Below are positions 1-39,521 of a DNA stretch of 39,521 nucleotides, piece after piece. Each line of letters starts with the position of its first letter. Positions within the stretch are counted from its first letter, which is position 1. Both the position numbers and the translations under genes were made by a program. Location of the stretch: sequence record SRR22947725_415; one strand, written 5' to 3'. The notes beneath the pieces are model-generated. The model did not search any database, had not been told where the DNA came from, and saw only the letters and a program-made list of their open reading frames with translations.

Positions 1-533
1 TTGGGAAAAGCTCTTTTTAGTGTCCAATATGATTCGCCTTCACTCTTCAAAAGAAATAAGTAGTTGCTATGAGTTAAAGTTGCCGAAAACTCTTGCTCTG
101 GAGTTATTCCAAATTCCTTAAAAAGGACTAATTTTTCTTTTAGTGCTGGGCTCAATCCCTTAAATAACGGATGAAAGCTGGCCGCATAAAAATTAGTCGT
201 GGATTGATCTATAGATTTCACTATATTAACAAACTGTAGCTCAATTGAAGTAATCGACTTCTCCTTATAGACATCCGATATTTCCTTTAATGTCTCAGGA
301 CAGTTGATACCACATCCGGGGTATCCAAAATAAAGAAGCACATAAGCCTTTTGGCTCTGTAAAGGAAGTTCTAAGACCTTACCACTGCTCATTTCTAAAT
401 AGGGCAGACCCAATAAGAGAATAAACGGGCAAAAAAAGACTATGGAGCCACAAAGTATTCTATATTTAAATTTGTGGCTTTCACTGATATGATTTACCTG
501 ATAGTCTATTTTCTTTTTAAAGAACTGGCTCAT
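1..533 (-). CDS. SCO (Sco1/SenC) family copper-binding protein, 3' end runs off the window
   Basis: Not in the ORF track. Translated by hand from ATG at 533: MSQFFKKK...ILCGSIVFFCPFILLLGLPYL (TM)...VLLYFGYPGCGINCPETL (CxxxCP)...LTHSNYLFLL (conserved His). Open to position 1. Confidence 0.85.
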   Translation of the reverse strand, partial: MSQFFKKKIDYQVNHISESHKFKYRILCGSIVFFCPFILLLGLPYLEMSSGKVLELPLQSQKAYVLLYFGYPGCGINCPETLKEISDVYKEKSITSIELQFVNIVKSIDQSTTNFYAASFHPLFKGLSPALKEKLVLFKEFGITPEQEFSATLTHSNYLFLLKSEGESYWTLKRAFP

Positions 534-556
534 GCCTTATGCCTTATGCCTTATGC
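532..556. repeat. Tandem heptamer (ATGCCTT)x3.5 at the start codon/RBS of the SCO gene
   Basis: atgcctt atgcctt atgcctt atgc, read directly at 532-556. Confidence 0.85.
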
Positions 557-706
557 ATTACTAATCATCACTTAATAAGAAGTCAGTCTTTACGACAGTT
601 TATTCTTATTTATTCAATTCACTAAAGATAAGGGAAAAAACATCGCAATAAGCGAGCCATCGTTCAAGGTTTATAAATACGATTGAGAGTAACAAGCAAT
701 TTTAAT

Positions 707-1399
707 TCAACTGAGATCAATTTCAGTAAAGCCTACTTTCGCTTCTTTGACAAAATTCGCTATCATCTGTAAATCTTTACGGCCATCTACTCCTTCAACA
801 CCAGTATGAGCATCAACTCCCGCAGGCTTCACCGTCAAAATCGCCTCTCTTACATTATCGGCATTGAGCCCTCCTGCGAGGATCACCGGCTTAGGAGAAA
901 TCTTGACAAAATGACGGCTAATCGACCAATCATGGGTCTTACCTGTCGCTCCTGAAGCGCCTGTCTGAGGGTCATACGTATCGGTAATAAATGCATCTAC
1001 ATAAGGGCTTAATTTATCTACCATTTCGTGTAGCTTTGCTTGAGTAGACTCGCCGATAACTAGGCTTTTAAAGATTAGCATAGTCGGTTTCAACTGCTTT
1101 AGTTTCTTTAATTCAACAACTGTTATATCACCGTGTAACTGAATATTATAACAGTTGAGTTCTTGGCAAAAATCAATAATTTCAGAAGCCCTATTTAGGT
1201 AGGTAATAATCACAGCCTTATGAGGCTTGCGAATCGTGGTGATGATCTCTGCTGCCTCGCTTTCGGAATGGTCTTCTTTATTAACAGGTAGGCGCAATGG
1301 AAAGCCGAGGTACTCTACTCCGGACTTCATCAGCATCGCTGCTTCTTGGCTATCTATAACACCGGCAATCTGAATAATATTTTTCACCTTAAACCTCAT
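707..1399 (-). CDS. trpF: Phosphoribosylanthranilate isomerase-like (TrpF family) TIM-barrel protein
   Basis: Motifs IQLHG, FITDT, GATGKTHDW, VILAGGL..NV, P.GVD..TGVE, GRKD. The true start is probably ATG 1399 or GTG 1387, because the track start (1429) lies inside a terminator hairpin. N-terminus reads QIAG instead of KICG. Confidence 0.8.
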   Translation of the reverse strand: MRFKVKNIIQIAGVIDSQEAAMLMKSGVEYLGFPLRLPVNKEDHSESEAAEIITTIRKPHKAVIITYLNRASEIIDFCQELNCYNIQLHGDITVVELKKLKQLKPTMLIFKSLVIGESTQAKLHEMVDKLSPYVDAFITDTYDPQTGASGATGKTHDWSISRHFVKISPKPVILAGGLNADNVREAILTVKPAGVDAHTGVEGVDGRKDLQMIANFVKEAKVGFTEIDLS

Positions 1400-1406
1400 T
1401 CCTAAA

Positions 1407-1444
1407 CAAAAAAAGACCCCGGAGGTCAACTCTCCGGGGTCTTT
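1407..1444 (-). terminator. Intrinsic terminator of the 500-aa lipoprotein gene
   Basis: AAAGACCCCGGAG-7nt-CTCCGGGGTCTTT 13-bp hairpin, followed by a T-tract on the minus strand. Confidence 0.85.
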
Positions 1445-1462
1445 ATTAAAACCTTAAATTAA

Positions 1463-2965
1463 CTAAGCAGACTCACCCCATGGGATAAAGAGAAAATGGC
1501 CGCCTTTCTTGCCATTTCTATTGTGAGTTTCAAAAACTCTCCAAAGAAATGAAAAGCCTGAGTCTTTTTCACCACTATCCCAAGTAATAAAAGGGAAAAT
1601 ATCTCTTCTTGTAGTGGTGGCTGTTTTTTCAGACGAATACAAAAACATATTCACTTTTGAAGTTTCTTCATTTTCTGAGAAATCAATCAAGCCCGTCATG
1701 TTAAATAAAGCAGGAAAACGGAAACGACTAGAGTTTTCTTTTTTCTCCCAACCGGCGAGGAATCCTAGGACACTACCACGACTCTTCTTTTCATTACCTT
1801 CATTGTAATAAAGGGCTCCGAAAAGTGAACTCGTTTCAAAACTATTCTCATTCGTCGTACTACTCACCAAAGGAATTAACCAAGGAAATTGCCAACTACC
1901 TTCTGAAACCTCCCCTTCTTCATCAAACTTTTTGGATGAATTAAATAAAGGAACAATGTGCATGCCGGACTCTCTCTTACTCTTATGAGTATAACTTAAA
2001 GGCGTTAATAAAAAGGATGAGTTCTTATCAGAAGCAGTCAAGTATAAGGGGAAAAGCATACTTCCTTTACTATTTTTATCTTTACCGCCAAAGTAAGGGA
2101 AGATATACAGAAGCTCATTATCGCCTTTTTTAGAATTGTAGTACAAAGGGAAGAGAGTTTGGTAACTGCTATCTTTATCGTGACCTGACCACCAAAAGGG
2201 CGTTACATTCATATCAACTTCATCGCCATTTTTAGAATAACCGCCTAAAAGAGAGTGAACACTCGTTTCCCCCTTAGAATTTCGATCGTAATAATAAAAG
2301 GGTAAAAGAGTACTGTAAGAAGAGCCATTACTGTCTTCTCCTGAATAATACAAAGGCAAGACAGTTGAACGGGTCGAGCCATTATCTGTGGTGGAATAGT
2401 AAGGAAAAATATAATGCGTATTATCGCCATCATTCTGATCTTGCCAGTAGGCCAACATGCCAAATAAGGCTTTATGAGTTGTGCTATCACTCGTCTTATC
2501 CCAACCGTAAATCCCAGCTGCCCAACCACCGGTATCGTTCATGTGATAGAGAGGAAAAAGCCCTTTTTCGCCATCAAAATTGTAATAGTTTAGGAATTGA
2601 AAGTCATCGTCATCTTTATAAAAAAGAGGGAAGAGAGCTCGACGCTGCGGATTCCAAAAGTATGGGCCTATCCAACCATCGCCTGCGACTGGATTCCAGG
2701 CCGATAATGGGAAGAGAACGGCATACTCATCATCTTCTTTATTGTAAAAAGGTCTAAATGAAAAGCCATGTTCATCCTTATCAATTAATGGCCAAAAAAC
2801 ACTCGATGACTCCCCACTTTCGTAGTACAAAGGAAATAAATTCGTCCTTTCTGCTTTTTTCTCGGACGATTGTGATTTCTCAGCAAAAAAACGACTTAAT
2901 CTGCGACTTGATGCACACGATGTGAACAAGAAAATTAAGATTAACATTGATGTTGCTTTACGCAT
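1463..2965 (-). CDS. Hypothetical lipoprotein built of recurring (L/F)FP(L/F)(Y/F) aromatic repeats
   Basis: Lipobox LFTSC after a short signal peptide; many FPLY/LPFY/WPL-type motifs spaced about 15-20 aa apart. Confidence 0.75.
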   Translation of the reverse strand: MRKATSMLILIFLFTSCASSRRLSRFFAEKSQSSEKKAERTNLFPLYYESGESSSVFWPLIDKDEHGFSFRPFYNKEDDEYAVLFPLSAWNPVAGDGWIGPYFWNPQRRALFPLFYKDDDDFQFLNYYNFDGEKGLFPLYHMNDTGGWAAGIYGWDKTSDSTTHKALFGMLAYWQDQNDGDNTHYIFPYYSTTDNGSTRSTVLPLYYSGEDSNGSSYSTLLPFYYYDRNSKGETSVHSLLGGYSKNGDEVDMNVTPFWWSGHDKDSSYQTLFPLYYNSKKGDNELLYIFPYFGGKDKNSKGSMLFPLYLTASDKNSSFLLTPLSYTHKSKRESGMHIVPLFNSSKKFDEEGEVSEGSWQFPWLIPLVSSTTNENSFETSSLFGALYYNEGNEKKSRGSVLGFLAGWEKKENSSRFRFPALFNMTGLIDFSENEETSKVNMFLYSSEKTATTTRRDIFPFITWDSGEKDSGFSFLWRVFETHNRNGKKGGHFLFIPWGESA

Positions 2966-3026
2966 GGTATAACCCCTTAGTTGTTAGCGTTAAGGTTATT
3001 ATAGATCACTTCTAACAATAGTTTAT

Positions 3027-3041
3027 ATTGATATTATCAAT
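3027..3041. promoter_or_regulatory. Perfect 7-1-7 palindrome ATTGATA-T-TATCAAT, candidate operator in a divergent promoter region
   Basis: Seen directly. The sequence is AT-rich, so it could be chance. Confidence 0.3.
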
Positions 3042-3197
3042 GCAGCGCATCACTATTAAATATACATAAAGTATTCATAGTTAAATGATTGCTATATAGA
3101 GAGGCTCTGACCTTACAAAGCCGCTGACTATTTATAATTTATTAAACAAACAGTTCCTGCTATTGTTAACTATCATCAACAAAAGAGGCTTATAAAA

Positions 3198-3452
3198 ATG
3201 TTTTTTAACAAATTCCTTTACTGGGTCATCAATATTATCCTCAGTGCAACTGCCGGTGTATGTTCAACACTTTATTTTGCTGTAGAGCACAGCACCAACC
3301 AACGAAAATACCGACCTTCTCTTATAGATAGAGATTATTCCTCAAGTGAATTTTTGATCTATTTTTTAATCGGTGCAATTCCGACATTTATACTTCTATG
3401 CAAAGGGTACAAAGGCTATATTCAGATGCTTAAGCGAGATAAAGAAAACTAA
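3198..3452 (+). CDS. Small two-TM membrane protein, hypothetical
   Basis: 84-aa ORF with GAGG RBS upstream and two hydrophobic segments. Confidence 0.7.
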   Translation: MFFNKFLYWVINIILSATAGVCSTLYFAVEHSTNQRKYRPSLIDRDYSSSEFLIYFLIGAIPTFILLCKGYKGYIQMLKRDKEN

Positions 3453-3658
3453 GAGACACCATGTTCATAATCGAAATTAAGCCCCCTTCGACTACCTAAG
3501 ACTGCCTTTCTTCTATCGAGTTCTTCCTCTCACAAAAGCACTTTCTGTATAAATTTTTACATTTTTTCCTAAAAGCCGGTCACAAAACTTTCATAACCCG
3601 CATGTAGAGGGTGATGAGTAAAATGTAAATAATGTTTAGAATGGTGTGTAGTTAAAGT

Positions 3659-4261
3659 ATGACCGCAAAAATTAACAGTGAGAAATTCATGGATATTCAC
3701 AGCCAGGTAGAAGTCGACGAAGCCGTCGATCGAGTACGCCAGGGCGATGAAAACGCCTTCTCCACCATTATTCAAGCTTATCATGTTCAAATCAGAGCTC
3801 TTATAGGTGCGCAGATAGCCGATAAACACAATGCCGATGATATCGCCCAGCAAATTTTCGTTTTCGCTTTTCAAAATCTCGAGGATTACCAAGTCGGCAG
3901 TAACTTTCTAGCTTGGCTTCGAGCGATCGCCCGCAACAAAGTCTTGACCCATATTCGTAAATGCAGTCAATCAAATAAAAAATTACAGTCTTTTCGCAAA
4001 CAAAATATCTACACCTTGAGTAGCGAATTTTTTGACGAAGGAATGGTTGAAAGGCGCCTCGAAGCCCTCGGCGATTGTATTGAAAATCTCCCTCATGAGA
4101 AAAAGGATTTCCTCAATAAAGTCAATAACCGGAATTCTACTTTGGCTGAACTCGCAGAAGCACTGGGCCGCAGTAGCACCGCAGTCCGTAAACAAGCCAG
4201 TCGAGTTTACTCTATACTGCGTGAGTGCATCACCAAAAAAATGAGAAGAGTCGTTCACTAA
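3659..4261 (+). CDS. ECF-type sigma-70 factor
   Basis: Region 2 (ADDIAQQIF..AF...F.AWL..IARN) and region 4 HTH (LAELAEALGRS..AVRKQASR...LRECI). Confidence 0.92.
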   Translation: MTAKINSEKFMDIHSQVEVDEAVDRVRQGDENAFSTIIQAYHVQIRALIGAQIADKHNADDIAQQIFVFAFQNLEDYQVGSNFLAWLRAIARNKVLTHIRKCSQSNKKLQSFRKQNIYTLSSEFFDEGMVERRLEALGDCIENLPHEKKDFLNKVNNRNSTLAELAEALGRSSTAVRKQASRVYSILRECITKKMRRVVH

Positions 4262-5184
4262 TGGCACAGGAATTAACCCAAGAAAAACTCGAGAGCTTTA
4301 TTCAGGCCTGTATTAGTGAACAGGACGTCCCTGAAAATGACCTGCTGACCCTTGAAGAAATCATGAGCACGCAAAGTCAAAAAGCCAAAGAAGTCGCTTT
4401 GCGGCTACTAGATGAAAGTATGATTCGCAGCTGGTTCCGCAGTCAAGCGGACGCTTCTTTTATCAGTGAAGTTCAACGACGACTCAACCTGCGCTTTCAA
4501 GATCAAGACTTTATCCAGGCTGTCATGCACCGCGTCAAAGAGAATATCGACGCCAAGGAAGGCGATCCAGGAGCTACACTTCACAAAGATGCCGTCCGTT
4601 CCGTTTCTATGCTGCGTTACATTCTAGTTCCCCTATGTGCTGCCCTTCTTTACATCTCTTTAGTCCATCACGAAACAATCGCGAATTTCTTTTCAGATTC
4701 AGAGAGCACTCTGATGACAGTCCAAGACTTCAATGGCCAACCAACTATTATATCCTCGGGAAAAAGTAAAGGCACTATTCTCAAACAAATCATTCGACCG
4801 GGCGATACTCTGAATACCGAAAAAAATGAAACCCTAAAACTAAGCTATCCCGATGACTCCCTTCTCGAAGTACATCAAAGTTCTAGCCTTGTTGTCGTTG
4901 ATAACAACTCTCAAAAAACGCTACAGATGCTGCGTGGCACTATAAAGGTTATGACCAAGGATCAAACTAAACCCTTTAGCCTTAAGAACTCTTATGGAGA
5001 ACTTCTGATCAGTAGAGGGGCCTTACTCATGCACCTTTCTGAAGATTCTATAACTATAAAAATTTTAACTGGTAGTGCGTCATTTATCCATCCAGGAACT
5101 GATAGCAATATAAAGATAAGGCCGGGACAAACTGCTGAAGTTGATAGCTCCGGCATAACAATTTTAGAAAAAAATCAAAATTAA
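4261..5184 (+). CDS. FecR-like anti-sigma factor (N-terminal cytoplasmic domain, TM, FecR beta domain)
   Basis: ATG 4261 overlaps the sigma stop (TAATG); TM YILVPLCAALLYISLV; FecR-like PGDTL.T...L.YPD.S.L...SSL...L.RG. Confidence 0.8.
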   Translation: MAQELTQEKLESFIQACISEQDVPENDLLTLEEIMSTQSQKAKEVALRLLDESMIRSWFRSQADASFISEVQRRLNLRFQDQDFIQAVMHRVKENIDAKEGDPGATLHKDAVRSVSMLRYILVPLCAALLYISLVHHETIANFFSDSESTLMTVQDFNGQPTIISSGKSKGTILKQIIRPGDTLNTEKNETLKLSYPDDSLLEVHQSSSLVVVDNNSQKTLQMLRGTIKVMTKDQTKPFSLKNSYGELLISRGALLMHLSEDSITIKILTGSASFIHPGTDSNIKIRPGQTAEVDSSGITILEKNQN

Positions 5185-5199
5185 TAACGAGGTGTGTAA

Positions 5200-6222
5200 A
5201 TGGATAATGAACCTACCATTGATCAAATAGAGCAAGTCAAAAAGCTACAGAAAGCCTACGATGCCATGACCACCGAAGTCGGTAAATTTATCGTTGGTCA
5301 GGAAGATGTAATCGAACAAATTATGATCGCCATCCTTGCCAAAGGTCACTGCCTTCTTGAAGGTGTCCCCGGACTGGCAAAAACTGCTATGGTTAGTAGC
5401 CTCTCAAAAGTTATGAACCTCTCATTTCGCCGCATTCAATTTACACCTGACCTTATGCCTTCGGACATCACTGGTACTGAAATTATCCAAGAAGACCCGC
5501 AAACAGGAAAGCGAAACCTCGTTTTCCAAGAAGGCCCTATCTTCTCCCAAATGATTTTAGCCGATGAGATAAACCGTACTCCTCCTAAAACACAGGCTTC
5601 ACTGCTAGAAGCCATGCAAGAACACTCGGTAACAATTGGTTCCCATACCCATATCTTAGAAGAACCCTTTTTTGTTCTCGCCACTCAAAACCCGATTGAA
5701 CAAGAAGGCACTTACCCTCTACCAGAAGCTCAGCGTGACCGTTTCATGTTCCTCGTCAAAGTTAAATACCCTACTCGTGAAGAGGAAAAAGAAATAATTG
5801 CCAGAACAACCGGAAATTTCAAAACAAACTTAGAATCAGTCGTTTCTGGTGACGACATCATCGAATTTCAAAAAATTGTTCGAGATGTTCCAGTTCCAGA
5901 CCACGTTGTCGATTTTGTCCTCGACCTTGTTCGCGCCTGCCGCCCCGATGAAGCTGAAGCTCTGCCTGTTACCAAAGAACTCATCGATTGGGGACCCGGC
6001 CCACGTGCTTGCCAAACAATTATTTTGACGGCGAAAGTTCGAGCTCTTCTAAAAGGAAGATTCCACATCACTATAGACGATGTTGAAGCACTGGCACACC
6101 CCATTTTGCGCCACCGCTTAGTACCAACATTCAATGCGGAAGCCGAAGGGATTTCTGTCGATCAAATTATTGAAAAAATCATCGAGGCCGTTCCTCGTCA
6201 AAACCATAAATCGATAATTTAA
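5200..6222 (+). CDS. moxR: MoxR family AAA+ ATPase
   Basis: Walker [22 protein letters not shown], Walker [31 protein letters not shown]. Confidence 0.97.
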
Positions 6223-6229
6223 GAGCACC

Positions 6230-7120
6230 ATGGCCGATATTTCGACATTTTTAACAGCGAAAGACGTCCAAGCTGTCTCCAACCTGCAAATTCTTGCTCG
6301 GCAGGTTGTCGAAGGTTTCTGTACTGGTCTTCACCGATCGCCTCACAAAGGCTATAGTGTAGAATTCAGGCAGCATCGCCAATATGTTCACGGCGATGAG
6401 ATACGCCACCTTGACTGGAAAGTCTACGGAAAAAGTGATCGCTTTTACATTCGCGAATATGAAGAAGAGACTAACCTTCGTGCGACATTACTGGTCGATG
6501 CTAGTGGCTCTATGGAGTACGGCAGCGAAGGCATCAGCAAACTCTTCTATGCCACACGTTTAGCGGCCTGTCTTTCTCATCTCATGTTGCAGCAAGCCGA
6601 TGGCGTTGGCTTAGTCACTTTTGATAAAAAAATTCGCGAATTTATCCCGGCTCGTTCAACGGCAAAACATCTAAAAATATGCTTCGATGCACTGGAACGC
6701 ACCAAAGCCGGGGGCGAAACAGAACTGAGCAAAGTATTCAAAGCCATGGTTCCAAAACTTCAACGTCGGGGTCTTCTTATTATTCTTTCAGACTGCTTTG
6801 CCGATGTCCCTTCACTGCTCAAGTCATTAGCCCACTTTCGCCATGCCCACCACGAGATCATTATCTTTCAAATCTGGGACCGAGCAGAATTAGACTTTCC
6901 TTTTGACCGCTGGACCCGTTTTGAATCCATGGAGAATGATGCTTTTCACCTCATAGATCCTGCTCATGTAAAAAAGAATTATATGAAGAAACTCGATGAT
7001 TTTCGCGACCAGCTGACCAAAGGCTGCCACCGCCATAAAGTCGATCTCGTACCCGTTGTCACAGATGAACCTTTTGCCGAAGCCTTAGCAAAGTACCTAA
7101 CACTGCGGAGTAAACGGTGA
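6230..7120 (+). CDS. DUF58 (vWA-like) MoxR partner protein
   Basis: [36 protein letters not shown]. Confidence 0.95.
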
Positions 7121-9282
7121 ATTACCTCAACCCACTCCTCCTTGGTGGTCTTCTTGCTGCCTCAATTCCATTTCTGATTTATATGTTTAACCGCAGCCAA
7201 TATAAAGTTCATAAATGGGGAGCTATGCACCTCCTTGATGCTGCTATGACAACCAACCGTAAGAAAATTAAACTGGAGCAGCTCCTCCTCCTACTCCTGC
7301 GTTGTTGTATTCCCTTATTTCTCGCATTGTGTATGGCCCGGCCTGTTATAACCGGCATGAAAAACCTGATTAAGAATGCCAAAAGCTCCATGGTCGTCTT
7401 AGTCGATAACAGCTACTCAATGGAAAGTGGCGATAGCGTTCAAAATAGTTTTCAAAAAGCAACTGAAGAAACCTCGAAAGTTATCGATAGTCTTCCTCGT
7501 GGCAGTCAAGTCGCTGTTCTTGGCATGGCTGGTCCCATAGCCAAAGAAGAAGTCTCGGGCTATAATCTTTCACAATCGCGGCGAGTTATTCGCGACGCTG
7601 AAGGTGGCTTTGGCAGTGCGTCCCCCGCTGAAAGTCTTGAATCGGCGGCAAGTCTTTTTGCTGAAAATATGCATCACGCCGACCGTCAGCTCATTATCGT
7701 CAGTGATTTTCAAAAAAGCAGTTGGCCCGATAAAGAAGCTGAAGCTCGAAAGCGCTCTTTTGAACTCATAAACTCTTCAAATGTGAAGCCCCGTTTAGTC
7801 CTAATGGATGTCGGCCAAAAAGCACAAGCAAACGTTGCGGTAGAATCAATCGAACTTTCGCAGTCTGTAATCGGCGTTGGTCAGAAAGTAAAAATTCGGG
7901 CAAATATCAAAAACTACAGCAAAGAAAGCTTCTCGGATTTAAGAGTCTATTTTCTCGCCGATGGCGAAAGTAAAGGCGTCAGTCAGACCAATATCGGCGC
8001 CGGAGAATCAACACAGGTTTTGTTTACACATAGCTTCGATCAACCTGGATCACACATCATCGAAATATCCATCGATGCCGACTCACTCAAAGCCGATAAC
8101 TCCTGTTCTCTCAGTGTTCCAGTTCTCGATAAACTACCGGTTATGCTCGTAGATGGCGATCCCGATAACAGACCCTTGAAAAGTGAAACCTCCTTCCTCA
8201 ATTTCGCACTACAGCCTTTTGCTGCTACCAGTTCTGAATTAAAAGATATGACCGTACCCACAACTGTTGAGCTTGCAAATTTCAAAGCTGAAATGGCTGT
8301 AGAGTCACGTGTGATGATCTTGGCAAACATTAACAAACTTGACAACTCTCAGCTGCAAGCAATCACAGACTTTGTTGATAACGGCGGCGGTTTAATGATC
8401 TTCCCTGGCGATAAAATTGACTACAATTGGTATAATGACAAACTCTTGCAAAATGGCCGCGGACTTCTGCCATTGAAACTTGGGAAAATTAACTCCAGAG
8501 CTGAAGATGAAGAACCGGCATCTATTGTCTCTCAACATTATAATCACCCTGCCTTAGAACTGTTTAACGACCCTCGAAATGGCAGCCTGAGTGGTGCCAG
8601 TATAAAATTCTGGTATGAGCTCGAAAGCATTCAAGGAGGCGCCGCTAAAAACGATACCGTAAAAACTCTTGCCAAGTTGGACAATGGCGACGCTTTTCTG
8701 GTCGAAAAAAAGTTTGGCCACGGACGAGTCATTCTTTGCAGTCTACCTGCAGATGCAGATTGGAGTAATATACCCATGAGGCCTTTCTACCTTCCACTGA
8801 TGCAGCAGTTAACCACTTACCTCGCTTCTACAGTCTACCCCCCGAGGAATTTAGAGATTGGTCAAAACCTAGCGGCAATACTACCTTTAGAAGATGCCGG
8901 AAAAATGGCGACTCTAACCGACCCTGTTGGAAATATTCATGACATTCCTGTCGTTGCTAAAGGCAGTAAAGCTGTTGTCGAATTTGAAGACCCGCAATTC
9001 CCCGGCATATACATCCTCCAAACGACAAATGACGAAACTATTCACTATGTCGTAAAAACTGAACGGTCGGAGTCAAATCTCGATCGCATGTCGGACCAAG
9101 AAATTCAAGCTTTAGCTCGAGAAATGGATGCTGCTTTAGTCAAGAACTACGACCAATACCGAGAAACCGATCAAAGCCGGCGGTACGGCCAGGAAATATG
9201 GATGGGGCTTCTTTGGCTTGTACTCATAGCCGCATTTGGAGAACTATTTCTAATTCAATACTTTACGGAAAAAAGAGCATGA
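7117..9282 (+). CDS. BatA-type double-TM/vWA domain membrane protein with Ig-like and GATase-like regions
   Basis: GTG start overlaps the upstream stop; N-terminal NPLLL..L....IP..I..F and LLLLRC...[31 protein letters not shown]-terminal TM. Confidence 0.9.
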
Positions 9283-11933
9283 TAGACTTACAATTCACTG
9301 GCGATATGGGCGCAGTACAGGGCATTCTATTTGCCCTTTTCATAGCCACCGCAGCATGGCTCCTTTACTTCCGCCAAATACGCCACCGCGAAGGGGGAGC
9401 TCGACTGATACTGCCAAGCTTACGGGCGGCCGCTATATTTCTCTTAATTATGATGCTGACTCAACCGGTGCTCCATCATGAGAAACTTATTGGAGAGCTC
9501 GGCAAGCTCTTTGTTGTTGTTGATAATTCGGGCAGCATGAATACCAATGATCCAGACACCTCTTTATACCGTAAAGTTATGATTGCCAAAAGCCTCGGGC
9601 ACAAATTGCCTGATGTCAAAACTGATGACATCGAGCAACTCATCAAACTTCAAAGGTCTCGAGCTGAATTACAGCAAGCGCTTATAGAGAAAAATCCGAA
9701 TATAGAAGATTTCCAAAATATATTTGTTGAATCCTTTGAAGTCATCAGTAATAAGCTAAAAGAGAATAAAGGTAAGTTTCTGGCACTCCTCAAACAGTTT
9801 AAAGACGCTCAAGAGGACATCCAAAGAAAAGGCGCTGCCCAAGGCCTTTTAAACGCTTGTGATAATCTTATTGCAGTCTATGAAGATCAATTGAACCAAT
9901 CTTTAGAGAAATACGCCAAGTTGCCCGCTTTAGTCAAATTAGAGCGCCAAAGCCGATGGTACCGCATAGAGAAAAGTCTTTTTGAAGGAGAAAACCCTCT
10001 TCTCGATACACTTGCTGCAGATCACCAAGTTGAACTTCTACATTTAAAAGGAAATTCGCTTGAGCCGATCTGGCAATCGTCCGCTATGTCAGAAGATAAT
10101 AATCAATCCTTTGTGGATATAAGTGGAGCCATACCAAAAGCTCAATTAACCGATCTCGATCAGGCCTTACAAATAGAGACCGGCATGCAAAAAAATGCCA
10201 TCCTCCTTCTCTCAGACGGACAGCATAATTTCGGTTCCTCTCCCATCCTCCAATCAAAAATATTAGGCAACAAAGATGTCAAAGTCTACACCGTTGGTTA
10301 TGGCGCAAAAAAAGAACCTCAAGACTTATCCATACACGCTCTGAGCACAGCAGAAACAGTCTTTTATAAAAATAACATTAGCGGTACTCTACAATTCAAC
10401 GACCATATGCAAAAAGGGAAAAAATTCACTGTAAAAGTTTCTCACGACCAAGAAACTCTTTGGCAAGAAGAGCTTGAAACTGATGGCTCTGGCCTTCGAC
10501 AAATCGACTTCAATTTTGCCGTTCAGAAGAAAATTGAGGAGCTGCTCAAAAGAAATGGTGGCGACCTTCAATTCAAAAACCTGCCGCTACAGCTAAAGGC
10601 ATCAATCTCCATGATAAATGGCGACCGTCAGCGCGCCAATAATAGTCAATTTTTCAGTGTAACTGCGGCCATTCAAAAACGTCGCCTACTCCTTGTAGAT
10701 CAGAGAGCTAGGTGGGAATGGCGTTACCTGAAAAGCATTTTTGAAAGAAATGAAAAATGGCAAATAAATGCCGTTCGACCCGAACAAAAAAGCAGCGGTC
10801 TAGTTTTCAAAAGAGGACGCCAAACAGGTGACTTCCCCATTGATAAAAAAGAGCTCTTCAATTATGACATGATCGTCTTTGGTGACATCCAATCTCGCCT
10901 TTTCACAAATGAAGAAATAAACTGGTTACGAGAGTATGTTGAACTTCGCGGCGGTGGTTTAGTCTTTATAGATGGGCGTAGGAATGGTCTACAAACTTAT
11001 GCCGAGACTCCTCTCAAATCACTCATCCCTGTAAAGTGGAACAATCAACAGGGCTTACGCGAAGTCAGTCAACTAAAATTGACCGTAAGCGGTAATAAAT
11101 ACGCCGCCTTAAACCTTAAAGATGAAGTAAAGTCGAACGAACAAGTATGGGCCGAATTAGCCAAACTTAAATGGATGGCAGATACCACTGCCCTCCCCGG
11201 AACAGACTTACTCATAACAACCGATAAGCAAAAGCCAATGCTGGTTTCACGCCATTTTGGCGCCGGAAAAATCCTCTACGCAGCCTCAGAGGATTTCTGG
11301 AGATGGCGTTATAAAAAGGGCGACGTCTACCACAATCGCTTCTGGCAACAAATAACCGACTCAATGATGGAAAAAGCTTTTTCTGTCCAAGATAAACACA
11401 TTGCCCTCGATACCGGGAAACCCGTCTATCAAGAAGGTCAACAGGCTGATTTGCGAGTCCGCATACGAGATGAAGAAGGAAGGCTGATGAATAATGCCGA
11501 TGCCACGGCGCTAATTTTACAGGATGAAAAAGTCATCGCCAAAATCCCCCTAAAAACCAAAACTTCTGGAGTCTACTCCGCTCGTACGCAAAAACTTACC
11601 CAGGGAAACTACGACGTAAGAGTCAGAGTCAACGGCTTAGATCAAAGTAAGCTGAAAGCAACAGCGACATTTAGCGTCGTAAAACCGCAATCTTTAGAGA
11701 TGGCTCAACTCACTGTAAATGATAAGCTCCTTAAAGAAATCTCACAAAGCTCAGGGGGGAAATACTTCCCAGAAGAACAAATTAACGAAATCAAAGCAGA
11801 GCTCAAAAGCCTGAGTTCTGGAAAATTAATTCAAATCGACACCGCTCTCTGGCAAAGCTACTGGTACTTCGTCCTAGTCATTGCCTTCTTTACCATCGAG
11901 TGGATTTACCGTAAACGCATAGGCTTACTGTAA
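9279..11933 (+). CDS. vWA/glutamine-amidotransferase-like domain membrane protein of the MoxR operon
   Basis: Likely start ATG 9279 (ATGA overlap); two N-terminal TMs; DNSGSM; LLSDG; RWEWRYL; GGGLVFIDG; G.GK......WRWR; C-terminal TM ending EW.YRKR.GL. Confidence 0.88.
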   Translation: MIDLQFTGDMGAVQGILFALFIATAAWLLYFRQIRHREGGARLILPSLRAAAIFLLIMMLTQPVLHHEKLIGELGKLFVVVDNSGSMNTNDPDTSLYRKVMIAKSLGHKLPDVKTDDIEQLIKLQRSRAELQQALIEKNPNIEDFQNIFVESFEVISNKLKENKGKFLALLKQFKDAQEDIQRKGAAQGLLNACDNLIAVYEDQLNQSLEKYAKLPALVKLERQSRWYRIEKSLFEGENPLLDTLAADHQVELLHLKGNSLEPIWQSSAMSEDNNQSFVDISGAIPKAQLTDLDQALQIETGMQKNAILLLSDGQHNFGSSPILQSKILGNKDVKVYTVGYGAKKEPQDLSIHALSTAETVFYKNNISGTLQFNDHMQKGKKFTVKVSHDQETLWQEELETDGSGLRQIDFNFAVQKKIEELLKRNGGDLQFKNLPLQLKASISMINGDRQRANNSQFFSVTAAIQKRRLLLVDQRARWEWRYLKSIFERNEKWQINAVRPEQKSSGLVFKRGRQTGDFPIDKKELFNYDMIVFGDIQSRLFTNEEINWLREYVELRGGGLVFIDGRRNGLQTYAETPLKSLIPVKWNNQQGLREVSQLKLTVSGNKYAALNLKDEVKSNEQVWAELAKLKWMADTTALPGTDLLITTDKQKPMLVSRHFGAGKILYAASEDFWRWRYKKGDVYHNRFWQQITDSMMEKAFSVQDKHIALDTGKPVYQEGQQADLRVRIRDEEGRLMNNADATALILQDEKVIAKIPLKTKTSGVYSARTQKLTQGNYDVRVRVNGLDQSKLKATATFSVVKPQSLEMAQLTVNDKLLKEISQSSGGKYFPEEQINEIKAELKSLSSGKLIQIDTALWQSYWYFVLVIAFFTIEWIYRKRIGLL

Positions 11934-11943
11934 GGAATAAGAC

Positions 11944-14900
11944 ATGAATACTAAACAAAATAATACTACTGAAAAAAAGATCGCTCAGTTCGGCCAGCGA
12001 CGCCGCCAACTTATCTTTCAAAAAGGTATTTTTACTTTTATAACGGCGGCTATTTTATCATTTTCACTCATCGCGGTTTTAGACTTCTTTCTCTTTATGG
12101 AAGACTGGTTACGCGCTACTCTAAGCTCTGTTGTCTACCTCATACTAGCAGTTATTGCCTACCTAACATGCCTCAAAAAGCTCATGGCCAAAACAAGCCA
12201 ACGGGATCTCGCTAAAATCTTCGAAGCCGCCAACCCTCAACTGCGCGAAAAACTACTTTCTGCTGTTGAACTCAATGATGCCGTAGAAAAAAACACTAAT
12301 ACAGAAGCCTTCAACAAAATCATCCAAGAGAGTATCTCAAGTGAATTAAGTACCGTCGACGTCAATGATATACTCCCAAAAAGGTTGGTCGCTAAGAGAC
12401 TAAAAACAGCCGCAATTGCCACCATCATTTGCATCGTTTTACTTTTCATCCCAGGAATAAAGTTTCATAAACTCATGATGCGCGCAGTTGCCCCAGCTGC
12501 CAATATTGAACGTGTCTCAAATATTAAGATAGATATCATAGAGCCCTCTCCTGCCGATGGTATTTCGGCTCGTGGTGATACTGTATCTTTTGTAATTCAA
12601 GTCTCCGACCCGGATATTCAAAATGCATGGTTCGAGTACCGTAGCAACGGTGATAATGCGGCTAGGATCAGCATGCAAAAAATTGGTGATGACCGCTTTC
12701 AAACGTCTATCAATATTGGCCGAAAAAATCTTAAGTACCGCTTTAGAGCCCATACTGCCCAAACAAGGTTTTATGAACTTGAGTCTGTCCCTAGGCCACA
12801 AGTTATAGAATTTCAAAAGACCTTTAACTTTCCTGAATATTCTCAATTAGCGCCTCAAACAATTAAAGAACAAAATGGACATTTAAAAGCCCTCGAAGGA
12901 ACTGTCGTTGATTTAAAAATGACCTCTGACCAAAGTATCTCAAGGGCTGAAATTTCTATTGACCTTCCTGGTGAAGACCCCAAAATAATCCCTCTTAAAG
13001 TCTTGAATGAAAAATCCTTACAGGGCAGTGTCCTCATCGACCGAAATGCCACCTACAAAGTTCATGTAACTGCCGCTAAAAGCCAATTCACCAATACCTT
13101 CAGCCCAGAGTATGAAATAATGTCTTTGGCCGATGTTCTACCGTCAATTTCTCTCACTCAACCATTACGAGATATGACCGTCACCAGAAACGACATCATT
13201 CATATCCAAGGGCTGGCAAAAGACGACCTTGGCATAAAAGAAACTTATCTTGAATTCAAGCGCAACTTAGATGACTGGCAAAGAGTCGAAATGAGTTCTG
13301 CAGCGACCAAAGAAGTCACCATTAATCATCGGTGGGATTTATCTAAATTGAAACTCAAAGGCGGCAATGAACTTACCTTTAGACTGCTGGCGAAAGACTT
13401 AAAAGGTAATGAAGGCGTCTCCTCGAGTATCCGTCTAGATATCGTTAACGACGGCTTCAATCCTAAACGTTTCACCCGTCTTAGGTTATTCCAAAATATA
13501 CTAAATGCACTGAATAAAGCCGTGGTCAAAACTGAACAAAATCGCCAATTATACGATCAAAAGTTCTCTTCACTTATTCATGAAAAAAAGGAGGCGAAAC
13601 AGAATTTAACTGTCTTACAAATTGAAAGTGAAATCCAAGAACTGCAAGACTTCCTTCAAGAACAACTCAAATTCATTTCTTCGCAAACACTTTTGGCTCG
13701 TAAAAATCAAGATAGCGATGATTTTGATCTTATTGCTAAAGTCGTAAGCCATCTGCTCAATAGTCGCTTAAGTACAACTCTGAGTAAAATGAACACCTCC
13801 GAAAATAATCTTCAGGAACGCAATCATGCCTACCACGAAAGCCGTAGTAAAATGCACGATTTTCACCATCGCCTAAAACGAACAAAAGACTTATTTAGCC
13901 GCTTAATTGCCCAGGCGAATGCCGATGTCTTTTATAAAGACATCATTCAGCTTCACTATGAACAAGAAAGTATCAATGCGATGCAATTGACAAGCGACCT
14001 TGAAAGTATAAAGCGTCGTCAACAAAATCTGCATAAAACATATAAGACTGAAAAGACCTTAATTCTTAAAACAAAAGCCGTCGCAGATCACGGTACTCAT
14101 CACAGAATTAATAATCTCTTAAAGCAATTTGATGAGATGGAACGCGAAATCAACGAAACATTAATTAGAGGACCACAAAAAAGCGAGGGAGTCTTTCTCG
14201 CTGAATATTTCGCAGATTCAAAACTTCAAATTAAGAGGTTACAGGAGCCCACCGATTCCATAAAACTACGAAGCAATAACAGTCCAGCTAAAGGCATTCC
14301 TGATGACCATTGGTCAGCGCGTTTCACCGGTAAAATTTCGAGCCCCCATAATACAAATGCTGAATTTTATTTAAAAAGCGATGGAGACGTTAAAGTTTGG
14401 GTCGACGGGAAACAGTTAGTCGACAAAAAAAGCGATTCTAAAAATAGCGAAATAAAGTTTAAATACCCGCTAAAAGCTAACCGCGACGTCTTCATAAAAG
14501 TTCAATATCGCCATTACGAGAAAACGGCCAGCTTAAGCTTATTTTGGAATGCTTTAAAAAAGGGTAAAAGGCCCATAGTCGCAGCTCAAGTCGAAGCCTA
14601 TAACTATAAAAAAGTACTTAGCCGGTTCAATAATTTACAGCGGGAATCTTTCCACGCGAGAAAGGATATGATTCACAAGGGTAATGATGCCAGACGCGAA
14701 CTGCGGCACATGCTTGAAAAACACGGTAAGCCTATTCAAGAAGTCGCTCAGGCTATGAAAGAACTCGCTCAAGCTAAAAAGAATCAGGATAACGAGAAAA
14801 TTGACAAGGCTCAGAAAAAAGTCGAAGATTTACTTAAGAAAGCCAAGCAACAATTGGCAGATAAAGCGACGCTTGAAGAGAAAAAGGCCGATGCCGACAG

Positions 14901-16890
14901 TGAGTATGTAAAGGACGCCTCTAAAGCTGACAAGGCTCTCAATGAGATCGTAAAAGACGTGAGCAAAACTGACTCCGAGAAAGCTCAGAAACTCGAAAAA
15001 TTAGCCCAAGCTTTTCAAAAATTAGAAAGAGCTCACGAGCTCAAAGAACTAGAGCAAGAAGTCGCTGACATGGCAGACAAAGAAAATAACCTTCACCAAG
15101 ATGATAAAAATCAACCAGAAAATAACTGGCAACAAACCGAAGAAAAATTGCGAGAATTACTAACGAATCTCAACCGTGGAGATGAACAAGACCGTAAAAC
15201 TTCGAACGAGCTTAACAAAGCACTGCACAATGGCGAGACAAATGAAATTCGCAATGAAATGAATCATCGACTCAATAATCCGGAGCCCCGTAAAAACATT
15301 GAAGAACAGCTCAAAAAGCTCAAGAAGGATCTCGCTCAAGCAAGAGATCAACGTCAAGAAGCCGTAGAAGATGCTCGAGAGCTCCTCAACGAAACGGCCT
15401 CAACAATTGGTCAACAATTGGCAGAACTCGCCAAAGATAGCAAAACGCAACAAGAAAAAACTTTAGCCCTAGCAGAAAAAGCTGAAGATAAAAACCTTGA
15501 GGAAGCTCGCCAAGAAGCCAAGCTATTACAAAAAAATCAAGAACAACTAAATGACAAAGTCGAAGCCGTTCGCCAAGCCCTCAAGCGTGAGGCCAATGCT
15601 CAAGATCTTGACAGTGAAGAAGGTATCGAAAAAGCGAGAGATGCCGATAATGCTTTAGCAATGCTTGCTCAAGACCCTCCCAAAGCTGAAGAGCTTTTAG
15701 CTGAAGCGAGCAATGCCGATAATGCGACAGAACAAAAGAAAGCTTTAGAACAAACAGCAAAACAACAAGAAAAAATGAATGAAGCTCTAGAGACTTTAGC
15801 TGAACACTATGATGAAAATCAAAGTGAAGAAGAAATAACAGAGTCTCGTGAAAAACTACGGGCAATCGAAGCTGAAAAAGGCATTGATAAGCAATTAGCC
15901 GAAAATTACCAAAAAGCCGAAACACTCGCTGAAGTTAGTGAAAAAGATATAGATGATCAAATTAAAGGCCTCGAAAAAATTCTCGCTGAAGATGAAGATA
16001 TGCAAAAAGCTCTCGCTGAAATTGCCAGAAAAAACTCAGAACAAGCTGCGGAAGCGCTAGCACAAGCTGCCAGTGATGAAGCGACAATCGAAGGGCAAAT
16101 GAATCAGAAACAAAATAATAACAAAGACCAAGAACGCACCATGAAACAACAAGCCAGTAAACAGAAACCAGTGACTCACGACACTGAGCAGGCCGCGGAA
16201 GCTCTGGCGCGTAGTGAAAGACACCAAGAGAGACTAGGAGATGAACAGGCTGCTAAAGAAGCTCAGCAGGCATCACAGCAAGCCTCACAAGCGGCCCAGA
16301 AAATGGCCGAAGCTCAACAACAACTTTCCTCACAAGAAAACTTCCAAAAAGCCCAAGAAGCTGTGTCTAGTTCACAAGAAGCGGTAGAACAGGCTGCTGT
16401 ACAAGCGGCTCAAGCAACAGAAGCCCAGAATAATCAACAGCTTGCACAGACTCAGAGTGATACTGAAAAAAGCCCCCAACAATTAGCCGCTCAAAAATTA
16501 GCCCTCGCCCTTGACCAGTTAGACCAGGCTAAAGCGGCTATATCGCAAAACCAAAATTCACAAAACCACGCTCAAGAAGCCATGCAACAAGCCCAAGAAG
16601 CCATGCAACAAGCTAAAGAAGCCCAGGCTAAAGCGATGGCTCAAAGTAGATCTCCAAGTTCAACGCCACCTTCTGAATCTAACTTTGGCGAAGGTCTGGC
16701 GACAAATGAACAAATTGGTGCTCTCAAAATCAAACTTAAAAATACTGAAGAATGGGGAAAGCTCCCCAAGAAAGTAGCTCGAAATATCCGCAGCGCTCAA
16801 AAAGAATCAGTTCCCGAACAATACCAAAAAATGGTCAATGCTTACTTCAAGATCATTGCAGAACAATCTCAGACTGGAGCCTCTAAATGA
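11944..16890 (+). CDS. Giant membrane-anchored coiled-coil protein (DUF4175-like) with Ig-like domains and an inserted PA14 domain
   Basis: Three N-terminal TMs, L.E.LLSAVEL, A.DDLG Ig-like motif, long Q/E/A/K heptad region, C-terminal W.KLP...VPEQY..MV.AYF..IA. Confidence 0.85.
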   Translation: MNTKQNNTTEKKIAQFGQRRRQLIFQKGIFTFITAAILSFSLIAVLDFFLFMEDWLRATLSSVVYLILAVIAYLTCLKKLMAKTSQRDLAKIFEAANPQLREKLLSAVELNDAVEKNTNTEAFNKIIQESISSELSTVDVNDILPKRLVAKRLKTAAIATIICIVLLFIPGIKFHKLMMRAVAPAANIERVSNIKIDIIEPSPADGISARGDTVSFVIQVSDPDIQNAWFEYRSNGDNAARISMQKIGDDRFQTSINIGRKNLKYRFRAHTAQTRFYELESVPRPQVIEFQKTFNFPEYSQLAPQTIKEQNGHLKALEGTVVDLKMTSDQSISRAEISIDLPGEDPKIIPLKVLNEKSLQGSVLIDRNATYKVHVTAAKSQFTNTFSPEYEIMSLADVLPSISLTQPLRDMTVTRNDIIHIQGLAKDDLGIKETYLEFKRNLDDWQRVEMSSAATKEVTINHRWDLSKLKLKGGNELTFRLLAKDLKGNEGVSSSIRLDIVNDGFNPKRFTRLRLFQNILNALNKAVVKTEQNRQLYDQKFSSLIHEKKEAKQNLTVLQIESEIQELQDFLQEQLKFISSQTLLARKNQDSDDFDLIAKVVSHLLNSRLSTTLSKMNTSENNLQERNHAYHESRSKMHDFHHRLKRTKDLFSRLIAQANADVFYKDIIQLHYEQESINAMQLTSDLESIKRRQQNLHKTYKTEKTLILKTKAVADHGTHHRINNLLKQFDEMEREINETLIRGPQKSEGVFLAEYFADSKLQIKRLQEPTDSIKLRSNNSPAKGIPDDHWSARFTGKISSPHNTNAEFYLKSDGDVKVWVDGKQLVDKKSDSKNSEIKFKYPLKANRDVFIKVQYRHYEKTASLSLFWNALKKGKRPIVAAQVEAYNYKKVLSRFNNLQRESFHARKDMIHKGNDARRELRHMLEKHGKPIQEVAQAMKELAQAKKNQDNEKIDKAQKKVEDLLKKAKQQLADKATLEEKKADADSEYVKDASKADKALNEIVKDVSKTDSEKAQKLEKLAQAFQKLERAHELKELEQEVADMADKENNLHQDDKNQPENNWQQTEEKLRELLTNLNRGDEQDRKTSNELNKALHNGETNEIRNEMNHRLNNPEPRKNIEEQLKKLKKDLAQARDQRQEAVEDARELLNETASTIGQQLAELAKDSKTQQEKTLALAEKAEDKNLEEARQEAKLLQKNQEQLNDKVEAVRQALKREANAQDLDSEEGIEKARDADNALAMLAQDPPKAEELLAEASNADNATEQKKALEQTAKQQEKMNEALETLAEHYDENQSEEEITESREKLRAIEAEKGIDKQLAENYQKAETLAEVSEKDIDDQIKGLEKILAEDEDMQKALAEIARKNSEQAAEALAQAASDEATIEGQMNQKQNNNKDQERTMKQQASKQKPVTHDTEQAAEALARSERHQERLGDEQAAKEAQQASQQASQAAQKMAEAQQQLSSQENFQKAQEAVSSSQEAVEQAAVQAAQATEAQNNQQLAQTQSDTEKSPQQLAAQKLALALDQLDQAKAAISQNQNSQNHAQEAMQQAQEAMQQAKEAQAKAMAQSRSPSSTPPSESNFGEGLATNEQIGALKIKLKNTEEWGKLPKKVARNIRSAQKESVPEQYQKMVNAYFKIIAEQSQTGASK
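16570..16623 (+). repeat. In-frame 21-bp tandem repeat (AQEAMQQ)x2.5
   Basis: GCTCAAGAAGCCATGCAACAA GCCCAAGAAGCCATGCAACAA GCTAAAGAAGCC. Confidence 0.85.
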
Positions 16891-17939
16891 AGGTAATCTA
16901 TTCCCTATTTTTAAGTCTCGTACTTATCACATCTACTTCGCATGCAGATGATAAAACTGATAAATCGCTCGCTAAAGCGGTCAACTTCCTGTTAAAGCAA
17001 CAGAAAAAAGACGGTGGTATATACGAACATAACTATCCAGTTGCTATGACATCTCTAGCCATCATGGCGATGGCCTCTTTAGGGCATATGCCGGACGAAA
17101 ACAGCCATGAAGGCAAGGCCATGCGACGGGCCCTAGACTTTGTTTTAAATGACAAAAATCAAGAAAGCAGCGGTTATTTCGGGAAAAGACACAATTCACG
17201 AATGTATGGGCATGGAATCATTACTTTAATGTTAGCCGAAATGATGGGTATGGGAGCTAACGCCAAACAAGATGAGCTGATAAGACTGCGCTTAAAAAAA
17301 GCGATTGAGCTCATTCTCTGGTCTCAAAAGCAAAAGGTTAATAAAAAGAATAAACAACACTACGGCGGTTGGCGTTATCAACCTCAATCAAAAGATTCTG
17401 ACCTCTCTATAACCATTTGGCAACTTATGGCTCTAAGAGCCGCTTATGATGCTGGATTAGAAGTCCCAAAAGAAGCTATTGATGCGGCTGTTGAGTATCT
17501 CAAACAATGCTACCACTCTCCTCGAAAAGATGGTAAGCCAACTAACTTAAAAAGTGCTTTTGCCTATAACCCAGGGAAAGGTCCAAATTTTGCCATGGCA
17601 TCTGCTGGGCTACTCGCTATGCAAGTCTGTGGCGAATATGATGCTCTTGAAGTCAAAGGAACTCGAGACTGGTTAATCTCGCGAGAGCTACAGTATCATG
17701 AGCATTACTTTTTTTATGGGACTTACTACTATGCCCAAGGTATGCACCAGGCAGAAGAAAAGTATGCCGACAAAGCCAGAAAACAGGTGGAAGATCTTTT
17801 ATTGAGTAATCAACAACCTGATGGTTCATGGCAGGCAAAAACTGGAGAAGAAAGAAATGCCGGACGAACTTATGCTGCCAGCATGGCGATTCTCAGCCTC
17901 TCTGTACAGCATCACTTCTTGCCGATCTATCAAAAATAG
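16887..17939 (+). CDS. Secreted prenyltransferase/squalene-oxidase repeat (alpha/alpha toroid) protein
   Basis: Signal peptide; QW-like repeats (FLLKQQKKDGG, LLSNQQPDGSW); MYGHGI; GGWRYQP..DSDLS.T.WQLMALRAA; Y..YY.AQ. Confidence 0.9.
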   Translation: MKVIYSLFLSLVLITSTSHADDKTDKSLAKAVNFLLKQQKKDGGIYEHNYPVAMTSLAIMAMASLGHMPDENSHEGKAMRRALDFVLNDKNQESSGYFGKRHNSRMYGHGIITLMLAEMMGMGANAKQDELIRLRLKKAIELILWSQKQKVNKKNKQHYGGWRYQPQSKDSDLSITIWQLMALRAAYDAGLEVPKEAIDAAVEYLKQCYHSPRKDGKPTNLKSAFAYNPGKGPNFAMASAGLLAMQVCGEYDALEVKGTRDWLISRELQYHEHYFFYGTYYYAQGMHQAEEKYADKARKQVEDLLLSNQQPDGSWQAKTGEERNAGRTYAASMAILSLSVQHHFLPIYQK

Positions 17940-17958
17940 CTCAAGGCCGACAAGCTAA

Positions 17959-19617
17959 TTAATCCAATTCCGGGCGCTTAAACAACTGAGTTTCTACAGT
18001 GCGGTGAGCCATGGGTAAACGAATCGTAAACTTCGTCTTTTTATTCTCTTCACTTTCAACGCTGATAACCCCTTTGTGAGCTTCAACTAAGCGGCGGGAA
18101 ACAGCGAGGCCCAAGCCCGTACCATTCTCTCCTTTTCCAGAATAAAACATGTCAAAAATCTGATCGACTTTATCGGCAGGAATACCACATCCGTTATCTT
18201 CAATAGTAATTTCAACGATGCGATCGTTATCGGCAACAGTAGCGTCAATCAAGATTTTGCCACCAGGATCACCACCGAAGTGCTGATTGACCGCATCACA
18301 ACTGTTATTCAGCAAATTGAGCAACACGCGGTGAACCGCCATAGCATCAATCTCTGCCATAATCGATTTCTTCGAGATATTCTCGGTAATATCAACATCG
18401 ATCTGCATACCGGTAAAATTAGGTCTAACTAACTCAATGGCTTCTAGAATAATCTCACTTATACTTTGAATATGTAGGTCCAGATTGTGCTCTTTGGCAA
18501 GGTTCAATAAGTCCATAACCAAACCAGACAGCCTTTTGTGGTTTCTTGATAAGATGCCCCAAGCCTCATTCATAAGGTCCGGATCTGAATCATCAATCCC
18601 CATGCGCATCAGGTATAAACAACCATCGATACCGGTCAAAATATTTTTAATATAATGTGATAAGCTGGCGGCTGTCGTTCCTAAAGCGGCCATGCGCTCG
18701 TTGGCAATATTTTTCTTAATCAAACGACAATTCATAATCGCCATAGCAGAACTAAAAGCCACACCCGCTAATAACTGCAAATCTTCTTCAGTAAAGGTTT
18801 TATTGTCTTCGACTGCTGCCATGTAGATAGCACCAATCATATCCTGTTGAGAAATAATCGGTACACAAATAACTTTCTGTGTTTTCAAAATACTTACAGA
18901 GTCGGAAGCAAAACGGATATCGTTAGGGGGATCGACAGACAAAACGGCTTCAGATTTACGCTTAACATAGTTGAGAACCGAACTGCTTATAGGGTGCCGA
19001 TTTATAGAGACTGCTTTACCTTTTTTATCCTGACCGTAAGAAGGAACAAAGCGATCTTGTTTAGGATCGTAAAGCATCATGTAAATATAATCGGCATCGA
19101 TCTCCCCAAGAAGAGCCGAAGCTACACAAGAATAAATATCTTTTTCATTGAGAATAAGAGACAGTTGATTCTGAAGATTGTACATCACCGCTAAACGGCG
19201 GTGTTGCCAACGGATATCCTCGATGGCCAGGTCTGAAGTATCTTCTGAAATGGGCGACGGCTTAAAACTATATGATATAGAAGGGTCTTCTTCTTCGCTT
19301 ACCTTATTGCGAAACTCAACTTCAAAAAGAGAATTACCCGCTCTTACCCGCTGAAAGTTCTGGAGAACCTGGGGTTCCTTAACGTCGCGACCGCCAATCC
19401 AAGTTCCATTGCTACTTTTGAGATCTTCTATGTACCATTTATCATTTTTAAGGCTTAGCTTAGCATGTTGCCTGGAAAGTAAGGTGTCACCAACTAAAAT
19501 ATCTGCTTCACGTGAACGGCCTAAAGTAGTTATCTCCTCAACTACGGGAAACTCTTTCCCAGCAAAAGGACCAGCGAGAAAGCGAATAACAGCTAACTCT
19601 TTTTTCTTTGAACTCAA
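17959..19617 (-). CDS. Cytoplasmic FHA-GAF sensor histidine kinase
   Basis: FHA (LGR...LSRQHA...DLKSSNGT); GAF (VICVPI...IGAIY...FTEEDLQLL); H-box SLSHYIKNIL; N-box NLLNNS; G1 EDNGCGI; G2 GTGLGL. TTG start with GGAG RBS. Confidence 0.93.
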   Translation of the reverse strand: MSSKKKELAVIRFLAGPFAGKEFPVVEEITTLGRSREADILVGDTLLSRQHAKLSLKNDKWYIEDLKSSNGTWIGGRDVKEPQVLQNFQRVRAGNSLFEVEFRNKVSEEEDPSISYSFKPSPISEDTSDLAIEDIRWQHRRLAVMYNLQNQLSLILNEKDIYSCVASALLGEIDADYIYMMLYDPKQDRFVPSYGQDKKGKAVSINRHPISSSVLNYVKRKSEAVLSVDPPNDIRFASDSVSILKTQKVICVPIISQQDMIGAIYMAAVEDNKTFTEEDLQLLAGVAFSSAMAIMNCRLIKKNIANERMAALGTTAASLSHYIKNILTGIDGCLYLMRMGIDDSDPDLMNEAWGILSRNHKRLSGLVMDLLNLAKEHNLDLHIQSISEIILEAIELVRPNFTGMQIDVDITENISKKSIMAEIDAMAVHRVLLNLLNNSCDAVNQHFGGDPGGKILIDATVADNDRIVEITIEDNGCGIPADKVDQIFDMFYSGKGENGTGLGLAVSRRLVEAHKGVISVESEENKKTKFTIRLPMAHRTVETQLFKRPELD

Positions 19618-19835
19618 GTCTTACTCCAGCTTGCAATTAATTGCATTTTCTATCAATTCCACCCTGCTTGGGTAATCGCAGATGATTTTCCATCAGACAT
19701 TATACTTAATTCAAGACTCTGACGCTAGAGTTGATTGACTAAAAGAAGTCGATTATAAAATCGTCTTTGTCAAACACTTTAAAGAAAAACAAAAAATCAC
19801 TTTTAAACAATTCATTTAAAACTAGTTATATTATT

Positions 19836-19864
19836 TTGCATCTTGCCAAAAAAAGTCTTATATT
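19836..19864 (+). promoter_or_regulatory. Candidate sigma-70 promoter for the PEP-CTERM-like gene
   Basis: TTGCAT-N17-TATATT, about 30 nt upstream of ATG 19896. Confidence 0.45.
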
Positions 19865-19895
19865 AAAATTATAAAGACACAAACTAGGTAACAAA

Positions 19896-20546
19896 ATGCG
19901 GGGAAAAATTTTAACCTTCTTCATTTCTGCCTTAGCTTTTATGCTAATGGCCCCGGTTACCTATGCCGATGTCATCTCCACAGACAATAGTGATCAAGGC
20001 TTTTACACCAGAGGTCAAGGAAACAGCTATTCTCTGAATACGGGAAGCATATTAGCAGATAAATTTAAAAACAGTGATTCCAATGCTTACTTCATATTCG
20101 ATCTAAGCCAATTAAGCGGTACAATCTTGAATGCTACTATCGACCTTTCTGGTGGTACCTTTACTGGCAACCCTACGTTAGAGCTTGTCCAAGTCAGTAC
20201 TGCTGTATCTTCATTAGGTGTTAACGACACAAACTTATTTCAAAATATTCACCAAGATTTGAGTAAAACTAGCTACTCAAGTACTTCCACTAATGGGGTT
20301 TTTACTTTAAATGACAAAGCTTTAGCTGATATTAATAATCTAATAATTAATAATGCCAACCCGCTATTTGCTATTGGTATAAATAACAAGACAAAAGACT
20401 CCTCTTGGTTCGCTGACCTTTCTACAGCCATAACACTGACAACAGCTACACCTGAAGCTCCTGAAATCATCATGTTGATTTTAGCTATTGGCCTGCTCTT
20501 TTGGTTTTATAACCATCAGAAAAAGCAACGCCCCGTTCACAGCTGA
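19896..20546 (+). CDS. Secreted Ser/Thr/Asn-rich protein with a PEP-CTERM-like sorting tail
   Basis: Signal peptide ending TYA-D; AYFIFDLSQL.GTI.NAT.DL motif typical of PEP-CTERM/DNRLRE-like surface proteins; C-terminal TPEAPE, then TM, then basic KKQR. Confidence 0.75.
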   Translation: MRGKILTFFISALAFMLMAPVTYADVISTDNSDQGFYTRGQGNSYSLNTGSILADKFKNSDSNAYFIFDLSQLSGTILNATIDLSGGTFTGNPTLELVQVSTAVSSLGVNDTNLFQNIHQDLSKTSYSSTSTNGVFTLNDKALADINNLIINNANPLFAIGINNKTKDSSWFADLSTAITLTTATPEAPEIIMLILAIGLLFWFYNHQKKQRPVHS

Positions 20547-20734
20547 CACTGACTGACAGTTTTCCCGACAACATATCTCCCAAAAATACTCAGTTCCCTG
20601 TATATCCTCCTCCAGAAAATTACTGGCCCAAAATCTGCGTCACTTTCCATCTACGAGCAAATAGGAACAAGCAAATTTTGCTATAGTAATACTGAAGGCA
20701 ATTTTAGTTTTAATGGAATTAAGTGAGTTAACCG

Positions 20735-22846
20735 ATGCAGATCAACGAAGATTTTTTACTTGACATACTAATGGAAAATGGCGTTCTCAATCAAGAAAGC
20801 TATGAAGCTGTCGTCGCCGCGTCACATGAACATCAACTTTCAGTGCCTAATACTATTGAAAAGCTCGGGATTATGTCAGCTGACGATGTTCTCATTATAC
20901 TCGCTGCAGAGTACGACTTGGAAACTGTCAAATTAGCTAACTTCAAAGTACCAAAAGAACTCTTGAAGCTCGTACCGAAAGATATCGCTCAGCGCTATAA
21001 TGTTATACCCATCGATTCAACCGATCATTCCATAACCATCGCTATGGCCGACCCAACTGATGTACAAGTCTTTGATGCATTGAGCCATCTTCTTGAAGTC
21101 GATGTACAAGGTGTCATCACCTCCATAGATGACATACAGGTCGCAATGGAAAAGTATTATTCTGATGAATTTGCAATAGATCAAGATTATGTGGATGAGT
21201 CTGTCACACATGTAACGTCATATGAAAATAACTCCTCACCGGGTGAGACATCTGGAGAAAATACCCCTCTCGTAGAACTTGTATCTATGATGATTGTCAA
21301 AGCGTATAAATCAGAAGCCAGTGATATACACTTAGAGCCCCTTGAGGAACAACTAAGAGTTCGTTACCGCATAGACGGCATGCTGCACGATGTCGATGAG
21401 CCCCCAAAAGAACTGCAGAACAACATTCTCAGCCGATTAAAAATCATGGCCAATATCGATATTACCGAAAAACGACTGCCTCAGGATGGTCGTATCAGTA
21501 TGCGTCTAAAAGAAGGCGACCTCGACCTTCGTGTTTCGACTGTACCGACAACTCACGGCGAAAGCATCGTTATGCGTATTCTCGATAAAACCAATATACA
21601 AATCGGCATACCAGAATTAGGCATGTTTGCTGATGACCAACAACTCATCGAACGCATTATTAATTATCCCGATGGTATTTTCCTCGTTACCGGCCCTACA
21701 GGTTCAGGTAAAACAACCTCACTCTATGCCTTTTTAAATACCCTCAATATGCCAGATCGCAAAATCATTACTGCCGAAGATCCAATTGAGTATGACCTCC
21801 AAGGTATAAATCAGTGCCAGGTTAATAATACCACCGGTATGACTTTCCCTAAAATTCTTCGCTCGATGTTGAGACAAGCGCCTAATATCATCATGGTAGG
21901 TGAAATTCGCGACCTTGAAACTGCCTCTATTGCCATCCAAGCTTCGCTTACTGGCCATATGGTCTTCAGTACTCTTCACACAAACGATGCCCCTAGTGCA
22001 ATTGCTCGACTCATTGATATCGGTGTTCAACCATTCCTCATAGCCTCGGCACTTAAAGCCGTCATGGCTCAACGACTTGTTCGACGCGTCTGTCAAGACT
22101 GTAAAGAAGCATATACTCCTACAGATATTGAATTAGAGTACCTTGAAATGAGTCGAAACAAAGAACCTGGACATCTACTACTTGTTGAAGATGACAAAGC
22201 TACACAAAGGCTTATGTCAAAGATACTGCACCGCAATGACTATAAAGTTAAAACTGCCAATAACGGTGTCGAAGCGCTAAAAGTCCTTGAAGAAGATATT
22301 GAAGGTAAAATTGATATCGTTATAACAGATCTAAATATGCCTCAAATGGATGGTTACACTCTAACTCAAAAACTTAATGATCTTTATCCACAGCTCCCTG
22401 TTGTCTTTATGTCTGGAGCCGAGCAGGATGAGATCGATAAGATGACTCAGTTGACCATCAAAGGCTGCCTTCTTAAGCCCATCAATTCACTCCACTTACT
22501 CAATACTCTCCAGCGTATCTACTCAAATGTTCTCAAGAGGAAACTAGAAGAAAGCACTTCTGATAATATTGACACACTCAACTGGTGTAAGGGTAAAGGC
22601 TGTCCAACCTGTGGCCATAGTGGCTATAAAGGCCGTGTTGGCATTTATGAGATATTTAATATTAATCCAGAAATCCAAGAGCTCATCTTCAAGACGGAAT
22701 CAACTGCTTATTTGCGTTCAAGAGCACGCGGCATGGGAATGCGCACCTTGCGTGATGACGGCATACGCAAAGCCACTAACGGCTTGACAACTATCGATGA
22801 AGTGATACGAATGACAGTAGACAATGAAGTGGAAAAATTTAACTGA
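20735..22846 (+). CDS. GspE/PilB family secretion/pilus ATPase with an inserted receiver domain
   Basis: ASDIHLEP, RYRIDG, RLPQDGR, Walker A GPTGSGKT, EDPIEY, LRQ.P.IIMVGEIRD, TGH.VFSTLHTND, Cys4 CQDC...CPTC, GYKGR. Confidence 0.95.
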   Translation: MQINEDFLLDILMENGVLNQESYEAVVAASHEHQLSVPNTIEKLGIMSADDVLIILAAEYDLETVKLANFKVPKELLKLVPKDIAQRYNVIPIDSTDHSITIAMADPTDVQVFDALSHLLEVDVQGVITSIDDIQVAMEKYYSDEFAIDQDYVDESVTHVTSYENNSSPGETSGENTPLVELVSMMIVKAYKSEASDIHLEPLEEQLRVRYRIDGMLHDVDEPPKELQNNILSRLKIMANIDITEKRLPQDGRISMRLKEGDLDLRVSTVPTTHGESIVMRILDKTNIQIGIPELGMFADDQQLIERIINYPDGIFLVTGPTGSGKTTSLYAFLNTLNMPDRKIITAEDPIEYDLQGINQCQVNNTTGMTFPKILRSMLRQAPNIIMVGEIRDLETASIAIQASLTGHMVFSTLHTNDAPSAIARLIDIGVQPFLIASALKAVMAQRLVRRVCQDCKEAYTPTDIELEYLEMSRNKEPGHLLLVEDDKATQRLMSKILHRNDYKVKTANNGVEALKVLEEDIEGKIDIVITDLNMPQMDGYTLTQKLNDLYPQLPVVFMSGAEQDEIDKMTQLTIKGCLLKPINSLHLLNTLQRIYSNVLKRKLEESTSDNIDTLNWCKGKGCPTCGHSGYKGRVGIYEIFNINPEIQELIFKTESTAYLRSRARGMGMRTLRDDGIRKATNGLTTIDEVIRMTVDNEVEKFN

Positions 22847-22854
22847 TCATTTAA

Positions 22855-24075
22855 ATGAAAATATCTTCTCTTTTTTTGGGCAATGAGCTTCTCAATGGCC
22901 AAACAACCAATGTAAATATCATTACTCTTGGTAATGCCCTCAATGATAATGGCTATATCCTGGATGGTTCACAGACCCTCAAAGACTCCATGGAAGATAT
23001 TCAAACCAGCATTAAGCGTCACCTTGGTGATAGCGATGTATTGGTTATCTGTGGCGGTCTTGGCCCGACAGAAGATGATATTACCAGAAAAGCCGTAGCC
23101 CAAACCATAGGCTTAGAAACAGGCTTCTCGGAAGAAGTCTGCAAAGGACTCAGAGCTTATATGAAAGCCAAAGGTAAAACTCCGAATGAGGAGTATTACC
23201 AGAAACAAGCTGAAGTTATTATTGGAGCCGACATTCTCGAAAACTTTGTCGGGTTAGCCCCTGGCCTCTACTGCCAGTCTGAAGGCACAGATATCTTTCT
23301 CCTCCCTGGTCCTCCTCGCGAATTTCGCCCCATGGTCGAGAAAACTTTAATTTCATTTTTACAAAAAAAATCTCCTGCCGAAAACCAAGCCCTACTCTTT
23401 CACCTTATGGGGCTTTCTGAGACTCGAGTCGAGAATGCTCTACAGCCCTTCCTAAAGAAATACCCCTTTATTACACCAGCATACTGCGCTAATCTTGGTC
23501 ATGTCAAAATGACGATTAACTACCCTGCCAATAAGCAAAACCTTAAAAAGGGTTTCATAAAAGAAGTCAATGATATTTATGGCAATCATATCGTCAGCTC
23601 TGAAGAGATGATGCAGGACATAGCCGATCTCCTCAATGCAAAAAATTTAAACCTTGCGACTGCCGAATCATGCACTGGTGGCGGCATTGGCCACGCCATA
23701 ACTTCATATGCAGGATCCTCTACCTTTTTCATGGGCAGTATAAATTCTTATGCCAATGAGTGGAAAATGAATTTACTTAAGGTCAGTGAAAAAACCTTGC
23801 TTGACCATGGAGCTGTTAGTGAGGAATGTGCACGGGAAATGGTGAGTGGGCTTTGCCAGAACTACTCCACTTCTTGTGGTATCTCGGTCACCGGCATTGC
23901 TGGTCCTAGTGGCGGCACCCCTGATAAGCCTGTTGGCTTAGTCTATATAGCCACCAAAGTCAATGAGGACATAAATATCAGTCGTCATACATTTGGGGGA
24001 AACCGCAAGGAAGTCCGCGAACAAACTGTTCGTTATGCCCTTAATCAACTTCGCCTCCAACTGATACAAAAATAA
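22855..24075 (+). CDS. cinA: CinA (competence/damage-inducible; MoCF-like domain plus NMN deamidase PncC)
   Basis: GNELL.G.T.N.N, GGLGPTEDDITR, LPGPPRE, TAESCTGG, GAVSEE.A.EM, TGIAGP.GG..KPVG. Confidence 0.95.
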   Translation: MKISSLFLGNELLNGQTTNVNIITLGNALNDNGYILDGSQTLKDSMEDIQTSIKRHLGDSDVLVICGGLGPTEDDITRKAVAQTIGLETGFSEEVCKGLRAYMKAKGKTPNEEYYQKQAEVIIGADILENFVGLAPGLYCQSEGTDIFLLPGPPREFRPMVEKTLISFLQKKSPAENQALLFHLMGLSETRVENALQPFLKKYPFITPAYCANLGHVKMTINYPANKQNLKKGFIKEVNDIYGNHIVSSEEMMQDIADLLNAKNLNLATAESCTGGGIGHAITSYAGSSTFFMGSINSYANEWKMNLLKVSEKTLLDHGAVSEECAREMVSGLCQNYSTSCGISVTGIAGPSGGTPDKPVGLVYIATKVNEDINISRHTFGGNRKEVREQTVRYALNQLRLQLIQK

Positions 24076-24158
24076 CCAAGTTATTCTCCGGCTAAATCAG
24101 CCCGAGATATTTATTCAAATCAGACTTTTTTATATCCTATAAAGGAATCTTACGGGAG

Positions 24159-24187
24159 ACTTACTTGAGAATTGCGATCAAGTAAGT
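24159..24187. promoter_or_regulatory. Perfect 10-bp inverted repeat upstream of the esterase gene
   Basis: ACTTACTTGA-N9-TCAAGTAAGT. Confidence 0.5.
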
Positions 24188-24226
24188 TGTGTCGTTGGAA
24201 AACATTATTTAACAGGAACTCAAAAA

Positions 24227-25105
24227 ATGTCTCGAATATTATTCATTCTCGCTCTTTGCTTCTTATGCTTCACTACTCTTGCTGAATCGCCACAAAGAGA
24301 ACCCTTATGGCCAAAGGGTGCCCCAATGGCCAAAGGGAAACACCCTGTCAATGATACGCCAGCTATCACTATTTATTCTCCCAAAAAAGAAATGAACAAA
24401 AGAGCGGCTATTATCATTTGCCCAGGAGGAGGCTATGGGGGCCATGCCATAAACCATGAAGGCCACCAAATAGCACAATGGCTCAATACTATCGGAATTA
24501 CCGGTGTCATTGTCGAATACCGCATGAAACGCGGCGGTTACCAACACCCCGTTCCTTTAATGGATGCTCAAAGAGCGATACGCACTATCCGTCATCGCGC
24601 TAAAGTACTCGATATCAATCCAGACAAAATTGGCATACTGGGCTTTTCTGCTGGTGGCCACTTAGCATCAAGTACCGGCGTTCATTTTGAAACTGTCAAA
24701 CCAAATGCTAACGACCCAATAGACAAACTCAGTAGTCGCCCCGATTTCATGGTGCTGTGCTACCCCGTCATCGCTTTTGATGAGGAGTATACCCATAAAG
24801 GATCTCAATATAATCTTCTCGGAAAAGATGCTCCTAAAACACTGGTCAAAAAAATGTCAACTGAAAAGCAGGTCAGTAAAAACACTCCTCCAACTTTCCT
24901 CTTTCACACAGATGAAGATGGCCCCGTACCAGCTGAAAATAGCGTGCAGTTTTACCTCGCACTTCGCAAAGCCAAAGTCCCGGCAGAAATGCATATCTAC
25001 AAGAAAGGGGGACATGGAGTCGGCCTAGGCCTAAGAGTTCCCGGTACAAAAGAATGGTCGAAGGCCTGTGAAGCCTGGTTACGTAGCCAAGAGTTCATCA
25101 AGTAA
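24227..25105 (+). CDS. Secreted alpha/beta hydrolase (acetyl/feruloyl esterase-like)
   Basis: Signal peptide, CPGGGY, GFSAGG nucleophile, D..VP, GGHG. Confidence 0.92.
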   Translation: MSRILFILALCFLCFTTLAESPQREPLWPKGAPMAKGKHPVNDTPAITIYSPKKEMNKRAAIIICPGGGYGGHAINHEGHQIAQWLNTIGITGVIVEYRMKRGGYQHPVPLMDAQRAIRTIRHRAKVLDINPDKIGILGFSAGGHLASSTGVHFETVKPNANDPIDKLSSRPDFMVLCYPVIAFDEEYTHKGSQYNLLGKDAPKTLVKKMSTEKQVSKNTPPTFLFHTDEDGPVPAENSVQFYLALRKAKVPAEMHIYKKGGHGVGLGLRVPGTKEWSKACEAWLRSQEFIK

Positions 25106-25111
25106 AGAAGG

Positions 25112-25297
25112 ATGACTATGCAAGATAACAGTAATGATAACCCGGTAGAAATCTTTCAAAATGAAGGCTTCTGGGTTGCCCGGCATAGAGACTTTCCTGA
25201 ATTCACCGGAGCCGGAGATACCGCCGATGAAGCGGTGTTTGAATTGATGTCAGTTTTAGAAAATCAGCAGCCCGGCTTAGATGACCAAGTCTGTTAG
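25112..25297 (+). CDS. Small HicB-like (N-terminal antitoxin fold) protein
   Basis: EGFWVARHRDFPEFTGAGDT.DEA..EL resembles the HicB pattern G.Y.A..PD.PG....G.T.EEA; GAAGGA RBS. Confidence 0.6.
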   Translation: MTMQDNSNDNPVEIFQNEGFWVARHRDFPEFTGAGDTADEAVFELMSVLENQQPGLDDQVC

Positions 25298-25354
25298 TTT
25301 TTAAGAGAGCCATTTCCTAATTCAAGATTTGGAGTAGAATTGCCTATTTAAAGT

Positions 25355-26476
25355 TTATGCCTTCACCACTTTTGAACATAAGGCCTGAATGGCAATTAAG
25401 GGCAAGCTCATAAAAAACTTAACCCGATGAAACCGACCCGTCTTAAAAGCGGCAAGGTGCTCCCCTGTCATTCGCCTTAGCATCTGACTTCGACTTAAGA
25501 AGAATTTCATAAAACTGCGATTGAGGAATTTATAGGAGGTGCGGCTTATATGGGCTTCTTGAACAATTTGACGAAACTCCTGTCGCCATCGAGTGTTATA
25601 ATCCTCATTATTCTTAAGGCATTCTGCAAAAAGCCACGATGAATAAATGGCATAGTAAATCCCCTCGCCAGTTATAGGCTCTGCTAAAGCCGCCGCATCC
25701 CCTACTAAAGCCCAACTATCGCCAGCGATCTGATGTCTCTTTAAATCTGAGCGTTGTAAAGATGGAATAAGCGCACTGCGTTTTTTAATAACTTCAGATT
25801 CTGGGACATTAAAACGCGCTAAATAATCATCTAAAAGCTTCATCCTATGTCCCTGATCATCGTCAAAATCAATAATACCAATAGAACAATTCTGCTCACG
25901 AGGGAAGACCCAAAGATAACCATTGAGCTTTTTATCAAAACCAATATGAAGAGGTAAGCCGGGGTGGCTGACTAAATAATCAATGGCTTTAAAATATGAT
26001 TGCCGCGGTAGCTTCGCCGCCAATTTATTTCGCACTCGAGAAACGGCGCCATCTGCTCCCAGAATATAATCTGCCACTAACTCTTGCTGATCTGTTTTAA
26101 CCAACCAACCCTTATCAACTTTGTGACAATCTTTAAAGGTTTCTTTCAAATAGGTAACCCCACAAGAAAGGGCTTTTTCAAAAATATGCTGATCGTGATT
26201 CTGGCGCGAAAAAACACCCATCCCCTTAGGCATATTAATAGAGCAAAGATCATCGCCATCAAAAGCAAAAACCATATCTTCTAAAAGGGTTTCTGCTGGT
26301 TTAAAGTCAGTGTAAAACTCGGGGAAACGCTGTAGACATTTTGCAGGGACGCCGCCACCGCAAGTCTTTTCATTTGGGCCTTTAGAGTCAATCAGAATAA
26401 TTTCATGACCGTCTTTTGCCAAAAAGTATGCCGCACTACTACCGGCTGGACCGGAACCTATAATTACAACTTTCAT
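25355..26476 (-). CDS. Geranylgeranyl-reductase family FAD-dependent oxidoreductase
   Basis: GSGPAG, EKTCGGG, GADG..S.VR, GYLWVFP, LVGDAA...P.TGEGIY.A. Confidence 0.92.
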   Translation of the reverse strand: MKVVIIGSGPAGSSAAYFLAKDGHEIILIDSKGPNEKTCGGGVPAKCLQRFPEFYTDFKPAETLLEDMVFAFDGDDLCSINMPKGMGVFSRQNHDQHIFEKALSCGVTYLKETFKDCHKVDKGWLVKTDQQELVADYILGADGAVSRVRNKLAAKLPRQSYFKAIDYLVSHPGLPLHIGFDKKLNGYLWVFPREQNCSIGIIDFDDDQGHRMKLLDDYLARFNVPESEVIKKRSALIPSLQRSDLKRHQIAGDSWALVGDAAALAEPITGEGIYYAIYSSWLFAECLKNNEDYNTRWRQEFRQIVQEAHISRTSYKFLNRSFMKFFLSRSQMLRRMTGEHLAAFKTGRFHRVKFFMSLPLIAIQALCSKVVKA

Positions 26477-26506
26477 ATCACCTTAGCGCATTCAAAAATG
26501 AACCAT

Positions 26507-26539
26507 AAAAAAGGGCCTTGCTCAATAAGAACAAGGCCC
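26507..26539 (-). terminator. Intrinsic terminator of the PQQ-propeller gene
   Basis: GGGCCTTG...CAAGGCCC hairpin with a T-tract on the minus strand. Confidence 0.8.
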
Positions 26540-26555
26540 GAAAATAAAAAAACTC

Positions 26556-27869
26556 TTATTTGCTTATGCAGTAGAGTTTAGTTTCAGTGCGAATAAATAG
26601 CTGATTACCAACACAGGCTATACTGGCACGAGCGGCAGCGACATCTTCACCGCCGACGTTATTTTCGGCTAAGAGCTTACCATTTTCGGCATCGAAAACA
26701 ATCACTTGGCCGGCATGGTTCATCAAGTAGAGCTTGCCATCAACCCCTAAAGGCGAAGAACGGTACTTCGATAGACCTGGGGTTGCCACGGTCCACTTGA
26801 CCGCACCCGTAAGAGGATCCACTTTACTCAATGAACGGCGAACGTCACTTAAAATATAAAAATGATTTTGGTAATACAATGGTGTCGGCACATCTGAAGT
26901 GACTTTACCACGCTCTTCACTTTTCCACAAAAGCTTAGTGCTCATATCGGCCGCAACTTGAACGGCATATACCGGAGCTTTTTTAGGAGCACATACAATG
27001 AAGGTATTCTCCGGGCCCGCACAATGACTCGGGACTAAACGCCACCACTGTTCGCGGTGATTCTTATTCCATGTTCCCCAACGCCAGAGCTCTTTGCCGC
27101 TTTCCGGATCATGGCCCGTTATATAGTCGCCACCGGCTAAAACCATATGAATTTTGCCGTGCACTTTTTGAGGAATAATTGTTGTAAACGCTTCCAAAGA
27201 TTCCTTTTTGGCATCCGATGGGCGAAAATGCTTCCAAATCTTCTTTCCTGAAACTAAATCGTAGCACAGAATAAATGATTTATTATCATCTTTACCACGG
27301 CCATGAACCACTTCGTTCCTTTGTAAGATTGGCAGATAAAGCTTACCTTCGTAAACAGTAGGCGTTACAGAGAAAGTCCATTGACAACTAAAGTCGCCTT
27401 CTTCTTTTTGAATATTATGACGCCACTTTTCATTACCCTGGAAATCATAACAGACCAAATCGCCATTACCAAAAAAACAAACGACGAGCTTACCGTCAGT
27501 CGCGACAGATGGCGAGGCATAATTACTCCGTGAATCAATTTGCACCGGGCTACCGGCGCCATTGGGTTGATAACCACTACCCGCATTTTTACGCCAGAGT
27601 TCTTTACCGCTTTGTCGATCAATACAGAGAATGTGCAACTGTTCTTTCTTCATATCTGCAGCAGTCAGAAAAATGTGATTGCCACTAATGACTGGTGTCG
27701 AAGCCCCAGTACCTTTTAAGTCCGCAGACCATTTCACTTTGTCAGTGGATGAAAAATTTACCGGAATATTTTTACCGGAAGTTGAGCCATCAAAATTAGG
27801 TCCACGCCAATTGGACCAATCTTGTGCAAACATGGTGGTTGATATAAATAACAGCAGAACTCTTAGCAT
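26556..27869 (-). CDS. PQQ-binding-like beta-propeller repeat protein (secreted)
   Basis: DW.NWRGP..DG start, repeated G.ELWR/GK.IWK blades, C-terminal LFIRT...LYCI. Confidence 0.92.
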   Translation of the reverse strand: MLRVLLLFISTTMFAQDWSNWRGPNFDGSTSGKNIPVNFSSTDKVKWSADLKGTGASTPVISGNHIFLTAADMKKEQLHILCIDRQSGKELWRKNAGSGYQPNGAGSPVQIDSRSNYASPSVATDGKLVVCFFGNGDLVCYDFQGNEKWRHNIQKEEGDFSCQWTFSVTPTVYEGKLYLPILQRNEVVHGRGKDDNKSFILCYDLVSGKKIWKHFRPSDAKKESLEAFTTIIPQKVHGKIHMVLAGGDYITGHDPESGKELWRWGTWNKNHREQWWRLVPSHCAGPENTFIVCAPKKAPVYAVQVAADMSTKLLWKSEERGKVTSDVPTPLYYQNHFYILSDVRRSLSKVDPLTGAVKWTVATPGLSKYRSSPLGVDGKLYLMNHAGQVIVFDAENGKLLAENNVGGEDVAAARASIACVGNQLFIRTETKLYCISK

Positions 27870-28027
27870 TGCCCATTTCCTTTCAACTTGATTTACAATT
27901 CTTTAGGATACCATAAAGATAAAATTCTTACACGGTAGAAAAGAACTTTTTGAGTTGTCAAAAGCTCCTTTCACCGAATTCTGTCATTAAATCTAGAAAA
28001 CTCTTAAGGTCTCTCGTTTAAAGACAC

Positions 28028-28858
28028 TTATTTTTTCGTTTCTTTTTTATCTCCAATTGCCCAAAGAAGCCCACCTAAGATATGCTTCCGGCCAAAATCA
28101 TTATTGGTCGAACGCTTATCGTGGCCAATCGCTGTATAAAAGAAGCGACCGCCGTTATATTCTCTCGTCCAACTTATGGGATGGTCTTTACCCATTGCCT
28201 TACCGCCTTTTTTCTTAAAAAAAGGCCTGACAGGATCATAACTATTTTCATCAACTCGCAAAAGGACATTTACTCCCGACAAGCCAGTGACGGACTTGGT
28301 ATAATTAAGCCACTCAGCAGAATACTCAAATGACCCTTTTCGACCTCCAGCAGCAGGATGTCCTTCTGCTTTTGGGTCAACGACCAAAGTTGACTTCGTA
28401 TGTAAAGAGTCGCTATCAAAACCACAACCAGCTAAATCCGTGAACCAACTCCAGTGATCGTGATGAACTAAGGCCGCATGGAGCCCTACTAAAGCCCCTC
28501 CTCGTTCAAACCAATTTTTAAAATCAGCTTTTTGCTTATCATCGAGGGAAACGCCAATATCCGTGGTGCTCGACAAAATCACGGCATCGTATTTCATTAA
28601 ATTTTTAATATTGATATCTTTACTGCTCTCACTAAGGTCCACCTGAATCTTATGCTTCCCGAGAAAGCGCGTTAACCAGCCCGAAAGCTCTGGTATTTGG
28701 GGATGGCGATACCAAGATGTTTTACTCCATAAAAGAACCCGGTACTGCATACCTTCATCATCGACATCAGTATTAAACGCAGGCTTCTCTGCGTCTGCAT
28801 AGGCTCCGGGAATAAGTAAACACAGAATAAAAAAAGTTTTCAAAATAATAGAACGCAC
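28028..28858 (-). CDS. ThuA-like domain protein (secreted)
   Basis: VLLWSKT.WYRH, GG.LVGLHAA, E.W.NY, DHPISW....GGR.FYTAIGH; probable GTG start at 28858 after AGGAG. Confidence 0.88.
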   Translation of the reverse strand: MRSIILKTFFILCLLIPGAYADAEKPAFNTDVDDEGMQYRVLLWSKTSWYRHPQIPELSGWLTRFLGKHKIQVDLSESSKDINIKNLMKYDAVILSSTTDIGVSLDDKQKADFKNWFERGGALVGLHAALVHHDHWSWFTDLAGCGFDSDSLHTKSTLVVDPKAEGHPAAGGRKGSFEYSAEWLNYTKSVTGLSGVNVLLRVDENSYDPVRPFFKKKGGKAMGKDHPISWTREYNGGRFFYTAIGHDKRSTNNDFGRKHILGGLLWAIGDKKETKK

Positions 28859-28946
28859 GTATAACTCCTTGATTTTTAATACTAAAAGTAACAAAAAATC
28901 TCACTAAAGTATAGAACTTTTGAATCACGGATTAGAGGTATTCATG

Positions 28947-28976
28947 CAAAAAGCACCCTTTCCTAAAAAAGGGTGC
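28947..28976 (-). terminator. Intrinsic terminator of the rtcB2-prfH operon
   Basis: GCACCCTTT-N6-AAAGGGTGC plus T-tract on the minus strand, 9 nt after the prfH stop. Confidence 0.85.
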
Positions 28977-28984
28977 CCTCCACT

Positions 28985-29593
28985 CTAGAGTTTACCTTTA
29001 AAGGCCTGTACGGCGTTGCCTCTTTCCAAACGATAATGCTCTAGACGGCGTTCTGAGTTCTCTTGTTGCCTTATAGTTTCACCAAGGCCTTCAACTTCTA
29101 GGCGCAATCTTTTAAGAGCTAATTGTTTATTTTGAAGCTGAGAACGCTCCGCTGAACAACTAATAGACTCACCGGAGGGTAAGTAAGTCACTCTGATTGC
29201 CGTCGATGACTTGTTTACATGCTGACCACCAGGGCCACTTGCACTGCGAAATGACTCAATCTTAACTTGAGACAAATCGAAGTCATCAACATCGCGCTGA
29301 GAACAAAAGCTGACCTTAACAAACCAATTTTGACGCTTGTGATATGGGCGAAAAGGACTTTTACCACACCAGGCAATAGTCCCTTCCCAGGCTTGCCGCA
29401 AAGAATCTGCGGCGTCACCTTTACATGACAGGCTTAAAGACTTAAAGCACTTACTGGCTCCACCATCTTCTTTATCAATTATCTCAACAACTACACCCTG
29501 CTGAGCGAAAGCTGTCATCAACTTTTGATAAACATGCCAGACGACCCTTTGGCACTCAAGCGGACCTTGACCAGAGGAAATTTGAATGAGCAT
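28985..29593 (-). CDS. prfH: Peptide chain release factor H
   Basis: LQISSGQGP.EC-type start, WEGTI.W...SPFRP.HKRQNWF, intact GPGGQHVNK, ERSQ.QN; lacks RF1/RF2 domain 1; directly follows rtcB. Confidence 0.93.
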   Translation of the reverse strand: MLIQISSGQGPLECQRVVWHVYQKLMTAFAQQGVVVEIIDKEDGGASKCFKSLSLSCKGDAADSLRQAWEGTIAWCGKSPFRPYHKRQNWFVKVSFCSQRDVDDFDLSQVKIESFRSASGPGGQHVNKSSTAIRVTYLPSGESISCSAERSQLQNKQLALKRLRLEVEGLGETIRQQENSERRLEHYRLERGNAVQAFKGKL

Positions 29594-29594
29594 A

Positions 29595-30707
29595 TTATTT
29601 CCTCTTAGTCTTATAAGTAATCAAAGGCTTCAAAATGGCCACAACTTTAATGACACCAAAGTTCACCATATCGTCTATGACAACATCGATGTCTTTATAT
29701 GCCTGAGGCGCTTCTTCAAAAAGCAGATCTTTATTCTCACAAATAACACTACTTCCCAAAGAGGTTTGCTGAAGATCTTTCACCGAGAACTTCATCCGAA
29801 AGCGCTGACGACAATCATGTCGATGATACTTACGACCTGCACCATGGGCTAAAGAATAGCAATTTTCTTCTTGCTTACCCAACGGCTTAACGATATAGCT
29901 GTAAGAACCTCGTGAACCTGGAATAAGCACTAAACTGCTATCCGATGGGGCCGCACCTTTGCGGTGTAACCAACCATCTCCACAAGCCGTAACTGTATTG
30001 TGACACATGTCCACTATACCTGTACCTGAGGCGTGAATAGAGCTCAAAAAGCGCCGCGCGATCAAGGCTCGATTCGCTCGAGTCCACTTCACCGCAAAGT
30101 CATGCTTTATCAAATAAGACTTAAACTCTGGCATATCTTCAGATAAGCCGTCTGCACCAAATTTTTCGACATGACTGCGAAGAACTAATTGCCCAAGGCC
30201 ACGAGAACCACTGTGGACCATCAACTGTAGAAAAGATTTACTTAAACCAAACTCTGAACAAGCTTCTTCATCAACGACCTGATGAATCTGCTGCAATTCC
30301 GCGAAGTGGTTACCACCCCCTACAGTTCCTAAGGCATCATCCCATTCATCAAGCTCAAACTTATCAATAAAAGCCTGACGATCGCCACTCCAAGGAGTGT
30401 CCATATCAACTATTTTCTTTACCCATTTGTCGCGACGAATCTTTTTAGTTTTGAGATCAGTCTGCCAAAGGCCCATCCCGCAACCTATATCGCCACCCAC
30501 TAAATAAGGGTATATTATATTTTCTGAATAAAAGGCAGCGCCGATGGGATTACCTCTCCCTGGGTGCAAGTCTGGCATGCCAACTACCTTTTTCATACCG
30601 GGTAACTTTGCGGTACTATGGAGTTGTTCGACAGACTTTCCTTCTATCCAATTTTGTTTTGACGCCATAACTGAGACGTCACAAGAATTAATTTTGATAG
30701 TATTCAA
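29595..30707 (-). CDS. rtcB: RtcB-family RNA ligase, PrfH-coupled type (RtcB2)
   Basis: MPDLHPG.G.PIG, GGDIGCG, GT.GGGNHF.E, VHSGSRG, HN, HRKGA, IPGSRG, AHGAGR, EEAP.AYK; TTG start with GGAAG RBS 8 nt upstream. Confidence 0.93.
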   Translation of the reverse strand: MNTIKINSCDVSVMASKQNWIEGKSVEQLHSTAKLPGMKKVVGMPDLHPGRGNPIGAAFYSENIIYPYLVGGDIGCGMGLWQTDLKTKKIRRDKWVKKIVDMDTPWSGDRQAFIDKFELDEWDDALGTVGGGNHFAELQQIHQVVDEEACSEFGLSKSFLQLMVHSGSRGLGQLVLRSHVEKFGADGLSEDMPEFKSYLIKHDFAVKWTRANRALIARRFLSSIHASGTGIVDMCHNTVTACGDGWLHRKGAAPSDSSLVLIPGSRGSYSYIVKPLGKQEENCYSLAHGAGRKYHRHDCRQRFRMKFSVKDLQQTSLGSSVICENKDLLFEEAPQAYKDIDVVIDDMVNFGVIKVVAILKPLITYKTKRK

Positions 30708-30715
30708 AACGTAAT

Positions 30716-30763
30716 CTTCCGATAAAATTAAAATGTAAAAAATGAAATAAAATAAGTCGGAAG
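30716..30763 (-). promoter_or_regulatory. Anti-SD/SD stem sequestering the rtcB2 ribosome-binding site
   Basis: On the mRNA, CUUCCGA (30763-30757) pairs with UCGGAAG (30722-30716, containing the SD) around a 34-nt U-rich loop. Confidence 0.6.
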
Positions 30764-30821
30764 GCTAACTGGAAGACGGAGCAGGGATCACCCTAAAGAT
30801 AGAACATGAACACAAGACTGC

Positions 30822-30857
30822 TTAGCAGTTAACCTCTGTTGGTGTGTAGTGTTGCAT
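30822..30857 (-). CDS. Leader peptide (uORF) MQHYTPTEVNC of the rtcB2-prfH operon; in-frame extension to 30765 on readthrough
   Basis: AAGGAG SD 7 nt before ATG 30857; TAA at 30824-30822; frame continues AVLCSCSIFRVIPAPSSS to TAG 30767-30765. Confidence 0.7.
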   Translation of the reverse strand: MQHYTPTEVNC

Positions 30858-30885
30858 GTTGTTTCTCCTTGATTGAATTTCTTAA

Positions 30886-30913
30886 ATGATAAACAAAAAT
30901 TTTACTGATGCAA
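30886..30913 (-). promoter_or_regulatory. Candidate sigma-70 promoter for leader-rtcB2-prfH
   Basis: TTGCAT-N16-TATCAT on the minus strand, between the sulfatase terminator and the uORF SD. Confidence 0.55.
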
Positions 30914-30925
30914 GAGGCCAGAAAA

Positions 30926-30959
30926 TAAAAAAGCAGAGTAATTTTAAAAATGACTCTGC
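30926..30959 (-). terminator. Intrinsic terminator of the sulfatase gene
   Basis: GCAGAGT...ACTCTGC hairpin plus T-tract on the minus strand. Confidence 0.75.
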
Positions 30960-30981
30960 CTTAAATTCTCGAAGTCAAAAA

Positions 30982-32499
30982 CTATCTTGTTGGAATACTT
31001 CTACCTGAACCCCTATACTGCTTTAAAAGAGTCTCCATAGCTTTCACCTTTTCGGGGTACTTCTCAAAAAGGTTATTTCTTTGGCTAAGGTCTTCCTTCA
31101 AATTAAATAGCAGTCCCGTCTCAGTCTTCTTGAGTTTCTTATAGCCACTCTTCTCATAAAACCATGAAGGCGCCCCTGAATGCTCTCCTGAGTAAGTATT
31201 GAGGTAAACCCAGTCTCCCTGTCGCAGGGCATATCGATTTTCAAAAGTATTTTGTACTGTTGCTTCACGCAATGGCTTTTTATAATCTTCACCCTTTAAT
31301 ACTGGTAGTAAATTATAACTATCAACCGCAGCTTCATTGGGTAATTTATAATCAACAATTGCTGCCACTGTGCCCATGATATCCACCTGATTAATCACTT
31401 CATCTGAAACGACGCCAGGCTTAATTTTACCCGGCCACTTAACGATAAATGGTACGCGGTGCCCCCCTTCCCAGATATCTCTTTTTAAGCCGCGAAGTTC
31501 TCCCATACTGACATGATTAAACTTACGAGTTCTTTCAAACGCATATTTTTCCGGACCATTATCTGCAGAAAAAATCACCAGTGTGTTCTCTTCTAAACCA
31601 TTAGCTTTTAAAGCATCAAAAATCTGACCTGCTATAAAGTCTGACTGAAAGACAAAATCACCATAAGGGCCCGCCTCTGTCTTGCCATCAAATTCATCAT
31701 TTGGAATGATCGGCGCATGGGGTGAAGGTAAAGCAAAATAAAGAAAGAATGGCTTATCTTTAGATTGGCGATTAATAAACTCTACAGATTTTTCACCCAG
31801 AGTTGGTAGGACGTCATACGGGTTCCAATCTTTTACCATAGGACCTGGGCGAAACTCCCAACCGCCCTCTTTAGTCTTCATCCCTTTAAGGTCAAGCATC
31901 TCAGTGGGTGCTTCTGTGACTTTATCATTTTCAACCCAGCAATAGGGCGGGAAATTTATCGTTCCATCGCCAAAGTAATAATCAAAACCTTGGTCGAGTG
32001 GTCCACCTGGGATCGGCTTACTCCAGTCAAAAGCATCTGGACCCCACACCTTCTTTTTTTTCTTGCCAACTACTTCAGCAGTGGCTCCCGGTTTCTTAAC
32101 GGGATTCCAATCCCAGCCCAAGTGCCATTTGCCAATCGCAGCCGTGTGGTAGCCCTTGGCTTTCAACATACGCGGTAAAGTCATCTCTCCCGGCTTAAAA
32201 AACGATGGTCCAAAAGAATTAACAATACTATGCTGGCGACGCCAATGATAATTACCGGTCAATAAGGCATAACGACTGGGAGAACATATACCTGAAGAGC
32301 TATGGCCATCTGTGAAGCGCATCCCTTCTGAGGCAAGCTTATCCAAACTCGGTGTTTTAATTTTTGAATGTGGATTTTGGCAAGACATATCGCCATGGCC
32401 CATATCATCCGCATAGATAATCACAATATTAGGTTTATCCGCGGCAAACAAGCTAACACATAACAGGGCGAAAATTACCGATAAAATACATACTTTCAA
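30982..32499 (-). CDS. Arylsulfatase (S1 formylglycine-dependent, Cys-type), secreted
   Basis: [41 protein letters not shown]; probable TTG start at 32499 after GGAG. Confidence 0.95.
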
Positions 32500-32545
32500 A
32501 ACAGTCTCCAATTTAACTAATTTAAGGCATACACATCCACTCAAA

Positions 32546-32594
32546 TAAAAACCCCGCAAAATGAAAAAAGGAAACCTTTCTTCATTCGCGGGGT
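32546..32594 (-). terminator. Intrinsic terminator of the selenoprotein gene
   Basis: Long imperfect hairpin ACCCCGC.AATGAA...TTCATT.GCGGGGT plus T-tract on the minus strand. Confidence 0.75.
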
Positions 32595-32619
32595 AAATTT
32601 AAAAGCGTTTTTGACAAAT

Positions 32620-33576
32620 CTATAAGTCTTGAATCATCGACTCTGCATCTTTAATCAATAGGTCTTTACCTGGAGCTTTAGTTATGAATTGCTGCAGTTT
32701 ACCTTTTAAAAAGTTTGCTGAATTAGCAGAGGCACGATCGCTGGCTTTCAGCTTATCGAACTGACTGCGTAAATTGTATAGATAAACAAAATACTTATCC
32801 TTCTTCATAGTCGCTATCTGAGTAGTATAATCTTGAACTAAAGGCATTCCTCTAAAGCTTTTCGTAAGCATCAACATACCAGAATACGCTTTCGTAGGTT
32901 GGCTTTTAAGGAACTTACTCACTTTTTCAGCTTCAGTTTCACCCCACTTATTGACGACATCAATCATCGCTTGAGCTTCTTCAGAGCCCTTCGCCTTCTG
33001 CTTCACTTTATTTTCAAGTTGACTAAGAAGAGACTTTACCGGATAACCATACTTAAAAGAATTGGCTTCACGGGTAAGAATTTTAACCTGAGCATCCCGC
33101 ATAACCATGTGCGCCATAGTTCCATAAGCCGGTTTCTTCTTTTCGAGCTTACTCAAAGTGGTGAACTGCTTATAGGTATCTTTATTCTTTAAGCTGTCAT
33201 ACGAGTAATGCATCAAAGTCGACTCTCCCCCCATATCGGCTATAAAGCCACGTGGGATAGTACCGCCTGTCTTACTGTTATATAGATCATCTTTATACTT
33301 CTGCGGGACAGAAGATAAATCAGCACTCTGAATAACAACGACAGTCATTTCTTTCTTACCAAGAGCCATTAAGGACAGACCTGCCCTAATACACGGACCT
33401 CAAGTTGACTTGAGATTCGTCTGCATAAACAATAAAGGTTTTTTATTCTTTATTGATTCTGCCTTGGCGGTCTCAAAGTCGCTCCACATATAAGCACCTT
33501 TCGGTAACTTTTCTGAAGCAGCGTATGTATTCACTGCGAATAAAAGCAGCAAACCCAATAAAAGTATTTTATTCAT
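32620..33576 (-). CDS. Secreted thioredoxin-fold selenoprotein (UGPC motif, Sec59) with a helical C-terminal region, 318 aa
   Basis: AGGGAG RBS and ATG 33576; signal peptide MNKILLLGLLLLFAVNTYA; DFETAKAESIKNKKPLLFM; in-frame TGA 33402-33400 followed by GPC; continues in frame into the 249-aa track ORF, which carries a cis-Pro-like TIPR. Confidence 0.85.
33367..33399 (-). promoter_or_regulatory. Bacterial SECIS element
   Basis: UGA GGU CCG UGU AUU AGG GCA GGU CUG UCC UUA AUG: hairpin AUUAGGGCA-GGUC-UGUCCUUAAU with apical GCAGGUCUG 15 nt after UGA. Confidence 0.8.
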
Positions 33577-33698
33577 AAAAATCTCCCTTATTCTAAGTTC
33601 ATTAATAACTTCATCTGCCTTCTTAAAGCAGGAACATTCATTCTAACATAATTTATAAGCCCTGTAAAGCTATTCACTTATGCTGAAAAATCCGGGCA

Positions 33699-33728
33699 CA
33701 AAAAAGCCCCACTTAAAAAGTGAGGCTT
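33699..33728 (-). terminator. Intrinsic terminator of the 33736-34587 gene
   Basis: AAGCC.CACTT-AAA-AAGTG.GGCTT hairpin with one bulge, plus T-tract on the minus strand. Confidence 0.7.
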
Positions 33729-33735
33729 AAAAAAA

Positions 33736-34587
33736 TTACTTAATAGCGGCTGGCACTTTAGGCTTAGGAAAGAGTTTCGGGAAGGACTCTTTAATTCCCT
33801 CTAGGGTTGTCGGCGTAATTATCAGGTAACGCTTATTAAAAGCTTCTTGAACATTCTCCGGAACGGCTTCTTCATCGATTGTCGGATCTGGCTTCCATAA
33901 GGACATCCCGCCAATCAAGTCATCTTTAAATAACTGCTCTAGATTGCCAATATAACCATTGTAAACGCCAATCAACGGATGGTACTCAGCAGGGTCTTTT
34001 ACCATCTTTTCCTCATCTTCTTCAGAAGTGATCATCTTAAAAGCTGAAATTTTATTGAGCTCATCTTTTGAATAAGGCAGAGGAACCATAAAAATGACCA
34101 TATCGCAATCTGTATTTGCTTTGAGAACCTTGTTAAAGTCTTCGGCAGTATTCTCCATCATGGCTTCTTCTGGCATCTCTAAAGACATATCTAACTCTTT
34201 AATAGGCACTGTGCGAACTTCTGTAATCTTACCGCCAAAGCCGTCTTTAAAAGCCACTACCATCCGATCTAAATCTTTACGGTTGCGCTGAACAACAGGG
34301 TGATGGACAATAAGGCACTTACCTGAACCATTGTAATTATTGGAAAGAGTATTGGCTAAAATCATCGCCTGAGCATTCTGATAGAGCTTTTCTCGCTCAA
34401 TGGCTTTGTTATCGATTTTACTACGAAATAAATTCAGCCAAATCGCATTAGCAATAATAATACAACCACAAACGATAGTGAGTAACTTCCCCCACTCTGC
34501 CTTGTGCTTTTTATATTGAATCTGTCCATAAAACATCAGAGCAGCTAAAAAAAGCATACTGACAACTGAGACAAAAGTCGAATTCAT
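33736..34587 (-). CDS. Hypothetical membrane protein (two N-terminal TMs plus a soluble alpha/beta domain)
   Basis: Long ORF; ATG 34587 after GGGAG; no family recognised. Confidence 0.75.
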   Translation of the reverse strand: MNSTFVSVVSMLFLAALMFYGQIQYKKHKAEWGKLLTIVCGCIIIANAIWLNLFRSKIDNKAIEREKLYQNAQAMILANTLSNNYNGSGKCLIVHHPVVQRNRKDLDRMVVAFKDGFGGKITEVRTVPIKELDMSLEMPEEAMMENTAEDFNKVLKANTDCDMVIFMVPLPYSKDELNKISAFKMITSEEDEEKMVKDPAEYHPLIGVYNGYIGNLEQLFKDDLIGGMSLWKPDPTIDEEAVPENVQEAFNKRYLIITPTTLEGIKESFPKLFPKPKVPAAIK

Positions 34588-34790
34588 AAAAACTCCCAAA
34601 ACTTCATAAAATTTAAACTATTTGGCACCCATTATATAATGGCTGATTGCATCTTACAGCCCCTCAGCTGCATTTTATTGACACTAATATAACATTATCG
34701 ACTGTCCTAACACAAATTTTATCTCAACTTTACCAAACAGTTTATGCCATGTAGATTACAAAAAATTAAAATATACAGAATACAAATAGA

Positions 34791-35531
34791 ATGAATATCA
34801 TTGAAAATATCGAAATGATCCCCACTCCAAGTGGAGATATGCGCACCTCTATACTGACTCCAAAAGAAGCTGGAAACTACCCGGCATTAATTCTCTACTC
34901 TGAAATCTTTCAACTGACTGGTCCTATTATGCGGTCAGCGGCCATCATGGCCGGACATGGTTTCATTGTCGCGGTACCAGAAGTGTATCACGAGCACTTA
35001 GATGCCGGAACTGTCCTTGGCTATGATGATGCGGGTAAGACTATTGGTAACGACCTGAAAAATAAGACGCGTATAGAGAGCTATGATGAAGGCGTCCAAG
35101 CTATTATAGATCATATGCAAAATAACCCAAAATGTTCTCAAAAATTTGGCAGCATTGGCTTTTGCCTCGGAGGGCACTTAGCATTTCGCGCTGCTCTCAA
35201 TCCCAAAATCTCTGCTTGTGCGAGCTTTTATGGTACGGATATTCACAGTGGAACCCTCGGTACCGAACAGCCATGCGATACCTTCGCAAGGATTAAAGAG
35301 CTAAAAGCTGAAATGATGATGGTTTGGGGTCGGCAAGATCCCCATATTCCTACCGAAGGTCGACAGAAAATCTACAATGAGCTCTGCCAGCAGGATATCA
35401 ATTTTACCTGGCATGAATTCAATGCCGTACACGCTTTCATGCGCGATGAAGGAGAACGCTTCAACCCAAGCCTAGCTCAAGATTGCTATCGCTTAGCAGT
35501 AAATATGTTTGACCGCGTGCTCAAACATTAG
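34791..35531 (+). CDS. Dienelactone hydrolase family protein
   Basis: SEIF, GFCLGG nucleophile, D.HIP, HAFMRDEG.R. Confidence 0.93.
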   Translation: MNIIENIEMIPTPSGDMRTSILTPKEAGNYPALILYSEIFQLTGPIMRSAAIMAGHGFIVAVPEVYHEHLDAGTVLGYDDAGKTIGNDLKNKTRIESYDEGVQAIIDHMQNNPKCSQKFGSIGFCLGGHLAFRAALNPKISACASFYGTDIHSGTLGTEQPCDTFARIKELKAEMMMVWGRQDPHIPTEGRQKIYNELCQQDINFTWHEFNAVHAFMRDEGERFNPSLAQDCYRLAVNMFDRVLKH

Positions 35532-36004
35532 ACGATATAGTGCTCATTTACTTTCACCATTTGTTCAAAAAGAGCTGCATCTGCCTGACGAAGACGACGG
35601 CAGATTTCGCGGCCCATATTCATCTGAATTAAAGCAAATTGTTCCAAATCAAATGAGGCGATTCCTGTAAATGTATGCGTTGGTACATGAATTGCCTGGC
35701 ATTCCTCAATGGCGCGTATAGAAGCACTACGGAAGTTCATATCCACTAAAGCCATTTCGCCAAAACAATCACCACTGGCTAGTTGTGACAAATGATATTC
35801 TTCTTCTTGCCAATTCTTAAAAATATCAACCTTACCCGATTCAAGAACATACATACCATCAGGATGATCATTTTCCCGGAAAAAGAGTTCTCCTGTCGAT
35901 TTCTTCACACAATCGGAATCATTGAGGATCAAATTTAACACTTCATCGGTGACACCGCCAAAAATGGCCAGTTTTTGCAATAGGTCAAAGCGTCGTTTTA
36001 TCAT
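35528..36004 (-). CDS. Stand-alone cyclic-nucleotide-binding domain protein (no HTH)
   Basis: FREND....MYVLESG.V, GDCFGEMAL....RSAS.RA, RRLR; AGGG-like RBS. Confidence 0.9.
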   Translation of the reverse strand: MIKRRFDLLQKLAIFGGVTDEVLNLILNDSDCVKKSTGELFFRENDHPDGMYVLESGKVDIFKNWQEEEYHLSQLASGDCFGEMALVDMNFRSASIRAIEECQAIHVPTHTFTGIASFDLEQFALIQMNMGREICRRLRQADAALFEQMVKVNEHYIV

Positions 36005-36105
36005 ACTAGGAGCCCTCCAAAAATTTCATCGTCCCTTACTTATTAGTATATTGAGAGAACGGCAACAAAGCAATTATTCGTGATACCTCAGGCAGATTTA
36101 AGCAC

Positions 36106-36130
36106 AAAAAAGCCCGGACAACGCCGGGCT
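36106..36130 (-). terminator. Intrinsic terminator of the DUF1549-DUF1501 operon
   Basis: AGCCCGG-N6-CCGGGCT plus T-tract on the minus strand. Confidence 0.85.
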
Positions 36131-36154
36131 CTCTTCACGGGTCATAACTATTAT

Positions 36155-37498
36155 TTAGAAGATCGACGTAATCGGTTTTCCTTTGTCGGCGATAGTAAAG
36201 GGTCGGCCTTCTTTATTCATCTCTGTATGCTTAAGCGGCAAGCCCATGGCATAAGCGATCGTGGCATTGAAGTCGCGAACTTTGACTTTATTTTCGATGA
36301 CCCTGTTACCTTGATCATCTGTCTTACCATAAGTTTGACCACCCTTGACACCACCACCCGCTAACATGCAAGTGTATGCTGCTGGAGAGTGATTGCGACC
36401 GCCGCGACTATTCAATTTAGCACTGCGACCGAATTCAGTCGAAAACACAACCAAAGTCGACTCGAGTAAGCCACGCGAAGCGAGGTCAGCAAGAAGAGCG
36501 CTAACAGCTTGATCGAGAGCCGGAGCTTCTTCCGGGAAGTCTTCATAAATACCGTAGTGATGATCCCAGCCGTCATGCTCAACTTCGATAAAGCGGACAC
36601 CTTTTTCGACCAGCCTTCGCGCCAGTAAACAGCTGCTACCGATCTTACTCATAGGGCCGCTGCCTTTTTTCTCTTTTTTGTCCTTTTTATCTTTCTTTGG
36701 ACTGACATAGGTCACTTTAGCGTAGGCCTCACGAGTCTCTTGCTTCTCTTTACCGAGGTCAAAAACTTCCAGATCTTTACTGTTCATAAGTTTTACGGCA
36801 TCGGCATAGACTTCGTCATAAGCATTACTGGTTCTGGTACTAAAACGACTGGCAAATTCCTTATTGACTTTTTGCATGAGGCTGAAGCGACTGTCAAAAC
36901 TCTTAGTGTTTATTTCGCTATCTCTTTTAACAAATTCCAGTCCCTGAGTTGGATTGGCAACCGGTAGAGCTGCAGTTCGACTTGGGAAAAAGCCGGCCCC
37001 TAAACTCTTGGTGCTGGTCTTTATATAATTGGGAATATCTGTTTTTGTTGGCGATAACTTATTCACCCAGGCGCCAAAATTTGGGTGCACTACCGTACCG
37101 CGCTTTTCGTAACTGGTTAAGGTAAGGTACTGGGCTTCATTATGAGCGCCCTGTGTACTTGACATGGAGTTGATGACCGCAAACTTATCCATGTGCTTGG
37201 CGATTCCAGGGAAGTACTTACCAATGCGGATGCCATCGGCACTGGTTTTTATCGGCGCACTCGCTTTAAAAGCATCTTTATTCGTTTCTTTGATGTCGAA
37301 ACTGTCGACATGGCTCATACCGCCTTTGACATTTATAAAAATAACCGACTTGGCTTTGCCACCACCGGCAGCGATGACGGCCTCTTCCTGAGCAGCGTTT
37401 AAACTATCGATAATATTCATTGAGAAACAACTGGCGGCGATGCCTTTAAGAATACTTCTACGGGATACTGAGTCGACTTTATTGAGTAAATTTTTCAT
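36155..37498 (-). CDS. DUF1501 domain protein (Tat-exported)
   Basis: SRRSILKG twin-Arg; AKSVIFI...GG.SH.DSFD; CLLARRLVE.GVRFIEV; GWDHH; EFGR; GRNH; AGGG.KGG..YG.TD; start probably ATG 37498. Confidence 0.95.
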   Translation of the reverse strand: MKNLLNKVDSVSRRSILKGIAASCFSMNIIDSLNAAQEEAVIAAGGGKAKSVIFINVKGGMSHVDSFDIKETNKDAFKASAPIKTSADGIRIGKYFPGIAKHMDKFAVINSMSSTQGAHNEAQYLTLTSYEKRGTVVHPNFGAWVNKLSPTKTDIPNYIKTSTKSLGAGFFPSRTAALPVANPTQGLEFVKRDSEINTKSFDSRFSLMQKVNKEFASRFSTRTSNAYDEVYADAVKLMNSKDLEVFDLGKEKQETREAYAKVTYVSPKKDKKDKKEKKGSGPMSKIGSSCLLARRLVEKGVRFIEVEHDGWDHHYGIYEDFPEEAPALDQAVSALLADLASRGLLESTLVVFSTEFGRSAKLNSRGGRNHSPAAYTCMLAGGGVKGGQTYGKTDDQGNRVIENKVKVRDFNATIAYAMGLPLKHTEMNKEGRPFTIADKGKPITSIF

Positions 37499-37508
37499 CG
37501 TTATTCTC

Positions 37509-39362
37509 TTAAAGGTTAAATTTAAATTCACTAGAGTTGATTAGGGCCCAAAGAACTTCGTCAAGACCGGCTTCTGCGCCGATTCGTTCAACATGAGCAG
37601 CCATTAGCGATAGTTCTGAATCTGATGGCTTTCGTGTGAGGACGGCTTGATAAATAATGGTTATTTTCGTGGCTACATCTACTGCCTTTTCAATGTCTTT
37701 ATAAAAAGCCAGGCGAGATAGCTTTAGAGTCTTGTAGTCATTCATTAACCGCAATGCCTGAGGAATAGTCGCATCGCGCAGAGAATCATCGATGATTTCA
37801 CGACTGGAGGAACCATACGTATGCAGGAAGGTACCTTCACGGCTCGGACTTTTCGTTTCCGAAGCTCTCAATGAAGTTTTACCATCGTACACGGTTGCTG
37901 CCTGCGGGTGATCTTTATGAAAAACAGGTATTAAATATTTCTCATTACTTTTCATGTACTTCATTGAAAATTCGCGTCTCTCTTTAACATCGCGCTTCGA
38001 CAACTCGTTGAAAATGTAGGTATGCAAATTGACATCAGCAGGCTTAAGTTTCTTATCGATCCCGAAAGACTTTAAGCTCCCCAAAGAATCATGGATTTTT
38101 TCTGACTTTAAGCGCTGACTGGTTGGCCCTGTAAAAAGGTGGTTTTTACCAGAGGCTTCAATAGTCCCGACTCTTTGGTAAAGTTTAGTCATGACGATGG
38201 TCTTCATGAATTTTTTCTGATCGTACTTTATCTCTTTCATGTAGTCAATCAGGTACTGGGTCAATTCAGGAACGGCTCCCATATCGCTCGATTTCATATC
38301 GAGTAGTTTACCGGCAATTGGATAACCCATAATGCGGTTCCAAAGGCGGTTGATAATTGTTTTAGTAAACATCGGATTAGACGGCGAGGTCATCCAATCG
38401 GCTAATGCTTTACGGGAATTAACGTCCTTCAGAGATGACTTCTTATGAGCTTTACCAATGGTGAAATCATATGTTGGGGCCCCGTTTGAAGATTCATAGT
38501 TGATGTGAACGTCATCACCATAAGGAACTCCAGCTTCGATCAACTGATTGGGCTCGGCATCGTCATAATCATAATCACTTGGCAGCTTAATCTTACCTAC
38601 ACCTGAATTGTAGATACCATCGTACAAATGAGTCTGATACTTTATATTGGCTTTATCTCTGTCGACACCAATACTTTTTGCATAGGCTTTTACTTCTTTA
38701 GCGGCTTCTTTACTTAACTCTTGAGTCGGATAGTAAATACCATTGTTAAAAGCCGCCAGCTTATAGAAATCCATCTGCGTCCACTTTTTGTACGGGTGGT
38801 CGTGACACTGAGCACAGACCATGCTGGTGGAAAGGAAAAGCTGCATAGTGTTTGAAAGGCTGTCGAGAGGCATTCTTTGGTCCCGCATATAGTAGCCGAT
38901 TGGACCATTGCCTTCCTTTAAAGCCTGACCATTGGCATTGATCAACTCGTGAACAAATTTGTCGTACGGCTTGTTCTCATGAACACTTTTCTTGATGAAG
39001 TGCAGATAGTTGCGACCAGAAACGTGCTTCATGTGGCCGCGGGCCCGCAAAGCATCGAGCCAATAATTATAATGATTACTGGTGTAACCGTCAGACTCAA
39101 AAAGCTTATCGATCAGCTTTTGGCGATCTCTGCTTTTCATGAAAGCCTGATACTCTCGATAAGTCGGAATACGGCCTATAACATCGAGATATACTCTTCG
39201 CAAGAATTGTTCATCTGTTGATGACTTATTAGCTTCGACATTTTCTTTCGCTAAAGCGTCATTGATAAAAGAATCAATTTTATTGGCGGCGCTCTCTATA
39301 TCAGCTGCAGAAACTGATATGCCTAAAGTCAACAATAATAGTAATAATGCATGCAATTTCAT
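37509..39362 (-). CDS. DUF1549/DUF1553 (PSD1-type) protein
   Basis: D.QFLRRVYLD.IGRIPT, WLD.LR, NKPYDKFV..LI, CAQCHDHP, R.ALADW.T...NP.F....NRLW, WAL.NS.EF. Confidence 0.95.
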   Translation of the reverse strand: MKLHALLLLLLTLGISVSAADIESAANKIDSFINDALAKENVEANKSSTDEQFLRRVYLDVIGRIPTYREYQAFMKSRDRQKLIDKLFESDGYTSNHYNYWLDALRARGHMKHVSGRNYLHFIKKSVHENKPYDKFVHELINANGQALKEGNGPIGYYMRDQRMPLDSLSNTMQLFLSTSMVCAQCHDHPYKKWTQMDFYKLAAFNNGIYYPTQELSKEAAKEVKAYAKSIGVDRDKANIKYQTHLYDGIYNSGVGKIKLPSDYDYDDAEPNQLIEAGVPYGDDVHINYESSNGAPTYDFTIGKAHKKSSLKDVNSRKALADWMTSPSNPMFTKTIINRLWNRIMGYPIAGKLLDMKSSDMGAVPELTQYLIDYMKEIKYDQKKFMKTIVMTKLYQRVGTIEASGKNHLFTGPTSQRLKSEKIHDSLGSLKSFGIDKKLKPADVNLHTYIFNELSKRDVKERREFSMKYMKSNEKYLIPVFHKDHPQAATVYDGKTSLRASETKSPSREGTFLHTYGSSSREIIDDSLRDATIPQALRLMNDYKTLKLSRLAFYKDIEKAVDVATKITIIYQAVLTRKPSDSELSLMAAHVERIGAEAGLDEVLWALINSSEFKFNL

Positions 39363-39489
39363 CTCATTTCCTTCTTATTTTTTCACAGTCACATTTGACC
39401 TCAATAACAGGACGACTTAAAAAACCTTAACAGAAAAAAAATAAAATTGCAAAATTTTATTATTACCGAAGAGTCAATCTCATCTGCAC

Positions 39490-39521
39490 AAAAAAAAGCC
39501 CCGCTCAAAAATGAACGGGGC
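39490..39521 (-). terminator. Intrinsic terminator of an upstream gene outside the window
   Basis: GCCCCG...CGGGGC hairpin preceded by an A-tract (T-tract on the minus strand). Confidence 0.7.

Follow-up and report, generated by a model that had tools for sequence, protein, structure and literature searches.

A candidate leader-peptide attenuator ahead of the rtcB2-prfH ribosome repair operon of a Lentisphaerales-like bacterium

Introduction

In Pseudomonas aeruginosa, the leader peptide PA5471.1 reportedly controls armZ (PA5471) and PA5470, a finding credited to Morita et al. 2009. In translational attenuators of the ermC/cat type, the SD of the downstream gene lies within a hairpin, and arrest of a ribosome on a short upstream ORF makes the leader RNA re-pair, thereby exposing that SD.

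According to the extracts of PMC3516279 that we cite, PA5471 (ArmZ) belongs to an RtcB-related family, the PRK09588 cluster, its operon partner PA5470 (PrfH) encodes a release factor, and the 13-residue leader peptide PA5471.1, encoded ~250 bp upstream, couples their expression to ribosome disruption; the same extracts report induction of ykfJ by 4-azaleucine in E. coli. The model proposed for PA5471.1, as presented in extracts of PMC3884212, PMC12057347 and PMC13041342, is one of transcription attenuation, whereby a ribosome stalled on the leader blocks the formation of a terminator. These extracts also record that an amber codon at position 3 of PA5471.1, or deletion of the leader, raises ArmZ, and they describe the attenuation model as in need of confirmation. 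In the portions of the Pseudomonas MexXY literature that we cite, leader-peptide control of armZ is treated as peculiar to that efflux system. The RtcB2-PrfH texts PMC1586002, PMC9223846, PMC9304027, a 2025 preprint and PMC13166195 do not contain the words "leader" or "uORF" and do not discuss the operon's own regulation, and in the literature that we searched a leader of rtcB2-prfH is described only in Pseudomonas.

Here, we analyse the region upstream of an rtcB2-prfH operon contained in a stretch of DNA of 39,521 nucleotides (sequence record SRR22947725_415), hereafter the window. A previous sequence-only reading had proposed that positions 30708..30913 (minus strand) form a sensor of stop-codon readthrough; it had also mentioned that a conserved short leader may have been remarked on for prfH operons, which corresponds to the PA5471.1 system. 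In our analysis, the readthrough sensor gives way to a variant of the known leader-peptide mechanism: we consider it moderately probable that this region comprises the promoter and a leader of ~180 nt which acts as a leader-peptide attenuator of the rtcB2-prfH operon by means of a switch among three helices, P1, P2 and P3.

Results

The repair operon and its start codon

The leader lies directly 5' of two genes carried by the same (minus) strand. The first, rtcB2 (29595..30707), encodes a PrfH-coupled RtcB-family RNA ligase of 370 aa that matches Pfam PF01139 as well as NCBIfam PRK09588 (524.6 bits) and TIGR03073. The second, prfH (28985..29593), encodes peptide chain release factor H (202 aa; Pfam RF-1 and NCBIfam TIGR03072, 204 bits), with its ATG placed, as read from the junction sequence, 1 nt past the rtcB2 stop codon. 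These profile matches and the 1-nt spacing confirm the operon identity given in the sequence-only reading, and the order leader, PRK09588 ligase gene and prfH is the one expected of a leader of the PA5471.1 type. On the other side, a terminator-like hairpin followed by a T-run (30930..30962, minus strand; inverted repeat I1) ends the upstream sulfatase gene and delimits on the 5' side the leader unit, which therefore has its own promoter region.

The rtcB2 start is a UUG (30707-30705, minus strand) located inside a small A/U hairpin, P4 (30690..30710), and its unpaired probability upon folding is only 0.00-0.02. This codon is to be preferred over an ATG 13 codons further in: homologues begin with MNT and have Leu at the position of the internal Met, the alignment of the PRK09588 profile to the window RtcB2 starts at residue 2, favouring the UUG, and the DNA of relatives is consistent with the same choice. 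Non-ATG starts (UUG, AUU, AUA or AUC) are predicted in 13 of the 18 rtcB2 loci of PVC bacteria. An IF3-type fidelity gate acting via such non-canonical starts was considered as the main story and retained as a side observation only, because most of the rtcB2 family uses ATG.

Parts of the window occur in nine sequencing runs, the contigs from four of them being of low depth and identical to the window. A single contig comes from an RNA library; it covers 30560-30692, inside rtcB2, and has no bearing on the expression of the leader.

Elements of the leader

All the elements listed in the sequence-only reading, from the promoter-like site to the UUG, are present on the minus strand at the coordinates given there. 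The putative promoter (30886..30913) consists of TTGCAT (30913-30908), a 16-nt spacer and TATCAT (30891-30886); a simple scan for consensus promoters did not call it, TTGCAT agreeing with only three of the six positions of the -35 consensus. It is followed by an SD, AAGGAG (30865..30870), 7 nt 5' of the ATG of a leader ORF (30822..30857) of 11 codons plus UAA, which would encode MQHYTPTEVNC. The stop of this ORF precedes the rtcB2 UUG by 114 nt, so that a short SD-led ORF stands where PA5471.1-type leaders have theirs. Beyond the UAA, the frame stays open for 18 codons, with the translation AVLCSCSIFRVIPAPSSS, up to a TAG at 30767-30765. Next come the CUUCCGA of the anti-SD, its complement UCGGAAG and the UUG. 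A variable spacer, rich in C and poor in G, occupies 30757..30792 (composition over 34 nt: A4 C14 G6 T10) and begins with the conserved GGUGAUCC (30792-30785). Together with a 7-mer repeat found in a relative (see below), this motif was considered as a possible internal SD-like ribosome-binding element.

Searches against Rfam retrieved no match at gathering score in the region 30300-31300 (best score 19.5 bits versus a cut-off of 78), nor in seven related loci. Chance alone accounts well for several of the features when they are examined one by one. Of 5000 shuffled versions of the 114-nt spacer, 2343 (47%) contain an open extension of at least 18 codons, so that the length of the one seen here is not unusual; 7 nt of perfect complementarity to the last 20 nt appeared in 369 of 5000 shuffles, which is by itself only mildly unusual; and the fold of the whole leader has a z of -1.68. 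Taken singly, most leader elements are weak, and their weight comes from conservation.

Conservation in a close relative and the fate of the open extension

The comparison that carries most of this weight involves L001, a locus from a Lentisphaerales MAG (the same locus as L081) whose RtcB2 is 75% identical to that of the window and which is the sole close relative among the matches listed in our scan of genome contigs. The closest RtcB2 proteins (P0001-P0008) are 68-83% identical to that of the window, rtcB2 was found in 7 of 351 genomes when the whole class was searched and in 13 of 401 in a sample of the phylum, and a scan of metagenomes returned nothing above 56% identity. From the -35 box to the start codon, the window and L001 are identical at 177 of 205 nt (86%), versus 34 of 77 (44%) upstream of the -35, where the similarity begins, and 71% in the rtcB2 coding sequence (47% at third codon positions). 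To judge from this alignment, the leader is more conserved than the coding sequence behind it. The promoter-like site of L001 reads TTGCAA-N16-TATCAT, the SD of the leader ORF is identical, and the ORF itself (MTQHTQTEVNC in L001) keeps its SD, ATG, 11 codons and UAA despite changes in codons 2-6. The 19 nt that follow the leader stop are also identical.

This conservation bears directly on the readthrough sensor. According to that proposal, ribosomes that pass the UAA would run on to stall near the RVIPAP/UAG end of the extension, cover the anti-SD and free the rtcB2 SD; in its favour, the window frame does stay open over those 18 codons, a single nucleotide separating its end from the anti-SD, and full opening of P3 in equilibrium folding would require a ribosome to arrive physically at this helix. 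The extension frame, however, is not kept in L001: a 1-nt indel shifts it, so that GGUGAUCCCUG is read GGU GAU CCC UGA and the extension ends after 13 codons, ~60 nt short of the anti-SD, and the intervening spacer carries a 7-nt tandem repeat, (TGATCCC) x 8.7, whose unit is not a multiple of three. This repeat is of variable copy number, and nearly half of the shuffles yield extensions as long. The RVIPAP peptide and the UAG cannot be upheld as coding features, because their nucleotides are conserved while frame and peptide differ in L001; the UAG sits in a helix arm, CAGUUAGCC, where the A/G difference with respect to L001 keeps the pairing (U-G versus U-A). Other groups of leaders show no comparable extension frame; for example, the spacers of the L095/L096 and L097 types are different. 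Finally, as reported in the extracts cited above, an early amber codon in the P. aeruginosa leader raises expression, which fits stalling or occupancy instead. We therefore judge a stop-codon readthrough sensor to be highly improbable. What survives of the original proposal is the broader idea that this leader senses the state of translation, which fits the PA5471.1/armZ-PA5470 system; the mechanism assigned to it is not supported.

Predicted helices and their response to a ribosome on the leader ORF

In the free leader, folding predicts two helices together with the small hairpin P4 over the UUG; a third helix would compete with them. P1 (30803..30860, minus strand; inverted repeat I2) pairs AACAUGCAACAC (30860-30849) with GUGUUCAUGUU (30813-30803) in the MFE fold; the leader ORF lies inside it, with the AUG masked, the predicted probability of P1 being 0.97, and it is kept in L001, where an A-U pair at one end becomes G-U. 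P3 (30716..30763, minus strand; inverted repeat I8) joins the anti-SD CUUCCGA (30763-30757) to UCGGAAG (30722-30716), which contains the rtcB2 SD. The two strands are perfectly complementary and identical in L001, the loop between them is A/U-rich and 34 nt long, and the MFE probability is ~0.97; by itself, P3 is a modest 7-bp helix. The sequestration of the SD put forward in the sequence-only reading is in this way reproduced, the exact inverted repeat being paired in the predicted MFE fold, and P3 and the hidden UUG would together provide the masking of SD and start that typifies translational attenuators of the ermC/cat kind. The alternative helix, P2 (30761..30836, minus strand), would pair GAGGUUAACUG (30836-30826), that is, leader codons 8-11, with CAGUUAGCCUU (30771-30761). 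It corresponds to inverted repeat I5 (10 nt, 90% complementary), has a duplex energy of -19.6 kcal/mol and is absent from the unconstrained MFE of the window leader. Its right arm shares 3 nt with the anti-SD and contains the UAG of the extension; the counterpart in L001 is CAGUUAACCUU, for which pairing is still possible. The arms of P1-P3 are nearly identical in the window and L001, the only two such leaders among the matches listed.

We modelled a ribosome as a footprint spanning -12 to +15 nt relative to the P-site codon and placed it at each codon of the leader ORF in turn. With the footprint at P-site codons 1-3 of the window leader, the probability of P1 falls from 0.97 to 0, that of P2 rises from 0 to 0.61-0.96, P2 becomes the MFE structure, and P3 declines from 0.97 to 0.43-0.65; with the footprint at codon 4 or later, P3 stays at or above 0.95. 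Even on codons 1-3, the unpaired probability of the rtcB2 SD is only 0.12-0.19, and this SD remains at least 80% paired at every ribosome position in equilibrium folding, because it re-pairs with rtcB2 codons 9-12. In the leader of the relative (L081), the switch is weak, P2 reaching at most 0.33 and P3 remaining at or above 0.60. The RNAduplex z-scores against shuffles of the window leader (-1.7 for P2, labelled beta, and -1.3 for P3, labelled gamma) are noisy and we draw no proof from them. This modelling is not strong evidence for the switch.

The same folds allow a different reading, in which the device attenuates transcription, the mode of action put forward for PA5471.1. Premature termination within the leader, either at a P2 hairpin followed by an interrupted U-tract or through Rho loading on the C-rich, G-poor spacer, would then be under the control of the leader ORF and would be averted by ribosomes that stall close to the ORF stop or on the 3' half of the ORF, with P3 and the UUG setting only the basal level of translation. 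Apart from the fact that the published model of the Pseudomonas counterpart is transcriptional (in the extracts cited), several observations point in this direction: a U-rich sequence starts within 5 nt of the right arm of P2; P2 becomes the MFE of the nascent transcript (-20.4 kcal/mol) once P1 is blocked; the spacer has C14/G6 in 34 nt in the window and (TGATCCC) x 8.7 in L001, so that its C-richness is kept and its sequence is not; some Verrucomicrobiota leaders, such as L092, have a GC-rich hairpin with a U-run; and in a leader of the E. coli type footprints from codon 7 onwards abolish the equivalent helix. However, our terminator scan of the window leader found no canonical terminator, the one hairpin that it picked up being of 5 bp and spanning the stop codon of the leader ORF. 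P2 departs from the canonical form: its loop is ~55 nt long, its base is closed by A-U and G-U pairs, and 5 nt separate it from the interrupted U-tract. The C-rich stretch that Rho would use is short in the window. Moreover, since P3 forms at ~0.97 regardless, transcripts that escape termination would still carry a hidden SD. Transcription attenuation appears somewhat unlikely as the principal mechanism here, if worth keeping in mind.

Leader ORFs are a recurrent feature of rtcB2 loci

To the window we added 177 rtcB2 loci from the matches listed, 174 of the resulting 178 having the motif that we used to anchor the N-terminus. After removal of identical upstream regions and of loci with less than 300 nt upstream, 137 loci were kept, in which we counted as uORFs those starting with ATG, preceded by an SD, 6-30 codons long and falling between 400 and 45 nt ahead of the anchor codon. 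Such SD-led uORFs occur on the sense strand of 80 of these 137 unique loci, versus 10 of 137 for the antisense strand and 15 of 137 for shuffled sequences, and they lie 60-260 nt ahead of the rtcB2 start. Each subgroup keeps its own ORF length and frame: 13-15 codons in Gamma- and Betaproteobacteria, 11 in the Lentisphaera-like loci L095 and L096, 19 in the GC-rich Lentisphaeria loci L097, L083 and L084, and 14-15 in six loci of Verrucomicrobiota. All PVC loci with leader ORFs have a prfH match, which immediately follows rtcB2 in every case but L097 (distance of ~1 kb). Anti-SD:SD pairings of differing sequence recur in L086, L091, L085 and L095. Comparison of leaders across genomes, one of the checks attached to the readthrough proposal, thus gives a mixed answer: the SD-led uORF recurs, and so does an SD-masking pairing, but the extension frame is not kept. 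Judged from these sequences, the conserved feature is the short SD-led leader ORF, and the SD-sequestering pairing also recurs.

These counts weigh as well on the simplest alternative, in which there is no switch and the leader is a constitutive device for low expression, the uORF being incidental or serving to protect or stabilise the mRNA. Folding predicts both P3 and P4 whatever the state, as such a device would have them, and the non-ATG starts predicted in 13 of 18 PVC loci fit selection for low basal expression. Yet leader ORFs are strongly enriched across rtcB2 loci and keep their length and frame within subgroups, the leader is better conserved than the coding sequence, and the related operons of Pseudomonas and E. 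coli are inducible, to follow the extracts cited in the Introduction. Constitutive low expression seems to us quite unlikely.

The proteobacterial leaders, of which we extracted 30 and aligned the 22 of at most 190 nt, are themselves structured. In this alignment, GCAGRN, within the leader ORF, forms with a downstream NYCUGC a helix that is 98.5% paired and contains two covarying pairs, CCAnUUCC and GGAAUUGG form an anti-SD:SD helix paired at 78.6%, and the pairing of the pre-SD region with the same GCAG box reaches 88%; none of 500 shuffles attained the covariation score of these leaders. Enterobacterial loci have TTGCAA/T-N17-TAnnAT ahead of their leaders, and in E. coli K-12 the leader persists upstream of the ykfJ/prfH pseudogenes. 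Among the RefSeq annotation rows listed for the proteobacterial loci, no leader ORF is annotated. An nhmmer profile built from the 22 aligned leaders gave 92 matches on other loci among 158 targets, and at E<=10 it matched none of 19 PVC targets, the window included; the UUGCAG and CUGCC boxes are likewise absent from the window leader.

Discussion

A proposed leader-peptide attenuator with a probably translational output

We infer that the leader ORF is translated, that the output of the device is translational and that its logic is that of a switch among P1, P2 and P3. In the Lentisphaerales-like bacterium from which the window probably derives, the 11-codon ORF, endowed with a strong SD, would be translated just after the promoter, and the position of the ribosome on it would select among the competing helices. 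In the resting RNA, P1 would form over the leader ORF, and P3 together with the small start-codon hairpin would mask the rtcB2 SD and the weak UUG, and therefore little ligase or PrfH would be made. Induction would come from a ribosome parked early on the leader ORF, initiating but not elongating, for instance one that is inhibited by an antibiotic or damaged. Such a ribosome would prevent P1, leaving the 3' half of the leader ORF to pair with the segment that overlaps the anti-SD (P2); P3 would be weakened, intact ribosomes would start on rtcB2, and prfH would follow by translational coupling.

A more ambitious version of this scheme holds that the leader directly senses ribosomes damaged in the decoding centre. 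These would initiate on the strong leader SD, fail at the next codons and park on codons 1-3, and the resulting flip from P1 to P2 would pull the anti-SD away and allow intact ribosomes to initiate rtcB2 at its non-AUG codon, kept weak on purpose. Expression of the repair operon would in this way be confined to conditions of ribosome damage and be roughly proportional to it, with control by a leader ORF being ancestral. In its entirety, we hold this version to be unlikely. If it were true, leader-ORF control would be the ancestral regulation of RtcB2-PrfH across phyla, wired only later to MexXY in P. aeruginosa. 

The similar leader ORFs and SD-masking helices of Proteobacteria and of Verrucomicrobiota/Lentisphaeria suggest that a stall-induced logic of repair is general and old.

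Comparison with known leaders

The rtcB2 leaders of E. coli, Superficieibacter, Pseudoalteromonas, Gallionellaceae and other Proteobacteria differ from the window leader in their unrelated sequences, in the ATG start of their rtcB2 and in that a GCAG box is common to their helices alpha and beta. Their parts nonetheless follow one another as in the window: a promoter with a TTGCAA-type -35, an SD, the leader ORF (13-15 codons there), a helix between the 3' part of this ORF and a downstream box, an anti-SD, a U-rich tract, the SD and the start.

With the ermC/cat-type attenuators, the window leader would share the four-segment logic, which is matched by the predicted P1, P2 and P3. It differs from them in that an evident drug-specific arrest peptide is lacking, in that the genes under control repair ribosomes instead of modifying a drug target, and in that our modelling yields a switch only for ribosomes stalled early, at codons 1-3, and a weak one in the relative.

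With respect to the PA5471.1 system, the window leader has neither profile similarity to proteobacterial leaders, those of Pseudomonas loci included, nor a canonical terminator, and a link to MexZ/MexXY is not expected; because the SD and UUG start are sequestered, its output is probably translational. Both nevertheless comprise a short SD-led ORF (13 codons in PA5471.1, 11 in the window) that lies 100-250 nt before, and shares a transcript with, a PRK09588 ligase gene followed by prfH, with structured RNA between the leader ORF and the ligase gene, and in P. aeruginosa the function of this arrangement is to report ribosome stalling or the disruption of translation. The window leader resembles the PA5471.1 system in position and architecture and probably works like it, without detectable homology in sequence.

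Translation start of rtcB2 and its junction with prfH

Translation of rtcB2 appears to begin at a codon other than ATG in 13 of the 18 loci from PVC bacteria (including Verrucomicrobiota and Lentisphaeria), namely the window (30705–30707), its close relative L081, L085, L086, L091–L097, L083 and L084, whereas ATG is the rtcB2 start codon in the proteobacterial loci. The window, L081 and six Verrucomicrobiota loci use UUG, with a Shine-Dalgarno (SD) sequence about 9 nt upstream. ATT is the start in L095 and L096, where an in-frame stop lies immediately 5′, and L097, L083 and L084 start with ATA, ATT and ATC, respectively; in these three loci, ATG, GTG and TTG are all absent 5′ of the invariant AS..W-I-E motif. 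L092 carries an additional in-frame ATG upstream of its rtcB2 start, without an SD.

At the other end of rtcB2, its TAA stop and the prfH ATG are separated by 1 nt (window 29593–29600), and the final rtcB2 codons contain AGAGGA. Both features fit translational coupling of prfH to rtcB2.

The variable middle of the leader

The middle of the leader varies in sequence and carries a 7-nt repeat. In L001, the same locus as L081, TGATCCC is repeated in tandem 8.7 times with 100% matches (2376–2436), and the window has two to three degenerate copies (30757–30792). At the start of this repeat region lies the conserved GGUGAUCC, which would be able to pair with the 3′ end of 16S rRNA. It is a candidate ribosome-binding element or C-rich Rho-loading site. 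The A/U-rich loop (window 30718–30755) of the predicted anti-SD:SD helix, P3, draws matches, each with 4–5 mismatches, from short contigs of several marine metagenomes; these are probably low-complexity cross-matches from other organisms rather than variants of the locus.

Leaders of proteobacterial rtcB2 loci

E. coli K-12 (locus L179, positions 1150–1500 of that locus, from NC_000913.3) retains, 5′ of the ykfJ/prfH pseudogenes, both the CUGCC/anti-SD box and a leader ORF of 15 codons; the distance from these to the SD and start is about 115 bases greater than in the proteobacterial locus L126. The NC_000913.3 annotation has no entry for this leader ORF, and Rfam holds no family matching proteobacterial rtcB2 leaders, as judged from 7 related loci. 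Across these leaders (alignment of 22), a UUGCAG box is invariant within the leader ORF (L126, L067, L043, L052, L045 and others) and is read in differing frames, as LCR or FAG. It pairs, with covariation, with the equally invariant CUGCC box, and the anti-SD:SD helix is also common to the set. The proteobacterial rtcB2 leader appears to be a cis-regulatory RNA that is widespread and uncurated.

What the first reader, a model, noticed from the sequence alone, without database searches (positions are those of the whole stretch)
32620..33576. Hidden secreted thioredoxin-fold selenoprotein (UGPC) with an fdhF-like SECIS, truncated by ORF calling
Seen: the 249-aa track ORF starts mid-domain. Upstream, in the same frame, lie a strong RBS (AGGGAG), ATG 33576, a classical signal peptide and a thioredoxin-like N-terminus (WSDFETAKAESIKNKKPLLFMQTNLKST). 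A single TGA (33402-33400) follows, then GPC, placing TGA exactly at the first Cys of a CGPC redox motif. A cis-Pro-like GTIPRGFIAD lies downstream. The mRNA after UGA reads GGU CCG UGU AUU AGG GCA GGU CUG UCC UUA and folds into a hairpin with apical GCAGGUCUG. Established: bacterial Sec insertion needs SelA/SelB/tRNA-Sec and a SECIS directly 3' of UGA, UxxC thioredoxin folds are the commonest selenoproteins, and the E. coli fdhF SECIS (recalled as UGA CAC GGC CCA UCG GUU GCA GGU CUG CAC) has the same 9-mer in the same register. Inference: a 318-aa exported selenoenzyme, with a divergent Trx domain fused to a Lys-rich helical domain, possibly an unrecognised PVC selenoprotein family annotated as a fragment or pseudogene.
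Basis: partly seen in the sequence, partly recalled or inferred. Interest (0 to 1): 0.9.

Follow-up and report, generated by a model that had tools for sequence, protein, structure and literature searches.

The report
Hidden secreted thioredoxin-fold selenoprotein gene
A gene that looks cut in two by a stop codon is almost certainly one gene for an exported thioredoxin-like redox protein with selenocysteine in its active site, an unannotated member of a well-known kind of bacterial selenoprotein.

Summary
On the minus strand, ATG 33576 opens a frame with a single in-frame TGA (33402-33400), then GGT CCG TGT, running to TAG 32622-32620 (318 codons).

The TGA very probably encodes selenocysteine:
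- A metagenome orthologue at 50% identity (L001) has TGA-GGC-CCC-TGC at the same place. It aligns without gaps across it for 165 residues.
- Three N-terminal fragments end exactly at residue 58, and three C-terminal fragments start at Met70.
- 42 of 47 homologues have Cys at that column.
- The hairpin keeps a GGUC loop at nt 22-25 after the UGA in both sequences. Three of its 6 pairs change on both sides.
- E. coli fdhF has the same 9-mer in the same register.
- With 61 sequences, AlphaFold gives pLDDT 94.9 and a thioredoxin fold spanning the TGA.

No Pfam or NCBIfam model covers the protein.

Not tested: the organism's own Sec machinery, because no genome is held. selA occurs in 23 of 401 sampled Verrucomicrobiota. 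One of them (G305) carries a Sec form of a sister protein with the same C-terminal domain.

Verdict: a real selenoprotein gene and a new member of a known kind. Interest is moderate.

The parts
33640..33668 (-). Promoter-like site (TTTACA, 17 nt, TG-TAGAAT) upstream of the gene
   Evidence: Consensus scan, 10 of 12 matches with an extended -10 TG. The region as a whole has no more such sites than shuffles do, so this is only a candidate.
33583..33587 (-). Shine-Dalgarno-like GGGAG, 6 nt before the ATG
   Evidence: Read directly from the sequence.
32620..33576 (-). Full selenoprotein gene: 318 codons, ATG 33576 to TAG 32622-32620, with Sec codon 59
   Evidence: Translation with TGA=U. Ungapped 50% identity to the L001 read-through over 165 residues across the TGA. 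AlphaFold pLDDT 94.9 for the whole chain.
33520..33576 (-). Signal peptide, residues 1-19 (MNKILLLGLLLLFAVNTYA), with a likely cut after TYA
   Evidence: Read by eye. The homologues have the same kind of N-terminus. No predictor was available, so this is inferred.
33400..33402 (-). UGA codon 59, read as selenocysteine; first position of the U-G-P-C redox motif
   Evidence: TGA at the same aligned place in L001. Cys in 42 of 47 homologues. N-terminal fragments P0014, P0019 and P0030 end at residue 58.
33372..33387 (-). SECIS-type hairpin: nt 16-31 counted from the U of UGA, a 6-bp stem with a GGUC loop at nt 22-25
   Evidence: Folding. All 6 pairs hold in both the window and L001, and 3 pairs change on both sides, against none in six slid controls. 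Same loop register as E. coli fdhF.
33130..33513 (-). Thioredoxin-fold domain, about residues 22-149, with the cis-Pro-type loop I-P108-R-G-F
   Evidence: VIA-align Z 10.7, rmsd 2.8 A over 106 residues to thioredoxin h 3d21. Profile hit to TXNDC12/ERp18, E 6e-4, with its CGAC aligned to the motif. Pro108 in 56 of 56 homologues with a residue there.
32623..33129 (-). C-terminal all-helical domain, about residues 150-318, with no family model
   Evidence: DSSP of the confident model. The domain is shared with TlpA-like redoxin fusions P0012, P0028 and the L091 ORF. No Pfam or NCBIfam hit.
32545..32595 (-). Intrinsic terminator: long hairpin followed by UUUUUAU
   Evidence: Fold of -28.2 kcal/mol, z -5.9, with 0 of 200 shuffles folding as well.

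Best explanation
Window 33576-32620 (minus strand) is one gene for a 318-residue exported thiol/selenol-disulfide oxidoreductase.

How it is made:
- The mRNA is made from its own promoter and ends at a strong terminator.
- The ribosome starts at ATG 33576 and makes a signal peptide.
- At UGA codon 59 it is met by SelB with Sec-tRNA(Sec). SelB is held by the hairpin 16-31 nt after the UGA. This hairpin has a GGUC loop in the same place as the SelB-binding loop of E. coli fdhF.
- Selenocysteine is inserted and translation goes on to the TAG.

The product:
- After export, the mature ~33.5-kDa protein has a thioredoxin fold of the ERp18/AGR/DsbD-gamma (Thioredoxin_7-like) type.
- Its only redox pair, U59-G-P-C62, sits at the start of helix alpha-1, opposite the conserved Pro108 loop.
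- A 170-residue helical domain follows. It probably holds the substrate or partner.
- The protein most likely reduces or reshuffles disulfides, or other oxidised sulfur or selenium species, in the periplasm.

Shown here: the gene structure, conservation of the TGA, the Sec/Cys pairing, hairpin covariation and the fold.
Inferred: SelB-dependent insertion in this organism, export, direction of the redox reaction, and the role of the helical domain.
For: 1. Conserved in-frame stop.
- L001 (50% identity, 70% positives, no gaps over 165 residues) has TGA-GGC-CCC-TGC at the same column.
- P0014, P0019 and P0030 end at residue 58. P0002, P0003 and P0005 start at Met70.
- P0014 and P0003 have the same longest-contig length (68,399 bp). 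P0019 and P0005 share 11,110 bp and 12,555 bp. So each pair is probably one split gene.

2. Sec/Cys pairing.
- 42 of 47 homologues have Cys at the column of residue 59. 45 of 48 sequences, counting the window's own protein, have Cys at residue 62.

3. Hairpin.
- The same 6-bp stem and GGUC loop lie at nt 22-25 in the window and in L001.
- 12 of 12 cells pair. Three pairs change on both sides. None do in six slid controls.
- The change at pair 21/26 costs an amino-acid change (Leu to Gln).
- The Gly66 codon GGU forms the loop. Gly at that column is seen only in P0001 and P0004 among the 52 rows with a residue there.
- fdhF has the same register. TGA-N15-9mer occurs in 0 of 100 shuffles.

4. One fold across the TGA.
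- pLDDT is 94.9 and pTM 0.83. Strand 48-53, helix 60-76 and strand 78-83 span the site.
- Z is 10.7 to thioredoxin. The ERp18 profile hit aligns CGAC to the motif.

5. TGA is otherwise a stop: 6 of 27 long ORFs.

6. Lineage context.
- selA is above its cut-off in 23 of 401 sampled Verrucomicrobiota.
- The family was hit in 27 of the same 401. The one genome on both lists, G305, has selA, selB, selD and tRNA-Sec.
- Its family member (L091) carries WGFG-U-PTC, with the U aligned to the first Cys of CPPC in P0028.
Against: - The organism's own selA, selB, selC and selD could not be looked for.
- None of the 10 genomes checked as the best family hits or the nearest PilB relatives had selA.
- No genome in the four samples searched carries the P0001-type Sec form: 401 and 351 at phylum level, 201 and 21 at order level.
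- The codon itself was seen as TGA only in the window, the X4 contig and L001. For the other three lineages only the break in the ORF is seen.
- The covariation rests on two sequences. The shuffle control is weak, with 67 of 500 shuffles reaching the observed value.
- The hairpin's energy is ordinary (z 0.09).
- The hairpin lacks the bulged U on the 5' arm that I recall as important for E. coli SelB.
- No Rfam family matches.
- No expression evidence covers the TGA. The 'RNA?' run X1 covers only 32936-33299 and may be DNA.
Confidence: 0.9

Rival explanations
1. The gene is a pseudogene. A Cys codon (TGT or TGC) mutated to TGA, and the gene is dead or dying.
For: A single base change makes TGA from TGT or TGC. 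Sec machinery is not shown for this organism.
Against: - The same stop position is kept in at least four further lineages at 41-62% identity.
- Protein conservation continues on both sides, with no gaps or frameshifts.
- The hairpin is kept by compensatory changes.
- There is no other stop in 318 codons.
Confidence: 0.03
2. There are two separate genes: a 58-residue secreted peptide, and a 249-residue cytoplasmic protein that starts at Met70.
For: Gene callers report exactly these two ORFs here and in the relatives. Met70 is conserved in the four sequences that show it.
Against: - The Cys-form homologues are continuous through this region.
- The thioredoxin fold needs strand 48-53 and the CxxC helix on either side of the TGA.
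- The 11 codons between the TGA and Met70 are conserved in frame in L001, including GPC.
- There is no ribosome-binding site before Met70 (read by eye).
Confidence: 0.02
3. The UGA is read through, but not as selenocysteine. It could be read as Trp, Cys or Gly by a suppressor tRNA or near-cognate reading, or as Cys by Sec machinery working with sulfide.
For: Three database relatives show Trp at this column: P0004, P0013 and P0048. Sec machinery is not shown in this genome.
Against: - Trp in place of the attacking Cys of a CxxC motif would kill the redox site.
- The protein collection is stated to hold products read with TGA=W, so the W most likely stands for TGA (inference).
- TGA is a normal stop in 6 of 27 ORFs.
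- A conserved hairpin at the SelB distance has no role in plain read-through.
Confidence: 0.04
4. The TGA is a sequencing or assembly error in the window.
For: Metagenome assemblies do carry errors. Coverage in the public runs found is low (depth 2).
Against: A separate 151-nt contig of run X4 is identical over 33289-33439. L001 and the split ORFs of the relatives show the same break.
Confidence: 0.01

Closest known systems
Exported or periplasmic thioredoxin-fold UxxC selenoproteins of bacteria (the 'Trx-like 1/2/3', thiol:disulfide interchange, DsbA-like and redoxin families of the marine selenoproteome surveys)
   Same: - Sec replaces the first Cys of the CxxC motif of a thioredoxin fold.
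- A hairpin follows directly after the UGA.
- Cys-form homologues outnumber Sec forms.
- The source is marine.
- Gene callers cut the gene.
Sources: Table 2 passages of PMC2398784 and family-table passages of PMC13188914.
   Different: - No Pfam or NCBIfam model, including those the review lists for selenoprotein families (for example NF045500, NF041199, NF047660), matches the protein at E <= 1.
- The N-terminal domain is a divergent Thioredoxin_7-like type.
- It is fused to a helical domain that has no family model.
- Supplementary tables of those papers could not be seen. A member of this family could be listed there under a generic 'Trx-like' name.
E. coli fdhF SECIS (SelB-binding hairpin of formate dehydrogenase H mRNA)
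   Same: UGA, then 15 nt, then the identical 9-mer GCAGGUCUG. The GGUC loop lies at nt 22-25 in both. L001 keeps the loop and its place while the stem letters change.
   Different: The stem below the three shared pairs has a different sequence. The predicted hairpin here is fully paired, without the bulged U on the 5' arm of the fdhF element (the bulge is recalled, not tested). Binding by any SelB is untested.
TXNDC12/ERp18 and AGR2/AGR3 (Thioredoxin_7-type secreted thioredoxin folds), DsbH, DsbD-gamma-like domains
   Same: - These are the best sequence-profile matches in the PDB: 1sen and 2k8v, E 6e-4, with CGAC aligned to the U/CxxC motif.
- AGR3 3ph9 (Z 9.0), DsbH 2ju5 (Z 8.9) and 3f9u (Z 9.6) are among the fold matches.
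- 6 of 61 family members hit Pfam Thioredoxin_7 at E <= 0.01.
   Different: P0001 itself has no Pfam hit. Identity is 11-15%. Those proteins use Cys and lack the helical C-terminal domain.
CnoX/YbbN of E. coli and Salmonella (thioredoxin domain plus helical TPR domain, 'chaperedoxin')
   Same: Top Foldseek match for the whole model: 3qou E 6.3e-4, 3qdn E 1.2e-3. The order of a thioredoxin domain followed by a helical domain is the same.
   Different: TM-score is only 0.24 and rmsd about 20 A, so the domains sit differently. CnoX is cytoplasmic and has an SxxC site (recalled). No sequence similarity was found. It is a lead for how the helical domain might work, not a family assignment.
TlpA/ResA-like redoxin fused to the same helical domain (P0012, P0028; Sec form L091 in genome G305)
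   Same: - The C-terminal helical domain and the cis-Pro half of the fold are shared (P0001 against the L091 ORF, E 9e-10 over 227 residues).
- Sec sits at the first Cys of the motif (WGFG-U-PTC against WGTQ-C-PPC).
- Calls truncated just after the motif exist: P0006, P0007, P0020 and P0029.
   Different: The N-terminal half is a recognisable Redoxin/AhpC-TSA type: 11 of 61 members hit these Pfam families. The hairpin after its TGA looks different.

Membership tests
Bacterial selenoprotein gene (UGA read as Sec through SelB and a SECIS) | In-frame UGA conserved among orthologues, with coding conservation on both sides | tested here: met
   - L001 has TGA at the same column, with 50% identity over 165 ungapped residues.
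- Three N-terminal fragments end at residue 58, and three C-terminal fragments start at Met70.
- The codon was seen directly only in the window, the X4 contig and L001.
Bacterial selenoprotein gene (UGA read as Sec through SelB and a SECIS) | Homologues with Cys aligned to the UGA position | tested here: met
   42 of 47 homologues with a residue at that column have Cys. Three have Trp, one Ser, one Thr.
Bacterial selenoprotein gene (UGA read as Sec through SelB and a SECIS) | Stem-loop directly 3' of the UGA, with G in the apical loop, conserved in structure | tested here: met
   - The 6-bp stem starts 12 nt after the UGA, and the GGUC loop lies at nt 22-25.
- All 12 cells pair, and 3 pairs change on both sides between the window and L001.
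- Only two sequences were compared, and the energy z-score is 0.09.
Bacterial selenoprotein gene (UGA read as Sec through SelB and a SECIS) | selA, selB, selD and tRNA-Sec in the same genome | not testable with these tools
   - No genome is held for the window.
- The window has no tRNA. No sel gene turned up among its 26 long ORFs that were scanned against Pfam.
- Context only: selA is found in 23 of 401 sampled Verrucomicrobiota. The full set is present in G305 and G001.
Bacterial selenoprotein gene (UGA read as Sec through SelB and a SECIS) | Selenium in the protein (75Se labelling or mass spectrometry) | not testable with these tools
   This needs an experiment.
Thioredoxin fold, Thioredoxin_7-like (PF13899) group | Match to the Pfam model above its gathering score | tested here: not met
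   P0001 has no thioredoxin-family hit at E <= 1. Six of 61 relatives hit PF13899 at E <= 0.01.
Thioredoxin fold, Thioredoxin_7-like (PF13899) group | beta-alpha-beta-alpha-beta-beta-alpha fold with CxxC at the start of helix 1 | tested here: met
   - The model has pLDDT 94.9, with strand 48-53, helix 60-76, strand 78-83, strands 109-113 and 120-124, and helix 132-146.
- Z is 10.7 with rmsd 2.8 A over 106 residues to 3d21. 51 chains score Z >= 8, and those listed are nearly all thioredoxin folds.
Thioredoxin fold, Thioredoxin_7-like (PF13899) group | Conserved cis-proline loop facing the active site | tested here: met
   Pro108 is present in 56 of 56 homologues with a residue there. The cis conformation itself was not checked.
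fdhF-type SECIS of Enterobacteria | GGUC apical loop with G23 and U24 at a fixed distance from the UGA | tested here: met
   The window and NC_000913 fdhF both read TGA, 15 nt, GCAGGTCTG.
fdhF-type SECIS of Enterobacteria | Bulged U on the 5' arm of the upper stem (recalled as needed by E. coli SelB) | tested here: not met
   The predicted upper stem is fully paired in the window and in L001. That this feature defines the family is recalled, not taken from a call.
Any curated RNA family (Rfam 15) | Covariance-model match | tested here: not met
   No match at E <= 10 in 33200-33600.
CnoX/YbbN chaperedoxin | Thioredoxin domain plus TPR domain that can be superposed as a whole | tested here: inconclusive
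   Foldseek gives E 6.3e-4, but TM is 0.24 and rmsd 20.8 A. VIA gives Z 10.4 with rmsd 10.6 A.
Named selenoprotein families with an NCBIfam model | Match to an NCBIfam model | tested here: not met
   P0001 matches 0 families at E <= 1 in NCBIfam release 20.

The most novel reading that the evidence does not exclude
The helical C-terminal domain may mark a so far unnamed family of exported 'thioredoxin plus helical clamp' redox proteins, found here mainly in Verrucomicrobiota. In this family selenocysteine has been taken up at the attacking position in two different N-terminal half-types: the Thioredoxin_7-like U-G-P-C form here, and the TlpA-like U-P-T-C form in L091. The family would work like a periplasmic counterpart of the CnoX chaperedoxins. 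The helical domain would hold an unfolded or oxidised client while the selenol attacks it. The recurrent use of Sec is partly shown. The chaperone-like mechanism is conjecture, drawn from the fold match alone.
Probability: 0.15. Interest if true: 0.55.

Novelty: new member of a known kind. Interest (0 to 1): 0.42.

Why it matters
- **Annotation.** It corrects a systematic error. This gene and its relatives are stored in public protein collections as a 56-59-residue fragment plus a 249-257-residue fragment, or with Trp at the active site. The active site is therefore lost from every database entry.
- **A new family.** It adds a family without any Pfam or NCBIfam model to the list of marine selenoproteins. 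It also gives a second architecture with the same helical domain that uses Sec.
- **An easy experiment.** The hairpin carries the same loop, at the same distance, as the E. coli fdhF element. The protein may therefore be one of the few foreign selenoproteins that E. coli can make from its native gene. That would make a Sec-versus-Cys comparison of an exported thioredoxin fold easy to set up.
- **Limits.** It does not change how selenocysteine decoding is understood.

Tried and rejected
Searches that found nothing or could not run:
- Whole-genome search for sel genes: impossible, because no genome is held.
- Pfam and NCBIfam on P0001: no useful hit.
- Rfam on the region: nothing.
- Word-index protein searches: only P0002 and P0004.
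- The search for related loci with A1 in genome contigs and metagenome contigs: nothing.
A4 then found L001.
- Earlier-findings look-ups by place and by sequence: nothing.

Placing the organism:
- MoxR is too conserved. The best match is 73%, and hits mix Verrucomicrobiota and Planctomycetota.
- The PilB-receiver protein has at best 46% identity full-length (G293, G173) and 58% over the ATPase part (G164) among 401 genomes. No close relative is in the sample.

Looking for a genome with the P0001-type Sec form:
- 0 Sec forms among 27 of 401 hits in Verrucomicrobiota.
- 3 weak C-terminal-domain hits among 351 Planctomycetota.
- 0 of 201 in the order of G001, and 2 of 21 (both Cys forms) in the order of G111.
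- The 'TGA inside' hit L088 turned out to be the gene's true stop, in a Cys form with a C-P-L-A motif.
- The G139 hit with 3 stops was not followed.

selA in likely relatives:
- Not found in G394, G139, G111, G067 or G356.
- Not found in G293, G173, G164, G101 or G062.

Other:
- The single-sequence AlphaFold model was useless (pLDDT 46.6).
- Public runs hold only small parts of the stretch (shares 0.06-0.26). The contigs of X1-X3 do not cover the TGA, and the RNA label of X1 is a guess. So nothing can be said on expression or habitat beyond 'marine metagenomes'.
- A genome-wide TGA reassignment was rejected because TGA ends 6 of 27 long ORFs.
Full report
**1. Observation**

On the minus strand the sequence reads GGGAG, six bases, then ATG at 33576.
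- The frame codes for MNKILLLGLLLLFAVNTYA-ASEKLPKG... up to ...NLKST.
- A TGA follows at 33402-33400, then GGT CCG TGT.
- The frame stays open to TAG at 32622-32620. With TGA read as U it is 318 codons.
- Under table 11 the frame falls into a 58-aa ORF (33400-33576) and the 249-aa ORF 32620-33369, which starts at Met70.

Of 9 in-frame TGAs in the window with at least 40 open codons before and 60 after, this one has the longest flanks, 80 and 259 codons. The other eight have at most 117 and 106, and I did not examine them further.

TGA ends 6 of 27 long ORFs in the window, so the organism reads TGA as stop in general.

The gene looks like its own transcription unit.
- The upstream gene ends with a terminator-like hairpin at 33728-33704.
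- A promoter-like site (TTTACA, 17 nt, TG-TAGAAT) lies at 33668-33640.
- After the TAG there is a long hairpin followed by UUUUUAU (-28.2 kcal/mol, z -5.9).

**2. Is the TGA real?**

A 151-nt Logan contig of run X4 covers 33289-33439 without a difference. Its depth is 2, and it could come from the window's own sample. The stronger answer comes from relatives (section 3).

**3. Relatives**

The exhaustive profile-free search gave 61 proteins at E <= 0.001. Their sequences fall into telling classes.

(a) C-terminal fragments. P0002, P0003 and P0005 (249-257 aa, 62, 53 and 41% identity) all start at the Met that aligns with Met70.

(b) N-terminal fragments. P0014, P0019 and P0030 (46-50% identity in alignment A2; 52-54% in A4) have the signal peptide and the KLPKG.Y.W.D[FY] stretch, and all end exactly at residue 58.
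- P0014 and P0003 have the same longest-contig length (68,399 bp).
- P0019 and P0005 share 11,110 bp and 12,555 bp.
- So each pair is very probably one gene cut at the same codon. This is an inference from contig lengths.

(c) Trp forms. P0004 (96% identical, 101 aa) reads straight through with Trp at position 59. P0013 and P0048 also have Trp there. The tool text says the collection holds products read with TGA=W, so I take these as TGA. I could not check the DNA.

(d) Cys forms. Many secreted proteins, mostly about 130-250 aa, have CxxC at 59-62.

In the 61-row alignment, 42 of the 47 homologues with a residue at the column of U59 have Cys. Three have Trp, one Ser and one Thr. Pro108 is present in 56 of 56.

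**4. An orthologue whose DNA can be read**

A degenerate-pattern scan of metagenome contigs found one locus, L001 (1,090 bp). It is the source of P0030.
- It reads ...AAT ACT AAT TGA GGC CCC TGC AGA GCG GCT GGT CAG TCG CTA ATG..., which again gives U-G-P-C.
- The frame continues into the family sequence.
- Read through, it aligns with P0001 over 165 residues without a gap, at 50% identity and 70% positives (E 1e-60).
- Conservation is equal on both sides of the TGA.

This excludes a recent nonsense mutation, an assembly error, and two unrelated genes.

**5. The hairpin**

Positions are counted from the U of UGA as 1.
- The window pairs A16-U31, G17-C30, G18-C29, G19-U28, C20-G27 and A21-U26, around the loop G22-G23-U24-C25.
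- L001 has the same six pairs in the same columns and the same GGUC loop.
- The letters differ at three pairs: 16/31 is G-C, 17/30 is C-G, and 21/26 is U-A.
- All 12 cells pair, and 3 of 6 pairs change on both sides. None do when the 3' arm is slid by 1-3 columns either way.
- With two sequences the shuffle control cannot be strong (67 of 500).
- The 21/26 change turns Leu67 into Gln. This is what one expects if the RNA pair matters more than the residue.
- The loop is made by the Gly66 codon GGU. Among the 52 rows with a residue at that column, Gly occurs only in P0001 and P0004.

The hairpin's energy by itself is ordinary (z 0.09), and Rfam has no match.

fdhF reads TGA CAC GGC CCA TCG GTT GCA GGT CTG CAC, which is the same 9-mer at the same offset. 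The pattern TGA-N15-9mer occurs once in the window and in none of 100 shuffles.

From memory, not from a call: G23 and U24 of that loop and a bulged U on the 5' arm are the SelB contacts in E. coli. The loop is present here. The bulge is not.

**6. The protein**

Alone, the sequence folds poorly (pLDDT 46.6). With the 61-row alignment the model is confident (pLDDT 94.9, pTM 0.83).
- After the signal helix come strand 48-53, helix 60-76, strand 78-83, strands 109-113 and 120-124, and helix 132-146.
- The helix 60-76 starts right after U59.
- Strand 109-113 follows Pro108.
- This is the thioredoxin fold.

Supporting matches:
- An all-against-all structural search gives thioredoxins at Z up to 10.7 (rmsd 2.8 A, 106 residues) for residues about 22-149. 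AGR3, DsbH and DsbD-like domains are among the matches.
- A profile of the family finds TXNDC12/ERp18 in the PDB (E 6e-4), with its CGAC on the U/CxxC motif.
- Six of 61 members reach Pfam Thioredoxin_7. P0001 itself matches no Pfam or NCBIfam model.

The mature chain is about 33.5 kDa with pI 9.6 and 14% Lys. Positions 59 and 62 are its only Cys/Sec residues.

Residues 150-318 are all-helical. The best whole-chain Foldseek match is E. coli YbbN/CnoX, a thioredoxin domain followed by a helical domain. The fit as a whole is poor (E 6.3e-4, TM 0.24).

**7. A sister architecture and the Sec machinery**

The helical domain also follows TlpA/ResA-like redoxin domains with CPPC (P0012, P0028).

In samples of whole genomes:
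- The family was hit in 27 of 401 Verrucomicrobiota.
- It was hit in 3 of 351 Planctomycetota, as weak C-terminal-domain hits only.
- selA is above its cut-off in 23 of the same 401 Verrucomicrobiota.
- Only one genome, G305, is on both lists.

G305's family member is a Sec form. L091 ORF 123-1217 (364 aa) has WGFG-U-PTC.
- The U aligns with the first Cys of CPPC in P0028 (33% identity, E 2e-51).
- It shares the cis-Pro half and the helical domain with P0001 (E 9e-10).
- G305 has selA, selD and tRNA-Sec on one contig, and selB on another.

Among the other 26 genomes with a hit, the listed matches hold no internal stop. There are two exceptions. L088's TGA proved to be the true stop. A weak three-stop match in G139 was not followed.

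P0006, P0007, P0020 and P0029 (262-265 aa) start just after the motif. They are probably truncated calls of further Sec forms.

This is the usual picture for a Sec/Cys family: Sec forms where the machinery exists, Cys forms elsewhere. It rests on one genome.

**8. What could not be done**

- No genome is held for the window, so selA, selB, selC and selD of this organism are untested.
- The window has no tRNA. No sel gene turned up among its 26 long ORFs that were scanned against Pfam.
- No close relative was found. MoxR gives at most 73% and the PilB-receiver protein at most 46-58%.
- No sampled genome has the P0001-type Sec form.
- The window's domain content (PSCyt2/PSD1, DUF1501, sulfatase) and the distribution of the family point to a marine member of the PVC group, probably Verrucomicrobiota. 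That is an inference.

**9. Comparison with what is known**

- The GOS selenoproteome paper lists several marine 'Trx-like' UxxC families, and says most marine selenoprotein families have a thioredoxin-like fold (passages of PMC2398784).
- A 2026 review tabulates over a hundred families with their model accessions (passages of PMC13188914).
- BSepDB counts 111 families (passages of PMC13326102).
- I read only the passages found by term searches, and no supplements.
- None of the NCBIfam models matches P0001, so the family is not one of those with a model. It could still be hidden in a generic 'Trx-like' class of a supplementary table.
In my data 8 of 61 relatives carry SHD1, which agrees with it. 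It is not independent evidence.

**10. Verdict**

The finding is right in observation and in interpretation. This is a real, unannotated selenoprotein gene (confidence about 0.9). It encodes an exported thioredoxin-fold U-G-P-C protein with an fdhF-like recoding hairpin and an unnamed helical domain. It is a new member of a well-known kind. It is useful for annotation and as an easy experimental case, but not surprising to a specialist. Interest: 0.42.

Noticed in passing
L091 123-1217 (-), genome handle G305: A 364-aa TlpA/ResA-like redoxin with TGA at residue 92 (WGFG-U-PTC), followed by the same helical domain as the window's protein. The genome has selA, selB, selD and tRNA-Sec. The hairpin after this TGA looks different from the window's.
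   Followed up: partly
Proteins P0006, P0007, P0020, P0029: These 262-265-aa relatives of the TlpA-like form start a few residues after the CxxC position. They are probably further selenoproteins truncated by gene callers. Their DNA could not be read.
   Followed up: no
Proteins P0013 and P0048: Stand-alone secreted members of the N-terminal domain family with Trp at the first Cys position (W-Y-P-C and W-P-T-C). They are probably TGA read by table 4, and so further Sec forms.
   Followed up: no
G001:C26:83791-89093: A compact selB-selA-selD-tRNA-Sec cluster in a marine Verrucomicrobiae MAG. The selD match is split into two frames at profile position 162, and the selA match holds one TGA.
   Followed up: no
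window 28985-30707 (-): RtcB RNA ligase next to a 202-aa RF-1-domain protein. From memory, this looks like the rtcB/prfH pairing described for ribosome rescue or repair.
   Followed up: no
window 20735-22846 (+): A PilB/GspE-type secretion ATPase fused at its C-terminus to a response-regulator receiver domain. Only 2 listed matches, in G293 and G173 among the 401 sampled Verrucomicrobiota genomes, cover the full length (46% identity).
   Followed up: partly
window 5200-17939 (+): A MoxR AAA_3 ATPase, a DUF58 protein, BatA/VWA proteins, a 1,648-aa PA14/DUF4175 protein and a prenyltransferase-like protein, all in one direction. This looks like a Bat-type (aerotolerance-like) operon.
   Followed up: no
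window 36155-39362 (-): A PSCyt2/PSD1 protein followed by a DUF1501 protein. I recall this pair as typical of Planctomycetota and Verrucomicrobiota. A sulfatase (30982-32559) lies just downstream of the selenoprotein gene.
   Followed up: no
window 33736-34599 (-) and 1463-2965 (-): ORFs of 287 aa and 500 aa with no Pfam match. The first lies directly upstream of the selenoprotein gene and has its own terminator-like hairpin.
   Followed up: no
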